64,000 nucleotides of DNA. It comes from Candidatus Binatia bacterium (GTDB lineage: Bacteria; Desulfobacterota; Binatia; HRBIN30). The notes under the pieces were generated by a model. The model saw only the letters and a program-made list of their open reading frames with translations, searched no databases and had not been told where the DNA came from. Positions 1 through 64,000 of this stretch are shown piece by piece. Position 1 is the stretch's first letter. Each line of letters starts with the position of its first letter. The position numbers and the translations under genes were made by a program. The stretch covers positions 30,825 through 94,824 of the forward strand of contig JBIOJG010000018.1 of NCBI GenBank assembly GCA_044450645.1, written 5' to 3'.

Positions 1-372
1 GGGCGGGAACTGGTGCATGGGGTGATGCCTGCGGTGGGAACCGACGTTTACATCGATGCCTCGGGGGCGGCACCCGTAGTGCGGGGCATATTTGACAACT
101 CCAAGTTCGGGACTCGAATGGTAGTGGTGGCGATGCACAAGCAGGAGGTATCGCTGCCGTTCTTTCACGTCATGGCGAAGGAGCTGACGATCAAGGGCGC
201 CATGGCGTACCCCGACGAATTTCCAGCCGTGATCGAGATGCTCGCCTCCGGAAGCGTGGATGTCTCGCCCATGATCACCCACCAGTTTGACTTCGCCGAG
301 TTCATGGAAGCGCTGGCCACCGCGCAACAGCCCGACAAGGCAGCCAAGGTGATGGTGAATTTCCCCGGCTAG
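1..372 (+). CDS. Zinc-dependent alcohol dehydrogenase (MDR family), C-terminal part; 5' end outside window
   Basis: Frame open from base 1; 'YIDASGA', 'KELTIKGAMAY', 'ITHQFDF...AAKVMV' match MDR C-terminus. Confidence 0.85.
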   Translation, partial: GRELVHGVMPAVGTDVYIDASGAAPVVRGIFDNSKFGTRMVVVAMHKQEVSLPFFHVMAKELTIKGAMAYPDEFPAVIEMLASGSVDVSPMITHQFDFAEFMEALATAQQPDKAAKVMVNFPG

Positions 373-463
373 CGTGGAAACGGATGCGGGCAGCCGTTCA
401 GGGCGTTGTTGACCGCTGTGAGGATCTCATCGACGGTGATCTGTCCACGTGTTTCCGCCTGGG

Positions 464-979
464 CTATCGCGCCGTGGCGGCCAGATCGCGCAGAACCTCC
501 TCGGCGTGAGTCGCCGGATTGACCGTGCCGTAGACGTGCAGCACCTTGCCGTCGGGGCCGACGAGGTAAGAGATCCGCCGCGCCACGGGCTGCTGCGGCG
601 AGTCGGCAGCCCCGACGGCAGCCGCCAGAATGCGATCGCTGTCGGAGAGCAAGCGGAAAGGGAATTGCTGCTCCCGCACGAAGCGCGCGTTGTCCTGCGG
701 CTGATCGAACGAGACGCCCAGCACCTCGACCCCGGCCTTCTGCAAGTCGGCAAACTTGTCGCGCAGCCCGTCACCCTCCGCCGTGCAGCCCGGTGTCATC
801 GCCTTGGGATAGAACCACAGCAGGTACTTCTTGCCGGTCAGGTCACTCGACACAACCTTCTTCCCTGTGTGATCGCTCAAGCTCCACGTCGGGAACGGAT
901 CGCCAACCTTGAGGAGGTCGGCAGCGTGAGCCATCGTGACGCTGAGTGAGAAGAGAGCGAACATAGCAAGCTTTCGCAT
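464..979 (-). CDS. Secreted peroxiredoxin (BCP/PrxQ-like, AhpC/TSA family)
   Basis: 'WFYPKAMTPGCTAE' peroxidatic motif, 'GVSFD', 'FPFRLLSD'; signal peptide MRKLAMFALFSLSVTMAHA; GGAGG RBS before ATG at 979. Confidence 0.88.
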   Translation of the reverse strand: MRKLAMFALFSLSVTMAHAADLLKVGDPFPTWSLSDHTGKKVVSSDLTGKKYLLWFYPKAMTPGCTAEGDGLRDKFADLQKAGVEVLGVSFDQPQDNARFVREQQFPFRLLSDSDRILAAAVGAADSPQQPVARRISYLVGPDGKVLHVYGTVNPATHAEEVLRDLAATAR

Positions 980-1270
980 CGTCAAAAGACCTCCCGGACT
1001 CACGCTACCGGCTGTGCAGGGTCATGGGAAGGGAGAGAGAATCGGCAGTGCCGCGGCCGGGTGCTGTCGGGCAGTACCCGCGGCCGACCGCCGGTTGCGA
1101 GCGTAGAAGCATGTGCGGCTCACACTGCCGGTGACACTGTAGACGGCGGCCAAGTTCTCGTAGTAGTGTGATTTATCGGCTACCGTGATTGCGTTACGGA
1201 AGGTTCGCCACAGAGCGCGAAGGGCCGAACGCGAGCGAAGCCCCGCGCCGCAACGACGGAGGTGCTTTCC

Positions 1271-1537
1271 ATGAAGAAGCTATTCATCGTCGCTTTGACG
1301 GTGCTCGTGGCACATACCAGTCTGAGCCTAGCGCAGGGCCTTGGAGAAGGCGCCCAGAAGGCGACAAAACACCACGACACGTCGAGCCCCGAGCTCATGT
1401 TGAAGGAGAAGAACAAGTCGGTCCCCATGTTGAAGGAAGGGGGCGCACCGAAGCCCACTGCTGGCGCTGCCGGCATCGCAATCGGCGACCCCGGCGACAA
1501 ATCAAGCAAGGACACCCCCAAAAAGCCCAAGAAGTAG
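1271..1537 (+). CDS. Small secreted Lys-rich hypothetical protein
   Basis: GGAGG RBS; signal peptide MKKLFIVALTVLVAHTSLSLA; low-complexity K-rich tail. Confidence 0.65.
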   Translation: MKKLFIVALTVLVAHTSLSLAQGLGEGAQKATKHHDTSSPELMLKEKNKSVPMLKEGGAPKPTAGAAGIAIGDPGDKSSKDTPKKPKK

Positions 1538-1710
1538 GAACCGGCGTCTCCGCCAGCGTTCGCGCCAAGAGCCGCCGCGTGAGTTGGCCAAGGGCTGACG
1601 TGATTCAAACCCGCAGGCTGTCCTGTGCGCCGCCCACTTTTGCGTCCCGAGCGATCCCGACAAACGCGACAACCAACGCCCTAACCGCTTGCTCCGCCTC
1701 CCTGCTTAGC

Positions 1711-1745
1711 TTGTAAGATCAGATGACTCTGACTAGAGTGGTCAT
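1711..1745 (+). promoter_or_regulatory. Sigma70-type promoter with overlapping operator; likely leaderless TA transcript
   Basis: TTGTAA (1711) N17 TAGAGT (1734), ending just before ATG 1746; inverted repeat ATGAC...GTCAT (1723-1745). Confidence 0.55.
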
Positions 1746-2039
1746 ATGAAGAAGACCGCAGCAGTGGCTGAGCTGAAGGCGCAGCTGAGTCGTTACCTGA
1801 GTCGGGTCAAAGCCGGCGAGGATATTTTGGTGACGGAACGCGGGGTACCCGTAGCGCGGCTGGTGCCGGTGGGATCCGGCCGACCCGAACACGAGCATTT
1901 GCGCGACCTCGAACGCCAAGGGCTGCTCCGGCTGGGCAGTGGCAAGCTGCCCAGAGATTTCTGGAAGCTGCCGCGCCCGCGCGATCCGCGCGCCGCCGTG
2001 CGGAAAGCGGTGACCGACGAGCGCGAGGCGGGTTGGTGA
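1746..2039 (+). CDS. Phd/YefM family antitoxin
   Basis: 'ELKAQLSRYLSRVKAGEDILVTERGVPVARLVP'; overlaps downstream PIN gene. Confidence 0.9.
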   Translation: MKKTAAVAELKAQLSRYLSRVKAGEDILVTERGVPVARLVPVGSGRPEHEHLRDLERQGLLRLGSGKLPRDFWKLPRPRDPRAAVRKAVTDEREAGW

Positions 2040-2461
2040 AGTTCTGGGACACCTCGGCGATCGTGCCGCTCTGTGTGGCTGAGCCTGCGACGCCGCAGGT
2101 CCGTGAGTTGGTCGACACCGACCAATCGCTGGTGGTGTGGTGGGCCACTCGTACGGAATGTGTGTCCGCCTTCGCCCGGCGGCGTCGTGATGGTCACCTC
2201 AGCGCTCTGGCCGAGCGGCGTGCACGGCACGTGCTAGCTGCCATTGCCGCGGAGTGGTCGGAGGTGTTGCCGAGCGAGTCGCTGCGCCTGCGCGGCGAGC
2301 GACTCCTGGCGGTTCACCCGCTCCGTGCCGCCGACGCGTTCCAGCTCGCCGCCGCTTTGCTGTGGTCGCGTGGCGACACGGCCACCCACGCGGTCGTCTC
2401 GTTCGACGAGCGCCTGCGCGAAGCCGCAAGCCGCGAAGGCTTTCACGTGTTGCCGGAGTGA
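2036..2461 (+). CDS. vapC: VapC/PIN-domain toxin
   Basis: 'FWDTSAIVPL', 'LRAADAFQLAAA', 'SFDERLREAA'; GTGA overlap with antitoxin. Confidence 0.9.
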   Translation: MKFWDTSAIVPLCVAEPATPQVRELVDTDQSLVVWWATRTECVSAFARRRRDGHLSALAERRARHVLAAIAAEWSEVLPSESLRLRGERLLAVHPLRAADAFQLAAALLWSRGDTATHAVVSFDERLREAASREGFHVLPE

Positions 2462-2576
2462 GGCCCGGCGCCGCGAGCTGATCGAGCTACGACATCCCCG
2501 ACGCCCTCGATACACCTCGGTGGCGTTCACCCGGGCGTTGAGCTAAAAGTGTTTGGGACGGCAGAGGGGAAGACAG

Positions 2577-2756
2577 ATGGCAGAGTTGGCTTCCAATGTA
2601 AGAACGGCTGAAACCGAGCCTGCGACCTCAGAAAGGTCGCCCAATGATGCTCCCGACGAAACGCTCGTCGATCTCATGCTCCAGCTGAGCATCTCGGATC
2701 GGCTGAGAAGCCTCTGCCGGTACGTCAATGCCATCCAAGGCTTCCAAGCCATTTGA
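2577..2756 (+). CDS. Small protein partnered with nucleotidyltransferase
   Basis: 'LVDLMLQLSISDRLRSL' resembles small partners of NTase-fold genes; overlaps next ORF. Confidence 0.5.
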   Translation: MAELASNVRTAETEPATSERSPNDAPDETLVDLMLQLSISDRLRSLCRYVNAIQGFQAI

Positions 2757-3246
2757 CCTGTTACGCATCTTCGACGCGCTCGCCGGCGTCAACTACATCG
2801 TCGTCGGTGGGGTCGCCGCGACACTGCACGGCGCTCCGCGGCTGACCTTCGATCTGGATATTGTCCCAGACCCGTCGCCCGCCAATATCGAGCGTCTCGC
2901 CGCCGCCCTCCAGCGCCTCGAAGCGTACGTTCGGGAACCGGGCGACCGACACATCCCGGCCAGCCGACAGCTGCTGATGGAGTCCGCCCATGCAGCCGCT
3001 CCAGGGCAGTTGAGACTCCGAACCCAGTATGGCCCGGTGGACATTCTCTGGCGTTTGCACGAAGGGCGAGGATACCGGGAACTCGAATCCGACTCGGTCG
3101 TGCTTTCCGACACCGAACGGCAGATCCGTGTCCTCGGGATCGAAACCCTCATCGCCGTCAAGGAAGCGGCGGGCCGTCCTCGGGACCGCCAAGACAGCGA
3201 GTACCTACAGCTCATCCTTCGCCGCAGCAAAGAACGGGCGCGGTAG
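2728..3246 (+). CDS. Nucleotidyltransferase-fold protein (DUF6036/AbiEii-like)
   Basis: 'IVVGGVAATLHGAPRLTFDLDIV' and C-terminal 'LIAVKEAAGRPRDRQD'. Confidence 0.8.
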   Translation: MPSKASKPFDLLRIFDALAGVNYIVVGGVAATLHGAPRLTFDLDIVPDPSPANIERLAAALQRLEAYVREPGDRHIPASRQLLMESAHAAAPGQLRLRTQYGPVDILWRLHEGRGYRELESDSVVLSDTERQIRVLGIETLIAVKEAAGRPRDRQDSEYLQLILRRSKERAR

Positions 3247-3252
3247 CTGATC

Positions 3253-3996
3253 TCACAGATCCTTCGGCGCACACCCCCAGGCGCGCAGAATCGCCACCTC
3301 GTCCGCCGCGCTCATCGCCTTCTTGAACTTCGCGCCGGAGCGGCCTTTCACGCGACGCTCGCACTCAGCCCACGTCGCATGACGCATCGGTTTGCCGTCG
3401 ATGACGCTCAGATAGGAATACGCCGCGGCCTTGCTCTTGCCGCTCGACGATGCGCCGGGGGCGCGCTTGGGCACGCTGGTGTCGTCGGGGACGTCAAAGA
3501 TCGGCAGCGGGTAACGGAGGAGCGGACCGTCGTAGAGCTTGGGGTGACGTTTGCGTGCGAAGGCATTGGCGATCTCGTCGACACGCTCGTTGCCCGGAAT
3601 GCCGGTGTGGCCGCGGACATAGTGCCACTCAATGCCGCCCTTGCCGCGCGCGCTGACCAGGCTTGCCAACGCCTCCCACAGCTCGCGGTTGAGCACGTCC
3701 TTGCCCTCGGCCGTCTTCCAGCCGCGTTTGCGCCACGCCCAGATCCACTCGCGGATGCCTTTGATGACGTACGTCGAGTCGGTGTAGATCGCCAGCGTGT
3801 CGTGCGTGCGCTGCAGGCGGCGCAAGGCTTCGATGGGCGCCGTCAGCTCCATCTGATTATTCGTCGTATGCGCGGCGCCGCCGCCGAGCTCAGTGACATG
3901 GCCGTCGGGCGTGGCGATGATCACGCCCCAACCGCCGGGCCCGGGATTGCCCTTGGCCGCGCCGTCGGTGAACACCACGATCGGTTGCTCGCTCAT
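3253..3996 (-). CDS. rnhA: Ribonuclease HI with C-terminal viroplasmin/Cauli_VI hybrid-binding domain
   Basis: 'FTDGAAKGNPGPGGWG', 'TTNNQMEL', 'TDSTYV', 'VRGHTGIPGNERVD'; tail 'TWAECERRVKGRSGAKFKK'. Confidence 0.9.
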   Translation of the reverse strand: MSEQPIVVFTDGAAKGNPGPGGWGVIIATPDGHVTELGGGAAHTTNNQMELTAPIEALRRLQRTHDTLAIYTDSTYVIKGIREWIWAWRKRGWKTAEGKDVLNRELWEALASLVSARGKGGIEWHYVRGHTGIPGNERVDEIANAFARKRHPKLYDGPLLRYPLPIFDVPDDTSVPKRAPGASSSGKSKAAAYSYLSVIDGKPMRHATWAECERRVKGRSGAKFKKAMSAADEVAILRAWGCAPKDL

Positions 3997-4107
3997 GCCT
4001 CGTTCCTCATCGCGTCGGTGTGCCCGGTTTGCGCGGCGTGTGCAACTCGCCACCGCAGCGCGATCACGACTTTCGATGGAATGGTCGCACAGGAACGCCA
4101 CGCTGCA

Positions 4108-4240
4108 TTACCAAATGACGGAAACCAGTCCGGAGTCCTGAATGTCACTATCTCTCGTCAGCAGCGGGAGATCGAGGTGACGTGCCGCCGCGCAGATCAG
4201 CGCGTCGAACGGATCGTCGTTCGGGCAGAGACCTTCGCGA
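4108..4240 (-). pseudogene. C-terminal remnant of a PIN/VapC toxin
   Basis: Manual translation: ...PNDDPFDALICAAARHLDLPLLTRDSDIQDSGLVSVIW*; no start or N-terminal half. Confidence 0.7.
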
Positions 4241-4481
4241 CCCGAAACACGGCTCGAACCGCGGCGTCGGCCCGAACCAGAGCCGGATCAGCTTCGGAGA
4301 TGTGAACCGTTCCCACCACCGACCGGATCATCGACTCGTGCCCCTGGCCGCCGGTACGGGCAGCCGACACCAACCTGTCGAGCAAGGCGCTCACGCTCCG
4401 CACCCCCGAGACCCGCGCTTGCCCCCGGAGCCACAGCAGGTTTTCCGCCGCGAGAGTCACGGACACCGCTTGTTTCGACAT
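4197..4481 (-). CDS. Antitoxin-like (RHH-type) protein; 3' end probably altered by deletion
   Basis: 'MSKQAVSVTLAAENLLWLRGQA...VSALLDRLV'; upstream direct repeat ATCGTATG x2; precedes PIN remnant. Confidence 0.55.
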   Translation of the reverse strand: MSKQAVSVTLAAENLLWLRGQARVSGVRSVSALLDRLVSAARTGGQGHESMIRSVVGTVHISEADPALVRADAAVRAVFRVAKVSARTTIRSTR

Positions 4482-4685
4482 ACGATGTTCATACGATAAT
4501 CGCCACGATGACCTCAAGGGAGAGAGGATCAGCGGCGGCTGAGCGTCTCAGACACGCGAACGCCCCTTGACGTGACCGAGTGCGTACGCGCAATTGTCCC
4601 TTTTGCACATTCGTGGGACAACTTGATCGCTGCCTGTGATCGTGCGAAAACCCTGGCGGTGGGAGGCTGGGCTGGGAGTGGTTGA

Positions 4686-6026
4686 ATGACGGTTACTTCG
4701 CGCAATCCAATCGGCATGCGACAAGCGAGCGCTACCTCCACGGCCAGCGGTCGGGGTAAAATCGCGAGTCCCAAAAGATCTCGAGGTCAAGGTGCCGAAT
4801 GGTACCCCTACTATGCGGGGTTCTCCCCGGCGTTCGTTCGCGCCGTGCTAGCCGAGCTGGGGATGCCGGTCGGCGCAACAATAGCGGACCCATGGAATGG
4901 TTCTGGGACCACCACGGCATGCGCCTCCGAGTTGAAGTATGAAGCGATTGGCGTCGACATCAATCCTGCCATGGCCCTCATCGCCGCCGGTCGAATGGCA
5001 TTGAAGGATGACCTTCGAGCTTGCTGCACCACGATGGAAGACCTGCAGCCGGTCGCGGAGATCCCGAGAGGCGATCCCCTTCTGTTCTGGTTTGAAGGTG
5101 ATGCCGCGAACGTGATTCGCGGAATCGAACACCACATCAGCTCGCACCTCACGGATGGTCTGCTGCCGAGTAGATCGACACTCGTGTCGCCATCCGAGGG
5201 TCTGCACTTCACCGCCCTCTTCTTGACCGTGCGTGCGCTGATGGCGACGTTTGCTGGTTCGAATCCAACTTGGATTCGTCGACCCGACGCCAATGAATCG
5301 AAGATTCACGCAACGTTTGAGCACATCGTCTGTATGTATGCGCGCAACTCGACTCTCCTCCGAGAGCACCTTGCTACGAACAGGGAAAGCGCTGCGGTTC
5401 GACTGATGATAGGGGACTCGCGGTCGCTGGCGCTCGATGATGCCACTGTCGATGCGGTAATCACGTCTCCCCCGTATTGCACCCGATTGGACTATCCAAT
5501 TGCTACTCGAGCTGAGCTTGCCGTGCTGGGGATAGGTCCGACGTGCGTGGAGCACAGACAGTTGCGGCAGGCGTCGCTAGGCACGACCACCGTTGCCAAA
5601 CACACTCCTGGAATTTTGCATGAGTGGGGGCAAAAGTGCGCTACCCTTCTTGAGGGCATTCGTTCACACGAATCCAAGGCATCGCAAAGCTACTATTTCA
5701 AAACCCACTGTCAATATTTCGACTCGCTCAATAGGTCGCTGCGGGAATTGAACCGGGTTCTACGGCCTGGGGGTAAGTGCGTGGTCGTTGTACAGGATTC
5801 GCGCTACAAAGAGCTGCACACAGATCTTCCTGGGATCACCAGCGAGATGGGTGAGCATCTAGGCTGGAAGCTCGAACACCGCATGAATTTCCCTGTTCGG
5901 AGCACTCTCGCTGACTCGAATCCAGTATCAAAGCGCTACAGGTCAAGGAGCGACGCGACGGAGAGCGTCCTTTGGTTTGCCAGAGGGACATCCAGCAAAG
6001 AGTGGACTACGGCTAGACGCATATGA
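4686..6026 (+). CDS. Site-specific amino DNA methyltransferase (N4-C/N6-A; motif I before motif IV)
   Basis: 'WYPYYAGFS', motif I 'DPWNGSGTT', 'GVDINP', motif IV 'VITSPPY', 'LNRVLRPGG'; start uncertain (4686 or 4716). Confidence 0.88.
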   Translation: MTVTSRNPIGMRQASATSTASGRGKIASPKRSRGQGAEWYPYYAGFSPAFVRAVLAELGMPVGATIADPWNGSGTTTACASELKYEAIGVDINPAMALIAAGRMALKDDLRACCTTMEDLQPVAEIPRGDPLLFWFEGDAANVIRGIEHHISSHLTDGLLPSRSTLVSPSEGLHFTALFLTVRALMATFAGSNPTWIRRPDANESKIHATFEHIVCMYARNSTLLREHLATNRESAAVRLMIGDSRSLALDDATVDAVITSPPYCTRLDYPIATRAELAVLGIGPTCVEHRQLRQASLGTTTVAKHTPGILHEWGQKCATLLEGIRSHESKASQSYYFKTHCQYFDSLNRSLRELNRVLRPGGKCVVVVQDSRYKELHTDLPGITSEMGEHLGWKLEHRMNFPVRSTLADSNPVSKRYRSRSDATESVLWFARGTSSKEWTTARRI

Positions 6027-7069
6027 AGGTACTACCTACCAATATGACTCTGCAGGATTTTCTCGCAGCTCTCCAGCGCGGAGAGATTACGGTCAATCGT
6101 GATTATCAACGCAGCGACCAGGTGTGGCCCGATGCGGCACGTTCGTATCTCGTTGAAACAGTGCTCAAGGACTTCCCAATCCCGAAGCTCTCGCTTCGTC
6201 AGGTCACCGATCCTAAGACGGGGGACTCGTATAAGGAGATTGTTGACGGGCAGCAGCGGTGCGCGGCGCTGCGCGCATTCAGCAAGAATGAATTTTCGCT
6301 CTCAAATGCGGTTGAGGATGGATCACTGCGGGGCTTTGCCTACGACGATCTGTCTCGAGAGCAGCAGGCTACTTTCAAGGCTTATCAGATGAGCCTCGAT
6401 ATTTTCCTGGGGGCGGAACCAGGAGAAATTCGCGAAGTGTTCAGGCGAATGAACTCCTACACAGTGCCGCTAAACCCAGAAGAGCAGCGCCACGCTCAGT
6501 TTCAGGGCAAGTTCAAATGGTTCCTGCATCGGCTCGGTCTTGGCCTAAACGAAGCTTGGGTAACGATGGTTGTTTTTTCGCAGAAGCAAATCGTGCGAAT
6601 GGCGGATACGAAGCTCTTGGCAGAAGTCTGTCATGCCATCTGTCGGGGAATCTCGACCACTAACAAGAGGTCCCTCGATCAACTCTACGCTGCGCTGGAT
6701 GAGGAGTTTGCCGCAGAGCAGGATATCGAGGCACGGCTGACCGATGCGGTTGAGGTTCTTCTTGGATGGCCCGACTTGCACGGCAGCGTACTAATGAAGC
6801 CATTTCAGGTATACGGGCTTTTGTTGGCGATCACCCACGTCACTAGGCCAGTTCCGACACTTGCCGACGAGTTCCCCATACAGAAGGGACAAAAGATTGA
6901 TTACGGAACGGCGATGCTCCGACTAACGCGGCTGGCGGAGGTGATCGAGCAAGACCAGAGCGCAGGGAAGTATGCACGCTTCGTCAAGGCTTCCGCGGAA
7001 AAGACCAACGTGAAAGCCGAAAGGGAGACACGGTTTAAGTACTTCTGTCAGGCGCTTATCGGGGCTTAA
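6023..7069 (+). CDS. Stand-alone DUF262 (ParB-like, GmrS-type) protein
   Basis: 'NRDYQRSDQVW', 'IVDGQQR', 'VFRRMNS..VPLNPEE'; ATGA overlap with MTase; no DUF1524/HNH tail. Confidence 0.88.
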   Translation: MKVLPTNMTLQDFLAALQRGEITVNRDYQRSDQVWPDAARSYLVETVLKDFPIPKLSLRQVTDPKTGDSYKEIVDGQQRCAALRAFSKNEFSLSNAVEDGSLRGFAYDDLSREQQATFKAYQMSLDIFLGAEPGEIREVFRRMNSYTVPLNPEEQRHAQFQGKFKWFLHRLGLGLNEAWVTMVVFSQKQIVRMADTKLLAEVCHAICRGISTTNKRSLDQLYAALDEEFAAEQDIEARLTDAVEVLLGWPDLHGSVLMKPFQVYGLLLAITHVTRPVPTLADEFPIQKGQKIDYGTAMLRLTRLAEVIEQDQSAGKYARFVKASAEKTNVKAERETRFKYFCQALIGA

Positions 7070-7076
7070 AAACCCG

Positions 7077-7745
7077 ATGAGACCGACGCAAGATCTCCGA
7101 CGATTGGCGGCGCCAGCATGCCGTCGAGTTTCCTTATTGTACGGACTCGTCCAACGATGCTCTTCCCCGCCAACGCAGGAAGAGGAGCGCATTATCGCGC
7201 TTGCAACAATTGATGCCCAATGGATTTGGGCAGGTTTCAGCCGCCATTTTTTCATATCGTGCTGCATGGGTACACGGACCGTACTGGGCAATCGAGCATG
7301 TTCAGTTCTGCGCCCATTCGTGAATCCGAACGACGTCATAAATTTTGCGGCCGCGGCATTGGCTGGCCCGAGCAAGTCACCAAGCAAGGCCGCGAAACCC
7401 AGAAAGATAAAGACATTGAAACCGATCGAGGAACCTCCTTGGCATGTTCCTCAAATTCTCCTGACGTTGAGTGGCAGGGCCAATCTTTCCAATCAGACGC
7501 AAATCTCAACCGCCCTTGCCGTTCCTGGAAGATCACTTGATGATCTTCGAACAGCTCGCAACTTCTTTGCCCATAGAAGCTACGTCACCGCCGACAAGGT
7601 AAGGGCGATGGCAATCCGCATTGGTCTTCCCAAAGCGCCAAGAGCTGCCATTCTCTTGGCTGAGCGCCAGCCAGGAAAACCATACTCAATTCTGAGCGGA
7701 TGGCTTGCTGACATGCGCTCAATCACAAGGCTAATGTGTCAATGA
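7077..7745 (+). CDS. Putative HEPN-superfamily protein
   Basis: Helical protein with Rx4H motif 'LRTARNFFAH'; 7 bp after DUF262 gene. Confidence 0.6.
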   Translation: MRPTQDLRRLAAPACRRVSLLYGLVQRCSSPPTQEEERIIALATIDAQWIWAGFSRHFFISCCMGTRTVLGNRACSVLRPFVNPNDVINFAAAALAGPSKSPSKAAKPRKIKTLKPIEEPPWHVPQILLTLSGRANLSNQTQISTALAVPGRSLDDLRTARNFFAHRSYVTADKVRAMAIRIGLPKAPRAAILLAERQPGKPYSILSGWLADMRSITRLMCQ

Positions 7746-7790
7746 TCCCGAACCCAAATGTACAAGGACGAAGCTCGGTGAGAACTGCCC

Positions 7791-7846
7791 GACTTTTTGT
7801 GCAGTCCCCCGATTAATTGTGCAGGATCGCCTTTTTGTGCAAAGCC
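7791..7846. mobile_element. IS-end-like sequence truncating vsr
   Basis: Three TTGTGCA copies 18-20 bp apart ending TTTTTGTGCAAAGCC exactly where Vsr homology stops. Confidence 0.35.
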
Positions 7847-8057
7847 GCCAAAAGCAGCCATGCACAAAAATAGCCCACTTGGCTCGCCGGTTCACAATGT
7901 CGGGCGTTCCGGGCAGATCCTTCGCTCCGACCCTGAATCGGAGTCCACAAGCGTGCACGACGCGGCGAGCCCTGAGTTCGGCTGAGGTGTCTTCGTGTTT
8001 GACCGAAGACATCAAGCGCGACCGCTCTGGTGTGGTGATCAACCCCCTCGATCCCAA
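7847..8057 (-). pseudogene. vsr: Truncated very-short-patch-repair endonuclease
   Basis: 'RSRLMSSVKHEDTSAEL', 'GLRFR', 'DLPGTPDIV', 'AIFVHGCFW', then homology ends before the expected His. Confidence 0.8.
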
Positions 8058-8300
8058 GCTCCAAGCCCTCCCGGCCCACGTTGGGTGTCACACCCGTTAA
8101 GCTGCCAACCCAGGGGGTACCTTTGGCGCATCGCGACGCAAACTGCAACGGTTGGGCCGCTCGTTCGCGAGTAGATCTGCCGGTCGGCGAAGTCGTGGTG
8201 CTTCCCGAGCGACGTGTCGCGACCGAAAGAGCCTGCGGCAAGTGGGAATGTACCTTTGACGGGGGTCACGCACACCGCCTAAGAAGCGCGGCGCATTCGG

Positions 8301-8546
8301 CTAGACGTTGTCCTTCACGAGGAGCGCATCAACACCGTTCAGGCCACCCCGCCGAAAAGCAGCCCGGAGAGCATGCTGTTTGGCGCCCTGGGCAGACTTG
8401 AGAGCCGATTCGACCTTCGCCAGCGTCCTGACCGCTCCGGCTTCCCTGAGGAGATGCTGCGCCTCTTTGAGCGCGCGCACAGCGTCGTCAATGTTGTTGA
8501 TGGTTCCGGAGCTCACCGTTCGAATCTGTCTGGCCACCTTTGCCAC
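8301..8546 (-). CDS. Small helical hypothetical protein
   Basis: GAGG then GTG start; amphipathic 'DAVRALKEAQHLLREAGAVRTLAKVESALKSAQGA'. Confidence 0.4.
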   Translation of the reverse strand: MAKVARQIRTVSSGTINNIDDAVRALKEAQHLLREAGAVRTLAKVESALKSAQGAKQHALRAAFRRGGLNGVDALLVKDNV

Positions 8547-8886
8547 CTCGCTGACCTCAATAGTTCTGGCGCCAACCTGGATGCTGCTCCGACCCCGAAA
8601 GCAGTTGAACGGGAAAGGATGCTGGCATGGTCTCGCTATCCCGCCGGCCCATCGCGGTGCGCCCCCGCGCTGACGCACTCGGGAGCGGTGTAATCGTGAG
8701 ATGCGTAATGAGCTGGCCAAAAGGGTCCTCGTCCACCAGCCGTACTTCTTCGACTCACCGCTGCTCCATTGACCCGCTTCACTACCACAGAAGCGCGGCC
8801 GGGAGCGATGCTTGCTCGCGGAACGGAACGATCCATCCAGCCCCGACAAGTTCCTCGGGCGATAGACCGAGTCGAGCGAACGACCG

Positions 8887-10029
8887 TCACGGTGAGGGCG
8901 TGGGCAACACGAACGGCGCCGGGGTGGGTGTCAACGCCGCAATCTGGCGGAAGTAGTCCTGCACGGTCGTCCACGTCTGCCCGCCGTCGGTGGTGCGGAA
9001 GATGTTGTTCTCGTCAGACGCTGCCCAACCTTGAAGATCATCGACAAACTGCCCATGGCCAATCGACTCAATATTGTCGTAATTGTGCCGCGTCCACGTA
9101 GTTCCATCGTACGTGATGAGGAATGATGTTGTCGGGAATTTGGGCGTGAAAAATATGCCGTCGGGCCTAACTACTTGGCGCTGGCCTATCGGAGGGATGT
9201 GATTGTCCGTACCGAAGATGTAGGCACGAGTGGCTGACACTACCTGGAGATTGACCAGCATATCGCGGTGGTCAATGTGCCCTCCGTCAATGGGAACGCT
9301 TTGCTGTTGCCAGGATGTCCCGCCGTCCGACGAGGCCTGAACCGTGTTAATCACGTCCACGGTCATGCACATCGCTTGGCCAGCGCACTGGAGATCCGAG
9401 GTGTCCCGCGGGGCGCCAGCCATCGCTTGCCAGGTAATCCCGCCATCCCTAGTGCGAATCACGCCGATGTCTGTCTGTGCAATTCCATCTGTTCCAGAGA
9501 ACATCAGCACCCGCTTGACGTCACCAAGCTGCTCCGGGATCAGGTAGCCTGACCAAGTTTGCCCACCGTCTGTAGTCACGGCAACGTGGTTGCCGCCCGC
9601 AGCCCAGCCCCGATTGATATCGAGGAAGAAAACCTGGGAGACAGTTCCGACACGCACTTTGTCGTGTCGCTGAAACTGGGTGCTCATCGTCTGCAGCGTG
9701 TGAAAGCCATCCACAGTCCGGTACAAAGCGAAATCGGCAGTTCTCACGTAGAGCCAGGCAGCATTGTCATCGAGAAAGAAGGACTGTTCGATCCGCCCGC
9801 CCGGAGTGGCGCGCAGTTCCCAATGTTGCCCTGCATCGGCAGTATGCAACACCTCATGAGTTGTTAGGACGTATCCGGCAGTTGGGCTAGCGAAGAACAA
9901 ACCCCAGTACTGCCTTTCAAGTGAGCCACTTAAGGGTGCTAGATCAATGGTTTGTGCCCATGACATTTGGCGTGGGCCAATTGACATCATATAGATGACC
10001 ATCGACAGTCCAATACGTCTCATTGACAT
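8887..10029 (-). CDS. Secreted Ycf48/BNR (Asp-box) beta-propeller protein
   Basis: Repeats 'TADAGQHW', 'TTDGGQTW', 'TRDGGITW', 'SSDGGTSW', 'TTDGGQTW'; N-terminal signal; overlaps stop of giant gene. Confidence 0.85.
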   Translation of the reverse strand: MSMRRIGLSMVIYMMSIGPRQMSWAQTIDLAPLSGSLERQYWGLFFASPTAGYVLTTHEVLHTADAGQHWELRATPGGRIEQSFFLDDNAAWLYVRTADFALYRTVDGFHTLQTMSTQFQRHDKVRVGTVSQVFFLDINRGWAAGGNHVAVTTDGGQTWSGYLIPEQLGDVKRVLMFSGTDGIAQTDIGVIRTRDGGITWQAMAGAPRDTSDLQCAGQAMCMTVDVINTVQASSDGGTSWQQQSVPIDGGHIDHRDMLVNLQVVSATRAYIFGTDNHIPPIGQRQVVRPDGIFFTPKFPTTSFLITYDGTTWTRHNYDNIESIGHGQFVDDLQGWAASDENNIFRTTDGGQTWTTVQDYFRQIAALTPTPAPFVLPTPSP

Positions 10030-13000
10030 GTAAATGTGCCTCCTCCCGATGAGAAGCCGCTATCAAAGCTGTTCACCCAGGGCCCGCCGCTCGGGGATTC
10101 CCACCGGTCAAACAGGAGCTGCTGGCTTATTTCTGAAGCCACCTCCTTTGCCTTCGTCGTCTGTCGGAGGTGATCATAGCCTCCGATGACCGAACGCGCG
10201 GCGTCGTCCGTGCCATACAGAGCACTCCCTTCTGGCACCACGCCATCTGACGTGGCTGGGCCGAAGCCAGGGCAATATCCAGCGACGCCGCTTATCGCAT
10301 TAAACAGCTGCAATACGACCTCGGTGAGGGCCCCGGTTGCCTCGGTGGCGATCGCATGAACGAGAAGCGGCCCCGGGACAGCCGTGTCGAGCGCTTGCGT
10401 GGCTCCGCTCCCAATCGATAGATCCATTATTGCCGTTCCGACGTCGTTGGCTGCGGTGGCGGCCTTCCCGCCGCTTAGAGATTTCATGATCAGCTGCACG
10501 GCAACCGCGGCCAGATACTCGGTCCTTGCAGGAGGGTATACCAGGTCCAACGGTGACGGTTGCGGCGGTATTCCAAAATTCAGACGATCGAGTTGCATCC
10601 CTCGCCGTAACAACCAGTTGGCTGCCGGGCTGCCGCCGAAGGGGGAACCGATAGCCACAAGGGCGCGTACGTCGCCCTCACCGAAATTATCGGGTCTTTG
10701 ATACTGCTCCCCAGAACTCCGTCTTGTATCGAGGAACGGGAAGTTTTGCCCGTTCGTTGTCCCGGCCGCATCAGTGACGAATCGTGAGCTGCTCGGCCGC
10801 AGCGATTCGCTGGCAAGCCAGCGAATCGCCACACCGCCCATGCTGTGCGCCACCACGTCGACTTTTGTCGCAGCAATACCATCCTTGCGTAGCCTATCAA
10901 GTACGTCTAGCACTCCCTGGGCCTCCACTGGCGCTGAGGGGAGCCTTCGTCGCACCGCGCGCGAGATTCGGTCGTACCCGGAAGTATTGAGATCGGCGTA
11001 GTCCACAATGACCCGCTCAAACTGAAAGGGTTGGAAATATGCGAGGAAATATGGCGTCCAGGTCTCAGGCCCGCTATCGCCAAACAGTCCGTGAACGAAT
11101 ACTACCGGAGGTCGCACCAAGGATACGTTCGACGAAAACCCCTCCTCTCCGACGGGCTGCACTGTGAAACGGAGCGGTAGTTGACGGCCGGCTTCTTGAG
11201 GTTTGGCCACCCATGGAAATGATGTGGGCGGTGTGAATACGGCAACGAACACATGCGTGCCATCAGCGGCTTTTATGAAGTCGGTAACCAGACTCAGTGC
11301 CGGGCTATCCACAGCAGGGCTGTTCAACCCCGTGAGCGAGAGCGACCCAAATGGGTAGTCCACATCGGAGATAAAGTGACTGCCGACTGGACTTGGCTCC
11401 TTCGCTTGGTTGACCTCGGCTTTGAAGACCATCTTGGCATGTGGGTCTTTCTGCGGAACCTTGAGGCGCAAGACGAGCCGACTCGATCCATCAGCGAGCG
11501 CGCCGGTCATATCGTCTCGCGCCACGATTTTCTCGGCGTACGCCTTCCGGAGATCGGCCGCGGAACCGCCATTCTTGAAGCTTGCGATCTCCGCCGCAAA
11601 CTCCCGCGCGTCGATCACCTGCAGCTCTGCCAACTTCGCCGGGTTGCGCTCCAGCGTGCTGATCTTGCCGCTCGCCTTAAGCAGCTGCATCGTGGCGCCC
11701 GCCTGGCGCTCGGAAATCGGTGTGTCCGCCGGATCGATCGGCAGAACGTCCTGTCCGCTCGTCGCTTGCCGCAACGCCTCCGGCGTCAATCCCAGCGGCA
11801 TGCCGTCGTAGAAGAGCGCGTCTTGCTGCGATGCGGCCTCACGGGTGCTCATCGACACCATGGTGAAGGCCGTCGGCCCTGAGGGCGGCGTGGCGTCGAC
11901 GATTGTGCCGGCGTCCGGTGTCATGCCGCGCGCCATGTGCACCGAGGCGCTCACGATGCTTTGCGGGTCGACGCCGATGACATCGACCCGTCCGAACGTT
12001 TCCTTCGGCAACTGATCAAACGTCTCCTCGCCTCGCAGTACTTGCTCCAGGTCTTCGGCCTCCGGCTCAGTGAAGAGAAGCTTTTCGTTCTCGCCACTTC
12101 CCCCTGTCGACGAACCGGCCTGCTGCCCGTGTTGGCCGGCGATAAAGCGTATATCCACCGCCGTCAACGCCGCGCGATCCTCAACAGGCGCCATCGGCAC
12201 GCCGGTCGGCGGGCTCCACCGGTACAGCACCACAATGTCGCGGTCGGCCTGGCTCGGTGCCAGCGCTTCAACCCAGATCGTGGTCGGCGGTCGTTGGCCC
12301 GTGTCCAAGTCGAAGGTGGCTGGACTCGCCACGGCATCGCCCTTTTCAGGACTCAGCCACAGCTTGGCATGATCGCTGCCGCTCTCGATCGCGATCGTCA
12401 CCGTGCCCTGTGACATCGGCGTGGAGACGTCGATGCGCCGTAGATCATGCTCACCCTTGACCAACCCGGTCTTGTTGAGATCGAGAATCGGTGCGCCGGC
12501 CGCATCCACTGCGCCATCGTCGTTGTCATCATTCACCAGCACGAAGGTGCCGTCGCTTGCCTTCAATGCATCCGGCACGATCTCGATGTTGTTGGTGTCG
12601 TACAACGTCAGCCCGGCCACTGTGGGCGCCACCTGGACCAGGTATACACCACCTGTCCCTGCCGCTACCGCGACAATCTGCCGGCCCGCCATATCCACAT
12701 ATCGAGCCACACGCGCGGTGCGATTGCCGTCAAGATCAACGGTGCCCAGGACGCGATCGTCGATGCCGTCACCGTCATCATCCACACTCCCACCGGCAAC
12801 GGCCAAGTCGATCACCGTCAGCCCCGCCGTACCGTCCGCCACATACAGGAGTTGAGTGCTCGGGTCACCCACCGAGCCACGCGAAATCCGCCCGGGCGTG
12901 CGGAGCACCCCAGCTCCGTTCGGCAGAAGCAATGGATCGAACCCACTAACCGACACGGGAACAACGCATACCCCGATCCCCTCACACATGACCACCGCCA

Positions 13001-16000
13001 GATCACGCCGCTCCATCGTGCTGGTCCGCTGCCCTTGTGCGTCGACGCCGTCGATCCGCGTCGGCCAGTCCGCAAGCCCAGTCACAGCCAGTAGTCGACC
13101 ACCTCCCGGCAGGAGGTAGGTTCCCGTCACATTCGTCAGATTCGGATAGGCCAACACCAGCGTATTGGCGGCGCCATCTTGCCGCACCGCCAAAATGTTG
13201 TTCTTCAGAATGGTCACGGCGCGGTAGAGGCCGGTGAGCGTGCCATCGACCTGCGGCCCAACCAAATCGCCCGCGTCCATCTGCTGCACCACCACTGCCT
13301 GGAGCCCTATGTTCGGGGCGTTGGCGATGTAGGCTATCTGCGTGTCTACCGCCGCCACACCCTCGGGAATGCCACGGTCGTTGGGAATGAACTTCAGAAA
13401 GTCGGGCGGCGGCCCCTGCGTCGGATCGCGGAGATTGAACAGGTCCCAACTCTCCGCCGATTGGTTGATCAAACGGCTCGCCACTTCGGTGATGGTGGGG
13501 AAGTGTTCCAAGTCGAGCAGCCGCCACACGCCGAACCGGTCGGCCCCGCCCGGACCGTCGATGCTCATGATGAACGGGCCGGCGAAGGTTGCGGCGTGCT
13601 GGCCGGTGGTCGTCACCGGCGGTCCCGGGACGAACACCAGCGCTCGATCGACACCAGCCGTCGCCCGGGAGGCGATGACCGGAGGGGACGAGGACAGACC
13701 TGTCCTGAGCTCGGCCGAAGGGTCGCTGACGTCGTAGACATTGATCCCACCGGCAAAGTCTGCCCGCAGTCCATCGCCCTCGGCGACAGCGAGCAGTCGC
13801 TTTCCCGGTGGAAGATGGACCGTCACTGGATCCACGACGACCACATCGCGCGCATCGACGCCCGTGATGTGCCCAATGACGCGCGGCTGGAACACCGTGA
13901 AGCCGCCCGTAACCGCGCCAGGCAGCTGATTGCCGTCTCTGTCCAAGATGCCCTGGACCGAGAGCCGATATTGCGCGCCGAAGTGCAGCCGTGTGTCGGG
14001 CACGAACGTGACAACGCGGCCATCGGCGGACAACCGGAGGGTGCCTTTCACGGAACGGCCGTGCCCATCGACCAACTGCACCGTGGCCGGGTTGAGCGAG
14101 TTGGGATCGAGCGGCTTGCTGAAGGTCACGCCGAGCCAGGCGGAAGGATCCACTTTCTGCGTTCCCTCGGGTACCGACATACCCTCGACATGCGGCGGCT
14201 CCGTGGTATCCGTGAGTCGTCGCGGCAACTCCACCACCTGCCCCTGTCCCGGCATGTTCACCGTTTGCGCCGTAATCGGCCGGTCGTCGAAGGTCTGTAG
14301 CTTGACGTCCACCGCCCGGTTACACGGCAGCGGCACCGCGAAGCGCACAGGAGTGCTCACCTGCACGGGGAACGGCAGCAGGGCGCCGAGTGCGCCGCCT
14401 GGGACGTAGCCGTTGTTGAACTGGTCGCCGATGCTGATCCAACCGGTGGCGTAGGCGAGACAGTCCTTCGTTCGATGCACGCCGAACGTCCCGCCGAGGG
14501 TGAGACCAGGAAACACTCCGGGGTCTGTAACGACGAGACACTTGCTCGGGTCGGCTGTGCAGCTGGCGGCGTCGAACGATGCCGTATCCACCATCGTCTG
14601 CTCATCGATCCCGCGGAAGTTGATGACCTGGGTCGCGATATACTGATCGCTGGCGGCCGCATCCGCCGGCGCCGGGACCGACACGTCCAGATTTCGCTGC
14701 GCCGTCCCCACGAAGTCGAGCCGCACCGCACCGACCAGTTCGATCAGGCTTTGATCAAGGCTCGTAAGGACCGGATAATCCGCCACGTTCAACCCCACCC
14801 CGTTGGCCGTGATCGGCGTGATCTGCACGATGGTGGGCTGAGTGAAGGCGCCATCAGGGATCAAGGCTTGGTAGCGTGGATCGTACGGGTACGTCACCAC
14901 GCCTCCCGTGGTATCGATCACAGTGGCACCGGTGCGTTCGTCACGCATATTGCCGGTGTCGAGCGTGACCGTGTTGTGCAGGACATCTTGGACTTGCACC
15001 TGCACTTTGTCGCCGACGGCCGCGTCGATCACCGTGCAGAAACTGCCGGGCGCACTCGTGTCGCAGCGGCCGGGGAACAAGGCGTCGCAGACATCGCTGC
15101 CGCTCACTCCGCTGGGGTCCGTCGCGCTGGCAGTGTAGGTCACCTGGCCGGTCGCGTTCTGCACCACGACGGCGGTCCCCGGCGCTGCCAAGCTCGCCCC
15201 GCCGCACACGAAGACGCGGCCCTGGTCGTCGGGCAGCGACAGGTGCAGCGTGTTCGGCGGCAGCGCATCGGCCTTGAAGATCGCGGCTGTCGTAAAATCA
15301 CTGACGAAGGCGCCCTCACCCTGACCCTCTTCCAGAGGGCGAGGGGAAAGTGGGTTGCCGTAGAGGTCGGTAACGTCGCTGGTAAGCACGACACGGTAGA
15401 CCGTGTTCGGCGCCAGCGGCGCTGCCGGAGTGAGCAGCAATTGTTTACCGTCGGCGCTGAGCGACGAACGCCCTGAAACGCCGTGAGTCGTGCTCGTGAG
15501 TCGTGAATCGATCTGCAGAAGCTGCACGGAAGCCTCTGTGATCGACGCGGGCGCAATCGGCTCTGAAAACGTGATCGTCATCACGGCGCCGGCAGGCACC
15601 TGGCTGGCGTGGTTGGCCGGATCGATCTGGACGACCTTCGGCAACGTCGGCCGCAGCGCGATATCCGCGAGAACAACTTGAGCGGGCACCGGCGTGACCG
15701 CCGCCGTCCCACTCAGGTCACGCACCTGATCGGAGCACGACACCGTTGAGGTGACACCCGCAGGGACCGGCAACAGGTAGCGGCCGGCGGAATCGGTCAT
15801 GCTGACCACGCCGATCGTGTCGGCTTCGACGACAACGCCTGCGCGCACGCCGCTCCCATCTGTTACCGTGCCCGTTATGATCGCCGCCCCGGACGGCAGC
15901 GCGAACACGGCATAGGTGCCGCTGCCTCCAAGCCCGGCCAGGCAGAGGCTCGCGGCTGCCGAGCACGCATCCAGGTATATGAGACCATTCTGGCTGTGAC

Positions 16001-18671
16001 CGAACCCCGCGAGCACCAACGCCCATCGCTGATCGACCGTGGCCAGCTGCGCAATCACACATTCCAGACCATCCGGCACCGGCAACGCCAGGCTCAACCC
16101 GTAGAAGGCCCTGGCACTCAACACCCCTCCATCAACTTCGAGCGCGAACGCACCGAGCAAATCCGATCGCGTGCCGGCATCCCCTGGCAGTGCCACAGCA
16201 GCAACCGGCCGCAAGCCGACCACCGTCCGCTGTTCCGTCGCACCCGGCGGCACGATCAATCGGAGGCCGCCGTCGCCTCGGATCTCGCCACCAGTTGGCC
16301 CGACCACTTCCGGATGGCCGGCCCCTTGCGGCAGCGTCAGATCGATCGCCACCCTGCCCTGCCGCAGTTCACCCATCCCGAAGGTATCGCTCGGCGTCAG
16401 GTTGAAGTACGCTCCAAGCGATGTGGAAACGTGGGAGGGTGAAAGCGTGGGAGTCAGTTGATAGCCAATGATGTCCTGGGTCGACACGGCGCCGGTGATG
16501 TGCCGGCCGTCCCGCCGTTCGTATTCTTCGCGTAGCTGCACTTCGAGCAGCGTGCCACTCGGCAGTGGCTGTAACAGGCTAACCATTTCCACAAGCACCT
16601 GAGCGCCGGCGCCACTACCAGCCACGATCGCCGCCGGCGCGACGGTGACCAAGGCCGCTCCGGGCGTTGGCAGCACCGGCTCGACCCCGCGGAGCGGCTC
16701 GCCACGCGCAGGCTGTGGCGGTTGTACGGGCAGGCTGTCCGCCACCAGCAGCACCAGCTGCACGCTTGGGGCCATCCCGTCCACTTCGACTTCCAATTGA
16801 TCACCCTTCAGTACAGCTGGCGGCCCGCCCTGCCAACCCCAGGCGGCGTCGTCCCATACCGCCGTTATCACTGGTAGTGATGCTGTCGAGCCCAGGAGCG
16901 CCAACGGGACTCGTACCGCACTTCCGCCTGGCCAGGGTGTCGTCGCCGCCAGCGACAAGTCGATCCCCAACAGCACGCTCCATCCCAGTGGCACTGGGGC
17001 GATCAACCCTTGCGGGCTGAGCACGGTGAGCCGGACGTCCGTTTCGGTGGAAAGGGCACCGGAGGGAATGCTCAACTCGACGGTGCCATTCACGCCCGGC
17101 GCGGCGTACCGCGTCCGCACGATACCGCCCGCATCGTTCACCGCAACAGGTGTCGCCAGTGCCGTGAGGCGCGCATCCTGGAGCCGCAGGGCGGCGATCT
17201 GGTCGGCACCGGCCCGGCGCCGGGCACTCGAATGCCCGCTCTTCTCGAGTTCCAGCAGCACCTCGCCGGCCACTGAGGGCAACCAGAAATAGCGGCCGCG
17301 GGCGTCGGTCGTCGCCACCACCGCCTGGGCGACTACGACCTCCACGCCGGCCAGTGGCTGTGCGGTGCCATCATCCATCACTTGGCCGACCAACACACCA
17401 GGCGGGGTAGAAGGCGTACTGGTTGGCATCAACGTCGGCGTCGAGGACAGGACACACGTTGCGGTTGCCGATGCGGTTGGAATTGGCGTCACCGTACCGG
17501 TTGGCGACGGCAGCAGGGTCGGCGTGCAGCTGGGCACCTCGGTTGCAGTCGCGGCCGGCGTCGGCGGCACCGTCGGGCTCGGCAGCGTGGCGGTAGCCGT
17601 TACCGTAGGGGTCACGGGCTTCGCGGTGCCTGGGGCGACCACGACCCGCCGTGGCCGCCGTTGAAAGCGCTGCGTATGGACGACCCGTAACGTCGCCGTG
17701 TCGATCACAAATACCGCAAGCGACCGCGGGCTCGTAACGATCACCCGCGTGCCGTCGGGCGTGACAGCCAGGTCGTACGGTCGCCCCGGCAGCTCAACAA
17801 TGCCCTGCACGGTTAAGCCGGCGCCTTCCACCACCGTCAGTTTGCTCTTCGTTGGGTCCGTGACATAAATGCGGGCGCCGTCTTCACTGACCGCCAAGGC
17901 ACGCGGATTCGTACCCAGGTGGACCGTGGCACGCTGGTTCCCGTCGGCAATGCTGATGGCAGTCAGCAGGCCCTCCCGCCGGCCGAGCGCATAGAGCGTC
18001 GCGCCGTCGCGGCTCACGGCCAGCGCCACCGGCACGTGACCAATGCTCAGCGTCCGTTCGATGCCGCCGGTCATCGCGTCAATGGCTGCGACACGGCCCG
18101 GATGCCAATCGTATCCGGCAAAGACGATGCGCCCGCCGGGGTCGAGCGCCAAGGCACGCACCCGCCCCGGCATCTTGGTCGCCCAGTCGACCGTGCTCGC
18201 AGCGCCCACGGTAACGGCAACCACCGCACTCGGGTCGGATCGGGACACGTACGCACGGCGCGGTCCGACACCGGCCACCACATGATCTGGCTCGTGCATC
18301 CGCAATTGGTGCGTCTCTCCCGGCGCAACCAGGCTGACGCTTTCGATTCTCGAATCCTCCGCCGCCACCAGCCATTCACCGCTGGTCACAGCCAGGTCGC
18401 GTGGCACGCGGCCCATCGGCACCGCCCCGACAGGCTTGCCGCTGTCGCCGTCGAGCAGCACCACTTCGTCGCTGCCGCTGAAAGACAGCGCGGCCATCCG
18501 TGACAGGTCGATGGTTTCCGCCAGGACCTCACGTCGACCCGCGCCGCCGCCGCACAGCGCCACCAAGAACGCCATCGTCCACACGCGCAGCCGAGCCTGC
18601 CCACGTGCTCCGCTCTCGGCCCGCAGCGATCCTGATCGTCGCTTCGTCCCCGATAGGAATCGTGCCCCCAT
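10020..18671 (-). CDS. Giant (2883 aa) secreted multidomain protein: YVTN propeller, PT linker, carboxypeptidase-regulatory-like, Big_5 Ig-like x2, beta-propeller, C-terminal PGAP1/lipase-type alpha/beta hydrolase
   Basis: YVTN-like 'PRALAVSEDGARIYVT'; Big_5-like 'ITFSEPIAPAS' and 'VTFSKPLDPNS'; hydrolase 'PVVFVHGLFG', 'VVAHSMGG', 'IGSPFGGS', 'SDGVVP', 'YDHL'; start may lie ~100 bp downstream. Confidence 0.85.
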   Translation of the reverse strand: MGARFLSGTKRRSGSLRAESGARGQARLRVWTMAFLVALCGGGAGRREVLAETIDLSRMAALSFSGSDEVVLLDGDSGKPVGAVPMGRVPRDLAVTSGEWLVAAEDSRIESVSLVAPGETHQLRMHEPDHVVAGVGPRRAYVSRSDPSAVVAVTVGAASTVDWATKMPGRVRALALDPGGRIVFAGYDWHPGRVAAIDAMTGGIERTLSIGHVPVALAVSRDGATLYALGRREGLLTAISIADGNQRATVHLGTNPRALAVSEDGARIYVTDPTKSKLTVVEGAGLTVQGIVELPGRPYDLAVTPDGTRVIVTSPRSLAVFVIDTATLRVVHTQRFQRRPRRVVVAPGTAKPVTPTVTATATLPSPTVPPTPAATATEVPSCTPTLLPSPTGTVTPIPTASATATCVLSSTPTLMPTSTPSTPPGVLVGQVMDDGTAQPLAGVEVVVAQAVVATTDARGRYFWLPSVAGEVLLELEKSGHSSARRRAGADQIAALRLQDARLTALATPVAVNDAGGIVRTRYAAPGVNGTVELSIPSGALSTETDVRLTVLSPQGLIAPVPLGWSVLLGIDLSLAATTPWPGGSAVRVPLALLGSTASLPVITAVWDDAAWGWQGGPPAVLKGDQLEVEVDGMAPSVQLVLLVADSLPVQPPQPARGEPLRGVEPVLPTPGAALVTVAPAAIVAGSGAGAQVLVEMVSLLQPLPSGTLLEVQLREEYERRDGRHITGAVSTQDIIGYQLTPTLSPSHVSTSLGAYFNLTPSDTFGMGELRQGRVAIDLTLPQGAGHPEVVGPTGGEIRGDGGLRLIVPPGATEQRTVVGLRPVAAVALPGDAGTRSDLLGAFALEVDGGVLSARAFYGLSLALPVPDGLECVIAQLATVDQRWALVLAGFGHSQNGLIYLDACSAAASLCLAGLGGSGTYAVFALPSGAAIITGTVTDGSGVRAGVVVEADTIGVVSMTDSAGRYLLPVPAGVTSTVSCSDQVRDLSGTAAVTPVPAQVVLADIALRPTLPKVVQIDPANHASQVPAGAVMTITFSEPIAPASITEASVQLLQIDSRLTSTTHGVSGRSSLSADGKQLLLTPAAPLAPNTVYRVVLTSDVTDLYGNPLSPRPLEEGQGEGAFVSDFTTAAIFKADALPPNTLHLSLPDDQGRVFVCGGASLAAPGTAVVVQNATGQVTYTASATDPSGVSGSDVCDALFPGRCDTSAPGSFCTVIDAAVGDKVQVQVQDVLHNTVTLDTGNMRDERTGATVIDTTGGVVTYPYDPRYQALIPDGAFTQPTIVQITPITANGVGLNVADYPVLTSLDQSLIELVGAVRLDFVGTAQRNLDVSVPAPADAAASDQYIATQVINFRGIDEQTMVDTASFDAASCTADPSKCLVVTDPGVFPGLTLGGTFGVHRTKDCLAYATGWISIGDQFNNGYVPGGALGALLPFPVQVSTPVRFAVPLPCNRAVDVKLQTFDDRPITAQTVNMPGQGQVVELPRRLTDTTEPPHVEGMSVPEGTQKVDPSAWLGVTFSKPLDPNSLNPATVQLVDGHGRSVKGTLRLSADGRVVTFVPDTRLHFGAQYRLSVQGILDRDGNQLPGAVTGGFTVFQPRVIGHITGVDARDVVVVDPVTVHLPPGKRLLAVAEGDGLRADFAGGINVYDVSDPSAELRTGLSSSPPVIASRATAGVDRALVFVPGPPVTTTGQHAATFAGPFIMSIDGPGGADRFGVWRLLDLEHFPTITEVASRLINQSAESWDLFNLRDPTQGPPPDFLKFIPNDRGIPEGVAAVDTQIAYIANAPNIGLQAVVVQQMDAGDLVGPQVDGTLTGLYRAVTILKNNILAVRQDGAANTLVLAYPNLTNVTGTYLLPGGGRLLAVTGLADWPTRIDGVDAQGQRTSTMERRDLAVVMCEGIGVCVVPVSVSGFDPLLLPNGAGVLRTPGRISRGSVGDPSTQLLYVADGTAGLTVIDLAVAGGSVDDDGDGIDDRVLGTVDLDGNRTARVARYVDMAGRQIVAVAAGTGGVYLVQVAPTVAGLTLYDTNNIEIVPDALKASDGTFVLVNDDNDDGAVDAAGAPILDLNKTGLVKGEHDLRRIDVSTPMSQGTVTIAIESGSDHAKLWLSPEKGDAVASPATFDLDTGQRPPTTIWVEALAPSQADRDIVVLYRWSPPTGVPMAPVEDRAALTAVDIRFIAGQHGQQAGSSTGGSGENEKLLFTEPEAEDLEQVLRGEETFDQLPKETFGRVDVIGVDPQSIVSASVHMARGMTPDAGTIVDATPPSGPTAFTMVSMSTREAASQQDALFYDGMPLGLTPEALRQATSGQDVLPIDPADTPISERQAGATMQLLKASGKISTLERNPAKLAELQVIDAREFAAEIASFKNGGSAADLRKAYAEKIVARDDMTGALADGSSRLVLRLKVPQKDPHAKMVFKAEVNQAKEPSPVGSHFISDVDYPFGSLSLTGLNSPAVDSPALSLVTDFIKAADGTHVFVAVFTPPTSFPWVAKPQEAGRQLPLRFTVQPVGEEGFSSNVSLVRPPVVFVHGLFGDSGPETWTPYFLAYFQPFQFERVIVDYADLNTSGYDRISRAVRRRLPSAPVEAQGVLDVLDRLRKDGIAATKVDVVAHSMGGVAIRWLASESLRPSSSRFVTDAAGTTNGQNFPFLDTRRSSGEQYQRPDNFGEGDVRALVAIGSPFGGSPAANWLLRRGMQLDRLNFGIPPQPSPLDLVYPPARTEYLAAVAVQLIMKSLSGGKAATAANDVGTAIMDLSIGSGATQALDTAVPGPLLVHAIATEATGALTEVVLQLFNAISGVAGYCPGFGPATSDGVVPEGSALYGTDDAARSVIGGYDHLRQTTKAKEVASEISQQLLFDRWESPSGGPWVNSFDSGFSSGGGTFTCQ
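13699..13722. repeat. REP-like element in frame within giant gene
   Basis: CCTGTCCTGAGCTCGGCCGAAGGG, related to the CCCTTCGAC..CTCAGG repeats at 46639 and 57143; encodes PSAELRTG. Confidence 0.55.
15313..15346. repeat. REP-like CCCTCACCC..CCCTCT..GAGGG element in frame within giant gene
   Basis: CCCTCACCCTGACCCTCTTCCAGAGGGCGAGGGG encodes PLSPRPLEEGQGEG; related to 46739-46761. Confidence 0.6.
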
Positions 18672-19049
18672 GCGCCCCCTGCTGTCGGCTCCGCCGTGAG
18701 TCTCCGCCTCTCGGGCCAGCGGGCCGGCACTACGATAGCCGTCCTGCTACTCTACTTATGTAGGTCTGTCAACTAGTGTATCTGTAGTATTATTAACCTG
18801 TTATTTATTAGCGGTACCTCACCACCGGGCACCACCCGTGCATTTCTCACGGCCGTCCGGAACCTCACGTGGGGGGGACAAACGCACGCTAGTCGCCCTG
18901 CAACATGGTTGTGGCTTATCCTACCGTTGCGCGTTAGATTGTCGACGCACACATGTCGTGTTTGCAATTCGTGACCGCGGCAGAGTACGCTGGGCTTGGT
19001 CCTGGCTTTGGTTTACGGGACCGGGTTTCGATGAGGAGGACAGACGGTA

Positions 19050-20822
19050 GTGCTTGATCAAACCGGGCTCGTCGATGGGCTTCTGGAGCTCGCTCAGAAT
19101 CTCGGCTCGGATGCAGCCCTCGACGTACGCTTGATGAGCCTGTGTCGCTCGGCAGTGCAGCTGGCCGAGTGCGATCGGAGCAGCATCTACCTTCTGGTCG
19201 GCGAATATTACGAAGAGACGTGCCATTTCGAGAACCCGTCTGACGCCGCACGAAGCTTGGCGCCACAGCGCGTCCATGTCGCGGATCCGCTCATCTCCCG
19301 AGCGGTCCAGAGTCGTAGCTGCGTGACGGTCGAGGACACGGAGCATTGCGTCCTGACAAGCCAGCAGGCAGAAGGGCGTGCCCCATTTGTCGTAGTTGCT
19401 CCCCTGCTCGGCGACGCGCCGGAGGCGCTCGGCTTTTTGACAGTCAAGTACAACCAACACCCGCACGCATTCGATGACACCGTGTCACGACTCGTCGTCG
19501 GCATGGCGAAATTGGCGGCGACTACCGTAGCAGCGGAGCGCCGCAACGGGCAGCGCATCGAGGCGCACGAGCAAGAGGCCCAGGTCGATGCGGCCCTGGC
19601 GAAAGTGGGCCGGCAGTTGATCGTCTCGCTCAATACGCCGGCGCTCCTCGAGCGCCTGTGCCAGGTGACGACGGAAGTGTTGGGCTGCGACTATAGCTGT
19701 ACGCTGCTCTGGCAGCCGCGGGACGACACGTACGTGCCCACGGCCTGCCATGGCGCGACGGCTGAAGAGTGGGAGGCAATCCAGCTGGTGAAGCTTTCCC
19801 ACGACGATATGGCCGACTTCATCGACCGCGTCAGACGGGAGGAGGTGGTCCAGGTGAGCGAGCCGCCGCTCGAGTCGGTCCCAGTGGTGCGCCTGAGCGT
19901 TGAGTATGGCATCTCGGCCAGCCTCCACGTCGCGCTCCGACGCGGGGATGAGATGATCGGCTTCCATTGCGCGGGCTATCGCGGGCGACCGAGAGCCTTC
20001 ACGCCGCAGCAAGAGCGCATCGCGCGCGGCATCGGGCAGCTGGCCTCACTGGCCTTGGAGACCGCCCGTCTCGTGGAGGAGCTGGAACGGGCCAACCGGG
20101 TGAGGTCGGAATTCGTCGCCACCATGTCGCACGAGCTGCGCACGCCGCTCAATATCATCTTAGGCTACAATGATTTGCTGCTCGAGCATGCCTTCGGAGC
20201 ATTGACACCGGAACAGACCGATACACTGCGACGGGCGGACAAGAGCGCACGGGAACTGCTCGATTTGATCAACTCCACCCTTGACCTCAGCCGACTGGAA
20301 GCCGGGCGGATGTCGCTCGATCTGCGCGACACACAATTGGGGGATCTGATCCACGAAATCGACATCGAAACCCGGCGGCTGCAAGAAAAGCCGGGGTTCA
20401 ACTTCGTGTATCATGTCCCCGTCTCGCTGCCGCCGCTGCACACCGACCCGCTCAAGCTGAAGGTGGTGCTCAAGAACCTGGTCGTCAATGCGCTGAAGTT
20501 CACGGATCAGGGCAGCGTCATGGTGGATGTCTTTGCGCGCGACGGCGGGACGGAAGTCTGCATCGCGGACACCGGCATCGGCATGACGCCCGAAACGCAG
20601 TCAATTATTTTCGAGCCGTTTCGCCAGGCCGACGGGTTCAAGACCCGGCGGCAAGGCGGGGTCGGACTCGGACTCTATATCGTGCGGCGCCTCCTGGAGA
20701 TGCTGGGCGGCACGATCTCGGTGGACAGCGAACTGGGGCGTGGCTCGCTTTTTCGAGTGTGGCTTCCCAGCATGCCCGAACCGGGGGACGAACCGAGGGT
20801 CGCCCACCCCGGCGATGCGTAG
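19050..20822 (+). CDS. Cytoplasmic double-GAF sensor histidine kinase
   Basis: Two GAF-like segments; H-box 'MSHELRTPLN', N-box 'NLVVNALKFT', 'DTGIG', 'GVGLGL'. Confidence 0.92.
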   Translation: MLDQTGLVDGLLELAQNLGSDAALDVRLMSLCRSAVQLAECDRSSIYLLVGEYYEETCHFENPSDAARSLAPQRVHVADPLISRAVQSRSCVTVEDTEHCVLTSQQAEGRAPFVVVAPLLGDAPEALGFLTVKYNQHPHAFDDTVSRLVVGMAKLAATTVAAERRNGQRIEAHEQEAQVDAALAKVGRQLIVSLNTPALLERLCQVTTEVLGCDYSCTLLWQPRDDTYVPTACHGATAEEWEAIQLVKLSHDDMADFIDRVRREEVVQVSEPPLESVPVVRLSVEYGISASLHVALRRGDEMIGFHCAGYRGRPRAFTPQQERIARGIGQLASLALETARLVEELERANRVRSEFVATMSHELRTPLNIILGYNDLLLEHAFGALTPEQTDTLRRADKSARELLDLINSTLDLSRLEAGRMSLDLRDTQLGDLIHEIDIETRRLQEKPGFNFVYHVPVSLPPLHTDPLKLKVVLKNLVVNALKFTDQGSVMVDVFARDGGTEVCIADTGIGMTPETQSIIFEPFRQADGFKTRRQGGVGLGLYIVRRLLEMLGGTISVDSELGRGSLFRVWLPSMPEPGDEPRVAHPGDA

Positions 20823-20920
20823 CCTCCGGGTGCGGCCCGCCGACTCCAGCCATTGCCGGCGCCCGGCCAAATCCGTATCAGATTGCGGTTACCCCATCCT
20901 TCGACTAGCGTGAAGTGGCA

Positions 20921-21574
20921 ATGGAGCTGATCGTCCGCGATCTCGGCCGGTGTCCGTACGCCACCGCCTTGGCACTGCAGGAAGATCTCGTCAGCCGCAA
21001 GGTCGCGGGTGATGCTCACGACTATCTCCTGGTGCTCGAGCACGAGCTGGTCTACACCCTGGGACGCGGTGCCAATGCCGCGGATCTGCTCGGCGCCGAT
21101 CGGACACTGGGGATCCCGGCGTTCCGCGTCAGCCGCGGCGGCGGAGTAACCTTCCATGGGCCGGGACAGCTCGTGGCCTATCCGATCCTGACACTGCGCC
21201 ACGCGCGCGACGTGCATCGCTACGTCCATTCTCTTGAAGAGGTGCTGATCCGCGCCTGCGCTGGTTTCGGGCTTGCGGCCGCGCGAAGGGATGGGCTGAC
21301 AGGCGTCTGGGTCGGCGCGGCGAAGATCGCCTCCATCGGTGTCGGTGTGCGCCGCTGGACGACCTTCCACGGTATCGCGTTGAACGTGTCGACCGATATG
21401 CGCTTCTTCGCGCAAATCGTTCCGTGCCGGATGCCCGAGCTACGCCTGACTTCGATGGCGATCGAATTGGGAACGGCTCCACCGATGGCGGACGTACAGG
21501 CTGCGTTCGTCCACGAGTTTCGGTCCGTGTTCGGTTACGCTGACGCGCGGTGTCAGGAAGAGTGCCGCGCATGA
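20921..21574 (+). CDS. lipB: Lipoyl(octanoyl) transferase
   Basis: 'LEHELVYTLGR', 'RGGGVTFHGPGQLVAYPI', 'KIASIG', 'HGIALN'. Confidence 0.93.
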   Translation: MELIVRDLGRCPYATALALQEDLVSRKVAGDAHDYLLVLEHELVYTLGRGANAADLLGADRTLGIPAFRVSRGGGVTFHGPGQLVAYPILTLRHARDVHRYVHSLEEVLIRACAGFGLAAARRDGLTGVWVGAAKIASIGVGVRRWTTFHGIALNVSTDMRFFAQIVPCRMPELRLTSMAIELGTAPPMADVQAAFVHEFRSVFGYADARCQEECRA

Positions 21575-22425
21575 CGGTGGTCCGCCGGCATCCCGAATGG
21601 ATCAAAGTGAAGGCGCCGCAGGGGGAGGCGTTCTTCGAGACCAAGCGTCTGGTGAAGGACTTACGGCTGCACACCGTCTGTGAAGAAGCGCATTGTCCGA
21701 ACGTCGGCGAATGCTGGGGGCACAGGACAGCCACCTTCATGTTGCTCGGCGACGTCTGTACGCGCAACTGCGCTTTCTGCGCCGTGGCCCACGGCCAACC
21801 GACCGCCGTCGACCCCAACGAGCCGCAGCGCGTCGCCGAAGGGGTGGTCCGCTTAGGGTTGCGACACGTCGTCGTGACGTCGGTCGACCGTGATGACCTG
21901 CCCGACGGTGGCGCCGGGCATTTCGCACGTACGGCAGCGGCCATCAAGAAGCGGGTGCCGGACTGCACCGTCGAGGTGCTGGTACCCGACTTCAAGGGTG
22001 ATGTGGCCGCGGTGGAGACCGTGGTTGACGCACCGGTCGACATTTTCAATCACAACACCGAGACCGTGCCCCGCCTGTACAAACGCGTGCGGCCCGGGTC
22101 CAAATATGATCGGTCCCTCCATCTGTTGCGTCACGCCAAGGAACACCGTCCCGAACTGTTGACGAAGACAGGATTGATGCTGGGACTGGGCGAAGAATTT
22201 GACGAACTACGCACCGTCTTCGCCGACATCGCCGCCACCGGCTGCAATATCCTCACTCTAGGACAGTACCTGCGGCCTTCTTCCTCACAGCTGGCGGTGG
22301 AGCGTTACTTGTCGCCGACCGAGTTCTCAGTCTTACGCGAAGAGGCCCTTCGCTTCGGCTTCCACCACGTGGAATCAGGCCCCTTAGTGCGCAGCTCTTA
22401 TCACGCCTGGCAGCACGTGGCCTGA
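21571..22425 (+). CDS. lipA: Lipoyl synthase (radical SAM)
   Basis: 'TVCEEAHCPNVGECW', 'CTRNCAFC', 'VRSSYHA'. Confidence 0.96.
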   Translation: MTVVRRHPEWIKVKAPQGEAFFETKRLVKDLRLHTVCEEAHCPNVGECWGHRTATFMLLGDVCTRNCAFCAVAHGQPTAVDPNEPQRVAEGVVRLGLRHVVVTSVDRDDLPDGGAGHFARTAAAIKKRVPDCTVEVLVPDFKGDVAAVETVVDAPVDIFNHNTETVPRLYKRVRPGSKYDRSLHLLRHAKEHRPELLTKTGLMLGLGEEFDELRTVFADIAATGCNILTLGQYLRPSSSQLAVERYLSPTEFSVLREEALRFGFHHVESGPLVRSSYHAWQHVA

Positions 22426-22572
22426 CCACCCCGGCACATCACATCGTGCCGGGAAGCGCAGTTTTGCACCGGTTTTGAGCCGGTCTTGGTGGACACGCCC
22501 TGGGTTTTCTGCGATGGTGAGTGTCGCAAAACTGAGGGTCTTCAAGGGAAAAAAGGGGAGGCAAGACTAGAG

Positions 22573-23178
22573 ATGATCAGACTATATGACTACCCGGATT
22601 GCCCCTTCTGTCAAAAAGTGCGGGTGGTTTTGGCAGAGAAGGACCTGGAGTACGAGCGCGTGCACGTGGATTTGCACAAGGGAGAGCAAAGGGCGCCTGA
22701 ATTTCTCAAATTGAACCCTTACGGCAAGGTACCGGTGTTGATCGACGAAGACGTCGTCATTTACGACTCCACGATCATCAATGAATATTTGGACGAAGAG
22801 TACCCCAACGCGCCCCTCATGCCCGAAGATTCCGCCGGTCGCGCACGGGTGCGGCTGTTGGAGGACTTTGCGGACAATTCCTTCACGCCTCCCGCCGGTA
22901 TGATCCTGACCGAATTGCACAAACCCGAAGGGGAACGAGACGCTGAAAAAATCCGCAAGTACCAGAGCGAAATCACTCGGATTCTCACGCGTTTAGAGGC
23001 CAGTTTGGATGGAAAACAACACCTTGCGGGTGAGTTCTCACTTGCCGATGTGGCTTTCATACCGCGCATCCTCATCCTGAGCCAAATCGGCGTCGAGTTG
23101 GACCCGCGTCTGCACAACGTCGCAGGCTGGATCACGCGGCTGCGCGAGCGCCCGAGCGTCAAGGTTTTCTCACAATAG
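22573..23178 (+). CDS. Glutathione S-transferase family protein
   Basis: 'CPFCQKVR', 'NPYGKVPVL', 'DSTIINEYLDE', 'FSLAD'. Confidence 0.9.
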   Translation: MIRLYDYPDCPFCQKVRVVLAEKDLEYERVHVDLHKGEQRAPEFLKLNPYGKVPVLIDEDVVIYDSTIINEYLDEEYPNAPLMPEDSAGRARVRLLEDFADNSFTPPAGMILTELHKPEGERDAEKIRKYQSEITRILTRLEASLDGKQHLAGEFSLADVAFIPRILILSQIGVELDPRLHNVAGWITRLRERPSVKVFSQ

Positions 23179-23238
23179 CTGTCTCCTTTTTTGTCCCTTA
23201 TGGACTCGACGACTCGAGCCGATGGGATGGTAGCGTCG

Positions 23239-23291
23239 TTGACAGAGAGGAACGCTTCCGGCATGTTCTTACTTAACAGGAACGTTTCCTG
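23239..23291 (+). promoter_or_regulatory. Promoter/operator of rubrerythrin operon (candidate Fur/PerR-family boxes)
   Basis: TTGACA at 23239; AGGAACGCTTCC (23248) and near-palindrome CAGGAACGTTTCCTG (23277-23291). Confidence 0.45.
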
Positions 23292-23318
23292 ATAACGTTA
23301 ACCAAAGGGAGGACCATC

Positions 23319-23747
23319 ATGGCTAAGAGTTTGAAGAGCACCAAGACGCACGAGAATCTGAAGAACGCCTTCGCCGGCGAATCGCAGGCGAACCGGCGTT
23401 ATCTGTACTTCGCGCGCCGCGCCGATATCGAAGGGTACCCCGACGTCGGCGGCTTGTTCCGGGATACGTCGGAAGCCGAAACCGGCCACGCCTTCGGCCA
23501 TCTCGATTTCCTTAAGGAAGTGGGCGATCCGTGTACGGGAGTGCCCATCGGTAGCACGGAGAACAATCTCAAGTCCGCAGTGGAAGGCGAAACCTACGAG
23601 TACACCGAGATGTACCCCGGGTTTGCCAAGACGGCGCGCACGGAGGGCTTCGAAGAAATCGCCGAATGGTTCGAGACGCTGGCGCGGGCCGAGAAATCGC
23701 ACGCCGGACGCTTCACCAAGGGTCTCGAAGGACTCGCAAAGTTATAG
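23319..23747 (+). CDS. rbr: Rubrerythrin (short type, no rubredoxin domain)
   Basis: '[12 protein letters not shown]', 'ETGHAFGH', '[14 protein letters not shown]', 'AEKSHA'. Confidence 0.93.
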
Positions 23748-23870
23748 TCAGCCTCGCTGACTCCGTGTTCTGGATCACCAGCGGCGTGAGGCTTCCGCCG
23801 CTGGACGCCAGCGAAGAGCGCACTCAGACGGACCACGGCGGGGTCGGCGGGAGCCGACCCCTACAGTCCC

Positions 23871-25151
23871 ATGGCATTCAACTTCGATTTTGATTCACCG
23901 GCATTCTGGGACCCTGCGGAACTCGACAAGGAGATCCACCGGGTCTTTGACATCTGCCAGAACTGTCGGCGGTGCTACAATCTCTGCCCGTCGTTCAACA
24001 CGTTGCTCGACGGCATCGACGAGCACGATGGCGACGTCAACCAGCTCCCCCCCGCGACCATTCGTACCGTCGTCGACCAGTGCTTCCAGTGCAAGCTGTG
24101 CGATCCGCATTGCCCCTATGTACCGCCGCACCATTGGGAGGTGGACTTCCCGCGGCTGATGTTGCGCTCCCGAGCCGCCCGCGTGCGGGTCGACGGCGTG
24201 ACGCGACAAGATCGCATGCTCGGGGAGCCCGAACGCCTGGGGGCCATGGCTTCACACGTCCCGGGGCTGGCCAATTGGGCCAACCGCAATCGCGTGTTCC
24301 GGACGGTGATGGAAAAGGCCGTGGGGGTGCACCGCGACTTCAACTTGCCGGACTATGCGTCCGAGCCCTTCGCCCGTTGGTTCGCACGTCATGCCGCGGC
24401 TCGCGGTGGAATGACCGAAGGGAGCAACGGCAAGGTGGCGTTCTTCTACACCTGCTCCGTGAACTACAACGTCCCAGACGTTGGCATTGCCACCGTTCAG
24501 GTCCTGGAACACAACAACATCGCGGTGATCTGTCCCGAGCAGGTCTGCTGCGGTATGCCCAACCTTGACGGCGGTGACGTCGCCGCGGCGCGGCACAAAG
24601 CCGAGCAGAACGTCCGCAGCCTCGCGGCGGCGGTGGACGCCGGGTACGACATCGTCGTTCCCGGGCCGACGTGTTCCTACACCCTCAAGCGCGAGTATCC
24701 GTATCTGGTCAAGCGTGACGCCGCGCGTACGGTGGCGGAACACACCTTCGACGTGTGCGAGTATCTGATACGTCTCAAGCAACAGAACCGGCTCAACCTC
24801 CAGTTCGTCCGCGGCGCCGGAAAGATCGCGTATCACCTCCCCTGCCACCTCCGTGTGCAGAACATCGGCTTCAAGTCGCGCGACCTCTTGAAACTCTTGC
24901 CGGACACCACGGTGGAAATGGTGGAGAAATGCTCCGGCGTGGACGGCACGTGGGGCATGAAGCGGGAGTACTATGAAATGTCGCTGAAGGTAGCGCGCGG
25001 CTTGTTCCGCGGCCTGGAGCAGGCGGAGGCGGCAATGACCGTCTCCGACTGTCCATTGGCTGCGTTGCAGATCGCAGGCCACGAGAAGCGCCCACCGCTG
25101 CACCCAGTGCAGGTCGTCCGCTCCGCTTACGGCCTGGAGCCCGCGCAATGA
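23871..25151 (+). CDS. Fe-S oxidoreductase (GlpC/HdrD-like, CCG domains), rubrerythrin-associated
   Basis: 'CQNCRRCYNLC', 'CFQCKLCDPHCPY', 'CCGMP', 'CSGVDGTWG'. Confidence 0.88.
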   Translation: MAFNFDFDSPAFWDPAELDKEIHRVFDICQNCRRCYNLCPSFNTLLDGIDEHDGDVNQLPPATIRTVVDQCFQCKLCDPHCPYVPPHHWEVDFPRLMLRSRAARVRVDGVTRQDRMLGEPERLGAMASHVPGLANWANRNRVFRTVMEKAVGVHRDFNLPDYASEPFARWFARHAAARGGMTEGSNGKVAFFYTCSVNYNVPDVGIATVQVLEHNNIAVICPEQVCCGMPNLDGGDVAAARHKAEQNVRSLAAAVDAGYDIVVPGPTCSYTLKREYPYLVKRDAARTVAEHTFDVCEYLIRLKQQNRLNLQFVRGAGKIAYHLPCHLRVQNIGFKSRDLLKLLPDTTVEMVEKCSGVDGTWGMKREYYEMSLKVARGLFRGLEQAEAAMTVSDCPLAALQIAGHEKRPPLHPVQVVRSAYGLEPAQ

Positions 25152-25744
25152 ACAAGGTCACCCTCGACGAGATCCTTGGCCTGGAGCGTTACGAGCAGAT
25201 CCGGCCGGAGTTTCGGCAGCGCCTTATTGAGATGAAAAAGGACCGCCGGGTAGCGGTGGGAGATCGGGTGACGTTCGTGTTCGAGAACCACGACACCATG
25301 CTCTTTCAGGTGCAGGAGATGGTGCGTGCCGAACACCTCGTCGACCTGGATCGCATTCGGGACGAGATCGATGTCTACAACGCCCTCGTCCCGGCCGGCG
25401 ACGAACTGAGCGCCACCATGCTGATCGAGATCACCGAGTCCGATCGTATCCGTGAAGAGCTGGTCCAGCTCATTGGCATCGACGAGGCCGTGCATCTGGA
25501 GATCGGCGACCCACCGAGAGGCGGTTTCACCGTACACGGGGAATTCGAGGCCGGTCGCAGTAAAGCCGACAAACTCAGTGCCGTGCAGTACGTGCGCTTC
25601 CACTTCGACGCCCCGGCGCGCAAGGCCTTCATCGACGGGACCCAACCGGTGCGGCTGGTCATCGACCATCCCAACTACCGGCACAGCGCCGCAATCGACG
25701 GCGCCGTGCGCCAATCGTTGGCGCGCGATCTGGAGGCGGCGTGA
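25148..25744 (+). CDS. DUF3501 family protein
   Basis: 'FENHDTMLFQVQEMVRAE', 'ELSATMLIE', 'SAVQYVRF'; known rbr-oxidoreductase-DUF3501 context. Confidence 0.88.
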   Translation: MNKVTLDEILGLERYEQIRPEFRQRLIEMKKDRRVAVGDRVTFVFENHDTMLFQVQEMVRAEHLVDLDRIRDEIDVYNALVPAGDELSATMLIEITESDRIREELVQLIGIDEAVHLEIGDPPRGGFTVHGEFEAGRSKADKLSAVQYVRFHFDAPARKAFIDGTQPVRLVIDHPNYRHSAAIDGAVRQSLARDLEAA

Positions 25745-26151
25745 AGACGCGTCGCACCCGCCAACTCGCCACCATCTGCGACGTCGTCAGTGCGGCCCAC
25801 GATCATCCCACCGCTGAAGAAGTCTACGCACGGGTGCGCCGGCGCCTGCCGCGCATCAGCCTGGGCACGGTGTACCGTAATCTGCAAAAGTTGGCCGAGC
25901 AGCAGCAGCTTCGTGTCGTTCACCTGGCACATCGGCCGGCACGGTACGACGGCATGCTGCAGGGCCACGACCATTTCTTGTGCGAGCGTTGCGGCATGGT
26001 GGCCGACCTGGCGCAGGCGGTTGAGGCGCGGCCAGAGTGCTCTGGACTCAGCCAGTCGGGCTACCAGGTGCGCGCACACGCCCTGACCTTCTATGGTCTC
26101 TGCCCGGAATGTCGCCGGGTCAAAGGGAAGCCACACCTGGCCGGGCATTAA
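25741..26151 (+). CDS. Fur/PerR family transcriptional repressor
   Basis: 'HPTAEEVY', 'ISLGTVYRNL', 'HDHFLCERCG', 'GLCPEC'. Confidence 0.9.
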   Translation: MKTRRTRQLATICDVVSAAHDHPTAEEVYARVRRRLPRISLGTVYRNLQKLAEQQQLRVVHLAHRPARYDGMLQGHDHFLCERCGMVADLAQAVEARPECSGLSQSGYQVRAHALTFYGLCPECRRVKGKPHLAGH

Positions 26152-26272
26152 ACGGCGGGAATGCCTGACATCTTGACCCTTGACAGAAAAACTGGTTCAT
26201 TTCTCTCAGTAAGCACCCGAAACGGCCGACGACCCTAAGTGTCCGCCGCAGACTGCACACAAGGAGGGACCC

Positions 26273-26971
26273 ATGCTTGAAGGGAATCTGGGCCTCATGA
26301 TCCTGCGTTGGTTGCACTTCCTCTTTGGCATCACCTGGATCGGCCTGCTGTACTATTTCAATTTCATCCAAGGCCCGTTCTTTGCGGAAACGGATGCCGC
26401 AACCAAGAGTGCGGCGACGCAGAAGCTGGTACCGCGGGCACTGTGGTGGTTTCGCTGGGGCGCGATGGGTACCTTTATCGTCGGCCTGATGATCCTGCTG
26501 AACAACTGGGCGGTGACCGGTGGCGGCTTCGTTCCGTCGTCCTACGGCACGGCAATCCTCACCGGCGGTATTCTCGGCACGATCATGTTTTTAAACGTGT
26601 GGCTGGTGATCTGGCCGAACCAGAAGGTGGTGATTGCCTCCGCAGTGGCCGTTGCCGGGGGCGGCCAGGCTGATCCTGGCGCCGGCCCCGCCGGGCGACG
26701 CGCCTTCCTGGCCTCGCGCACTAACACCATGTTTTCCATTCCCATGCTCTTCTTCATGGGAGCGGCGCGTCACTACCCCCATTTCTCCCAGTCAACGGGG
26801 GGCGTGGTCGCGTGGATTGTCCTTTGTGGCGGTATCGTCGCGGTCCTCGAGTACAACGCGCTCGTCGGCACACAGGGCCCCATGAAGAAGCCGCTGGAAA
26901 CCATTTCCAGCGTCATTCACGCGGGCATCGTGCTCACGGTGGTGCTGTTCTTGATTCTCAGATTCCTCTAG
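26273..26971 (+). CDS. Urate-oxidase N-terminal (PuuD-like) membrane protein, no fused cytochrome c
   Basis: 'RWLHFLFGITWIGLLYYFN', 'LWWFRWGA', 'NVWLVIWPNQK', 'SRTNTMFSIPML'. Confidence 0.8.
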   Translation: MLEGNLGLMILRWLHFLFGITWIGLLYYFNFIQGPFFAETDAATKSAATQKLVPRALWWFRWGAMGTFIVGLMILLNNWAVTGGGFVPSSYGTAILTGGILGTIMFLNVWLVIWPNQKVVIASAVAVAGGGQADPGAGPAGRRAFLASRTNTMFSIPMLFFMGAARHYPHFSQSTGGVVAWIVLCGGIVAVLEYNALVGTQGPMKKPLETISSVIHAGIVLTVVLFLILRFL

Positions 26972-26995
26972 CGGAGGATCGAGGCGCTGAAGCGG

Positions 26996-27346
26996 TCAAT
27001 GATCCTTCTTGACGGCCTCAGCGAGAAATGCCGTGAGATCGTCGACCTTGGAGGCAAGCAGCGGCTGCGCCGGCATGGCGTGCGTCGTGCGTTGCGGGCT
27101 ATAGCCAGGCGGGTACGCGGCACGTACGACACGCGCCTCCACCAACTCGCGTGAGGATCCCGCAATCGCCGGCCCTTGACTACCGGGCTGGGTCGGATCG
27201 GGATTGTGACAGATGATGCAGTTGGCCAGGTACACTCGACGTCCGCGCTCGGCAGGAGTCAACGGTTTGGACTCCGAGCACGCGGCAAGCTGCAGCATCC
27301 ACACAGAGGCCAGCACCACCGCAGCGTCCTTCGATTTGGCTTTCAC
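26996..27346 (-). CDS. Monoheme cytochrome c lipoprotein
   Basis: Lipobox 'LAAC'; heme motif 'CIICH'; distal 'HAMP'; GGAG RBS before GTG. Confidence 0.82.
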   Translation of the reverse strand: MKAKSKDAAVVLASVWMLQLAACSESKPLTPAERGRRVYLANCIICHNPDPTQPGSQGPAIAGSSRELVEARVVRAAYPPGYSPQRTTHAMPAQPLLASKVDDLTAFLAEAVKKDH

Positions 27347-27390
27347 CCCCCCTCTCCTTCCCCCGGCGCCCCTGCCCTGTTGCGACTTTC

Positions 27391-27520
27391 TCAGTTCAGC
27401 TGTGCGCGGGCCTCGGCTAGTTCCCGCTGTGCATAGGCGTAGTCTGGCTTGATTGAAAGCGCTGTTTCGAGTTCCTCGATGGCTTTCCGCAGCAGCCCTT
27501 TGGCTCGATACACCAGTTCG
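27391..27520 (-). pseudogene. TPR-repeat remnant
   Basis: 'LVYRAKGLLRKAIEELETALSIKPDYAYAQRELA' is a single TPR with no credible 5' part. Confidence 0.45.
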
Positions 27521-27592
27521 AGCGCGGGGCGCTTTCGACTCTCGAAGTCCACGCACTGTATTGTTATGGAGGCAGCGAAGGGGATCAAGCAC

Positions 27593-28030
27593 ATGCCACG
27601 ATTGGCGATCGCAGGTATCCTGTGGACGATTACGGGTTGCGCTGCCGTACCGCATCTGATTCTGCCAAACGGCCAGGTTGCCAACCGCACCGCGGTCAGC
27701 GCGATGCTCGCCGCCCACCCGCTACCGCCCGGTGACAATATCAGCGCGTCGTTGCTCGGGCGCACGGCATCTTTGAGCTATCACCTGATTCAAATCCGCG
27801 ACCGTGAGCCGCCGCACCTGCACGCCGCTCATGATCTGGCGGTCACCGTCTTGCGCGGCACCGGACGCCTGTACGTCGCCGGGGAGCCCCACGACATGCG
27901 TACAGGCGATGTCGCGGTCATCGCGCATGGAACGCCCCATTACTTTGTGAACTCCGGCAGTGAGCCGGCAGTAGCATTCGCCGTCTTTGCACCGCCCTAC
28001 GATGGGAAAGACCAGGTGCCGATGGAGTGA
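27593..28030 (+). CDS. Cupin-domain lipoprotein
   Basis: 'ITGC' lipobox; 'PHLHAAHD', 'GDVAVIAHGTPHYF'. Confidence 0.8.
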   Translation: MPRLAIAGILWTITGCAAVPHLILPNGQVANRTAVSAMLAAHPLPPGDNISASLLGRTASLSYHLIQIRDREPPHLHAAHDLAVTVLRGTGRLYVAGEPHDMRTGDVAVIAHGTPHYFVNSGSEPAVAFAVFAPPYDGKDQVPME

Positions 28031-28035
28031 AGGCC

Positions 28036-28124
28036 GCGATGCGTGGCGCGTGATCTGTGATTCAGAGCGGTTTCCGTATGAGCCGCTTCGTTCCGACGAC
28101 TCACGCATCACGGGTCACGCATCA
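28036..28124. repeat. Intergenic inverted heptamer-type repeats
   Basis: GATGCGTG/GCGTGA units mirrored by TCACGCATCACGGGTCACGCATC. Confidence 0.5.
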
Positions 28125-28212
28125 ATTCTTCCCCGCTTTCGGCAACACTGCTAGACTGCCGGTGTGGCGCAACAGGCAAGCGCGGAAGGGGTGGCGGCCT
28201 GGGAGACGACGA

Positions 28213-28830
28213 ATGGCAATCCGCATCAACCGCGTGTATACGCGGACCGGGGACAGGGGAGACACTGGCCTGGTGGGTGGTAAGCGCGTGCCGAAGGACA
28301 GCCTGCGCATCGAAGCGTACGGCACGGTCGACGAGTTGAACTCGGCGGTGGGGCTGGCACGGGTGTTCAATCAGGAAGCTGCACCCAGCAGCGAGCGCGA
28401 TCGCCTGGAAGATATCCTCAAACGCATCCAGAACGGGCTGTTCGATCTTGGCAGCGAACTCGCCACGCCACCCGAGGCGTTTTGCGAAGGCATGTTCCGG
28501 ATGGGGGACGAGGACGTGAAAGCGCTGGAGCAACTGATGGACGCGTGCGAAAAGGACCTCGATCCGCTCAAATCGTTCGTCCTGCCCGGCGGCGGCCGGG
28601 TGAGTGCGTTCTTGCACCAGTGCCGTACGGTGTGCCGGCGTGCAGAGCGGGTTGTCGTGCGGTTGCAGCGCGAAGAAGCCATCGGTGCGGGGCCGATACG
28701 GTATCTGAACCGCCTGAGCGATCTCTTCTTTGTACTCTCGCGCTGGATCGGCAAGCACAGCGGAGAGCACGAATTCCTGTGGGAGCGCGGGTTGCGCTCG
28801 CACAACCGCAAGGTGAAACAGAAAGGATGA
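28213..28830 (+). CDS. ATP:cob(I)alamin adenosyltransferase (PduO/MMAB type)
   Basis: 'VYTRTGDRGDTGL', 'YGTVDELNS', 'FVLPGG', 'RTVCRRAER', 'YLNRLSDLFF'. Confidence 0.93.
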   Translation: MAIRINRVYTRTGDRGDTGLVGGKRVPKDSLRIEAYGTVDELNSAVGLARVFNQEAAPSSERDRLEDILKRIQNGLFDLGSELATPPEAFCEGMFRMGDEDVKALEQLMDACEKDLDPLKSFVLPGGGRVSAFLHQCRTVCRRAERVVVRLQREEAIGAGPIRYLNRLSDLFFVLSRWIGKHSGEHEFLWERGLRSHNRKVKQKG

Positions 28831-28834
28831 GCGG

Positions 28835-29515
28835 ATGCTACGGATGTACCTTAAACAACTCGAGCTCGGACCGATGCAGAATTTCGTCTACGTCGTAGCT
28901 GATCCGATCACGCGCGAGGCCGCGGTGATCGACGCGGCCTGGGACATCGATCGGATTGTCCAGATCGTCGAGCAGGACGACCTGCAACTAAAGGCTGCGC
29001 TGGTAACGCATTTCCATCCAGATCATCTCGGGGGCGACTTCATGCAACATCACATCCCCGGGGCGGCCGAATTGCTGCAACACAACTTGCCGATCAAGGT
29101 GTGGGTCCACAAATCGGAAGCCGATTTCGTCGGCCGCATTGCGGGTCTTTCGCCCTCCGATCTGGTACGGACCGATGGAACCGAGGAGCTCAAGTTGGGC
29201 GAGCTCAGCATCCGCATGTTGCACACCCCCGGGCACACCCCCGGCTCTCAGTGTTTCCTCGTCGATGGCCGATTGATTTCCGGCGACACCCTGTTCATCG
29301 GCTCCTGTGGCCGCGTCGACCTCCCCGGCAGTGATCCGGCGCAGCTGTACGACAGCCTGGTGAACAAGTTGAAGCGACTGCCGGACGACACGGTTCTCTA
29401 TCCTGGCCATAACTACGCCGACCGCGTCACGTCGACCATTGGCGAGGAGAAGCAGCACAACCTCTACATGCGCTTCAACCGGCTCGAGGATTTCTTGGGC
29501 ACGATGGGGTACTGA
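28835..29515 (+). CDS. Metallo-beta-lactamase-fold hydrolase (glyoxalase II-like)
   Basis: 'THFHPDH', 'TPGHTPG', 'GDTLF', 'PGH'. Confidence 0.9.
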   Translation: MLRMYLKQLELGPMQNFVYVVADPITREAAVIDAAWDIDRIVQIVEQDDLQLKAALVTHFHPDHLGGDFMQHHIPGAAELLQHNLPIKVWVHKSEADFVGRIAGLSPSDLVRTDGTEELKLGELSIRMLHTPGHTPGSQCFLVDGRLISGDTLFIGSCGRVDLPGSDPAQLYDSLVNKLKRLPDDTVLYPGHNYADRVTSTIGEEKQHNLYMRFNRLEDFLGTMGY

Positions 29516-29524
29516 ACTGAGTAC

Positions 29525-29890
29525 ATGGCCACACTGATCGAAAAGCCGACTATCATTCAGGCCGCGGGAAACACGCCCAAGCGAATTGAGGAGTTCGTGG
29601 GGCGCGTCAACAGCGGGACGGAGCGAGTCAGCATCGCCCGCATGAAGAGCCCGCAGGGATGGGAGGAGCCGGGCCAAGAACCGGAATTCGATGAGTTCAC
29701 GGTGGTGACCTCGGGGATGCTTCGCGTGGAGACGAGGGGAGGTGTGCTGAACGTTCGCGCCGGGCAGGCAGTGCACGCACCAGCGGGAGAGTGGATTCGC
29801 TACAGTACACCTGAGGCGGGCGGAGCTGAGTACATAGCCGTGTGCCTACCGGCCTTCTCGCCGGCTACAGTTCACCGAGACGACGGCTGA
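29525..29890 (+). CDS. Cupin-domain protein
   Basis: 'SPQGWEEPGQEPEFDE', 'YIAVCLPAFSPATVHRD'. Confidence 0.82.
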   Translation: MATLIEKPTIIQAAGNTPKRIEEFVGRVNSGTERVSIARMKSPQGWEEPGQEPEFDEFTVVTSGMLRVETRGGVLNVRAGQAVHAPAGEWIRYSTPEAGGAEYIAVCLPAFSPATVHRDDG

Positions 29891-29910
29891 ACAACCGTCA
29901 CGGACTGGCA

Positions 29911-32811
29911 TCATGACTCGATCTGGTCAACAGCACTCGGCCCATCGCTCACGAAGTCACCGCTGACCTGCAGGGTCGCGATCTCAAACGGACGCAGTTG
30001 CAGCCTCAGTGCGCCATCACGTAAGCGGCGCATCCTGATCCGCACCGGCCGCTCGAGAAAGTTCACCGCCCGAGCCCGTCCGGCGTGGAAGAATTCGACG
30101 ATGCCAGTCTGCGCCCGCGATGACGCGTTGTAGCAACGGATCACATACGCCCCGTTGCGCTTCGCTGGCGTCACCGCGCTCACGACGATGTTCGGGTTCC
30201 CGCAACGAAAGAGCGCCGCCCCCGCCGGCAGTGAGCCGGGACGCGCATCGGTCACGAGGGCAATGGGCGGATGGGCAAAGTTGTGTGCCTGTGTGACGAC
30301 GCCCGCCGACTCCCAATCGCCGCTGTACGTCGTCAGCGCATACTCGAAACGGTGCGGCCCCTGCGACTGCGCCTCCGGAGTTTCGAGTCCGGGACCCGCG
30401 TGCCCGTTCCGCCAGCGCAGGTCGCCCCGCGACAGCCACCCGACGGCACGAATCAAGGTGAGGACGATTTCCGTCCCTCCGTCGGTGCGGAATACCTCAA
30501 CCTCAGGAATGCCGCGGTTGAATAGCGCGACTCCCCGTCGTCCGTCCTGAATGCAGGTGAACGTCTTCTGCGGCACGGTACCGATCGGACGCTCCACACT
30601 GCCCTCCGGCTCGAGGTCGAGGGCGCGCTCCACTGCTCCAAACGCCTGCTCCATGAAAGCGGAGCCCACCGTCAGCGGCGTCTGGAAATGCACCCGGAGC
30701 CGATGATCGGCGGCGGTGTTGTCGATGCGGGTTTCGAAATCCACCCGCTTGATGCCGGCGTAGAGATGGATTCGCGTGGTGATAGGTACCGGCACCAACT
30801 CGCTCGAACGCGCGTCGCGGTCCGCTTCGAGTCTGCGTGGGATGAGGTACGTCTGATCGACTGTCAACGTCGCCACCACCGAATTGCCGGTATCGATCGT
30901 GACCGTCGGGCGTGACGCCGGAGCCATCACCGCTTGCGGCGCCGCTAGCGGGTCGAAGTTGTATTCATCGCCGCGATCGCCTTCGTCCACGAACCAGTTG
31001 CAGCGCTGCAGCACGAGGTTGGTCTCCTTGTCCGTTATGCTCAGTGCACCGTCATCGTCGACCGAGATCCGGTAGTAGTGGTTTTCAATGCCGCCGCCGG
31101 TGGCGATGAACGGTGAGGCAGCCGCTTCTCTCGGTCCATCCGTCCGTCGCCGCAGGGCAAAGACCTTGAACCCGTGGCCAGTGAGCTCGGGCGCAATAAA
31201 GGTCGCGCGCGCCGGCGCACCGGTCTGCGCCCGAGCGGAAATGATGCGGAGCGTGGGATCATCGAGCATTGCCAACCACTGCTTGCGCAGAGCCGGCACG
31301 TCGAGTCGGCCGCGCAGGGCGCGATCCATGGTGAGAACGACCGAGAGGCGGTCGCCTTGGCGCTGAAAGGCCGCGTCATTGATGAAGAAGCCGAGAAACT
31401 CGCGTGTCTGAATCGCCAACACGTGCGGCCGAATCTCATCCGGTGGCAGCTCGGCGGCAAACAGCACCTCGCCGGCCTCGGCCTGGAGGAAGATCGGGAT
31501 CTCGCGGCCCCTTTCGTCTTGCAGAACGAACGACGACGCTGGGTCTGCATAGATCTCCGCGCGCACGACACTGGGGCCGGCGGTGTTCGAGTTGTAGACG
31601 CACAGCGCCGGGTCCGGCGCTGTGCCCGACGTGTCGAGTCGCTGCACCAGGGCGGCGAGCGCCTGCCGCGTTACCTGTTCGCCCACCATTTCGACTTGAT
31701 CGAAGCGGTACTCCATGTCGCGATGCACGGCATCGATCGAGCAGCCGCAGATGCTGTCGTGCGGATGATTCTGCACTGCCATGTTCCACGCCCAATCGGT
31801 AAAATCGGTGAGCCGGCCATTACAGGGCCGGGGCGCCGTCAGGTCGGCCCAGGTGGCAAGCGGCTCGGCGTAGCGCTCCAAGCGGCTGGCGTTGTAAAAA
31901 TCGCGCTGCTTCTGCCGCACGCGCGCGGACGTGACACCGGGAAGCAGGTGGGCACGCAGGGGGCTGCGTAGCTCGCCCCGGTGGGTCTGTAGCTCGTCGT
32001 GCTCGGCGCGTACACGCTCGATGAAGCTGCTCAGCGATGTAATCTCGTAGCTCAGCCCTTCACTCCCGCGGGTGGCCGCCGCCAGCAGGCCGGGTAACGT
32101 TGCCTGTGCCTCCTGGTGATCGGTCCCGTTCATCAGGAGCAGCGATTGCACCCGACGATACGGCGCCTGTTCCGCCACGATGGCGGCCAGACGCTCGCGC
32201 ATCTCGCCGGCAGCCTCCGGCAGGCCGCGTCCGTTGGAGTAGCCGGAATGCGGCAGGTAAACGGTGAAGACGCTGGTGCCGTCGGGTGCTTCCCAGGTGA
32301 ACAGGGTGCGGGTGATGCCCGCTCCGACGCCACGCCACACCACCGCGCAATCAATTCCGAATCCGGCCAGGATCTGCGGCATCTGGGCGATGTGCCCGAA
32401 CTGATCGGGCAGGTAACCGACTTTCAACGGCGTACCGAACTCCGCCGCCAGGCGATGGCCGATCTGCAAATTGCGGATGAGCGACTCGCCGGTGACCAGA
32501 AATTCGTCCGGCAGCACATACCACGGCCCGACCGCAATCCGCCCCGTGCGAATCAGCCGACGCAAGCGGGCGCGATTCCGTGGCCGAATGTCGAGATAAT
32601 CCTCGAGCACGATCGTCTGGCCATCGAGGTGGAAGTGTGTGAAGTCGGGTTGGCCTTCCAGCGTCTCTAGCAGGCGGTCGATCATGCGCACCAGCCGGCT
32701 GCGGAATTGTTGAAACGGTTGGTACCACTCGCGATCCCAGTGCGTATGGGGAACGACGACCAGATGGACCGGCAGTGACCTGTTCGTCTCAGGCTGCGGT
32801 TCGGCGTGCAT
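29911..32811 (-). CDS. Glycoside hydrolase family 38 (alpha-mannosidase/mannosylglycerate hydrolase-like)
   Basis: 'VPHTHWDREWY', 'LDGQT', 'GYLPDQFGH', 'HPHDSICGCS'. Confidence 0.92.
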   Translation of the reverse strand: MHAEPQPETNRSLPVHLVVVPHTHWDREWYQPFQQFRSRLVRMIDRLLETLEGQPDFTHFHLDGQTIVLEDYLDIRPRNRARLRRLIRTGRIAVGPWYVLPDEFLVTGESLIRNLQIGHRLAAEFGTPLKVGYLPDQFGHIAQMPQILAGFGIDCAVVWRGVGAGITRTLFTWEAPDGTSVFTVYLPHSGYSNGRGLPEAAGEMRERLAAIVAEQAPYRRVQSLLLMNGTDHQEAQATLPGLLAAATRGSEGLSYEITSLSSFIERVRAEHDELQTHRGELRSPLRAHLLPGVTSARVRQKQRDFYNASRLERYAEPLATWADLTAPRPCNGRLTDFTDWAWNMAVQNHPHDSICGCSIDAVHRDMEYRFDQVEMVGEQVTRQALAALVQRLDTSGTAPDPALCVYNSNTAGPSVVRAEIYADPASSFVLQDERGREIPIFLQAEAGEVLFAAELPPDEIRPHVLAIQTREFLGFFINDAAFQRQGDRLSVVLTMDRALRGRLDVPALRKQWLAMLDDPTLRIISARAQTGAPARATFIAPELTGHGFKVFALRRRTDGPREAAASPFIATGGGIENHYYRISVDDDGALSITDKETNLVLQRCNWFVDEGDRGDEYNFDPLAAPQAVMAPASRPTVTIDTGNSVVATLTVDQTYLIPRRLEADRDARSSELVPVPITTRIHLYAGIKRVDFETRIDNTAADHRLRVHFQTPLTVGSAFMEQAFGAVERALDLEPEGSVERPIGTVPQKTFTCIQDGRRGVALFNRGIPEVEVFRTDGGTEIVLTLIRAVGWLSRGDLRWRNGHAGPGLETPEAQSQGPHRFEYALTTYSGDWESAGVVTQAHNFAHPPIALVTDARPGSLPAGAALFRCGNPNIVVSAVTPAKRNGAYVIRCYNASSRAQTGIVEFFHAGRARAVNFLERPVRIRMRRLRDGALRLQLRPFEIATLQVSGDFVSDGPSAVDQIES

Positions 32812-32937
32812 GCTTGTCACTCCTATCAAGCCGGGATCGGCGCATTATACTCGGAGCCCGCGGCGATGGAACCAAAAGGCCGTGCGGGTCGCCGCTCTTC
32901 AAAGGAGCGCGAGAATTCCACAGTAAGAGAATGTTCC

Positions 32938-34365
32938 TTGACTTCCACCACCGAATTCGATGACGTGGCGCAGTTTATGGAGGGTGACCCGCCTGCATAT
33001 CTGTGGACTGTCGAGGCTGCTGCCGGCGTACGGCAGCAGCGCTCGGCCCTCGTCCGGACGATTTGGGCACTCTCCTGGCCGGTCATCCTAACCTTCCTGC
33101 TCGAGTCGCTAGTCGGTCTGATCGACACGCTCATGGTAGGTCGGCTCGGCGCGGCCGCCGTGGCCGCCGTCGGAATCGGAGCGCAGATTCTCTCTGCGGT
33201 CAGTGTCGCCATGACCGCCGTAGGCACGGGCACGCTGGCCCTCGTGGCCCGGCACATCGGGGCACGCCAAGAGGCTGACGCCAACCAGGTACTGCGCCAG
33301 TCGATCATCACTGCGTTCGGCCTTTCGGTCGTTGCGATAATCCCGGTGATCATATTTGCATCGGAAATCGTCGGCTTGTTTGGCGTCGAAGCGTCGGTGG
33401 TCGCGCAGGGCGGCGATTTTGTCAAGCTGGTCATGTTGTCGATTCCCCAATCGGCGGTCCTGTTCGTCATCGGCTCGGCGTTACGCGGCGCGGGGGATAC
33501 ACGAACGCCGTTGTTCATCGGTGTCATCGTGAACGTCTTCAATATCGTCGGCAACTACGTCCTGATTTTTGGAAAGCTCGGATTGCCGGCCCTGGGTGTG
33601 CGTGGATCGGGGCTGGCGACCACTATCGCGTTCACGGTTGGGACCACGGTGGGCCTACTGCTACTGGCGCGCGGCAGACTCGTCTTAAGGGTCACGCTTC
33701 ACCCGCTCCGCCTGGACATGAAGACGATTCGCCGGGTGCTGGCCATCGGATACCCGGCTGCCGGCGAACAGATGATCATGCAGATCGGATTCTTCTTCTA
33801 TCTTGCCTTCGCTGCCCGCTACGGCACCAGCGCTGTGGCGGCGTACTTCATCGGGGTGCGGATCCTGGCGCTGTCATTTCTTCCCGGCTACGGCTTCGCA
33901 GCAGCCGCAGCGGCTCTGGTAGGACAGAATCTCGGAGCGGGGGATCCCGTGCTTGCCGAACGGAGTGGATGGGAATCGAACCGGCTGGCAATGTACCTGA
34001 TGTCCGTCTGCGGTGTCATCATTTTCTTTGCAGCGCGGCCGATCGCAGCGATGTTCGTCGATGACGCACAGGTGATCACCGACGCGGTTTCGTTCATTTG
34101 TACGCTGGCTGTTGCGCAACCGCTGATGGGCGTCGATTTCACCATCGGGGGCGCGTTGCGGGGGGCCGGCGACACTCGTTTTCCGCTCTTGGCCGTGTTC
34201 GTCGGTTTCTACGGCTGTCGGCTGGCGTTTGCGTACGTTGCGGCCGTGGTTCTGCACCTGAGCTTGCCATGGGTCTGGTTTGCGTTGATTGGAGACTACC
34301 TCGCCCGTGCCATCCTCAAAGCCTGGCGCTTCCACAGCGGGCGCTGGAAGCATATCGCATTGTAG
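32938..34365 (+). CDS. MATE family efflux transporter
   Basis: 'IDTLMVGRLG', two 'LRGAGDTR.P' repeats, ~12 hydrophobic segments; start uncertain (32938 or 32977). Confidence 0.9.
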   Translation: MTSTTEFDDVAQFMEGDPPAYLWTVEAAAGVRQQRSALVRTIWALSWPVILTFLLESLVGLIDTLMVGRLGAAAVAAVGIGAQILSAVSVAMTAVGTGTLALVARHIGARQEADANQVLRQSIITAFGLSVVAIIPVIIFASEIVGLFGVEASVVAQGGDFVKLVMLSIPQSAVLFVIGSALRGAGDTRTPLFIGVIVNVFNIVGNYVLIFGKLGLPALGVRGSGLATTIAFTVGTTVGLLLLARGRLVLRVTLHPLRLDMKTIRRVLAIGYPAAGEQMIMQIGFFFYLAFAARYGTSAVAAYFIGVRILALSFLPGYGFAAAAAALVGQNLGAGDPVLAERSGWESNRLAMYLMSVCGVIIFFAARPIAAMFVDDAQVITDAVSFICTLAVAQPLMGVDFTIGGALRGAGDTRFPLLAVFVGFYGCRLAFAYVAAVVLHLSLPWVWFALIGDYLARAILKAWRFHSGRWKHIAL

Positions 34366-34456
34366 TTGCGTAGTCCTGGCGCAGATCATAAAATTCTGCT
34401 TGACGCGTTGGCCTTACTACTTTACCCTTTCAGCGCGGATCTGCGGAGGAAATGCG

Positions 34457-35137
34457 ATGACTCAAAAGGGGCTACTCGTTCTTACCATCGCGGCATTGCT
34501 CAGCATTTTCGAATCACGCGCCACCCTCGGTGACGTCCGCAGAGAACAGACGGCGCGCCGGCCGTACATCGTGGAGATTGGCCAGCCGTACGCCATCAAT
34601 GCACACCGGCTGCAATACGAAATCGAGCACATCAGCGAATTGAACGAATACGTCACCAACTATGGCTATCCCGATTACGCGGAGATCCAAGACACCTCGC
34701 CGGAATGGCCGTGGGAAGCATATGAAGTGCGCCTGTATTATTTGCAGCCGAACCGGGAAACGGATTTCAGTCCCGTTATCCTCTCCCCAGCAGCACCGAA
34801 CTTCGGCGTCCTGAGATTCCGGGGCGAGATCACTCCTGAAAAGCGACATGAGGTAGAACTGGTCCTGCAAGCGCGGGAAAAGCCGGCAGTGTCACCGCCG
34901 GTTACTGCGGCACCACCGGTTGCTGAGGCACCGCCGCCGGCAGTCGCAGCCCCAGCTCCGGAGCCCGCCGCCCATGGATTGACAGAGGCCTTGGTGGCAC
35001 GCATCGAAGCCGCCGCAGAACGCTCGGCACAAGCAGCCGATCGGGCAGCGGCAGAGAGTGACGCAGCGGTACGCTCAGCGGATCGGACCACCAGCATCGT
35101 CGAAAAATTGGAAACGCGCGCCGCCACCCAGCGGTAA
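34457..35137 (+). CDS. Secreted hypothetical protein with Pro/Ala linker and C-terminal alanine-zipper-like coil
   Basis: GGAGG RBS, signal peptide, 'YGYPDYAE', 'AAAERSAQAADRAA'. Confidence 0.7.
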   Translation: MTQKGLLVLTIAALLSIFESRATLGDVRREQTARRPYIVEIGQPYAINAHRLQYEIEHISELNEYVTNYGYPDYAEIQDTSPEWPWEAYEVRLYYLQPNRETDFSPVILSPAAPNFGVLRFRGEITPEKRHEVELVLQAREKPAVSPPVTAAPPVAEAPPPAVAAPAPEPAAHGLTEALVARIEAAAERSAQAADRAAAESDAAVRSADRTTSIVEKLETRAATQR

Positions 35138-35344
35138 ACCCGCCCGCACCGTCGAGGGGATTACCTGCGTCACTCGTAAGGAGGAAGCAGGGCCGATTCC
35201 ATCCTTCTGGAAACTGATTCGCTCCAAAGCCTGATTGTACTGAAATCGCGACAAATTCGACCTAGAATTAGGGAATTCGCATGCGCACCTGATTCGTGAG
35301 GCGTGGCACCCCGGTTGCTTTGTGTCGAGGTTAGGAGGGGACCG

Positions 35345-35500
35345 ATGGATGTGCTGACGTCGAAGGAAAGGAATCGAACGGTCGAAGCACGCTGCGTAGT
35401 ATGTGGCGGCCGTCTCATTACCGGAACCCTGTGCGAGCCGTGTAAGCATGGTCGCATCAGTTCACGGGAATATGCCGAGATTTTTTGGGAGGAGGCGTAG
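35345..35500 (+). CDS. 51-aa putative zinc-ribbon protein
   Basis: AGGAGG RBS; 'CVVCG...LCEPCK'. Confidence 0.6.
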   Translation: MDVLTSKERNRTVEARCVVCGGRLITGTLCEPCKHGRISSREYAEIFWEEA

Positions 35501-35607
35501 CAGTCTGGGGCTTGCCTATTGAGCCTTTCGCAAGAGTTGCGGTTCCTGTTGCTGAAGAGTACAAGGATGTCGAACGGTAGGCGTCGCGCGCACCGACGCA
35601 ATGAGTA

Positions 35608-36651
35608 ATGGATCAACCAGCCAGTTCCATTGGTCCGTATGATGCCAGCTCTTCCCCCGGCCTGACGACGGCGGCTGATTCTCAGCCGCTGCAGCAGCCT
35701 TCGGACACAGAACCAAGTCGTTCGGATCGCCATCTCCTCAATCTCTCGCCAGAGGTGCTGGCGGAACTGCACTGGATCGCAAGCGAAGGAAGTCCAAGCT
35801 TGAGTCGACACGCCCGTATCATTCTCGCCAGGAATGAAGGGCGGCCACTCAGCGAAATCTCGCACATTCTCGATGTTGATCGAGCCACGGTTCGGCGATG
35901 GCTTTTGCGCTTCGAAAAGCACGGGTTGCAGGGCTTGATACATGCCTCGACCGGGAAGAGCAGGAAGCGACGATTCAACGATGCGGTACGCGATGCCGTC
36001 GCTCGTCTCGCGATGGAGTGTCCGGCGACAGTCGGCGAGACCTTCGCGCACTGGTCGCTGCGTCGATTGCAGGCCCATTTGATTCGACGGGGCATCATAC
36101 AAGAAATCAGTGTCGAAGGCCTGCGGCAGATTTTGCGCGGGCTACCCTTGCCCCAGGCTTACTGGCGACGCGGCGAGGAGCCCTTTGCTCCGCTAAGCAG
36201 CGAAGTGCAGCGCGGGCTCGATGTGTTGGCACGCGAGGCACGCCCCGAAATCGCCCGCCGCGCACGGGTGGTGCTGGCAAGAAGCCGCGGCTTGAGCGAG
36301 GTCGAGATCGCCAGTGCGCTTGGCATCGGGCGCAGTTGCGTACGCAGGTGGCTGCAGCGGTTCCAGCGGCACGGTATGCTCGGTTTGCAGATGGCGCGGC
36401 GCTCATCGCGTCCTTTGGTTTTCACCACTGAGGTGCGTGCAGCCATCGTCCGACATGCGTTGATGGATCCGAAGCAGCTGGGTATCATGCAGCCCCGATG
36501 GTCGCTTCGGAGCCTACGAAGCGCGCTGATTCGCCAACGCGTCGTCCGTAAGATCAGTATCCAGCATTTGGGGCGCATTCTCGCCGAGGCCGGCGTGTCT
36601 TTCCGCGGCGGCATGCCCGTCCCCGAAGCCCGCGTGCCAGCCAGCGGCTGA
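35608..36651 (+). CDS. Protein with two tandem IS630-type HTH/winged-HTH modules and no DDE domain
   Basis: Repeat 1 'ARIILAR..TVRRWLLRFEKHGLQGL..HWSLRRL..ISVEGLRQIL'; repeat 2 'ARVVLAR..CVRRWLQRFQRHGMLGL..RWSLRSL..ISIQHLGRIL'. Confidence 0.75.
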   Translation: MDQPASSIGPYDASSSPGLTTAADSQPLQQPSDTEPSRSDRHLLNLSPEVLAELHWIASEGSPSLSRHARIILARNEGRPLSEISHILDVDRATVRRWLLRFEKHGLQGLIHASTGKSRKRRFNDAVRDAVARLAMECPATVGETFAHWSLRRLQAHLIRRGIIQEISVEGLRQILRGLPLPQAYWRRGEEPFAPLSSEVQRGLDVLAREARPEIARRARVVLARSRGLSEVEIASALGIGRSCVRRWLQRFQRHGMLGLQMARRSSRPLVFTTEVRAAIVRHALMDPKQLGIMQPRWSLRSLRSALIRQRVVRKISIQHLGRILAEAGVSFRGGMPVPEARVPASG

Positions 36652-36755
36652 GACGGCCCGGACCCTTCTTTCTCGTCTCGCAGAAACGCAGTTGATTTTT
36701 CCCGAGGTTCGGCACCTCTTGCCTCTTCGATGCCGCTGGGGCTACTAACTTCTTG

Positions 36756-37637
36756 ATGGATATGCTCACCGGCTACGTCGTGTTCCATTGGATTGCCACC
36801 TGGGCAAATCCGTTCTGCGATATCGTGTTTCGCACGGCGACTGACCTCGGCTATCACACCTTCTACTACCTTGTGCTCGCACCTCTCTTCTGGGTCGTGG
36901 ATCGCCGACGTGCCAGTATTCTATTCTTGCTCATCATCGGCTCTGGCTTTCTGAACACGGTTGCCAAGCTGTTGGTCCACACCCCACGGCCCGACCCACA
37001 CCTGGCGCGCGTTCTCGACTTTCGCCCGTACCAGACCGGCAGCAATGCGTTCCCAAGCGGCCACGCGCAGAATGCCGTGGTCTTTTGGACCTACCTCGCA
37101 TGGTGGGTGGGGCGCCGCTGGTTCTCGGTACTGGCAGCAGCCATGGTGGCGCTGATTTCCTTTTCACGCCTGTACTTGGCGGTGCATTTCCCGATCGACA
37201 TCATCGGTGGCTTGGCGCTCGGGGTCGTGTTGATGCTTGTCCTTCCGCCTGTGCTCGAACGGTGGTCCCGAGCCGAGTTCCGGTTGACCCGCGGAGCGAG
37301 CATCGCTGCGGTGGCTGGCTCCATCGTGCTGGTGATCCCGGTCACCGACCTCACACTAGCCCTCATCGGTGGCTCCTTCATCGGTTTCATGGCCGGCACA
37401 GTGTGGCTGCCACAGTCGCCGTTGCTCTTCAGAAGTACGGCGCAAATGTCCGCAGTCGTCGCCGGTGGATTGGCGCTCCTGGTTGGCCTCAGCGTGGCAT
37501 TCGACTCCTTCCCAACCACCGTTCCCGTATTCCTGTATGCACGTGTCGTCGTGCTGTGGATCGTCGCTTTCTGGCTCTACCCGCAAGCACTCCGCGGAAT
37601 TGCAGGAGTGCAACCTGTGCCCGTGCGATCTGAATGA
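36756..37637 (+). CDS. PAP2 family membrane phosphatase
   Basis: 'KLLVHTPRP', 'FPSGHA', 'SRLYLAVHFPIDI'. Confidence 0.9.
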   Translation: MDMLTGYVVFHWIATWANPFCDIVFRTATDLGYHTFYYLVLAPLFWVVDRRRASILFLLIIGSGFLNTVAKLLVHTPRPDPHLARVLDFRPYQTGSNAFPSGHAQNAVVFWTYLAWWVGRRWFSVLAAAMVALISFSRLYLAVHFPIDIIGGLALGVVLMLVLPPVLERWSRAEFRLTRGASIAAVAGSIVLVIPVTDLTLALIGGSFIGFMAGTVWLPQSPLLFRSTAQMSAVVAGGLALLVGLSVAFDSFPTTVPVFLYARVVVLWIVAFWLYPQALRGIAGVQPVPVRSE

Positions 37638-38527
37638 TGCGTGCCGACCAGATCACCACTGCAGTGGTCCGGCAAGGACTCGAGCGGGCGCGCTACCTCA
37701 CCACCCCCCGCGTCGAAACCGTTTTGTACCTGGCCTTGGTGTTGGAAAAGCCGCTGCTGATCGAAGGGCCGGCCGGGGCCGGCAAGACCGAAATCGGCAA
37801 GGTGATGGCCGAGATCCTGCGCACCGACCTGGTGCGTTTGCAGTGCTACGAAGGGCTGGATGAAGCCAAGGCCTTGTACGAATGGAACTACCAGAAGCAA
37901 CTGTTGCGCGTCCAGACGGATCGCACTCAAGACCTCGACTGGAGCGCGGTCAGCCAGCACATCTTCTCGCGCGAGTACCTGCTGGAGCGGCCACTCTTGC
38001 AGGCCATCACCACACCGCACAAGGTCGTGCTCTTGATCGACGAGGTCGACAAGGCGGACGAGGAATTCGAAGCCTTCCTCCTCGAGGTACTGAGTGAGTT
38101 TCAGGTGAGCATTCCCGAAATCGGCACCATCACCGCCCAGCAGCGTCCCGCCGTCGTCTTGACGTCCAATCGGGCACGGGAGCTCTCCGAGGCACTCAAG
38201 CGGCGCTGCCTCTACCTTTACCTAGACTTCCCTGGCCTCGATATTGAGCGGGAAGTCATTCGGCTCAAAATCCCCGAACTCGGCGAGCGCTTGCGCGACC
38301 AAGTGGCTCGCTTCATCAACAGCCTACGCAAGCTCGACCTGCGTAAGACACCGAGTATCGCCGAGACCCTCGACTGGGCACGGGCCCTTCGGGCGCTGGG
38401 CATCAAGGAACTGGATGTCGGCTCCGTGCGCCAGACCCTCAGCCTCGTGCTGAAACACGAAGAGGACCTGCGTAAAGCGGACACCAAGATCAGCTCGATG
38501 CTCGCCGCCAGCTCGCGCCAAGCATAA
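37634..38527 (+). CDS. MoxR-family AAA+ ATPase (CoxD-like)
   Basis: 'EGPAGAGKT', 'RLQCYEGLD', 'LLIDEVDK', 'ALKRRC'. Confidence 0.9.
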   Translation: MMRADQITTAVVRQGLERARYLTTPRVETVLYLALVLEKPLLIEGPAGAGKTEIGKVMAEILRTDLVRLQCYEGLDEAKALYEWNYQKQLLRVQTDRTQDLDWSAVSQHIFSREYLLERPLLQAITTPHKVVLLIDEVDKADEEFEAFLLEVLSEFQVSIPEIGTITAQQRPAVVLTSNRARELSEALKRRCLYLYLDFPGLDIEREVIRLKIPELGERLRDQVARFINSLRKLDLRKTPSIAETLDWARALRALGIKELDVGSVRQTLSLVLKHEEDLRKADTKISSMLAASSRQA

Positions 38528-38556
38528 CAGCCCCCCTCGCAGACGGAAGGCCCGGT

Positions 38557-39690
38557 TTGAGAGACCGCCTCCTCACCTTCATCGACGCCTTGCGCGACGC
38601 CGGCCTGCCACTCACGATGGCAGAGGCGCTCGACGCCATGCACGCGGTCGGCGTTATCGGCGTCGAACCGGAAGCCTTCCATGAGGGGCTGGCGGCGGCG
38701 TTGGTGAAGGATGAGGCCGACCGGCCGGCGTTTGATGCCGTTTTCGCCCGGTTTTTCGCAGTGCCGGGGCGCCAACGCCGCAGGGGCGAACGGCCGCAAC
38801 CCGTCGACGAAGGCCAAGGCCGCGGGAGCGGTAGGCCAGGAACACTCCCGGCAGCTGCCGAACACCGCGAACGGCCGAGAGATGATCCCGGACAGCAGCC
38901 GTCGTCGGAACGGTGTGTTGAGTTCAGCCGCCGTAGGCAGCAGCCGGACGGTGCCCGGCGTTTGGCCCGTGATCGGGAACTCCTCACGATACCGTTCCGC
39001 ACGATGTCCCCACCAGACGCAGAGGCGTGTGAGGCCTTGGTAACTGAACTGGCACAACGATTTCGGGCACACCTGAGCCGACGCCAGCACGCAGCGCACC
39101 GCGGCCGACTCGACCTACGCCGCACGTTGCGAAGGTCGATCACCAAGGGAGGTGTTCCGATCGATCCTGCATTCCGCCGCCGGCGGCCCGGACGTCCCGA
39201 TCTCGTCGCCTTATGCGACTTTTCGCATTCGGTGACGATCGCCAGTCAGTTCCTGATCGCGCTCCTCACCCCTGCATCTGCATTCTTTCGCAGGGTGAGA
39301 CTGTTTGCTTTCGTCGATCGACCGGTGGAGGTTTCGTTCGAGGGCGGCGCGCTGGTTCCTCACGAGCCACTGGATTTGTATGCAAGATCCGACTTCGGCA
39401 AGGTGCTGCTAACCTTCTGGAACCAGCACGAACCGCTGCTGACTCGCAGTACAATCATACTCATCCTTGGTGATGCGCGGAACAACCGGCGTCCGCCTCG
39501 TGCGGACGTCCTTGGACGCATTCACAGTGCCGTGCGGCAGACAACATGGTTGAATCCCGAACCACGCGAGCGTTGGAACACCGGCGATAGTACCATGGGC
39601 ACATACGAACGCCACTGTGACGCCCTGCTCGCTGCTTCAAACGTCCGTGAACTGTACGCAGCCTTACGGCGCACCTTCCGTACCCTGTAA
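38557..39690 (+). CDS. VWA domain protein (CoxE-like)
   Basis: 'GRLDLRRTLRRS', 'LCDFSHS', 'ILGDARNN', 'WLNPEP..WNTGDS'. Confidence 0.85.
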   Translation: MRDRLLTFIDALRDAGLPLTMAEALDAMHAVGVIGVEPEAFHEGLAAALVKDEADRPAFDAVFARFFAVPGRQRRRGERPQPVDEGQGRGSGRPGTLPAAAEHRERPRDDPGQQPSSERCVEFSRRRQQPDGARRLARDRELLTIPFRTMSPPDAEACEALVTELAQRFRAHLSRRQHAAHRGRLDLRRTLRRSITKGGVPIDPAFRRRRPGRPDLVALCDFSHSVTIASQFLIALLTPASAFFRRVRLFAFVDRPVEVSFEGGALVPHEPLDLYARSDFGKVLLTFWNQHEPLLTRSTIILILGDARNNRRPPRADVLGRIHSAVRQTTWLNPEPRERWNTGDSTMGTYERHCDALLAASNVRELYAALRRTFRTL

Positions 39691-39751
39691 GCCGCGACCG
39701 GTCTCACGGCAGGCCGAATCTGCCCGGCGGTTCTAAAAATCTGTACTGAAA

Positions 39752-41227
39752 CTACGGCTTCGGCGTGCGGAGGTGAGACGATCTCATGGTCCGCATCCGC
39801 ACGGCAATGCCAACGAAGAGGGAAGCGGCGAGAGCGGCTGCCCCCCACGCATTCACGTCCGGGATTGGAGCAGCGGGGGTTACCGGGGTCGGAGGTCCGG
39901 GTAGGTTGTCTTGCAGATCAACGGCAAAGATGATCTCGCCAGCCACAAGGGGCCGCGACAGGTGTATGCCGGTACCGAAGATACTCTCAAAATTGCCTTG
40001 GCCATCGGTCTCCCCGATGCCGAGCAGCACGTCATCAGTGCCAGGGGCGCACCCTTCTGGAATGCCGTTCGGACCAGCGCTGCAGACCTCCAGCAGCGGG
40101 GACAGGATGTTGGGAGCCCCATGACCAAAAACGCGTAACGACCCGGCTGTGTTGCCTCCGGTGATGACGGGAGGCGCTGGAACCGGTGTGTTCGTTGGTG
40201 TCCGGCTGGCGGTCATTGTCGGTGTCGCCGTACTGACCGGCGTCTTGGTCGGAGTGGCGGACGGCGTCGCCGTTGGAGCGCTCGTGCTCGTTGCAGTCGG
40301 GCTCGGCGTCGGCGTATTGCTCGGTGTCAGAGTCGGGCTACTCGTTGGGCTCGGAGTGGACGTGCTCGTTGGCGTCTGGGTTGGCGTATTCGTCGCCGTT
40401 CGCGTCGGGGTGCTGGTCGGCGTGTTCGTGGGCGGCTGCGTCCCCGTGCTCGTTAATGTCGGTGTTGCTGTTATCGTGGGACTCGGGGTTAGCGTCGGTG
40501 TATTGCTCGGTATCAGAGTCGGGCTATTCGTAGGGCTCGGAGCGGACGTGCTGGTTGGCGTCTGGGTTGGCGTATTCGTCGCCGTTAGCGTCGGGGTATT
40601 GGTCGGCGTGTTTGTGGGAGAAGGCGTGCTAGTCGGTGTGCCTGTTGGTGAATTCGTCGGGGTCGAAGAGGGTTGGGGCCCGACAAAAATTGTGCCGCCA
40701 ACGGTACTACAGGGCGCGAATTGTGCGCCCTGGGCCAAATTGCATTTCGTCACCGCCACATTGCTGCTACCGTCCACTTGGCCCAGGAAGGTAATCTGAA
40801 ACAGCGCCCCACTGCCACTCAGCGGAGTGCCGCACAGAGCCGACACGCTCACTTTCCCGGTAACAGCCGTATTCGGAACGAAGAAGCAACTGCTACTCAG
40901 CGTTCCCGAATTGGTTGCAGCTGTCGCCAGCACCGCCGTCGGGTTGTCGTACGTCACGTCGATTGTGAACCCGGACAGACTATTTGCGTTGTCGATGGAT
41001 ACGCTGATGATAGCGGTCGCACCGGGCGTGGGAATCGTCGTCGCGGCCGGAGAGATACTGACTGTCCGGGGCACGAGTGTCGCCGTGGGCGTTGGGGTTT
41101 GGGTCTGCGCCAGGGCGGCTTCAGTGAAGAGCCCGATAGACAGCAAAAGGGAAGAAATGCAGTGGGTCACGACCAGACGAGATCGTCTGGGTCGTTCTCG
41201 CTCCGCGCCTCCACCCCTCTCAATCAT
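39752..41227 (-). CDS. Surface protein: cohesin-like domain, long Pro/Thr linker, small domain, IPTL-CTERM-like anchor
   Basis: Signal ending 'AALA'; 'GSGALFQITF'; (TP)n linker; C-terminal 'IPDVNAWGAAALAASLFVGIAVRMR'. Confidence 0.75.
   Translation of the reverse strand: MIERGGGAERERPRRSRLVVTHCISSLLLSIGLFTEAALAQTQTPTPTATLVPRTVSISPAATTIPTPGATAIISVSIDNANSLSGFTIDVTYDNPTAVLATAATNSGTLSSSCFFVPNTAVTGKVSVSALCGTPLSGSGALFQITFLGQVDGSSNVAVTKCNLAQGAQFAPCSTVGGTIFVGPQPSSTPTNSPTGTPTSTPSPTNTPTNTPTLTATNTPTQTPTSTSAPSPTNSPTLIPSNTPTLTPSPTITATPTLTSTGTQPPTNTPTSTPTRTATNTPTQTPTSTSTPSPTSSPTLTPSNTPTPSPTATSTSAPTATPSATPTKTPVSTATPTMTASRTPTNTPVPAPPVITGGNTAGSLRVFGHGAPNILSPLLEVCSAGPNGIPEGCAPGTDDVLLGIGETDGQGNFESIFGTGIHLSRPLVAGEIIFAVDLQDNLPGPPTPVTPAAPIPDVNAWGAAALAASLFVGIAVRMRTMRSSHLRTPKP
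40180..40680. repeat. Coding Pro/Thr tandem repeats with internal duplication
   Basis: Near-identical ~100-bp blocks (..GTATTGCTCGGT.TCAGAGTCGGGCTA..GGCGTATTCGTCGCCGTT..) at ~40310 and ~40495. Confidence 0.75.
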
Positions 41228-41559
41228 GTGAAGGCCTTTTTGCCATATAGCCGACGAAAGTCAAGTCGAAAGCGCCTGCGAGAACTCTCTCCGATGGCGC
41301 ACGAAACCGCAACCCAAGTTCGGTAGCCAAAGCGCGGGGGCGTTTCTCGGGCTGCAAATGGTGACGTCGTCGGGATTCGCAGCCTGGCCAAGTGATCACT
41401 CATATTGAGGAGATTGCCGCAAAAGTTCCAACCGACGGCAGGTCGCCGCCCTATTATTTGGCAGCCAGAACACTCGGATGGTCCACCGATGTTGTCTCCC
41501 ACGATTGCACCGTCTGGCACGTCGTCTGCATGGGAGAGGAGTCAGAGAAAGAGCGAACG

Positions 41560-41682
41560 ATGCTCAAGCTATCTTGGCTCCCACACTGGCAGGCCTACGT
41601 TGTCAGACGAGACGGTCGAATCATCGGCATGGTACGCTGCAAAATGCCGCTCCCGTTTCGACTCACGGTCGCATTCAGCTAG
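41560..41682 (+). CDS. 40-aa hypothetical small protein
   Basis: MLKLSWLPHWQAYVVRRDGRIIGMVRC...; purine-rich leader. Confidence 0.35.
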   Translation: MLKLSWLPHWQAYVVRRDGRIIGMVRCKMPLPFRLTVAFS

Positions 41683-41761
41683 AGCACCTCCATTTTCTCC
41701 CCGCCGGATCTTCTTGCCGCGTCGGAAGTGTCGGGGTATGCTCCGCTGCCTTGAAGGCAGC

Positions 41762-41968
41762 ATGAAATTTTTTCTTCAGAACCACAGCAGCTATCCCCAC
41801 GCCGGTGACGGTCCAGGGCAGCAGCGACTGCAGCCGGCGCATGCGGCACGCGAACGCGGGGACATTGAGCCGGCCGAGGCCATCACCATCGAACGGTCGG
41901 TAATCGATGAGATTCTCCACGACTCGAAGATCCGCATGTCGTGGCAAGCCAGGTTGAAACTATGTTAA
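41762..41968 (+). pseudogene. N-terminal remnant of a MetE-like (cobalamin-independent methionine synthase II family) gene
   Basis: 'NHSSYPHAGDGPGQQRL...RERGDI...VIDEIL' resembles that family's N-terminus, then stops. Confidence 0.45.
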
Positions 41969-42189
41969 AGCACTACGTGCTCGACACCGTTCACTTGCTT
42001 CCCTCATGCGGGTTGGAGCACTTGCCGCGTGACCGTGCCCGGTCCAAACTGGAGCTGTTGGCTCGCACCCGGCAGCGGTTGCACTCGTTCTCATGAATCG
42101 CCCAAGAAGCGATGGCAAAGCTGCGTGACATGATAGAGGCGACTCGGTTGATGCGCGGAGCAACCTCAATGCGGAGTGGATAAGCCGGA

Positions 42190-43020
42190 ATGAATCGTAG
42201 TGACTTGAGTGCGCTCTTTGATCAGCTGGCATTGCGCGGCAACCATGTAGTCATGCATGCGTCGCTCTCCAGCCTCGGCAGCATCGACGGTGGCGCGTTG
42301 ACGGTGTGCTCAACTCTGCTCGAAGCAGTGGGCGACAGCGGCACCGTGATGATGCCGGCCTTCACCTGCGCCGAGACTTGGCCCAGCGCTGCCCCGGGCA
42401 AGACCCTCGGCCGCCCGGTGGCTTTTCACGCCGACCTCTCGGTGAGCAAAGCGGTCGGCACCATCGCCGAGGCCTTTCGCCGCTTGCCCGGCGTGCTACG
42501 GAGCAGTCACCCGACGCACTCATTTGCGGCGTGGGGCCGCCACGCACGCGAGGTGCTGTCGACGCAGCGCGACAACAACCCCCTCGGCCCCCTGAAGAAA
42601 CTCAACATCATGCAGGGACAGGTGCTCCTGCTGGGGACCTCGTTGCAGTCAGCCACTTTTATCCACGTCGCCGAAGAGCGTTTCGGCGTTCCGTACCTCA
42701 ACCGTGGCACCGCGGTTCGCCTGAACGCAGCCGGCTACGATGAGCGCGTCGTGCTTGAAAACATCCCCGGTTGCAGCGCCGCCTTCATCAAGTTGGAGGA
42801 CCGCCTCGACCCGGCCAAGGTGAAGTCCGCCCCGTTGGCGCGTGGCGCGGCGCGGAAGATCGCCGTCCGCTACCTGATGCAACTCGCAACGGCGATGCTG
42901 GACCGTGATCCGCGCGCCTTCGTCTGCGACCAGCCCGATTGCGCCAACTGTGCCGTCAAACGTGCGGCCCTTGCGGATGCGGAGCCCAGCACACAGCCCG
43001 CAAACCTCAGGACTCCATAG
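42190..43020 (+). CDS. AAC(3)/Antibiotic_NAT family N-acetyltransferase
   Basis: 'MHASLSSLG', 'VMMPAFT', 'RSSHPTHSFAAWG', 'LLLG..TFIHVAE'; C-terminal 'CDQPDCANC'. Confidence 0.85.
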   Translation: MNRSDLSALFDQLALRGNHVVMHASLSSLGSIDGGALTVCSTLLEAVGDSGTVMMPAFTCAETWPSAAPGKTLGRPVAFHADLSVSKAVGTIAEAFRRLPGVLRSSHPTHSFAAWGRHAREVLSTQRDNNPLGPLKKLNIMQGQVLLLGTSLQSATFIHVAEERFGVPYLNRGTAVRLNAAGYDERVVLENIPGCSAAFIKLEDRLDPAKVKSAPLARGAARKIAVRYLMQLATAMLDRDPRAFVCDQPDCANCAVKRAALADAEPSTQPANLRTP

Positions 43021-44334
43021 CTACGCCGCGTCATCCATCCAGGCGCGGCCGAGCGCAAGTTTGCGCCCCCGCACGGTGGCCAACACGTAGGGACCCTGGG
43101 GCAGCACGGCGATGTGCGCCTCTGAACCGTAATGCTCAAGAGCCCGCGCGAGCGCCGTTTCCACCGTGACCGCCGGTGTCACCAGCAGCCCGCGCACGGC
43201 CTCGGCTGGCAGCCCTTCGGTGACCAGCACCACCTCCGCCTTGCGCAGAACCTGGCACAAGTGCTGCACCATCCACTGATCGACACGGAAGAACCCCGGC
43301 GCAGTGACGCGCGCCATGAAGTCATCGTTGCCGCGGGCGGCCCGCAAGAGTTCCTGGAAATCCTCGCTCCCGATGCCCTCGCTGAGGGCCGCGGCCAGAA
43401 TGATTGTCCCGCCGCGGCGCACGACGTTGAGCGCACCGGTGAGACCCTTGATCGACTGGTAAAAGGTCGCGTCCAGCGGGTAGCCGCCGGCGGAGGTAAT
43501 GACGATGTCGGCGGGACGGTCGAGATCGACTCGTACCTCGCGTTCGACCGCCTCCATGCCGGCTTCGTGGGCGCGTTCGATGTCGCCCGCAAAGACGCCG
43601 GTTAGCTTCCGAGTTCGGTCGACCGACACATCGAGCAGGAAATCGACAGGCGCCAGGCGCGCAATCTCCAGCAGGTCTTCATGGAACGGGTTGCCGTCGA
43701 TTATGCCGGGCCCGACGTTGGACTCCAGCATCGCCGGGCCATGCGCGCTGCGCATCGTCTCCACGCCGGCGAGACCGGGTGCAACCCCTTTGCGGCCGCC
43801 CGAGTACCCAGCCATCAAGTGCGGCTCTATCAGGCCCGTCACGACCTTCAGATCGCTGTTGATGAAGCCGCGATCGAGCCAGACCTCGGTCCCACGCCGC
43901 GTGCGCCCGAGATGGAAGTGCTCGTCGGCATTGCGCGCGATGTGATTGCGGAAACGGCAGTGTTCGACCAGCTCGGTGCTGGTCATCTCCACCAACTCGG
44001 CGCGCGTGTTGGGCCGGTGCAGGCCGGTCGCCACGAGTATCTCGATACGGCTCCGGTCGATGCCAGCCGCTTCCAGCGTCCGCAAGATCGGCGGCAGCAC
44101 GATCCCATTCGGCACAGGCCGTGTCTTGTCCGAGATCACCACCACCGCATCGCGACGACCGCACGCCAACTCCGCCAGCGGGCGCGCACCGATCGGGGCA
44201 CGCAATGCCTGCGCCACCGCAGCCGCCGGATCGGCCACCGGCAGGCCCTTCGACGGCTCTGCCACGGAAATCGGCAGACCATTTGGGAGGTGCACGTTCA
44301 AACCAGTGAGACCGTAATCGAGTCGAATCTCCAT
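43021..44334 (-). CDS. Nickel-dependent lactate racemase family (LarA-like)
   Basis: 'ISDKTRPVP', 'ATGLHR', 'EPHLMAGYSGGRK', 'GGYPLDATFYQSIKG'. Confidence 0.88.
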   Translation of the reverse strand: MEIRLDYGLTGLNVHLPNGLPISVAEPSKGLPVADPAAAVAQALRAPIGARPLAELACGRRDAVVVISDKTRPVPNGIVLPPILRTLEAAGIDRSRIEILVATGLHRPNTRAELVEMTSTELVEHCRFRNHIARNADEHFHLGRTRRGTEVWLDRGFINSDLKVVTGLIEPHLMAGYSGGRKGVAPGLAGVETMRSAHGPAMLESNVGPGIIDGNPFHEDLLEIARLAPVDFLLDVSVDRTRKLTGVFAGDIERAHEAGMEAVEREVRVDLDRPADIVITSAGGYPLDATFYQSIKGLTGALNVVRRGGTIILAAALSEGIGSEDFQELLRAARGNDDFMARVTAPGFFRVDQWMVQHLCQVLRKAEVVLVTEGLPAEAVRGLLVTPAVTVETALARALEHYGSEAHIAVLPQGPYVLATVRGRKLALGRAWMDDAA

Positions 44335-44610
44335 CCCGCCCCAAATCTAACGCGTAACGGCTGCCGTGACAACGCGCCCCGAGGTTCCGCGGTGCGGTTC
44401 CGCGGTTCGCTTGACCACCGTGCCGAGGGTGGTTAAAAAGCGGCTTACGAATTAATGCGTCGCGTCCTAGCGTCGGCGTCGTGCACGTCTGGCGGGCCTC
44501 GGAACACTCGATATCGTGAAGAATTCTGTAGGGCCGAGCGTCTATCACGCGACAACTGGGTCGGCCGTCGGCCGCCGGACGATTTGAACGAGGAGAGGAC
44601 TTGAGCTGAT

Positions 44611-45600
44611 ATGGATGCCGGGATCACAGCCATCAACGAACGCGTCAAGGAAGAAGCTGCGTGCCTGTACCGCCTGCGCGAGGAGATCGGCCGCATCATC
44701 GTCGGCCAGCGCTATCTGGTCGATCGCTTGATGATCGGACTACTTGCCAACGGCCATGTGCTGTTGGAAGGCGTCCCCGGACTCGCCAAGACGCTGTCGG
44801 TGAAAACCCTGGCACAGTCGATCAACGCCAGCTTTCAGCGCTTGCAGTTCACGCCCGATCTGCTCCCGGCCGATCTCATCGGCACGTTGATCTACAACCC
44901 ACGCGAAGGGGTCTTCACCACCAAGAAGGGGCCGATTTTCGCCAACATCATTCTGGCCGACGAGATCAACCGCGCCCCCGCGAAGGTCCAGAGCGCGCTG
45001 CTCGAAGCCATGCAAGAGCGCCAGGTGACGATCGGCGACCAAACACACCCGCTGCCCGATCCGTTCCTGGTCCTGGCCACCCAAAACCCGATCGAGCAAG
45101 AAGGCACCTACCCGCTCCCCGAAGCGCAGGTCGATCGCTTCATGTTGAAGCTGTCCATCACCTATCCTTCAAAGGATGAGGAGCGGCAGATCCTCGACCG
45201 CATGGCTTCGACCAATCACCGCGACGGCGCCAGCCCGGTCATCGACACTGCGGACGTCCTGCGCCTGCGCACCTTGGTCGACCAAGTTTACCTCGATGAC
45301 AAGATCAAGGACTACATCATCGACCTCGTGTTCGCGACGCGGGACCCGTCGGCCTACAAACTCGATCTGCAGCGGTTGATCCAGTACGGCGCCTCGCCGC
45401 GTGCCACGCTCTACCTCACGCTGGCCGCCAAGGCGCACGCCCTTCTTCAGGGACGTGGCTACGTCACGCCGCAAGACGTCAAGTCCATTGGACCCGACAT
45501 TCTGCGTCACCGGGTCATCGTCACCTACGAGGCGGAGGCCGAAGACATCGATGCCAGCGCCGTCGTCAAAACCATCTTCGACGGAGTGCCGGTACCGTGA
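44611..45600 (+). CDS. moxR: MoxR (MRP) AAA+ ATPase
   Basis: 'LLEGVPGLAKT', 'QFTPDLLPAD', 'DEINRAPAKVQSALLEAMQE'. Confidence 0.95.
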   Translation: MDAGITAINERVKEEAACLYRLREEIGRIIVGQRYLVDRLMIGLLANGHVLLEGVPGLAKTLSVKTLAQSINASFQRLQFTPDLLPADLIGTLIYNPREGVFTTKKGPIFANIILADEINRAPAKVQSALLEAMQERQVTIGDQTHPLPDPFLVLATQNPIEQEGTYPLPEAQVDRFMLKLSITYPSKDEERQILDRMASTNHRDGASPVIDTADVLRLRTLVDQVYLDDKIKDYIIDLVFATRDPSAYKLDLQRLIQYGASPRATLYLTLAAKAHALLQGRGYVTPQDVKSIGPDILRHRVIVTYEAEAEDIDASAVVKTIFDGVPVP

Positions 45601-45660
45601 AGTCGTGATTTCTGAGCCGTGAATCGTGATCCAGGAACCCTGGACCCTTGAACCCTGATC
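45597..45660. repeat. Intergenic short tandem repeats
   Basis: CGTGAA/TCGTGA units followed by GAACCCT/GACCCTT units. Confidence 0.45.
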
Positions 45661-45664
45661 GTCC

Positions 45665-46540
<876 letters not shown>

Positions 46541-46541
46541 T

Positions 46542-47735
46542 ATGGCTCGGGCGGAGGACATGGACCACACGGCAGCGCTCTCTCATGCGCAATCAGGTCT
46601 CCTCTCCCCGTGGGGAGAGTCGATAAACGGGAGAGAGACCCTTCGACAAGCTCAGGGTGAGCGGAATTCTTGTTTGAAATTGAATACCCAACCGCTCGTG
46701 CTGAGCTTGTCGAAGCACTGGTTGCGAGAAAATCGACACTCCCCGTGGGCGAGGGTCAGGGCGACGGCACACGTCGCGATGGTGACTCTTCTCACCCTCA
46801 TCCTCTTTGCCACCTCCACTTTCGCCGCCGACCCTGCGCCCGATGCCACCGCCCCGGTCACCGTGCAGGCCCGTGTCGATCGGAATCAGATCTCCATTGG
46901 CGATCCGATCCGCTACACCGTGGAAGTCACGGCCGCCGCTGACACGGAGATCATCATCCCGGTGTTCAGCGGCACGCTCGGTGATTTTACCGTCAGTGAT
47001 TTCGGGGAGCTGCCCACTCGCAAGGAGAACGGTCGTATCATCACGGCCCGCTGGTACACGCTGACCATCTTCAGCACGGGCGACCACCTGGTGCCGGCGC
47101 CGAAGGTACACTACCGTTTGCCGGGGGAGGACCTGCGTGAAGCGGAGGGCAACGAACTACTCGTCGGCGTCACCAGTTTGCTGGCGCAAGAGAAGAACGC
47201 CGCCGACATCCGCGACATCAAGCCGCCGGAGGAGGTGCCGTTCGACTGGCGGCCTTACGGCTTTGGTGCGGCAGTCGTCCTGGCAGTGGGGTTGCTCGGG
47301 GCCGGACTCTTCTATGTCCTCAATCGCCCGCGACGGCAGCGCCTGCTGCCCCCGCAGCCGCCGCACGAAGCGGCCTTGGCGGCGCTCAACAGGCTGCGCG
47401 CGCGGCATTTCATCGAGGAAGGGAAGTTCGAGGAATACTATGTCCAGCTCTCCGCCATCGTGCGACGCTACCTGGAAGACCGTTTCAGCCTGCGCGCGCC
47501 CGAGATGACCACCGAAGAGTTTCTGACCACCGTGGCCGGCGACGGACGACTCGCCCCGCCGCACCGGCGGCTCCTCGCAGACTTCTTGTCGCAAGCCGAT
47601 CTGGTCAAGTTCGCCCGGCACCTGCCGACACTGCAGGATAGCGAAGGCGCGTACACCGCCGCGCGGCGTTTTGTCGAGGAGACACAGCCCGCCGCCACGC
47701 ATCAGTCTCCGGAGGGACCGCGTGCGGCTGCATGA
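46542..47735 (+). CDS. Bat-operon accessory membrane protein (BatD-like N-domain, DUF4381-like)
   Basis: 'VDRNQISIGDPIRY', 'IRDIKPP', 'RAPEMTTEEFL', 'ADLVKFA'; start 46542 (coupled) or 46779. Confidence 0.78.
   Translation: MARAEDMDHTAALSHAQSGLLSPWGESINGRETLRQAQGERNSCLKLNTQPLVLSLSKHWLRENRHSPWARVRATAHVAMVTLLTLILFATSTFAADPAPDATAPVTVQARVDRNQISIGDPIRYTVEVTAAADTEIIIPVFSGTLGDFTVSDFGELPTRKENGRIITARWYTLTIFSTGDHLVPAPKVHYRLPGEDLREAEGNELLVGVTSLLAQEKNAADIRDIKPPEEVPFDWRPYGFGAAVVLAVGLLGAGLFYVLNRPRRQRLLPPQPPHEAALAALNRLRARHFIEEGKFEEYYVQLSAIVRRYLEDRFSLRAPEMTTEEFLTTVAGDGRLAPPHRRLLADFLSQADLVKFARHLPTLQDSEGAYTAARRFVEETQPAATHQSPEGPRAAA
46602..46761. repeat. Nested REP/MITE-like palindromes
   Basis: CCCTTCGACAAGCTCAGGGTGAGCGG (46639) pairs with CCGCTCGTGCTGAGCTTGTCGAAGC (46692); flanked by CTCCCCGTGGG on both sides. 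Confidence 0.75.
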
Positions 47736-48717
47736 TCCGTGGGCGCTGGCCCTGATCGTCATCGTGCCGCTGCTGTTCTGGCTGCAGCGGCGCATGCAGC
47801 GTGACGCCGCCGTCCGCTTTCCGACCCTCAGCGTGGTACGCGCCATCCCGCATGCCGGCGTCCGGCGTTGGCGCTGGCTCTTGCAGGCGCTGCGGGGCCT
47901 GGTGCTCGTGCTGCTGATCGCGACTCTGGCCCGGCCGCAAAAGGGCAAGGCGGAAAGCGCCTACTACGGGCAGGGTATCGATATCATGCTGGCCGTCGAC
48001 ATCTCTGGCAGCATGCTCTCGGAGGACTTCACTTTGGACGGACACCGCGCCAGCCGGCTCGACGTCGTCAAGTCGGTGGTGAAGGACTTCGTGGCCGGAC
48101 GCGCCGGCGATCGCATCGGCCTAGTATTGTTCAGCGCCCGCCCCTACACGCAATGTCCCCTGACGCTGGACCACGGCTGGCTGTTGCAGAATCTCGCGCG
48201 TGCCAAAATTGGCATGATCGAGGACGGCACGGCGATCGGCTCCGCGCTCGCCACCGCGGCTGGACGGCTGGAACATTCCGACGCCACGAGCAAGGTCATC
48301 ATTCTGCTCACCGACGGCCAGAACAACGCCGGCAAGATTTCCCCGGCAACCGCAACGGACGCGGTCCAGGCGCTGGGCATCAAGGTGTACACCATCGGCG
48401 CCGGCACCCGCGGCCTGGCACCGTACCCGACGCGCGATCTCTTCGGCAACAAGGTGTACCAGCCCATCAAGGTCGACATCGACGAAGACAGCTTGAAGCA
48501 GATCGCGCGGAAGACCGCCGGCGCGTACTTCCGTGCCACCGACACCGCCAGCCTTCAGCAGATCTACGGCGAGATCAACCGCCTGGAGAAGACCACGTTC
48601 AGTGCGCCGCGCTATCTGGATTACGACGAACTGTATCCCTGGCTCGCCATTCCGGCGCTGCTCCTCCTGGGTGCGGAAGTCGGCCTGGGCCATACCCGCT
48701 TGCGGAAGCTCCCATGA
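47722..48717 (+). CDS. batA: VWA domain protein BatA
   Basis: 'LARPQ', MIDAS 'DISGSM', 'DRIGLV', 'GTAIG', 'LLTDGQNN'. Confidence 0.9.
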   Translation: MRLHDPWALALIVIVPLLFWLQRRMQRDAAVRFPTLSVVRAIPHAGVRRWRWLLQALRGLVLVLLIATLARPQKGKAESAYYGQGIDIMLAVDISGSMLSEDFTLDGHRASRLDVVKSVVKDFVAGRAGDRIGLVLFSARPYTQCPLTLDHGWLLQNLARAKIGMIEDGTAIGSALATAAGRLEHSDATSKVIILLTDGQNNAGKISPATATDAVQALGIKVYTIGAGTRGLAPYPTRDLFGNKVYQPIKVDIDEDSLKQIARKTAGAYFRATDTASLQQIYGEINRLEKTTFSAPRYLDYDELYPWLAIPALLLLGAEVGLGHTRLRKLP

Positions 48718-49763
48718 TCGACTGGCGTGCACCCCATCTGTTCTGGTTCCTGGCCCTGGTTCCCGCGGCCTTGGCCTTCTTCGTCTGGGCGCTGCGCCGG
48801 CGGCGTGCCGCGCTGCGGCGCTTCGCCGATGCGCGTTTGCTGCCCGCCCTGGCCCCCGACCTCGACGAGCGTCGCCAGCGGTGGCGCGCTGCCATGCTCC
48901 TTGCCGCGCTGACCCTGTCGGTTGTGGCGCTGGCCGGACCCAAGTGGGGCTTTCATTGGGAGGAGGTTCATCGTGAAGGGATCGACATCATCGTGGCGCT
49001 CGACACCTCGCGCAGCATGCTGGCCGAGGACGTGAAACCGAACCGTCTGGCACGCGCCAAACTCGCCGTACAGGATCTCGTCAAACAACTGCATGGCGAC
49101 CGGATCGGCCTGGTCGCCTTCGCCGGCAGCGCCTTCGTTCAGTGCCCGCTGACGCTCGACTACGACGCCTTTGCGGAGAGCCTGCGTGCCGTCGACGTCG
49201 GCATCATTCCGAAGGGCGGAACCGCACTGGCAGAAGCCATCACTGCAGGGGTCGAAGCCTTCGAGGGACATCAAGGCAAGCATGAAGCCTTCATCCTCAT
49301 CACCGATGGCGAGGATCACGAGGGGCAGATCGACGAGGCCGCCAAGCAGGCGGCGGACAAGGGCATCAAGATCTACACCGTCGGTATCGGCACACCGGAC
49401 GGCGACCTCATCCCCATCACGGTCGACGGCCAGCAGAGTTTTCTCAAGGACCGCAAGGGCCAAGTGGTCAAGTCACGCCTCGACGATGAAACCTTGAAGA
49501 AGGTGGCCACGACCACCAGCGGCGCCTACGTGCACGCCGAGGGTCCGAGTCTCGGCCTTGATGTCGTCTACAATGACTACATCGGTAGGATGGAAAAGCG
49601 CGAGTTGACGAGCACCATGGAGCGGCGCTTCGAGGAGCGCTTCCAGATCCCGCTGTTGCTGGCGGTGCTCCTGCTCGTGCTCGAGCCGCTGGTCGGTGAA
49701 CGGCGGCGCCTCGGCGCTGCCGCCCGCCGGCGGTGGTTGGCCTGGCGCCGGAGCGCGGCATGA
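48714..49763 (+). CDS. batB: VWA domain protein BatB
   Basis: 'ALAGPKWG', 'LDTSRSMLAEDVKPNRL', 'ITDGEDH'; ATGA coupling. Confidence 0.88.
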   Translation: MIDWRAPHLFWFLALVPAALAFFVWALRRRRAALRRFADARLLPALAPDLDERRQRWRAAMLLAALTLSVVALAGPKWGFHWEEVHREGIDIIVALDTSRSMLAEDVKPNRLARAKLAVQDLVKQLHGDRIGLVAFAGSAFVQCPLTLDYDAFAESLRAVDVGIIPKGGTALAEAITAGVEAFEGHQGKHEAFILITDGEDHEGQIDEAAKQAADKGIKIYTVGIGTPDGDLIPITVDGQQSFLKDRKGQVVKSRLDDETLKKVATTTSGAYVHAEGPSLGLDVVYNDYIGRMEKRELTSTMERRFEERFQIPLLLAVLLLVLEPLVGERRRLGAAARRRWLAWRRSAA

Positions 49764-50698
49764 AACGCGTCAAGTGTGGAACGTGGAACGTGGAGCGCAC
49801 CACGGCGGCGACCCTGCGCCATTTGTCTTTCCGATCGCACGTGCTCGCACTGTTGTTCGCTGCCGCTTGCTGCGTTGCCTGGCTCAACCCGACCCGCGAC
49901 CGCATTGCCGACGGCAATCACTTGTTCAAACAAGGCAAATATGACGAGGCCATCACCAAGTACGGCGAGGCATTGGTCGATGATCCCGACTCCCCGCTCT
50001 TGAACTTCAACATGGGGGACGCCAACTACAAGGCCGGCAAGTACGCCGAGGCCATGGCGTCCTACTCGCGCGTTCGCGGTGACGACGACGATCCCAAACG
50101 CACGGCCGGGACTGCGTACAACGCCGCCAACGCTCAATACCGGCTGGGCGCCGCCGCCGAGGCCGAGAAACCCCAGGACGCCCTGACCGCATACGCTGCC
50201 GCGTTGGCTGCGTATCGCCGCGCCCTCGGTGCCGACCCCGGCGACCAGGACGCCAAGTTCAACTACGAGTTCGTCAGCAAAAAGATCGATGATCTGAAGA
50301 AGAAGCTCGAAGAGCAGAAACAGCAGCAGCAACAACAGCAAGACCAGAAGGACCAGGCCGATCAACAGAAGGATCAACAGCAACAAGAGCAACAGGATCA
50401 GAAGGACCGGAGCCAGCAGCAGACCCAGCAGGACAAGGAGCAAGAGAAGTCGGACGAACAGAAAAAGGAGCAGCAACAACAGGAACAAGCCGCACAGAAC
50501 AAATCCGACGAGCAGAAGAAGGCGGAGCAGCAACAGGCCGCCGCGCCAGAAACAGCCGGCGGGCAGAAGAAGGATCAGATGTCGCCGCAGGAGGCCACCG
50601 CGCTGATCGACACCGCCAAGAACGACGAGCTACAACCGGACGAATTTGTCCGCCAGGTTCAGGGCGGCACCGTCGCCGAGCCGGCACAGGATTGGTGA
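49760..50698 (+). CDS. batC: TPR protein BatC with Gln-rich region
   Basis: TPRs 'GNHLFKQGKYDEAI', 'AKFNYE'; Q/K/D-rich stretch; terminal 'QDW'. Confidence 0.82.
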   Translation: MKRVKCGTWNVERTTAATLRHLSFRSHVLALLFAAACCVAWLNPTRDRIADGNHLFKQGKYDEAITKYGEALVDDPDSPLLNFNMGDANYKAGKYAEAMASYSRVRGDDDDPKRTAGTAYNAANAQYRLGAAAEAEKPQDALTAYAAALAAYRRALGADPGDQDAKFNYEFVSKKIDDLKKKLEEQKQQQQQQQDQKDQADQQKDQQQQEQQDQKDRSQQQTQQDKEQEKSDEQKKEQQQQEQAAQNKSDEQKKAEQQQAAAPETAGGQKKDQMSPQEATALIDTAKNDELQPDEFVRQVQGGTVAEPAQDW

Positions 50699-52599
50699 TG
50701 ACCGGGGCAAGGTTCGAGAGTTCCCGGGTTCGAGGGTTCGAGGAAAGGTCTCTTCGGCACCTTGGATTCCTGGGTTCTTGCGCCTTCGCCTTCATACTCG
50801 TCTTCCTCAGCCGGCCGGCGCACGCCGACCTCTCCATCCGCGCCAACGTCAGCCCGCAACGCGCTCAAGTGGGCGAGCCGCTCACGCTCTCCATCGACAT
50901 CAGCGGGGCGCAGAACGTTTCCGCCCCCGCCGTGAACATCGACGGCTTTGATGTTCAGTACGTCGGACCCTCGACGCAGATCTCCATCGTCAACGGCGCT
51001 GTGAACTCATCGGTGCAACACCGCTACTCGCTGATACCCCTCCGACCGGGACGCTTCACGCTGGGACCGTTCACTGTGGATTACCAAGGAAAGAGCTACC
51101 AGACCGCCAGCTTCACTGTAGAGGTTGCCGCAGCCGGCCAGCCGCAGGCGCAACTCCCCGCTGGCATGCAACCCGGAGCCCCGAACTCACGAGCGGTGCG
51201 GCTCGAATTGTCTCTCCCGCAACAGGAAGCGTACCTCCACCAGCGTCTGCCGCTCGACGTCACGCTGTACGTCGGTTCCATTCGGATAGCAGACGTGCAG
51301 TATCCCGCTCTCACGGCTGAGGGTCTGTCCCTGGACAAGTTCCCCGAACCCAGCCAGCGCCAGCAAGTGATCGAAGGCGAGACCTACCAAGTCGTGCACT
51401 TCCAGACGACCGTCGTCCCACTCCGCACCGGTTCCCTGGTCATCGGTCCAGCAAGCTTGCAGTTGAGCGTGCTCAGTCGCCGTCGCGGTGCCTTCTCCGG
51501 CGACCCGTTCTTTCAGCACTTCTTTCAGGACGATCCGTTCTCCACCCAGCGCCAGCCGCTCGAACTGCATTCCGTTCCGGTCACGCTGAACGTGCTGCCG
51601 TTGCCGGAGGAGGGAAAGCCGGCAGGGTTTTCGGGTGCCGTCGGGAATTTCACGCTAGAGGTATCAGCCGCCCCCACGGAGCTGACCGCGGGCGATCCGG
51701 TCACACTACGGATGACCCTGAACGGCAGCGGCAATCTTGCCGACGCCGGCGCTCCCGAACTGGCGAACACTGACGGCTTCCGCACATACGAAACGCACGG
51801 CGGCAAGGCCGCGGACGGCGGCGCCGGCGGTACCACCATCGCCAAGTCATTCGAGGAGGTACTGATCCCGAATGATGCCGGCGTACGCGCTATTCCTCCC
51901 GTCCGTTTCAGCTACTTCGACCCACAGGCTCGCGGCTACGAGACCTTACTGAGCGAGCCGATCGCCCTGGTGGTTCGTCCGCCACGCAACGCGCCCCACT
52001 CCGAGGTGTTTGCGGGTGGCGCGGCGCCACGCATCAACCCGGAAGAGAAGCTCGGTCGTGACATCGTGTACATCAAAGACGATCCGGGCGGATTGTCGTC
52101 GCGCTCCGCGTCCTGGTACGGTGGCCTCGCCTTCCTGCTCTGGCAACCGGTGCCGCTTCTGCTGTTCGGTGCGGCCGTCTGGTACGACCGCCGCCGCCAG
52201 CGCTTGAGCGGTGATCTACGTTACGCGCGCTTCAGCCGCGCGGGCAAGCACGCACGCCGTGGCTTCGGGCTTGCTGAGCAGGCGTTGGCCAGCGGCCAAC
52301 CGGCCGTGTTTTACGATGCGCTGTCACGCACCATGCAGGAGTATCTCGCCGCCAAGCTCGACCTGCCGCCGGGCGCGATCGACGCCGATGCGGTCGCACA
52401 CCGCGGCGTTCCGCAAGACTGCGCCGAACGTCTTGCCGAACTCTTCACCATCTGCGAGCAGATGCGTTTCGCGCCCAGCTCGAGCAACGGCGACATGCGT
52501 GGCGCCCTGTCGTTGGCTCAAGCTATCGTCCGCCGCCTCGAACGCCAGCGCGGCCTGGCCCCGACTGCACCGGTGAGGACCGACAACGGACACCAATGA
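50698..52599 (+). CDS. batD: BatD family protein
   Basis: 'STQISIVNG', 'GFSGAVGNF', 'GSGNL', 'FSYFDP'. Confidence 0.85.
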   Translation: MTGARFESSRVRGFEERSLRHLGFLGSCAFAFILVFLSRPAHADLSIRANVSPQRAQVGEPLTLSIDISGAQNVSAPAVNIDGFDVQYVGPSTQISIVNGAVNSSVQHRYSLIPLRPGRFTLGPFTVDYQGKSYQTASFTVEVAAAGQPQAQLPAGMQPGAPNSRAVRLELSLPQQEAYLHQRLPLDVTLYVGSIRIADVQYPALTAEGLSLDKFPEPSQRQQVIEGETYQVVHFQTTVVPLRTGSLVIGPASLQLSVLSRRRGAFSGDPFFQHFFQDDPFSTQRQPLELHSVPVTLNVLPLPEEGKPAGFSGAVGNFTLEVSAAPTELTAGDPVTLRMTLNGSGNLADAGAPELANTDGFRTYETHGGKAADGGAGGTTIAKSFEEVLIPNDAGVRAIPPVRFSYFDPQARGYETLLSEPIALVVRPPRNAPHSEVFAGGAAPRINPEEKLGRDIVYIKDDPGGLSSRSASWYGGLAFLLWQPVPLLLFGAAVWYDRRRQRLSGDLRYARFSRAGKHARRGFGLAEQALASGQPAVFYDALSRTMQEYLAAKLDLPPGAIDADAVAHRGVPQDCAERLAELFTICEQMRFAPSSSNGDMRGALSLAQAIVRRLERQRGLAPTAPVRTDNGHQ

Positions 52600-53387
52600 A
52601 CACCGCCAGAAGCCCGATCGCGCTACTCATGGCGCTTATCCCGCTCGCCTCCGTCGTCCTGTGGGCAAGCGTATCCGCCGCGGCTGAGCCGGCGCCCTCC
52701 AGCCCGCAGACGACCTTCTACCATGCCAACGCCCTCTACAAGGACGGGCAGTACGACGCGGCGGTCAAGGACTACGAGCAACTCCTGCAAGCCGGCCTGG
52801 CGAGCGGCAACCTCTGCTTCAACCTCGGTAACGCCTACTTCAAGGCCGGCGAGAAGGGCAAAGCGATCCTGAATTACGAACGCGCGCGCCGCTTCATCCC
52901 AGACGATCCCGACCTGACAGCTAACCTCGCGTACGCCCAGTCGCTCACGGGAACGGAGGGGTGCGTCCCCGCGCTGTGGCAGGCGCTCATGTTCCCACTC
53001 GCGCACCGAGTCGGCACCAGCCGCCTGGTATGGACGACGAGCGCGGTCTACACCCTTCTCCTGGCCGCCCTGGCGACGTACCGCCTGTGGCCGAGCCGGC
53101 CGCGGTGGCTGGTCTATACCGCCGCAATGCTCACCTTCCTGGTTGTGGTGACGAGCACGTCGCTGGCGCAACGCCTGCTCACGGAAGAATGGCAGCGCCA
53201 AGCCGTCGTGGTCGGCAGCGGCGAGACGCCCACCCGCTTCGAGCCGGCGGAGAACGGCACCGTGCATTTCGTGCTGAAAGAGGGCTCCTTGGTCCGCATC
53301 GTCGACACACGGGACAACTGGCTCGAGGTCGCCCGTTGCGATGGCCGCCGTGGCTGGATAGAGAAGCGGGCCGTCGAAGAACTTTAG
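52596..53387 (+). CDS. batE: TPR + SH3 protein BatE
   Basis: 'NLGNAYFKAGEKGKAILNYERA'; C-terminal SH3-like 'WLEVARCDGRRGWI'. Confidence 0.85.
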   Translation: MNTARSPIALLMALIPLASVVLWASVSAAAEPAPSSPQTTFYHANALYKDGQYDAAVKDYEQLLQAGLASGNLCFNLGNAYFKAGEKGKAILNYERARRFIPDDPDLTANLAYAQSLTGTEGCVPALWQALMFPLAHRVGTSRLVWTTSAVYTLLLAALATYRLWPSRPRWLVYTAAMLTFLVVVTSTSLAQRLLTEEWQRQAVVVGSGETPTRFEPAENGTVHFVLKEGSLVRIVDTRDNWLEVARCDGRRGWIEKRAVEEL

Positions 53388-53389
53388 CC

Positions 53390-56074
53390 ATGGAGTGCCC
53401 CTTGCGAAAGACCCGAAACATCTTCGGCCTGCTGGCCCTGCTCTTGTGTGCGCCAAGTCTGTCGGGCGCCGCCGACGCAACCGGTGAAGCGGACAATGTC
53501 TTGCGCGCCACGCTCGACAACGGCCTGCGCGTCATCATTGTGCGTGACACACTGGCGCCCGTCGTCTCCACGGTCATCAACTACCGCGCCGGTTCGAACG
53601 AGACACCGGAAGGCTTCCCCGGCATGGCGCACGCCGAGGAACACATGATGTTCCGTGGCAGCGCCGGCCTCTCCGCCAGCCAACTGGCGAATATCAGCGC
53701 TACCATGGGTGGCCAGTTCAACGCCGACACACAGCAGACCGTCACCCAGTACTTCTTCACCGTCCCCGCAGAAGACCTCGACATCGCCTTGCAGATCGAG
53801 TCCATCCGCATGCGGGGCATCCTCGCCGACGACAAGCTCTGGGACAATGAACGAGGCGCCATCAACCAGGAGGTGGCGCAGGATCTCTCCAATCCGCAGT
53901 ACGTTTTCTACACCAAGCTTCTCGAAGCCTTGTTCAAGGGGACACCCTACGCGCACGACGCGCTCGGCACGCGGCCGTCCTTCGACCAGACGACGGGGAC
54001 GATGTTGAAGCAGTTCCACGACACCTGGTACGCGCCGAACAACGCCATTCTGGTGATCGTGGGCGACGTGCGGCCCGGAGAGGCGCTGGCCAAGGTCAAG
54101 GCGCTGTTCGGCGAGCTGCCGGCCAAAGAACTTCCGGCGCGGCCCGAGGTGCGTCTCGAACCGGTGCAACCCGAGACCCTCAACCTCGACACCGACCAGC
54201 CCCAGGGAATGGCGGTGCTCTCCTTCCGCATCCCTGGATCGGACGACCCGGACTACGCCGCCACGCAGGTACTGGCCGACGTGCTGAGCAGCCAGCGGGG
54301 CAACCTCTATGCTTTGGTGCCGGAGGGTAAGGCGCTGTTTGCGGGCTTTTCCGCCAACGCCTTCCCCAAAACAGGCGTGGGCTATGCTGCAGCCGGGTTT
54401 CCCGCGGGTGCCGACGCTCCGGCGTTGGTGCAGGAGGTGCGGAAGATTCTCGCCAACGAATTGAAGAACGGCGTGGCTGCGGATCTGGTCGAAGCCGCGA
54501 AGCGGCACGAACGGGCGGACGCCGAGCAACAGAAGAACTCGGTATCGGGCCTCGCGATGGCGTGGTCGGAGGCAGTGGCAGTGGAGGGCCGCGAATCCCC
54601 CGAAGACGACGTGCGCGCCATCGAGCGGGTTTCCGTCGACGACGTCAATCGAGTGGCACGAAAATACCTGGATCTGGACCACGCCGTCGTCGCCATCCTG
54701 ACGCCGCAACAGTCGGGCGCACCCACCTCTCCCAAGGGGTTCGGAGGCACAGAATCCTTCGCGCCGCAGGAGACTCAACAGGTGGAGCTGCCCGATTGGG
54801 CGAAGAAGGCACTGGGGCGGCTGTCGGTCCCGGAGTCCGCCGTGCATCCGCTGGTGACGACTTTGCGTAACGGGCTCAAGCTCATCGTGCAGCCCGAATC
54901 CATCAGCGACACGGTGAGTGTGTACGGGCAGGTCAGGCACAACCCTCTGCTGCAAGTGCCCAGAGGGAAAGAAGGCACTACCGAGGTGCTCGGTCGGCTC
55001 TTCTCCCATGGGACCACATCGCTGGACCGGCTGGCATTCCAGAAGGCTCTGGATGACATCGGCGCGAACGAGTCGGCGGGCACCCAATTTTCGGTGCAGG
55101 TGCTGAGCGATCATTTCGAGCGCGCCGTGGAGCTGTTGGCCGACAACGAGCTGCATCCTGCATTGCCCGAACAAGCGTTCACCGTCATCCGCCCGCAGCT
55201 TGCCGCTTCCGTTGCGGGCCGCTTGAAGAGTCCGGGTTATCTCATGGGTCGGGCGCTGAGCGCAGCGTTGTTTCCGAAGAACGATCCAACGCTGCGCCAG
55301 GCAACGCCAGCGACCGTATCCGCGCTCAAGATCCAGGACATCCGGAGGTACTACGAGAAGGTGCTACGGCCCGATCTGACCACCATCGTCGTCATCGGGC
55401 ACGTGACGCCGGAGCAGGCCCGAATGGTGATCGAGAAGTATTTCGGCAGCTGGAAGGCCAAGGGACCGAAGCCGAACACCACCCTCCCGGCTGTGCCGTT
55501 GAACAAACCGTCGACCGTCGCCGTGCCGGACACCAGCCGGGTGCAGGATAAAGTCACCTTGGGGGAGACGTTGGGACTCAACCGTTTCAATCCCGACTAC
55601 TACGCTCTGGAACTGGGGAACCACGTATTGGGCGGGGCCTTCTACGCTACCCGGTTGTACCGCGACCTGCGCCAGGACTCCGGCCTGGTGTATTCCGTCT
55701 CTTCCTCCTTCCATCTCGACGAAACGCGGGGGCTCTACATCGCGGGCTACGCTTGCGATCCGCCCAACGTCTCGAAGGCCCGCGCCATCATCGTGCGAAA
55801 CCTGAAGTCGATGCGGACAACCCCGGTCACCGACGATGAGTTGCGACAGGCGCAGGCGCTGTTGCTGCGGGAGATTCCACTGTCCGAATCGAGCCAGGAC
55901 AGCATCGCGCAGGGTCTCCTCTCGCGCGCCACCCTCGACCTGCCATTGGACGAGCCGACACGCGCGGCGCAGCGCTACGTCAAACTCACCGCCAAGCAAG
56001 TCCAGGCAGCGTTCGTCAAGTGGCTGCGTCCGCGCGACCTCGTAGAGATCACGCAGGGCCCGCCGCCGCGGTAG
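53390..56074 (+). CDS. M16 family (pitrilysin/PqqL-like) zinc metallopeptidase, secreted
   Basis: 'LDNGL', HxxEH 'AHAEEHMMFRG', 'WYAPNNA'; second half lacks HxxEH. Confidence 0.92.
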   Translation: MECPLRKTRNIFGLLALLLCAPSLSGAADATGEADNVLRATLDNGLRVIIVRDTLAPVVSTVINYRAGSNETPEGFPGMAHAEEHMMFRGSAGLSASQLANISATMGGQFNADTQQTVTQYFFTVPAEDLDIALQIESIRMRGILADDKLWDNERGAINQEVAQDLSNPQYVFYTKLLEALFKGTPYAHDALGTRPSFDQTTGTMLKQFHDTWYAPNNAILVIVGDVRPGEALAKVKALFGELPAKELPARPEVRLEPVQPETLNLDTDQPQGMAVLSFRIPGSDDPDYAATQVLADVLSSQRGNLYALVPEGKALFAGFSANAFPKTGVGYAAAGFPAGADAPALVQEVRKILANELKNGVAADLVEAAKRHERADAEQQKNSVSGLAMAWSEAVAVEGRESPEDDVRAIERVSVDDVNRVARKYLDLDHAVVAILTPQQSGAPTSPKGFGGTESFAPQETQQVELPDWAKKALGRLSVPESAVHPLVTTLRNGLKLIVQPESISDTVSVYGQVRHNPLLQVPRGKEGTTEVLGRLFSHGTTSLDRLAFQKALDDIGANESAGTQFSVQVLSDHFERAVELLADNELHPALPEQAFTVIRPQLAASVAGRLKSPGYLMGRALSAALFPKNDPTLRQATPATVSALKIQDIRRYYEKVLRPDLTTIVVIGHVTPEQARMVIEKYFGSWKAKGPKPNTTLPAVPLNKPSTVAVPDTSRVQDKVTLGETLGLNRFNPDYYALELGNHVLGGAFYATRLYRDLRQDSGLVYSVSSSFHLDETRGLYIAGYACDPPNVSKARAIIVRNLKSMRTTPVTDDELRQAQALLLREIPLSESSQDSIAQGLLSRATLDLPLDEPTRAAQRYVKLTAKQVQAAFVKWLRPRDLVEITQGPPPR

Positions 56075-56160
56075 GATCGGTGCTTTCGGTTGCATCGTTT
56101 GCCGGATTGTGGTGAACCGGCTCCCAAGATCGGCAGTGCGTCTGATCAGGGGAGGTTCTC

Positions 56161-57087
56161 ATGCACCACAAGATCACCAAGAAACTCTTCGACGCGTTCC
56201 CTCCGGACAAGAAAGGCGATTTCTGGGCCGGCTACCTCTACCTGAAGTACACCGAGTACTTCTTCAACAAGGCCCTGGAAACCGCGGGACTCGAACCCAA
56301 GAAGCTCCCGCCGCTCGACCCGGCGATCGAGGAAATGCTGCACGCCGTGGCGTGGGAAGTCAGTGAGAACGCCATGAGTGCCGAGACCAGCCGCTACCAC
56401 GGCAAAGTGATGCGGCCGCAAGATGTCCGGAAACTGGTTACCCTCAAAGAGGACGTGCACCTCTCCCCGCCGGAGCGTGTCGTGCCGTTCAAAATCGCTC
56501 GCGACATCATCATCGAGAACCCCAGCTCGATTGTGGTGGGAACGTGCCCCTGCCGCTCGGCTTCGCCGAACCCGTGTCTTCCTCCCGGCCAGCAGGACGT
56601 CTGCATGTTTCTCGGGGACCCCTGGGCGACCTTCATGGACGAGCAGAACGCGTCTTATCACCGCATCTCGCAGGACGAGGCCGTCAAGATCCTCGAATCC
56701 TGTCACGAGAAGGGCTTCGTGCACACCGCCTATTTCGAGCACGCCGCCGGCAACAGATTGGATGCCATCTGCAACTGCTGCGGCTGCTGCTGCATGGGCG
56801 TGCGCATGTGGAATCAGTTCGAGGGGAACCTTCCCCTACTCGCCCCGTCCGGTTATGTGGCGGAGGTCAACGAGGAGTGTAACGGCTGCGGGGAGTGCGC
56901 CGAGGGCACGTGCAAGTTCGCCGCCATCAGCATGAGCGAAGATGGCGGGACAGCAGTCATCAGCATGACCAAGTGCATGGGCTGCGGCGTCTGCGAAGAC
57001 GCCTGCCCGGTGGAGGCGCTGCATCTGCGGCGGGAGCTCTCCAAAGGCGATCCGCTGGATCTGGATGTCCTGAAGGCCCAGCTGTGA
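56161..57087 (+). CDS. 4Fe-4S dicluster binding protein
   Basis: 'CPCR', 'ICNCCGCCC', 'CNGCGEC', 'CMGCGVCEDACP'. Confidence 0.85.
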   Translation: MHHKITKKLFDAFPPDKKGDFWAGYLYLKYTEYFFNKALETAGLEPKKLPPLDPAIEEMLHAVAWEVSENAMSAETSRYHGKVMRPQDVRKLVTLKEDVHLSPPERVVPFKIARDIIIENPSSIVVGTCPCRSASPNPCLPPGQQDVCMFLGDPWATFMDEQNASYHRISQDEAVKILESCHEKGFVHTAYFEHAAGNRLDAICNCCGCCCMGVRMWNQFEGNLPLLAPSGYVAEVNEECNGCGECAEGTCKFAAISMSEDGGTAVISMTKCMGCGVCEDACPVEALHLRRELSKGDPLDLDVLKAQL

Positions 57088-57142
57088 CGCGCTCGTAGCG
57101 CGAGGCGGATCTCAGCAAATCTGATCCGCTTCGGAAAGGCCA

Positions 57143-57562
57143 CCCTTCGATACGGCACCAAGAGAAGGCGGCTCAGCGTGAGCGGTATCTTCCTTCCAAA
57201 GTGGTTAGACTATGAGCACTCCAAGCCGGCATCTCGCCGCTTGGGTCTCTACCAATGAACCGAGCGCCTGGTAGCTCCACCGGAGAATGAAATTCTCCGG
57301 CTACGGTGAGAAAAGTCCTCTGAAGAGGACTCCGCAGCGCAGTGGTGCTCTGAGAGTCGTCTTCAGACGACTTCGGAGGACCGTAGCCGGGGAATTCGAT
57401 TCCCCGGCGGCCAGCGCACCGCGAACCCAGTTCATTGACGCAATGCACCCCGCGCGCGCGGGGTTGAAATCTCAGGGTGAGCGGGGGAAAGCCTCATTCC
57501 ACAAGACCATGCTACCGCTCGCCCTGAGTAGGCCGCGTCGTCTCAGCGGCCGTATCGAAGGG
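57143..57562. mobile_element. Nested REP/MITE-like composite palindromic element
   Basis: Outer IR CCCTTCGATACGGC (57143)/GCCGTATCGAAGGG (57549); inner hairpins at 57280-57300, 57314-57331, 57355-57372, 57387-57407 arranged as a larger IR. Confidence 0.75.
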
Positions 57563-57605
57563 CCCCGCTGGGGTAGACCAGCCTCAACTCACAGGCAAGC
57601 GAACG

Positions 57606-59309
57606 CTAGCCGACCGCCCTCATCGTACGCAGCTCGTCCGAGATGGGCATGCGTTCGAAGACGCGCATGATCTCCTCCTTGGCCACGGCGAAGGCCATTC
57701 CGGTCGAGGGCACCGCCTCGGTGCGCATCCATGCGGGCAGATCGTTGTCCTCCGGTCCGAAGCCGGCGCGCCGGTTGAACTCCCACTCGTCCTGCATGCA
57801 CTCCCAGCCGATGTCCGCCATATCCTCGAAGGTCAGCTGCGCCCCGTGCATGGCGTTGTACAGCGTTCGCATCTCCTCGATGGTGGGCTGCTGGAATTGG
57901 CAGAAGCCGCTGGAGTCACACAGCGCATTGATCAGCTGGGCCTCTTGCGACGCTCGTGCCGGATCGGCAGCGGGCACGACGATCAAGCCGGCGGTGTGAT
58001 CCGCCCCCATGGCACTGGTGGCGTAGGTGATGCCGGTGGCTTGCAGCGTGCGCGCTTCCCACGCCGGAATGCCTTGCCCGCGAATCGCCGGCACGCGCTC
58101 GGCCTTGAAGCGTTTCGCCACGGCCACCACGCCGCGCGCGATGGTCTCAGCCAGCTCGTCGCCCTTGTCGACCTTGTCGAGCAGGGCGATCGCCGCATCG
58201 GCATCGCCGAACGCCAGCGCACCGCAGTCCATCGCCAGACCCATGGCCCCACCGGTCTCGATGGTGTCGAGCCCGAGGTCGTCGCACAGGCGGTCGATCT
58301 TGGCCACCTTGTCCAGGTCGGCGATGGCGCAGTTGGAACCGCACAGGGCGAGGGTCTCGAATTCGAGGGCCGAGGTCACGTACTTGCCCTCGGCGTCGTT
58401 GACGATGTTGGAGCACTGCACGATGCAACCGGACATGCAGTTGTGCATGCTGCCGCCGCGGGTCGCAAAGTTCTCGACGATATGCATCCCGCTGAGCGCA
58501 TCAGACCCCTCGAACTGCATCTCTCGCCGGTTACGTGTGGGGAACGTGCTCATCATGTTCGCCAGCGGCACGGTGGTGGAGGTCCCAAACTGGAAGAGCT
58601 GCGGGCCGGCCTTGTACTCTTTGGTGACCTGCAGAGTGAAGGCCTTGAAACCCGCCGCATCCTCGGCGACGCGGGCCTGCGTTCCTTCGTCGTCGACAAC
58701 GATGGCCTTCAATCCTTTGGCGCCCATCGCGGCGCCCAGTCCGCCACGGGCCGCGTGGCGGGACGGATGGCGTGCACCCTCGTCGGTGAAGGCGACACTG
58801 GCCCCCGAAAATCCGAGTTCACCAGCGGGGCCGCACATCACGAAAGCGGCACGGGCGGAGAACTGCTTGGCCAGCTTCTCGGAAGCGGCATAGGTGCGGA
58901 GCCCTTTGAGATCCGGGCACTCGCGCATCTCGACCCCGCTCTTGCGGACAGAGATGAGATAGCGCTTCGTCGGGTCTTTGGCCTTTCCTTCAACGATCAG
59001 CGCGCGATAGCCGAGGCGCATCAGTTTTTGTCCGGCCTGTCCACCGGAGTTGGCCTCTTTGATGCCGCCGGTGAGCGGGCTCTTGCCCCCCACGCTCATG
59101 CGGCCGGAGGTCGGGGCAACCGAACCGGACAGCACGCCCGGCGCGAAGATCACCTTGTTGCCCGGCCCAAGCGGATCACACTTCGGATCCACCTCTTTCA
59201 GGAGGATCTTCGCCGAGAGGGCGCGCCCGCCGAGAAACGTCCATTCCTTCGGAAACGGCTCTTCCTTCACTGTCAGGTCCGTCAGATTCGCGCGCAGAAT
59301 TTTTTCCAT
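57606..59309 (-). CDS. aor: Aldehyde ferredoxin oxidoreductase family (W/Mo)
   Basis: 'KSPLTGGIKEANSGG', 'ARGGLGAAMGAKGLKAI', 'CMSGCIVQC', 'EFET', 'CDDLGLDTI'. Confidence 0.9.
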   Translation of the reverse strand: MEKILRANLTDLTVKEEPFPKEWTFLGGRALSAKILLKEVDPKCDPLGPGNKVIFAPGVLSGSVAPTSGRMSVGGKSPLTGGIKEANSGGQAGQKLMRLGYRALIVEGKAKDPTKRYLISVRKSGVEMRECPDLKGLRTYAASEKLAKQFSARAAFVMCGPAGELGFSGASVAFTDEGARHPSRHAARGGLGAAMGAKGLKAIVVDDEGTQARVAEDAAGFKAFTLQVTKEYKAGPQLFQFGTSTTVPLANMMSTFPTRNRREMQFEGSDALSGMHIVENFATRGGSMHNCMSGCIVQCSNIVNDAEGKYVTSALEFETLALCGSNCAIADLDKVAKIDRLCDDLGLDTIETGGAMGLAMDCGALAFGDADAAIALLDKVDKGDELAETIARGVVAVAKRFKAERVPAIRGQGIPAWEARTLQATGITYATSAMGADHTAGLIVVPAADPARASQEAQLINALCDSSGFCQFQQPTIEEMRTLYNAMHGAQLTFEDMADIGWECMQDEWEFNRRAGFGPEDNDLPAWMRTEAVPSTGMAFAVAKEEIMRVFERMPISDELRTMRAVG

Positions 59310-59476
59310 GGTCACCCTCCGTAACAGCCTTAATCGTTATCACGACACAGGCGCTATGGGAACGGCACCTTCGGGGTTCCCGCAGAGCGTACCGATGGAC
59401 AACCTCGGGGGACTCTCATAATGAGCAGGCCAGGCAGGGCAGTGTCCTAGCGGTGCAGCCCACGTGACGGAAGACC

Positions 59477-59806
59477 ATGAGCAGCGGGAACAATCCGGGT
59501 GTAGTCAAACAGACGAAGTCGACGCGGTTTGCACCCACGGCCTTCGCCTCGGTCATCGGTTGCGCCGTGGCAGCCATACTGGCCAGAGGGTTCGGACCGC
59601 GCACGCTTGCCATGATTCTCGGTGGCGCAGCCGCCGGCGGTCTGTGCGGACTGCTTCCCTACTTCGTCGGCCGAAAAAGGGACGCACGACTGGCAGCGCT
59701 CGCCGTGTGGGTCTGCGTCGGATCGGGAATCCTCTTTGGTGTCTTCCTGGCGATACCGGTGGCGCTTCTGTTCACCCTTGTGCTTGTTCGAATAGCAGCG
59801 TCATGA
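59477..59806 (+). CDS. Small membrane protein
   Basis: Three or four hydrophobic Gly-rich segments. Confidence 0.55.
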   Translation: MSSGNNPGVVKQTKSTRFAPTAFASVIGCAVAAILARGFGPRTLAMILGGAAAGGLCGLLPYFVGRKRDARLAALAVWVCVGSGILFGVFLAIPVALLFTLVLVRIAAS

Positions 59807-59842
59807 GTCCGGCGGACCGGTTGTAGAAGGGAGCATGCACGA

Positions 59843-61015
59843 TCAGCCGACGACCAGCACGTAGTTCTCGCGTTTGAGCGGGCGGGCCAGCGTGAGCGCC
59901 ATCACGCGCTCACCACCGGTACGCTGGATGAGCGCATCAAAGCGTGCCTTGGCGGCGCCGGTCAGTGCGCGGGCGCGGGCGAGCGTCTTGTTGAAATGCC
60001 ACAGCGCCTGCGGCGCCCCTCCTGCCCGGATGGTACGGCCGCAAAGCGTGAAGCTGATCTCTCCCAGCGCGGGGTGCAATTGCCGCTCGCCTTGCGCGGC
60101 AACGAGATCGCCCGGTTTCAGCGACGGATGTGCCGCGATCCACGCGTTGTATTGAGCGGAGTTCGCAAGCAACTCGGGTCCCCAGTCCCTGAAGATGTGG
60201 GCGAGAAGGGGCTCCAAAGTCTCCGGAATGGCGTCATCGGCCGGATAGCATGGCTCCGTTTCGGGAAACTCGCCGTCAAAGAGATCCGCCAGGTTCATCC
60301 GCTCGGTCCAGCGAAAGACGTTGGGGGCGCGGCTTTTCATCAGCGCGCACGGGTAGGGGTCGCGCCCCAGATGGGCGAACAGTGGGGCCATCAGCCCGAA
60401 GTCCGCATCGCTGGGCCGCCCGCCCAGAACGTAGGGATGCATCAGGAAGTGCGCGTCGAGAACGGCAAGCAAGTCCTCGTACGATCGTTCGATGGCGGGG
60501 ATCGTTTCGCCAATGATGCCGAGCCGTGGCAGATGCGCCTGCATCGCTTGCATAAAGGGTGCGGCGGCGGCATCGCGCTGGGTCCGATCATGGCTCGCGG
60601 ATGCGCACCGGCCGAACTCGACGCGCAGGAAATTCTCCTGTTGCGCCAGAAAGGACCACCGGTAGTGCATGCCGGGCTTCAACAGCCCTTCGGAACCGAA
60701 CGCTCCGATCAGCGCGGCAATGGTCCGTTGCACCGGCGCCGAAGGATTGAGGCGCGGCTCCGGAAATCTCTCCTCCAGATGCTCAATGATGTCGGAGGTA
60801 TCCTGGATGATGGATCCATCCGGAGCTTCCAGCACCGGAACCACAAAGAACCCGAGTGCCGGAAGAATCTTCTCCTGGAACACGGGATGAGCCGGGTAAA
60901 ACTCTCGATAGGGAATCCTCTTCTTGATCAAGTAGGATCTGGCCTTACCGGTGTAGTACGATAGCGATCCGCCCCACAGGATATACGTGTCGTTGCTACG
61001 GCCAGTGGTCGCCAT
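59843..61015 (-). CDS. Glutathione S-transferase family protein (long type)
   Basis: 'LSYYTGKARSYL', 'VPVLE..IIQDTSDII', 'LGGRPSDADFGL...HLGRDP'. Confidence 0.85.
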   Translation of the reverse strand: MATTGRSNDTYILWGGSLSYYTGKARSYLIKKRIPYREFYPAHPVFQEKILPALGFFVVPVLEAPDGSIIQDTSDIIEHLEERFPEPRLNPSAPVQRTIAALIGAFGSEGLLKPGMHYRWSFLAQQENFLRVEFGRCASASHDRTQRDAAAAPFMQAMQAHLPRLGIIGETIPAIERSYEDLLAVLDAHFLMHPYVLGGRPSDADFGLMAPLFAHLGRDPYPCALMKSRAPNVFRWTERMNLADLFDGEFPETEPCYPADDAIPETLEPLLAHIFRDWGPELLANSAQYNAWIAAHPSLKPGDLVAAQGERQLHPALGEISFTLCGRTIRAGGAPQALWHFNKTLARARALTGAAKARFDALIQRTGGERVMALTLARPLKRENYVLVVG

Positions 61016-61189
61016 GCGGGTCCTCCACCGTCGCCAAAACACAGCATCATGCCGCGGTCAAGCCACACGATGTCGGCGGCGCGTGGCCCACACGCCGCCG
61101 CTACACGTTGTTGTCGAGATGGACCGTGGCCGGCGCGCCTGAGCCGCCACGAACCTGCGGGATCGTTTTGCTGGGATCGGAGGCTCTGC

Positions 61190-61342
61190 ATGCTTTTCAT
61201 GGTCATCGAGCGCTTTCGAGACAACGACATGGTCCCTATCTACAAACAGGTCTGCGATGGGGGACGCATGTTTCCCGAAGGGCTGAGGGTCAATAGCCAA
61301 GACACGCGTGAAGTCGTGGCGCCGTACTTGGACAAACCATGA
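61190..61342 (+). pseudogene. DUF3303-like gene with internal deletion
   Basis: 'MLFMVIERFRDNDMVPIY...GRMFPEGL' joined to C-terminal 'SQDTREVVAPYL'; only 50 aa. Confidence 0.55.
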
Positions 61343-61379
61343 GTTCAAGCCTGAAAGTGTTTGCGTGAAGGGGTCCGCG

Positions 61380-61446
61380 CTCCAACACGCGCATCCAGCC
61401 GACGCGCAAGAAACACACGCGCCGCTGATTCGCAAGACGGTTAGAC
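61380..61446 (+). mobile_element. attC-like integron recombination site
   Basis: R'' CTCCAAC, L'' ATCCAGC, stem CGACGCG/CGCGCCG, L' GCTGAT, R' GTTAGAC. Confidence 0.65.
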
Positions 61447-61494
61447 ACCGATCGTACGAGGGGCTATCCTTGATGGTGCTTCGGAGGTAACGCA

Positions 61495-61719
61495 ATGGTG
61501 CTACCATCTCCACTGGTAAGCAGTTCCACCAAGGTCATGAGCGGCGCGGTGGTATTCACCGGTACGCGCGTCCCGGTCCAGACGCTGATGGATTACATCG
61601 AGGAGGGAGCTTCCCTGGACGAGTTTTTGGATGACTTCCACACCGTAAGCCGCGAGCACGCCATTGCCGTTCTGGAGCTCGCAAAAGACTCCCTCATTCA
61701 GCGTGCGACTGCTGCTTGA
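61495..61719 (+). CDS. DUF433 family antitoxin
   Basis: 'MSGAVVFTGTRVPVQTLMDYIEEG..LDEFLDDF'. Confidence 0.85.
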   Translation: MVLPSPLVSSSTKVMSGAVVFTGTRVPVQTLMDYIEEGASLDEFLDDFHTVSREHAIAVLELAKDSLIQRATAA

Positions 61720-61960
61720 TGAATGCGTGCCGAAGCGGCTGCGGCGGGAACTTCCAGGCCACGAGGTCCGCACGGCTCCGGAGATGGGTTGGGCCGGTAA
61801 GGAAAACGGCGAGCTGTTGGGCCTGACCGAATCGAAATTCGAGGTTCTGGTGACGGTCGACCAAAGAATCAAGTATCAGCAGTCTGTGGCAGGTCGGGAC
61901 ATCGCGGTTGTGGTCTTGCTCGCTCGCCGCAACACGATCGATTTCCTAATGAAACGCTAG
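61703..61960 (+). CDS. DUF5615 PIN-like toxin, possibly C-terminally truncated
   Basis: 'LLLDECVPKRL', 'MGWAGKENGELL', 'LVTVDQ'. Confidence 0.8.
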   Translation: MRLLLDECVPKRLRRELPGHEVRTAPEMGWAGKENGELLGLTESKFEVLVTVDQRIKYQQSVAGRDIAVVVLLARRNTIDFLMKR

Positions 61961-62008
61961 GCGTTAGCCGGTCGGCGCGCAGGGTGCTACGATGCCCGGG
62001 AGGAGGGA

Positions 62009-62239
62009 TTGACAGTGACGGAGCTTGCAGAGCGAATCACCGTGGACCCGGAGCAGTGTGGTGGCCGGCCGTGCATCCGTGGCATGCGCATTCGCGTGAT
62101 CGACGTTCTCGATTTGCTGGCGAATGGCCTTACCGCCGAGCAAGTCATCGAGGAACTTCCTGACCTCGAGATCGAGGACGTTCGTGCCTGTCTGCGGTTC
62201 GCGAGCCGTCGTCTCGACCACCCCGTGCTGGCAGCGTGA
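62009..62239 (+). CDS. DUF433 family antitoxin
   Basis: 'RITVDPEQCGGRPCIRGMRIRV', 'PDLEIEDVRACL'. Confidence 0.9.
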   Translation: MTVTELAERITVDPEQCGGRPCIRGMRIRVIDVLDLLANGLTAEQVIEELPDLEIEDVRACLRFASRRLDHPVLAA

Positions 62240-62589
62240 TCATCTGGGTGGATGCGCAGCTGTCTCCGGCTCTGGCTAGCTGGATCACCGAGACCTTCAG
62301 CCTGCAAGCCTACGCTGTGCGAGAACTGGGATTGCGGAATGCGAAGGATCCGGAGATCTTCCGGGCTGGGCGGCGGGAGGGGATCGTCGTGATGAGCAAG
62401 GACAGTGACTTTGTGGAGCTTGTCGAACGGCTGGGACCGCCGCCCAAAGTCTTGTGGCTGACTTGCGGCAACACCAGCAATGATTCGCTGAGGCAAGTTC
62501 TGTCCACGGAGCTACCACGGGCCCTGCAGCTCCTCGAACGGGGCGAACAAATTGTCGAGATCGCGGGTGCGGCAGAAAGCAGCGGCTAA
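62236..62589 (+). CDS. DUF5615 PIN-like toxin
   Basis: 'WVDAQLSPAL', 'MSKDSDF', 'PPKVLWLTCGN'. Confidence 0.88.
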   Translation: MIIWVDAQLSPALASWITETFSLQAYAVRELGLRNAKDPEIFRAGRREGIVVMSKDSDFVELVERLGPPPKVLWLTCGNTSNDSLRQVLSTELPRALQLLERGEQIVEIAGAAESSG

Positions 62590-62647
62590 CAAGGCAGCTG
62601 CCGACGATGGCGGCATGCGCGGCAAATCAAGAGCGAACGGCGCTGGG
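62584..62647 (+). mobile_element. Degenerate attC-like site
   Basis: R'' GGCTAAC overlaps the toxin stop and is the exact complement of GTTAGCC (61963) at the cassette start; weak R' GCTGGGC. Confidence 0.45.
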
Positions 62648-62745
62648 CTCTGCACGCCCCTCCACCGCAGTCCCCTTTGCCGTTGCACCGACGCCTCCAC
62701 ACCGCCCCGATTCCTCCCCGCGCGCATGGCGTTACGCACCACGTA

Positions 62746-62890
62746 CTGTCCTAAGCTGTCAGCAATCAGCGGTCAGCTCTCAGCTGTTGAGCGGTCACCC
62801 CCATGCAAACCGTAGAAGAGCGAGGCGAGTCCTGCAGCTGACAGCTGAATGCTGACAGCTAACCGCTGTGCTGGCCGAAATTAGGACAGC
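62746..62890. repeat. Inverted heptamer-repeat element (TCAGC../..GCTGA) bounded by CTGTCCTAA/TTAGGACAG
   Basis: TCAGCAA TCAGCGG TCAGCTC TCAGC mirrored by GCTGACA GCTGAAT GCTGACA GCTAACC GCTG. Confidence 0.7.
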
Positions 62891-62984
62891 ACCATGCACC
62901 GTTTCGCACTTGACATGCTTGCTCACCGCCAGCTCTTCCGAGTATAAGCCCCATAGTGAGTGAGCGTCCGTCAGCAGCGGTTCA

Positions 62985-63083
62985 GTTCAACATCGTTCAT
63001 CCGCCCTCCGGCGGTGACCTGGCTGTGCCGAGTGCGCAGCTCACCCCGGTGCCGGAGAGCAGATGAAACACTACACGTTCGGC
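62985..63083 (-). mobile_element. attC-like hairpin downstream of HNH gene
   Basis: Minus strand GCCGAAC...TTCATCTGCTCTCCGGC/GCCGGAGGGCGGATGAA...GTTGAAC. Confidence 0.5.
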
Positions 63084-63108
63084 TGCCCGGCCACCACGGT
63101 GTTCGCAC

Positions 63109-63753
63109 TCAAGGTAGGGGAAGGAACATGACCACTTCAGCCGGTACTTGGTTCCCCTTGCGCCGACCGCATTCGTTACACAACGGCTGGAGATTTCGGA
63201 AGGCCGCATTGCCGCCTCGACTCCGCGGCTGGATGTGATCGATGTGCAGACTTACGTCTCTGCGACCGCATCCGAAACACGCACGTCCGTAGAGCTGAAG
63301 AATGCGCTTCTTCACCTTGCTTGATGGCTTAATTGCGTACACCTCGTCGCTGCTGTTCAGCTGCTCGGCAAGCTCCCGGGTTTGGACGTAGATGGATTCT
63401 CCGCTCCATGGGCGCAGCAGGCGCAAACACTGGCCGCATTCGAGGGCATACGCAGGGCTTGCCTTTCGGGACCTCCTTAGATCGGCAAGGAGGTCTTCGT
63501 CGAACTCACGAGCGAAGTCCGTTTTCCAAGTCGCCGAGCAGATGTCCGGAGGTCGGTAGTCGACGAAGATGCCATCGACGCTAGCCCCGAAGCAGTTTTC
63601 GCACAGAAATCCAGGCCGGCGGAGGTCCAGCAACTGCATATGATCGCAATTGGCTATCCGCGCCTGAATGTAGGACGCACGGTCCTCATCCATCGCCCAG
63701 TTCTTCCCTTCGTAGTCCAAATGGGGATCTCGAATTGCGGAAAGGCGCGGCAT
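63109..63753 (-). CDS. HNH endonuclease with N-terminal Cys-rich domain
   Basis: 'CFGCG..LHIDHIQPRSRGG..NLQPLCNECGRRK'; N-terminal CxxC pairs. Confidence 0.85.
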   Translation of the reverse strand: MPRLSAIRDPHLDYEGKNWAMDEDRASYIQARIANCDHMQLLDLRRPGFLCENCFGASVDGIFVDYRPPDICSATWKTDFAREFDEDLLADLRRSRKASPAYALECGQCLRLLRPWSGESIYVQTRELAEQLNSSDEVYAIKPSSKVKKRILQLYGRACFGCGRRDVSLHIDHIQPRSRGGNAAFRNLQPLCNECGRRKGNQVPAEVVMFLPLP

Positions 63754-63849
63754 TCATCCGTATCGTATCAAACGCTGGCGTTTGGTCGAGGGTCTCCGGG
63801 TGTCGGGGGTGGTACGTGCCCTGCCTGTCGTTGTAAAAATTGGATTGCG

Positions 63850-64000
63850 ATGGGCCTACCGATCTCACGGGCCGGCAAAGATGGCCGCACCAAAGTCCGA
63901 TGGAACATCACCGTGCTGGCGGCGGCAGCTGCGATGCTCCTCCTCGTCACTGGTTGCGGCCCGGGTCGGCACAAGTGGACCCGACCTGACGCCACGCCTC
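63850..64000 (+). CDS. Putative lipoprotein, 5' part only
   Basis: Manual translation MGLP...VLAAAAAMLLLVTGCGPGRHKWTRPDATP, lipobox-like; runs off window. Confidence 0.4.
   Translation, partial: MGLPISRAGKDGRTKVRWNITVLAAAAAMLLLVTGCGPGRHKWTRPDATP

Follow-up and report, generated by a model that had tools for sequence, protein, structure and literature searches.

Operons that combine a DNA methylase, a ParB (DUF262) protein, and a HEPN protein of the RiboL-PSP/MAE_28990 type were predicted in 2013 in Table 1 of Anantharaman et al. (PMC3710099). That paper calls the DUF262 partner a "ParB nuclease" and proposes that HEPN RNases linked to restriction-modification (R-M) systems are freed once the R-M system is neutralized. 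A two-gene relative, PD-T4-2, is given in a review table as DUF262 plus a PF18735 HEPN protein (PMC10952713), and it is reported to protect Escherichia coli against T4 and to be active in K-12 as well as in the native strain (Vassallo et al. 2022, PMC9519451). Descriptions of GmrSD, BrxU, SspE, and GrwAB present DUF262 as an NTP-dependent modification sensor controlling an effector, and the nuclease of the studied DUF262 systems as a separate DUF1524/HNH domain. No mechanistic study of the methylase-ParB-HEPN operon or of PD-T4-2 was found in a literature search.

The window analyzed here, a stretch of 64,000 nucleotides from a Candidatus Binatia genome, contains a three-gene locus that the first-pass annotation had put forward as an undescribed defense operon. 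That label does not hold: the arrangement was listed in 2013, the window's methylase family sits in the trios of that type, and PD-T4-2 is a tested two-gene relative, so the system is not undescribed. The locus is instead an unannotated, divergent branch of the operon predicted in 2013. Its genes and neighbors are as follows.

1746-2461: Phd/YefM and PIN pair (family matches)
3253-4101: RNase H (family match)
4686-6026, forward strand: permuted N6/N4-type DNA methyltransferase, "class A," 446 aa (Pfam PF01555, PADLOC MTase_II)
6023-7069, forward strand: stand-alone ParB/Srx-fold DUF262 protein (ORF2), 348 aa (PF03235)
7077-7745, forward strand: HEPN-type protein (ORF3), 222 aa (Rx4H motif R161, N162, H166)
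7731-8057, reverse strand: N-terminal part of Vsr (NCBIfam match below cut-off)

The description of the locus given by the first-pass annotation was borne out. The three genes lie on one strand and are tightly coupled, with the methyltransferase stop and the ORF2 start overlapping as ATGA at 6023-6026 and a 7-base gap (7070-7076) separating ORF2 from ORF3. One gene caller chose an ORF2 start 7 codons downstream (P0153, 341 aa); the start at 6023 is favored because homologs cover 100% of the 348-aa form. The trio is more AT-rich than its surroundings, forming a low-GC island (GC of 0.526-0.552 in windows spanning 5251-8000 versus 0.60-0.70 in the flanks). The toxin-antitoxin module, the RNase H, and the vsr relic named as neighbors were all matched, the Vsr piece at 65.9 bits against an NCBIfam cut-off of 97.85; the remainder of the vsr gene is gone or frameshifted. 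A search for island-end repeats gave no convincing ones, the sole find being a 16-nt imperfect inverted pair, and a promoter/terminator scan returned no more sites than shuffled sequence. The trio also carries no recognizable PD-(D/E)xK or HNH restriction enzyme: searches of Pfam, PADLOC, and NCBIfam gave no match to HNH, DUF1524, or PD-(D/E)xK families in the three genes, and no restriction endonuclease family was recognized in the trio or its flanks. A classical Type II R-M system was rejected for want of a recognized cognate restriction endonuclease in either place.

Judged from its sequence, the methyltransferase is intact, with catalytic and binding motifs kept. It matches PF01555 (E 1.1e-15, split over two stretches) and PADLOC MTase_II (E 8.4e-30), with motif I (DPWNGSGTT, residues 68-76) near the N terminus and the catalytic SPPY (261-264) in mid-protein. 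Both motifs, noted at first pass, are near-invariant among 17 homologs taken from cassette loci, the exceptions being P69, conserved in at least 90%, and S73.

The only Pfam family on ORF2 is PF03235 (E 2.1e-16, residues 18-160). The expected DUF262 motifs, YQR (28-30), DGQQR (75-79), and FxRxN (here FRRMN, 140-144), are invariant in 31 sequences except at R141 and M143, and the absence of a DUF1524-HNH part is in keeping with an AlphaFold2 model (pLDDT 92.0) in which residues 133-348 are all helices. The best Foldseek matches of this model are BrxU (7p9k, E 7.4e-4), ParB CTPases, and SspE. By analogy with such proteins, ORF2 may act as a DNA- and NTP-dependent sensor or switch. It shares with GmrSD, BrxU, and SspE an N-terminal DUF262 domain with QR, DGQQR, and FxxxN; assignment to that type was rejected, as ORF2 lacks the DUF1524 His-Me (HNH-like) nuclease and the putative effector, a HEPN protein, is encoded by its own gene.

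Five PADLOC models match ORF2: NsnA, PD-T4-2_A, REase_II, DpdB, and LmuA. The strongest, NsnA (PDLC03877, E 6.7e-34, residues 5-223), comprises ParB-DUF262 and the following helical region in Menshen, whose operons also often adjoin methylases (PMC12065111). Menshen (NsnABC) was nevertheless set aside, since ORF2 has a HEPN gene beside it and neither an NsnB ABC ATPase (AAA_15 plus DUF3696) nor an NsnC inPIN effector; its immediate neighbors are the methylase and HEPN genes, and ORFs farther out match other families or no family. Dazbog was likewise set aside, none of the five matches being a Dazbog model, as was WonAB/GrwAB of Vibrio cholerae, whose paper does not describe this DUF262-HEPN pair. 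PD-T4-2_A is matched more weakly than NsnA (PDLC04027, E 9.6e-13, residues 12-198). The PADLOC search suggested at first pass answered for the first two genes (MTase_II, NsnA, PD-T4-2_A) and left ORF3 unmatched.

The REase_II match (PDLC03418, E 1e-7) raises the alternative that the trio works as a Type II-like R-M system whose DNase, acting on unmethylated DNA, is the DUF262/ParB-fold protein, with the HEPN protein as an accessory subunit. The "ParB nuclease" wording of 2013 points the same way, and class-A trios contain no other nuclease. The studied DUF262 systems use a separate DUF1524/HNH nuclease, which ORF2 lacks, and this reading appears very improbable once the exchange of methylases described below is also considered.

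ORF3 had no family match in Pfam, PADLOC, or NCBIfam, although its family comprises 541 cluster representatives (50% identity clusters) at E ≤ 0.001. Because a HEPN family of this size is invisible to the three libraries, loci of this kind are missed in defense-system censuses. The motif singled out at first pass, RNFFAH (residues 161-166), lies within a conserved RNFFAHR in 50 sequences, all of which keep R161 and H166 and at least 90% of which keep N162, fitting the HEPN pattern Rx4-6H with a polar residue after the arginine. In a confident AlphaFold model (pLDDT 93.7), ORF3 forms the helical bundle of the HEPN fold, on which the first-pass reading had been made to depend; it is most similar in structure to 7ae2 and 8xdj, both named HEPN toxins, and more entries titled HEPN occur at ranks 10, 15, 24, and 45. 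A Foldseek search of the PDB with the model gave nothing at E ≤ 0.001, PDB sequences searched with the ORF3-family profile (A1) yielded chance lysozyme matches only, and a tblastn search of plasmids with ORF3 found no match. On motif and predicted structure together, ORF3 is a HEPN protein, and it may well be an RNase effector.

HEPN proteins are common toxins, and the top structural matches of ORF3 are HEPN-MNT toxins; a Phd/PIN pair lies on the same island. The cassette could accordingly be seen as a toxin-antitoxin-like addiction module that stabilizes mobile islands or prophages and has no role in phage defense. This is extremely unlikely, as it would explain neither the near-constant methylase neighbor nor why the partner is an NTPase-type protein and not a small antitoxin.

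Any relationship of ORF3 to the HEPN families of the described operons is distant. PF18735 and PF18737 did not match ORF3 at E ≤ 10 or any of 50 family members at E ≤ 1, PD-T4-2_B matched none of ORF3, the 50 members, the whole genome (E ≤ 1), and 5 prophage records with related cassettes, and none of the three models found a match anywhere in the window's genome. Direct alignment of A1 with RiboL-PSP/MAE_28990 by hhalign gave probabilities of only 3.4% and 2.8%, with RN..AH in register. The two are joined only through a bridging family (A7), which aligns to A1 with a probability of 88.4% (E 2.8e-6, 160 columns) and to RiboL-PSP/MAE_28990 (A6) with 65.6%. PF18735 is carried by 9 of the 120 proteins listed for the bridging family, and L151 scores 29.0 bits against a cut-off of 28.4. 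In addition, the rank 17 match in the ESM Atlas is a RiboL-PSP-HEPN cluster (score 0.95).

In organization, the trio resembles the MAE_28990/RiboL-PSP operons, which have the same order of methylase, DUF262, and a HEPN protein of ∼215 aa with RNxxAH and share its methylase family; the ParB/DUF262 and DNA methylase genes that mark the neighborhood of MAE_28990-type operons are both present, and a DUF262 gene lies upstream of the HEPN gene in 10 of 14 PF18735/PF18737 loci. The trio differs in that ORF3 goes unrecognized by PF18735/PF18737 and that its DUF262 belongs to a separate subfamily, the HMM of which (A3) gives the canonical partners only E values of 1e-9 to 1e-20. The two-gene core of the operons predicted in 2013 resembles PD-T4-2, which like the window's pair consists of DUF262 and HEPN and whose A gene is matched by ORF2; the PADLOC models of PD-T4-2 differ in covering genes A and B only, with no methylase. 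As to whether the trio matches a described system, the answer is divided: the arrangement, as tabulated in 2013, is known, whereas ORF3 is matched by none of PF18735, PF18737, and PD-T4-2_B.

The co-occurrence of the genes in other genomes, on which the first-pass proposal also hinged, was confirmed by a neighborhood search. Among 74 nonredundant loci, the HEPN gene directly follows DUF262 in 68 of the 68 that could be assessed; in the other 6, at most 142 nt of DNA remain downstream. DUF262 and HEPN thus constitute a fixed two-gene cassette. With 541 ORF3 cluster representatives and the pair in every assessable related locus, the trio is far beyond chance; the three genes make up a genuine unit, conserved widely, with the look of a phage-defense system. 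Distant cassettes (L139, L142, L145, L148, and L149) lie between phage modules of P2-like prophages, and such places are described in the abstract of PMC9122126 as reservoirs of anti-phage systems.

In the clade of the window, a methylase is nearly always adjacent to the cassette. A PF01555 methylase occurs within 2.8 kb in 21 of the 22 loci whose flanks each extend for 1400 nt or more: class A in 11, accompanied by an XhoI-family enzyme in 4, and other in 6. In 15 of 29 class-A loci, the methylase gene immediately precedes the cassette in the same orientation, at gaps of -58 to +95 nt in 14 of them, the fifteenth (L048) being assigned by inspection. Viewed from the methylase side, DUF262 comes immediately after the class-A gene in 14 of the 16 IMG/VR loci whose sequence continues downstream; these comprise 11 with a PF18735/PF18737 HEPN, 2 with a window-type HEPN, and 1 cut by the contig end. 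The class-A family HMM (A5) scores E 1e-85 to 1e-159 in the 11 loci with a RiboL-PSP/MAE_28990-type HEPN, and Pfam confirmed PF18735/PF18737 in the 4 of these that were scanned.

The methylase partner is nonetheless exchangeable, even between cassettes that are ∼88% identical. In two pairs of loci, with cassette DNA identities of 87.8% and 89.2%, the adjoining methylases are of different types. In each pair the homology sets in where the DUF262 gene starts; in L038/L029 it stops where the HEPN gene ends, and in L031/L026 a contig end cuts its downstream edge. On the DUF262 tree, methylase class is scattered, requiring 18 changes against a mean of 19.7 after shuffling, with values as low in 39 of 200. 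An XhoI-family restriction endonuclease with a different methylase accompanies the cassette in 12 related loci, and PstI/BsuBI, Eco29kI, and NgoMIV types occur elsewhere. Finally, no methylase was found within 3.2 kb in 9 of 14 distant IMG/VR cassettes, several of them inside P2-like prophages, or in one further locus (L056) with 5 kb inspected on each side. For the DNase reading, a change of methylase class beside an 88%-identical cassette is incompatible with site specificity, and methylase-free cassettes count against it as well.

The diversity of R-M neighbors bears on another model, proposed in PMC3710099 for R-M-linked HEPN proteins, in which methylase or R-M proteins hold the HEPN RNase inactive until a phage anti-restriction factor frees it. 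PrrC, tied to EcoprrI and cited in that paper as the analogy, is comparable to the locus as a HEPN-type RNase genetically linked to DNA modification genes, although the modification partner of the cassette, in contrast with PrrC/EcoprrI, is exchangeable. PrrC also contains an NTPase domain of its own and is not known to pair with a DUF262 protein. The adjoining XhoI, PstI/BsuBI, Eco29kI, and NgoMIV types suit a guard of R-M systems, but to be physically restrained the RNase would have to contact unrelated, freely swapped methylases and R-M enzymes, and stand-alone cassettes would lack a guard altogether. We consider such an arrangement highly unlikely here.

The swaps and the methylase-free cassettes are in keeping with a DUF262-HEPN pair that works autonomously, with no need of a methylase, and senses modified or otherwise foreign phage DNA in the Type IV style, like PD-T4-2. 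Neighboring methylases and R-M systems would then be co-mobilized first-line defenses and no functional partners. The described activity of PD-T4-2 in both E. coli K-12 and the native strain, its two-gene PADLOC models, and the reported modification-sensing role of DUF262 in GmrSD, BrxU, SspE, and GrwAB agree with this. Methylase adjacency is, however, far above chance from both the cassette side (21/22) and the methylase side (14/16), and the class-A methylase has no other recognizable partner, is translationally coupled in the window, and immediately precedes the cassette in the same orientation in about half of its loci (15/29). Moreover, the methylases within 2.8 kb in 51 methylase-positive loci are all of PF01555 type, which is no random mix. 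Full autonomy is unlikely.

Taken with these observations, the locus is probably a three-gene defense-type module with a fixed DUF262-HEPN core and a coupled methylase, a divergent branch of the 2013 type. In such a module, DUF262 would bind DNA and nucleotide, read a feature that separates invading from resident DNA, and then activate its HEPN partner, which would cut RNA, so that translation stops and abortive infection or growth arrest follows; the methylase would lay down a host mark keeping the sensor quiet on self DNA. We put forward as expectations that ORF3 cuts RNA, that the sensor is coupled to the effector, that the module counters phage, and that methylation plays the part described. 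The idea of a sensor activating a HEPN protein, put forward at first pass, is essentially the release model already proposed in PMC3710099.

On the methylation-marked self/non-self step, the evidence cuts both ways. The scattered methylase class, the swaps beside ∼88%-identical cassettes, and the methylase-free cassettes argue against a sequence-specific methyl mark, and a neighbor that is kept but exchanged raises the concrete, testable question of how a DUF262 sensor can use methylation with no sequence specificity. DUF262-HEPN might be a portable reader of generic adenine-N6/cytosine-N4 methylation, whatever the sequence context, a proposal that we rate as distinctly unlikely. Any dense enough mark would keep DUF262 off, supplied by the class-A methylase, a neighboring R-M methylase, or a host-wide enzyme (Dam, in the hosts of P2-like prophages), and phage DNA that enters or replicates without methylation would set off the HEPN RNase. 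If true, a generic mark would account jointly for a methylase that is near-constant, swappable, and absent in prophages. The locus opens no categorically new kind of system.

Two further loci are of note. One relative comes from the same phylum as the window, on a contig that ends at the upstream side of the locus. In another (L150), the effector is swapped: the gene after that of a related DUF262 protein (E 6e-74) encodes a RelA/SpoT-like protein in place of HEPN.

ORF translation recovered the three coupled genes that the first-pass annotation had delimited, all on the plus strand, together with an overlapping vsr relic on the opposite strand:

4686-6026, plus strand, methylase ORF, 446 aa
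6023-7069, plus strand, ORF2 (DUF262), 348 aa
7077-7745, plus strand, ORF3 (HEPN-type), 222 aa
7731-8057, minus strand, vsr relic, N-terminal 64 residues matching Vsr (PF03852, 1.5e-20)

The remaining features of the locus are as follows: an ATGA overlap joins the methylase to ORF2 and a 7-base gap separates ORF2 from ORF3; the trio is AT-richer than its surroundings (GC of 0.53 to 0.55 at ∼5250-8000 versus 0.60 to 0.70); and its neighbors comprise a Phd/YefM-PIN pair, a DUF6036-like protein, RNase H, and the Vsr fragment. The latter scores below the NCBIfam cutoff, and no reading frame yields its C-terminal half; although there is no C5 methylase, the relic is part of the low-GC island. A 16-nt inverted pair (4576-4591 and 8667-8682, 88% complementary) that may have arisen by chance, given its shortness, flanks the low-GC stretch with the trio and the relic. 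Farther on, a BNR/Ycf48-like protein (8887-10029) is followed by a single ORF of 2,883 aa (10020-18671, minus strand).

The motifs are intact in all three trio proteins. The methylase matched PF01555 in two pieces and, at 8.4e-30 for the best hit, PADLOC models for Type II methylases, with the AdoMet motif DPWNGSGTT first and the catalytic SPPY ∼190 residues on; both are invariant in 17 homologs, apart from P69 (at least 90%) and S73. The predicted target is N6 of adenine or N4 of cytosine, between which the sequence does not discriminate. ORF2, whose sole Pfam domain is PF03235, is recorded as a 341-aa protein, and its homologs support 348 aa; its YQR, DGQQR, and FxRxN motifs are invariant across 31 sequences. 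Its AF2 model (pLDDT, 92.0), helical from residue 133 onward, is closest in the PDB to BrxU, ParB CTPases, and SspE. Among PADLOC models, ORF2 fits best to the Menshen protein NsnA (6.7e-34) and to PD-T4-2_A (9.6e-13). Menshen was ruled out by the absence of NsnB and NsnC, a GmrSD-type enzyme by that of DUF1524, a classical Type II system by that of a restriction endonuclease, and PD-T4-2, a tested two-gene DUF262-HEPN relative, by HMM.

No model of Pfam (up to E = 10), PADLOC, or NCBIfam matched ORF3. Nevertheless, its family numbers 541 cluster representatives with E ≤ 0.001, of which 280 reach E ≤ 1e-10. The HEPN Rx4H signature previously reported in ORF3 lies in the motif RNFFAHR, whose R161 and H166 are invariant in 50 aligned members, as are W51, E119, and W122. 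The recorded 141-aa form of ORF3 (P0001) looks too short because the alignment with homologs begins at the first residue of the 222-aa form; the start was probably miscalled in the source annotation. The HMMs of PF18735 and PF18737 matched neither ORF3, nor any of 50 members of its family, nor any protein of the window's genome, and direct hhalign comparison of the family with RiboL-PSP/MAE_28990 proteins gave a probability of 3%, though the RN..AH motifs were in register. A bridging family was found through L151, a related locus with the order methylase, DUF262, 213-aa protein, the last of which scores 29.0 bits on PF18735 (cutoff, 28.4); a precomputed PF18735 label is attached to 9 of the 120 relatives listed. 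The ORF3 family aligned with the bridging family at 88.4% probability (E = 2.8e-6, 160 columns), with the W..F, WH, and RN..AH positions matched, and the bridging family aligned with RiboL-PSP/MAE_28990 proteins at 65.6% over the N-terminal 68 columns. A RiboL-PSP-HEPN cluster is also among the nearest named neighbors of ORF3 in the ESM Atlas (score 0.95, rank 17). ORF3 is thus a probable, if short of proven, distant member of the RiboL-PSP/MAE_28990 HEPN clade.

The DUF262-HEPN pair, hereafter the cassette, is obligate. Among 80 metagenome loci retrieved via the DUF262 protein, an ORF3-family gene lies immediately downstream in 74, and the other 6 have ≤142 nt of DNA left. Removing 7 duplicates and adding an Acidobacteria MAG yielded 74 nonredundant loci, 68 of which display the expected co-occurrence, the remaining 6 being not assessable. 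The ORF3 family is scarce in the window's phylum (2/401 sampled genomes); a DUF262 gene is directly upstream of the ORF3 homolog in the other genome of the phylum and in the MAG. The homolog in the MAG (L003, 6001-6646) consists of two 95-aa ORFs, probably a frameshift; the genes upstream of it, for a methylase, a XhoI enzyme, and DUF262, are intact. A more distant IMG/VR set of 17 loci with ORF2-like DUF262 (31 to 45% identity) carries an ORF3-family gene downstream in 16; the remaining contig stops at the DUF262 gene.

Cassette flanks were scanned with Pfam and the window's methylase, whose close homologs are termed class A. Among 22 loci with at least 1,400 nt on both sides, class A is directly adjacent in 11, a beta-class PF01555 methylase with a XhoI-family endonuclease in 4, and another PF01555 methylase in 6, some beside an unknown gene of endonuclease-like size; L056 alone lacks a methylase. 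Across all 74 loci, 29 have class A, 12 the XhoI type, 10 another PF01555 methylase, and 23 (mostly short contigs) none. The arrangement seen in the window, with class A upstream and on the cassette strand, recurs in 15/29 loci, counting one relabeled by hand for an over-long ORF call (L048). No conserved fourth gene was found across the scanned flanks. At four metagenome loci (L040, L048, L050, and L052), the class A methylase directly adjoins a gene for a class II (B12-dependent) ribonucleotide reductase, a pattern that points to repeated insertion at one site within a single lineage.

The methylase partner can be exchanged. Its three classes do not cluster on a tree of 76 DUF262 proteins but are spread over it, with 18 class changes versus a shuffled mean of 19.7 (at least as low in 39/200 shuffles), and the window's nearest relatives adjoin a XhoI restriction-modification system and a beta-class methylase. 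For example, L038 (class A) and L029 (XhoI system) share 87.8% DNA identity over 1,798 bases, approximately from DUF262 start to HEPN stop, and no sequence beyond; between L031 (class A) and L026 (beta class), identity is 89.2% and sets in at the start of DUF262. What is inherited as a unit is therefore the two-gene cassette. Such swaps between near-identical cassettes are hard to reconcile with a sequence-specific, restriction-modification-like action of the trio.

Conversely, 19 IMG/VR loci, some near-identical pairs retained, were retrieved with class A, 3 of which end at the methylase. The first-pass annotation had called the operon a candidate undescribed system; this does not stand, as methylase-ParB-HEPN operons were already predicted in 2013, and class A precedes DUF262 (PF03235) and a HEPN gene matching both PF18735 and PF18737 (∼1e-30) in 11/16 loci. 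One further locus is cut inside DUF262, 2/16 carry the window's own DUF262 and HEPN families, and 2/16 carry neither; class A is nearly always beside ParB-HEPN cassettes. PF18735/PF18737 HEPN genes sampled in the window's phylum have a DUF262 gene upstream in 10/14 loci, the arrangement in Table 1 of Anantharaman et al. (PMC3710099). Elsewhere, a phage-like contig with an adjacent terminase gpA (L119, 3493-6314) carries, directly upstream of class A and without DUF262 and HEPN, a DndB-family protein (PF14072, 1.2e-23), DndB being another ParB-superfamily protein. A fused HEPN domain in DndB is described in PMC3632139. A viral contig (L127, 4105-5391) carries a lone class A methylase near phage tail genes; a phage with the methylase alone could shield itself from such systems.

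A purely autonomous DUF262-HEPN module is hard to reconcile with methylase adjacency at 21/22 loci from the cassette side and 14/16 from the methylase side. The distant set, scanned at 14 loci after omission of the contig-end locus and two repeats of counted contigs, counts against an obligatory methylase, none being present within 3.2 kb of 9/14 cassettes. L133 has a PF01555 methylase, L137 a Dam-type methylase at 2.7 kb, and three loci adjoin other restriction-modification systems:

L138, Eco29kI and a C5 methylase
L143, an Eco57I-type methylase and a PstI/BsuBI enzyme
L144, NgoMIV beside an intact Vsr

The link to PF01555-type methylases is very strong, though neither universal nor specific. 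Modules of P2-like phages (replication protein A, portal, terminase, tail or baseplate genes) border five of the distant cassettes on both sides; such prophage positions are described as hotspots of anti-phage systems (PMC9122126). The PD-T4-2_B HMM had no match in the prophage records with related cassettes.

The locus is a real, conserved, currently unannotated defense-type module, a variant of an already predicted operon type. In its working it resembles the methylase-ParB-HEPN operons, from which it very probably derives; the literature searched yielded no study, whether experimental or mechanistic, of such operons or of the ORF3 family. By analogy with GmrSD, BrxU, SspE, and GrwAB, DUF262 would act as an NTP-dependent DNA sensor controlling a putative HEPN RNase, which would arrest translation, with the methylase providing the self mark. 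That the cassette senses a generic methylation state, using any methylase at hand, fits all of the counts and is, in our estimate, rather improbable. At L150 (4971-7060), an ORF2-like DUF262 (E = 6e-74) is followed not by HEPN but by a 341-aa RelA/SpoT-domain protein (PF04607, 3.2e-12), which suggests effector exchange behind one sensor type and fits a sensor with swappable toxic effectors.

Follow-up and report, generated by a model that had tools for sequence, protein, structure and literature searches.

The giant protein P0001 of a Candidatus Binatia bacterium combines a conserved stalk with a C-terminal module that has been exchanged between stalk lineages and that here ends in a predicted lipase. 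The gene directly downstream, coupled to it, encodes a putatively exported BNR-type beta-propeller (P0002), and the gene found at this position in related loci follows the type of tip. We see about an even chance that this architecture represents a Sec-exported, polymorphic-toxin-like carrier family restricted to Binatia, with the BNR protein as the cognate immunity protein.

Results

Both genes lie on the reverse strand of the window, by which we mean the whole 64-kb stretch (64,000 nucleotides) that was analyzed, and the two open reading frames (ORFs) of the original prediction agree exactly with the positions and lengths in Table 1. Full-length homologues, P0011 and P0012 at 67–70% overall identity (there are partial homologues too), show P0001 to be a true gene rather than an open frame that arose by chance in GC-rich DNA. 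Two other ORFs (8301-8849, 7813-8241) were rejected as genes, having the look of non-coding frames. The ATG of P0002 lies 10 nt inside the 3′ end of the P0001 gene, with GGAGGAGG 9 nt upstream of the ATG, which puts a measured length on the overlap with the giant gene's stop that had been predicted; the two genes are translationally coupled.

Read by eye, the N-termini of P0001, P0002 and their homologues combine basic and hydrophobic stretches with an AxA-like site. The leader of P0001 is likely a Sec signal, and from these N-termini we infer that both proteins would be exported by Sec. Conserved cysteines occur in both: Cys421 and Cys503 of the modeled tip piece are nearly invariant, and the BNR partner has two invariant cysteines. 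No T6SS, T5SS, T1SS or T2SS gene, including VgrG, PAAR and Hcp, was found among the 41 window ORFs scanned with Pfam, and scans of P0001 itself with Pfam and NCBIfam revealed no Rhs/YD repeats and no TPS/FHA or PAAR domain; the predicted description of the giant protein as Sec-exported, non-RHS and non-CDI therefore fits. Of the known domains for toxin trafficking or processing, and of those of the pre-toxin type, Pfam likewise found none in P0001, the sole hint being a ZU5 match below cut-off (approximately residues 789-817, E = 0.013).

Table 1. Positions in the window of the two genes and of the domains and catalytic residues of P0001.
Feature	Position	Strand	Basis or remark
Giant gene P0001 (putative signal peptide, stalk, variable C-terminal module, lipase)	10020..18671	(-)	2883 aa; ORF list, translation, homologues
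Putative N-terminal leader of P0001, ~residues 1-52	18516..18671	(-)	Basic, then short hydrophobic stretch; by eye against homologue N-termini
YVTN/lactonase-type beta-propeller, ~residues 60-350	17622..18494	(-)	NCBIfam and Pfam matches
Thr/Pro-rich linker, residues 351-425	17397..17621	(-)	Translation
Ig-like core stalk, residues 426-1600	13872..17396	(-)	Pfam; conserved core in all stalk homologues
Terminal stalk block (residues 1601-2017), with the conserved junction at its end	12621..13871	(-)	Junction alignment, 16 homologues
Variable module, first part, residues 2018-2379	11535..12620	(-)	Common to P0011, P0012, P0042, P0047, L003, L005, L006
Pre-lipase beta-sandwich domain, residues 2380-2497	11181..11534	(-)	Model; conserved in lipase-tipped homologues
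Lipase domain, residues 2498-2883	10023..11180	(-)	Abhydrolase_6, triad, fold matches
Ser2610	10842-10844	(-)	Triad residue of lipase domain
Asp2809	10245-10247	(-)	Triad residue of lipase domain
His2834	10170-10172	(-)	Triad residue of lipase domain
Partner gene P0002, putatively exported Ycf48/BNR-type beta-propeller	8887..10029	(-)	380 aa; begins 10 nt inside the 3′ end of the giant gene

The N-terminal propeller of P0001 matched NCBIfam PQQ_ABC_repeats (E = 3.5e-17) and beta_rpt_yvtn (above cut-off), and the propeller piece in isolation matched Pfam Lactonase (E = 1.2e-6). Within the core stalk, Pfam recognized CarboxypepD_reg at residues 427-486 and Big_5 at approximately 1010-1109 and 1490-1590, most of residues 426-1600 being without a Pfam family; the last stalk block gave a weak LVIVD-type match below cut-off (E = 0.0022). 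This block ends in the junction motif ...DGTAGLTVIDL...DGIDDRVLG...GGVYLVQVAP, past which the 16 aligned homologues diverge. The mid-region that follows (residues ~2010-2400) had no Pfam family at E up to 0.5 and no usable Atlas match, and its AlphaFold model, built from a 5-sequence alignment, reached a pLDDT of 35.5 and is unusable for fold.

The C-terminal 386 amino acids passed the Pfam cut-off for Abhydrolase_6 (29.7 bits against 26.3). The original prediction had called this domain a PGAP1-like hydrolase, and its motifs are present, HGLFG at residue 2527, AHSMGG at 2608 and DGVV at 2809; the match to PGAP1 (PF07819), however, spans 20 residues around the nucleophile and scores 14.8 bits, short of the gathering cut-off of 24.3. 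Thus, the lipase identity is confirmed and the PGAP1 label is reduced to a weak lead; the cut-offs for PGAP1 or DUF676 are reached by several proteins more distantly related to the tip. All 20 aligned tip sequences keep the triad residues Ser2610, Asp2809 and His2834. A structural model of a 504-residue piece comprising the lipase and the preceding beta-sandwich had a pLDDT of 75.8 and a pTM of 0.81, the beta-sandwich being all-strand with pLDDT 74-94 over approximately residues 11-110 of the piece (model m7090afcd7c69). The best 50 Foldseek matches of the tip were without exception ordinary lipases or esterases from bacteria, of the lipase family I type, with E values of 2e-8 to 1e-7 against family I lipases and PDB entries 9g8u, 1ex9, 4lip and 1ys1 among them; TM-scores against family I lipases were 0.31-0.37 when normalized to a query length that includes the extra beta-sandwich. 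Neither a T6SS Tle effector nor a PGAP1 entry appeared among these 50, and with PGAP1 below its cut-off the proposed link to PGAP1-like Tle effectors fails. At the sequence level similarity to PDB proteins was marginal (best E = 7.7e-4 with a profile). The tip is therefore best described from its model as an alpha/beta-hydrolase lipase with a Ser-Asp-His triad, whose predicted fold is closest to the family I "true" lipases.

More distantly related tips were found in 49 proteins, none of which has an Rhs, PAAR, LXG or TPS domain. PKD, fn3, FG-GAP, LRR, SLH or laminin-G scaffolds, which are typical of surface enzymes, occur among them. A tblastn search of plasmid records with the tip gave no match.

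Comparison with the closest stalks revealed a step-like loss of identity. In blocks of 100 residues, P0001 is 0.74-0.98 identical to P0011 and P0012 over approximately residues 101-2000, the exception being block 301-400 of P0012 (0.64), and 0.26-0.38 identical from residue 2101 to the end; across the last stalk block the values run from 0.93 through 0.50 to about 0.3. Overall, the last 1500 stalk residues are about 86% identical and the C-terminal module past residue 2017 about 37%, no higher than the 37-38.5% that separates this module from those of distant lineages. A second break in identity, between P0001 and P0042, lies inside the variable module near residue 2160.

Phylogenies of the two parts conflict. 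The stalk tree places P0001 with P0011 and P0012 (support 100/100), and imposing the lipase-tree grouping on the stalk data was rejected (p-AU 4.6e-7). In the lipase tree, P0001 joins P0042 (100/99), then P0043 (94/94), then L003/L006 (86/86), with P0011 and P0012 outside; imposing the stalk grouping on it was rejected as well, here marginally (p-AU 0.029). The mutual rejection, together with the cliff at residue ~2017, bears out the prediction that the tip is exchangeable. By these sequence comparisons, tips have been swapped between stalk lineages, and the tip has a history different from that of the stalk. The tree conflict, the break against P0042 and a break in GC3 near residue 2380 are recombination evidence of the kind by which polymorphic toxins are recognized.

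Finding the same stalk with different C-termini was the test proposed at the outset, and it was positive. Among 19 stalk homologues with a readable tip, lipases form the majority (13), followed by Rhs cages (2), PF01663 domains (2), one HExxH domain and one Ntox44-like domain; tip type must have changed at least 5 times on the stalk tree. Sister to the clade of P0001 on that tree is the Rhs-tipped P0016 (94/99). Its stalk, like that of L007, runs on into an Rhs/YD shell; Pfam recognizes the RHS and YD-shell families in P0016, and motifs of the DPxG[LF] type (at 2419 and 2443) precede a C-terminal domain of 150 aa. The Ntox44 assignment of the end of P0021 is weak on both its counts, a Pfam match (E = 0.085) and an Atlas feature score of 0.92 (26/30 matches in the Ntox44 family set); this end has the DxK and DxxxD motifs but lacks GNxxxG, leaving Ntox44 membership a weak lead. 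The tip of L002 matched no Pfam family and no PDB sequence at E up to 5. So far, the stalk family has been found in Candidatus Binatia genomes only.

The gene downstream of the giant gene varies with the tip, as had also been predicted. Wherever the DNA behind a lipase tip is available (4/4 loci, namely the window, L001, L003 and L006), a BNR homologue at 30-33% identity lies directly 3′ of the tip, 0-13 nt from the stop or overlapping it, although these loci are just 44-55% identical to P0001 in the stalk. At the non-lipase loci BNR was present in 0/2 and another exported protein in 2/2: a membrane-anchored helical protein behind the HExxH tip of L002 and a signal-peptide protein behind the PF01663 tip of L004, neither of which Pfam placed in a family with E relaxed to 5. 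These counts leave out 3 loci that end at a contig edge and the closest relatives P0011, P0012, P0042 and P0047. A tip-specific gene, here a candidate immunity gene, thus lies immediately downstream of the tip. Between L003 and L006, identity is 57.6% in the stalk, 46.4% in the lipase and 45.6% in the BNR protein; tip and partner evolve at similar rates, both faster than the stalk.

P0002 had been described as a secreted Ycf48/BNR propeller, and its family holds up: Pfam PSII_BNR matched above cut-off (E = 2.9e-11), BNR matched as well, and in the PDB its nearest relatives by sequence are Ycf48 proteins (E = 1.4e-17). The NCBIfam Ycf48 equivalog was not reached (51.8 bits against a cut-off of 326). 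Other BNR/Asp-box propellers among its PDB matches mostly bind or process glycans (xyloglucanases, sialidases, sortilin). Members of the P0002 family share a strongly conserved Thr/Pro-rich C-terminal tail. Searches of Pfam and NCBIfam gave BNR/Ycf48-type families and no foldase family, so P0002 is no Lif-family foldase. We also considered whether the BNR proteins are Tli3 and rejected this: the Pfam matches (E = 0.0086 and 0.00035) are below cut-off and cover the Asp-box alone, that of P0002 amounts to 16.8 bits over 14 residues against a 27-bit cut-off, and Tli3 is no propeller.

In composition, tip and partner are less GC-rich than the stalk, in line with the original prediction (GC3 0.62-0.65 against 0.765). 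GC and GC3 are 0.66 and 0.765 for the stalk, 0.568 and 0.619 for the pre-lipase domain, 0.597 and 0.635 for the lipase and 0.563 and 0.646 for the BNR gene; housekeeping genes in the window have GC3 values of 0.73-0.83. The GC3 break (window position ~11535) does not coincide with the start of the variable region at residue 2018. The block of low GC3 extends into adjoining restriction-modification genes.

With the sequences of the junction, stalk, tip and BNR as tblastn queries, the window yielded just the genes themselves and no orphan tips, immunity cassettes or extra copies of the stalk end. Orphan cassettes are frequent in polymorphic toxin systems and not obligatory; among the relatives, P0047 may be one, made of junction and tip. 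Around the gene pair we found no repeats, tRNAs or Rfam families, and a promoter and terminator scan gave results at chance level.

Discussion

In the reading we favor, residues 1-2017 form a conserved carrier, in which an N-terminal propeller and a Thr/Pro linker are followed by an Ig-like array and a terminal block with a fixed junction; this carrier would present an exchangeable C-terminal effector, which in P0001 would comprise the mid-region, the beta-sandwich and the Ser-Asp-His lipase. The lipase tip would attack lipids or membranes of competitors, a role for which its intact triad and the Rhs and Ntox44-like tips of relatives give indirect support. The putatively exported BNR propeller, found with lipase tips only, would bind the lipase outside the cytoplasm and so keep it harmless to the producer, which would amount to immunity, and it may additionally aid lipase folding. 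A wider reading, that Binatia possess undescribed, secretion-system-independent giant polymorphic toxins with swappable lipase, Rhs, peptidase and phosphodiesterase tips on a propeller/Ig stalk, and that a Ycf48-like BNR protein has been recruited as a new class of exported immunity or chaperone-immunity protein for the lipase toxins, we put forward tentatively. We found no published precedent for a BNR/Ycf48 propeller as an immunity protein. Speaking for a toxin are the identity cliff, the tree conflict, the varied tips, the tip-linked downstream gene, the GC3 values and the extracytoplasmic features; speaking against it are the missing trafficking domain, the ordinary-lipase fold, the surface-enzyme-like distant relatives and the lack of orphan cassettes.

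The pair resembles several known systems in part. Family I lipases provide the best structural matches of the tip and likewise have a coupled, exported partner immediately downstream: for several of them (LipA) the foldase Lif/LipB is encoded there, as in Pseudomonas, Burkholderia and Acinetobacter. A foldase reading therefore explains the coupled exported partner of P0001 equally well. Here, however, the lipase forms the C-terminus of a chain of 2883 aa, sequence similarity is marginal and the partner belongs to the beta-propellers. With the Ycf48/HCF136 photosystem II assembly factors P0002 shares an exported seven-blade-type BNR propeller and the PSII_BNR match; unlike them, it is coupled to a lipase tip, has the conserved Thr/Pro-rich tail and is alike over only ~120 residues. 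Rhs/YD toxins are represented by the stalk relatives P0016 and L007 with their Rhs/YD shell, but P0001 has no Rhs repeats, and within the family the Rhs cage is one alternative tip and not the carrier.

As far as the available text on T6SS Tle/Tli pairs goes (e.g. Tle3/Tli3, PMC9860674), these share with P0001 and P0002 a GxSxG-type elbow, a Ser-Asp-His alpha/beta-hydrolase and a putatively exported partner gene directly downstream. They differ in that Tli3 consists of three stacked sheets, whereas P0002 is a propeller, and in the T6SS context, with no T6SS gene and no VgrG, PAAR or Hcp neighbor of P0001 among the window ORFs scanned. The closest parallel in the accessible parts of Zhang et al. 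2012 (PMC3482391) is with Sec/T2SS-type polymorphic toxins, catalogued there with a signal peptide alone, beta-propeller or RHS repeats; alpha/beta-hydrolase domains are listed there among the lipid-targeting toxin domains. Common to these toxins, as described in those parts, and to the Binatia family are a signal-peptide-type leader alone, a long stalk of repeats or propellers, a fixed junction past which the C-termini are exchangeable (Rhs-encapsulated and Ntox-type ones in relatives of P0001), a tip-specific gene directly downstream and recombination evidence. Set against the same portions of that catalogue (PMC3482391), the P0001 stalk with its YVTN propeller, Big_5/CarboxypepD_reg array and terminal block falls outside the carrier types listed, the candidate immunity protein, a 380-aa BNR propeller, is not among the Imm families described, and the window is without the orphan cassettes or poly-immunity array of such systems.

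The giant protein could instead be a surface-tethered exoenzyme, a scaffold that displays the lipase for feeding on or remodeling extracellular lipids, with BNR as a folding or assembly factor or an activator, analogous and not homologous to the Lif foldases that are encoded behind family I.1/I.2 lipases; other substrates would be served likewise by paralogues with a phosphodiesterase or peptidase at the tip. This is the leading rival, and the adhesin-enzyme alternative offered in the original prediction stays in play with it. We regard it as less likely than the toxin reading, even though it accounts well for a fold nearest to true lipases, including the Acinetobacter LipA:LipB complex (9g8u) and the Pseudomonas and Burkholderia lipases, and for distant tip relatives that carry toxin-trafficking domains in 0/49 cases and in many cases sit on adhesin-type scaffolds. 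It also suits the PF01663 tips of the stalk family, PF01663 phosphodiesterases being typical scavenging enzymes, as well as the absence of orphan cassettes from the window and the nearest solved relatives of the partner, the Ycf48 proteins, which are assembly factors with a fold known for membrane-protein assembly. Large surface proteins with lipases and phosphodiesterases are, moreover, classed as degraders of matrix or extracellular polymers and not as toxins in the available sections of Zhang et al. 2012 (PMC3482391). Feeding, on the other hand, gives no reason for a drop from 86% to 37% among close relatives or for the mutual rejection of the stalk and tip trees; the same stalk also bears hallmarks of toxins, namely Rhs cages that end in a short C-terminal domain and an Ntox44-like tip, and the atypical GC3 of tip and partner points to import of a cassette. 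Nor are helper and immunity roles exclusive, since an E. cloacae T6SS lipase is reported, in the portion of the preprint available, to require its immunity protein for activation (bioRxiv 10.1101/2023.03.28.534661).

Another possibility, improbable in our view, keeps the toxin carrier and makes BNR a target-recognition or assembly subunit, a secreted carbohydrate-binding propeller docking on the C-terminal module; the lipase would then need no immunity protein, or have it encoded elsewhere. The glycan-binding and glycan-processing bias of the BNR/Asp-box propellers in the PDB list fits such a subunit, 380 aa is large for an immunity protein, and the conserved C-terminal tail could be a docking peptide; a parallel exists in the Streptomyces umbrella toxin particles, which, according to the accessible part of that report, are targeted by secreted beta-propeller lectins that have diversified (PMC13274773). 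Yet the partner tracks the lipase tip type and not the stalk, and in non-lipase loci its place is taken by unrelated small proteins that are exported or sit in the membrane, which is the picture that immunity genes present. That no modules were exchanged at all, P0001 being an ordinary orthologue with a faster-evolving C-terminus beside a functionally unrelated propeller gene, is very improbable. Distant pairs do diverge roughly together (P0001 and L003 share 44% in the stalk and 38% in the tip) and lipase tips are the majority (13/19), but this account is at odds with the step at a fixed junction, the mutually rejecting trees, the non-homologous tips on closely related stalks, the GC3 break and the BNR gene kept at the same position in 4/4 lipase loci despite 44-55% stalk identity.

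If the polymorphic-toxin reading holds, P0001 would be the first candidate interbacterial weapon for Binatota, a widespread, uncultured phylum of soils and sediments. It would also represent a polymorphic-toxin carrier architecture without need of a T5SS, T6SS or T7SS, with a Ycf48-type propeller as the cognate lipase partner, be it immunity protein, foldase or both. Even if the protein were an exoenzyme, P0001 and P0002 would still make up a new kind of lipase-helper pair. The step-like identity cliff offers a clear natural case of cassette exchange.

The gene pair and its stalk

As originally predicted, the gene for the giant 2883-aa protein P0001 is coupled to a BNR-propeller gene (product P0002) that overlaps its stop; both reading frames and the 10-nt overlap were confirmed. 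The sequence GGAGGAGG lies 9 nt upstream of the P0002 ATG. A search with P0001 residues 1–2480 returned 31 further proteins at E ≤ 1e-3 (E = 0 for 13), and two of these, P0011 (2887 aa) and P0012 (2809 aa), aligned to P0001 from end to end; the P0001 ORF is therefore a real gene.

Features of the giant gene and of its partner gene
Feature	Position	Strand	Description or source
Partner gene P0002	8887–10029	minus	ORF of 380 codons; ATG 10 nt within giant gene end
Giant gene P0001	10020–18671	minus	Single ORF, 2883 codons
YVTN/lactonase-type propeller	P0001 residues ~60–350		Pfam/NCBIfam
Thr/Pro-rich linker	P0001 residues 351–425		Translation
CarboxypepD_reg domain	P0001 residues 427–486		Pfam/NCBIfam
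Big_5 Ig-like domains, two	P0001 stalk		Pfam/NCBIfam

Pfam and NCBIfam assigned no family to most of the P0001 stalk (residues 1–2017), and the sole match in its last block, to LVIVD, was sub-threshold. At the N-termini of P0001 and its homologues, basic residues precede a hydrophobic segment, an arrangement that by eye we read as a putative Sec signal. The predicted mature N-termini of P0001 (ETIDLS..., window 18500–18530) and its partner (QTIDLA..., window 9940–9960) are alike, a resemblance that may be due to chance. A weak match to the autoproteolytic domain ZU5 (window ~16221–16307, P0001 residues ~789–817; E 0.013, below the cut-off) would, if real, be relevant to stalk processing.

The lipase tip and the partner propeller

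The originally noted motifs HGLFG, AHSMGG and DGVV are present at P0001 residues 2527, 2608 and 2809. Across 20 aligned tips, Ser2610, Asp2809 and His2834 were invariant and two cysteines nearly so. The last 386 residues scored above the cut-off for Abhydrolase_6 and below it for DUF676, Lipase_2 and PGAP1 (14.8 versus 24.3 bits). An AlphaFold model of residues 2380–2883 (pLDDT 75.8, pTM 0.81) placed a beta-sandwich before an alpha/beta-hydrolase. Its top Foldseek matches in the PDB were family I bacterial lipases (E ~2e-8 to 1e-7; TM-scores of 0.31–0.37, normalised on query length) from Geobacillus, P. aeruginosa, Burkholderia, Proteus and Staphylococcus, together with the Acinetobacter LipA:LipB complex. 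Neither T6SS Tle effectors nor PGAP1 entries were among the best 50, so the link to PGAP1-like and Tle-type enzymes drawn originally did not hold. A sequence search of the PDB gave only marginal matches, to B. subtilis LipA.

Exhaustive HMMER searching of 1.84 billion representatives with the tip gave 737 matches at E ≤ 1e-3 and only 7 at E ≤ 1e-30; this exact type of tip is therefore rare. Many of 49 more distant relatives passed the PGAP1 or DUF676 cut-offs. Their scaffolds were PKD, fn3, FG-GAP, LRR, SLH or laminin-G, and none of the 49 had an Rhs, PAAR, LXG or TPS domain.

P0002 scored above the Pfam cut-offs for PSII_BNR and BNR, and far short of the NCBIfam equivalog cut-off for Ycf48. 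When a profile of four partners was compared with the PDB, Ycf48 structures came first (1.4e-17), followed by xyloglucanases, sialidases and sortilin. Each of the four carries what looks like a cleavable signal, a pair of invariant cysteines and, at the C-terminus, a Thr/Pro-rich tail whose conservation is striking. This tail (VPDYFRQIAALTPT..P..LPTP.P; window 8887–8960 in P0002, the others in loci L001, L003 and L006) is more conserved than any other part of the protein and may serve as a signal for docking or sorting. A Thr/Pro run also ends the unrelated partner at locus L004 (15013–16008). Kinship with Tli3 was discarded: the weak Pfam match was confined to the Asp-box, and Tli3 consists of three stacked sheets and is not a propeller (PMC9860674).

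Identity and phylogeny across the junction

Identity between P0001 and P0011/P0012 was 0.74–0.98 per 100 residues over ~101–2000 (except in the block 301–400, where P0012 was at 0.64), 0.50 at 2001–2100, and 0.26–0.38 from 2101 to the C-terminus. The drop comes after a junction conserved across 16 aligned homologues. Taken as blocks, the last 1500 stalk residues were 86% identical to those of P0011/P0012 and the C-terminal module 37%; that module was equally similar to those of L001, L003 and L006, whose stalks were 44–55% identical to the window's. A second breakpoint lies at residue ~2160, before which the fragment P0042 was 85–93% identical and beyond which it was ~50% identical.

The trees disagreed. 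Among 20 stalks (residues 1100–2010), the window joined P0011 and P0012 at 100/100, with P0043, L003, L005 and L006 in a distant clade. In the lipase tree (13 tips), the window grouped with P0042 (100/99), then P0043 (94/94), then L003/L006 (86/86), and P0011 and P0012 fell outside. Forcing the stalk grouping on the lipase tree cost 13.8 log-likelihood units (p-AU 0.029); the lipase grouping, named from the lipase tree and then tested on the stalk columns, was rejected there (p-AU 4.6e-7). Given the identity cliff and the conflict between trees, the tip has been exchanged between stalk lineages.

Tip types and downstream genes

Homologous stalks do carry different C-termini, as predicted. Nineteen tips could be read: those of the window, P0011–P0023, P0043, L003, L005, L006 and L007 (L001, L002 and L004 are the loci of P0015, P0018 and P0023; the end of the contig truncates L008). 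Thirteen were lipases. Two, in P0016 and L007 (42.5% identical to each other), were Rhs cages; in P0016, matches to RHS_repeat and the YD-shell are accompanied by DPxG[LF]-type motifs at 2419 and 2443, and beyond these comes a glycine-rich C-terminal domain of 150 aa. P0022 and P0023 end in PF01663 phosphodiesterases, and P0018 in a tip with an HExxH motif and no Pfam family. The P0021 tip is Ntox44-like (sub-threshold Pfam E 0.085; Atlas features 0.92, 26 of 30 matches in the family set), with only two of the three published Ntox44 motifs. At least five changes of tip type were needed on the stalk tree (possible minimum 4; shuffled mean 5.9), where Rhs-tipped P0016 is sister to the window clade (94/99) and P0018 lies among lipase-tipped stalks. 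Since L002 and L003 come from the same genome, differently tipped paralogues can coexist in a single organism.

P0047 (912 aa) starts exactly at the junction and comprises the variable module and lipase only; the protein may represent an orphan cassette, or its gene call may have been truncated by the end of a contig. The L006 giant gene is two overlapping ORFs (9788–16324 and 16318–18606), and the split, in the first part of the variable module, reflects a frameshift or else a fault in the assembly.

When one genome was scanned for each species, eight stalk-homologue loci emerged, six recorded as Candidatus Binatia, one as an uncultured delta proteobacterium and one as an uncultured bacterium. 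As predicted, the downstream gene changed with the tip (L005, L007 and L008 stop at a contig edge and are absent from these counts). A BNR gene followed the tip in 4/4 lipase-tipped loci: the window and L001, L003 and L006, where a homologue (30–33% identity) lies directly after the stop. Both non-lipase loci had a different next gene, encoding a membrane-anchored helical protein in L002 and a signal-peptide protein in L004, neither with a Pfam family. Between L003 and L006, identity was 57.6% for the stalk, 46.4% for the lipase and 45.6% for BNR; tip and partner thus diverge together, faster than the stalk.

Directly after the partner gene, L001 (17845–26549) and L002 (17912–25080) have a second giant gene with 8 CarboxypepD_reg domains as well as Big_5 (PKD too in L001), which reaches the end of the examined stretch; genes for giant surface proteins can thus lie one behind the other.

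Composition and neighbourhood

Tip and partner are less GC-rich than the stalk, as originally noted: GC3 was 0.619 for the pre-lipase domain, 0.635 for the lipase and 0.646 for BNR versus 0.765 for the stalk, with 0.79–0.80 at residues 2018–2379 and 0.73–0.83 in housekeeping genes of the window. The low-GC3 block extends into adjacent N6_N4 DNA methylase and GmrSD genes (window 4686–7069, plus strand). At L003 a SNF2/PLD helicase-nuclease and an Eco57I-type methylase (22259–28610) adjoin the lipase-BNR module. Restriction-modification/defence genes at two unrelated loci suggest a variable, horizontally supplied island.

Among 41 window ORFs scanned there were no T6SS, T5SS, T1SS or T2SS genes. 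The window has no tRNA, no notable repeats and no orphan junction, tip or BNR sequence, and positions 1–24000 have no Rfam match. The ~1.1 kb (7746–8886) between the GmrSD-side ORF (7077–7745) and the BNR gene, with neither tRNA nor Rfam match, holds only Arg/Ser-rich ORFs that look non-coding. A Bat-like operon (44611–53387; MoxR AAA_3, DUF58, VWA, TPR, BatD, TPR/SH3) and the Antibiotic_NAT gene that lies upstream of this operon (aminoglycoside 3-N-acetyltransferase family; 42190–43020) are unrelated to the lipase-BNR finding.

Discussion

In these loci a conserved carrier ends at a fixed junction. The tips beyond it recombine and are partly non-homologous, with Rhs cages among them, and the gene immediately downstream is exported and specific to the tip. 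At the sequence level, this combination appears to match the definition of a polymorphic toxin system. Zhang et al. (2012, PMC3482391) explicitly describe Sec/T2SS-type polymorphic toxins whose only leader is a signal peptide and whose repeats are of beta-propeller or RHS type, and list alpha/beta-hydrolase lipid-targeting domains among toxin domains; the likeness lies in the fixed junction, the exchangeable tips and the tip-specific gene next downstream. The original proposal of a polymorphic toxin/immunity-like pair is partly supported: its comparative predictions hold and its PGAP1/Tle link does not. We found no paper in the open-access literature that treats such Binatia proteins or an immunity role of BNR propellers.

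The main rival, which we consider possible though rather unlikely, is a lipase displayed on the cell surface for feeding or remodelling, with BNR as its dedicated helper in folding or assembly. Several of the lipases matched by the tip fold depend on foldases encoded downstream, Ycf48 serves as an assembly factor, and the distant tip relatives resemble surface enzymes. Zhang et al. (2012, PMC3482391) describe large surface proteins that bear lipases and phosphodiesterases as matrix degraders. In a variant that we regard as improbable, BNR would be a targeting lectin, by analogy with umbrella toxin particles (PMC13274773). Immunity and helper roles of BNR may also overlap; a T6SS lipase is reportedly activated by its own immunity protein (bioRxiv 10.1101/2023.03.28.534661).

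The best explanation, to which we would give about an even chance, is a polymorphic toxin system with BNR as the exported cognate immunity protein. The lipase would then fold outside the cytoplasm, and BNR would meanwhile shield the producer.
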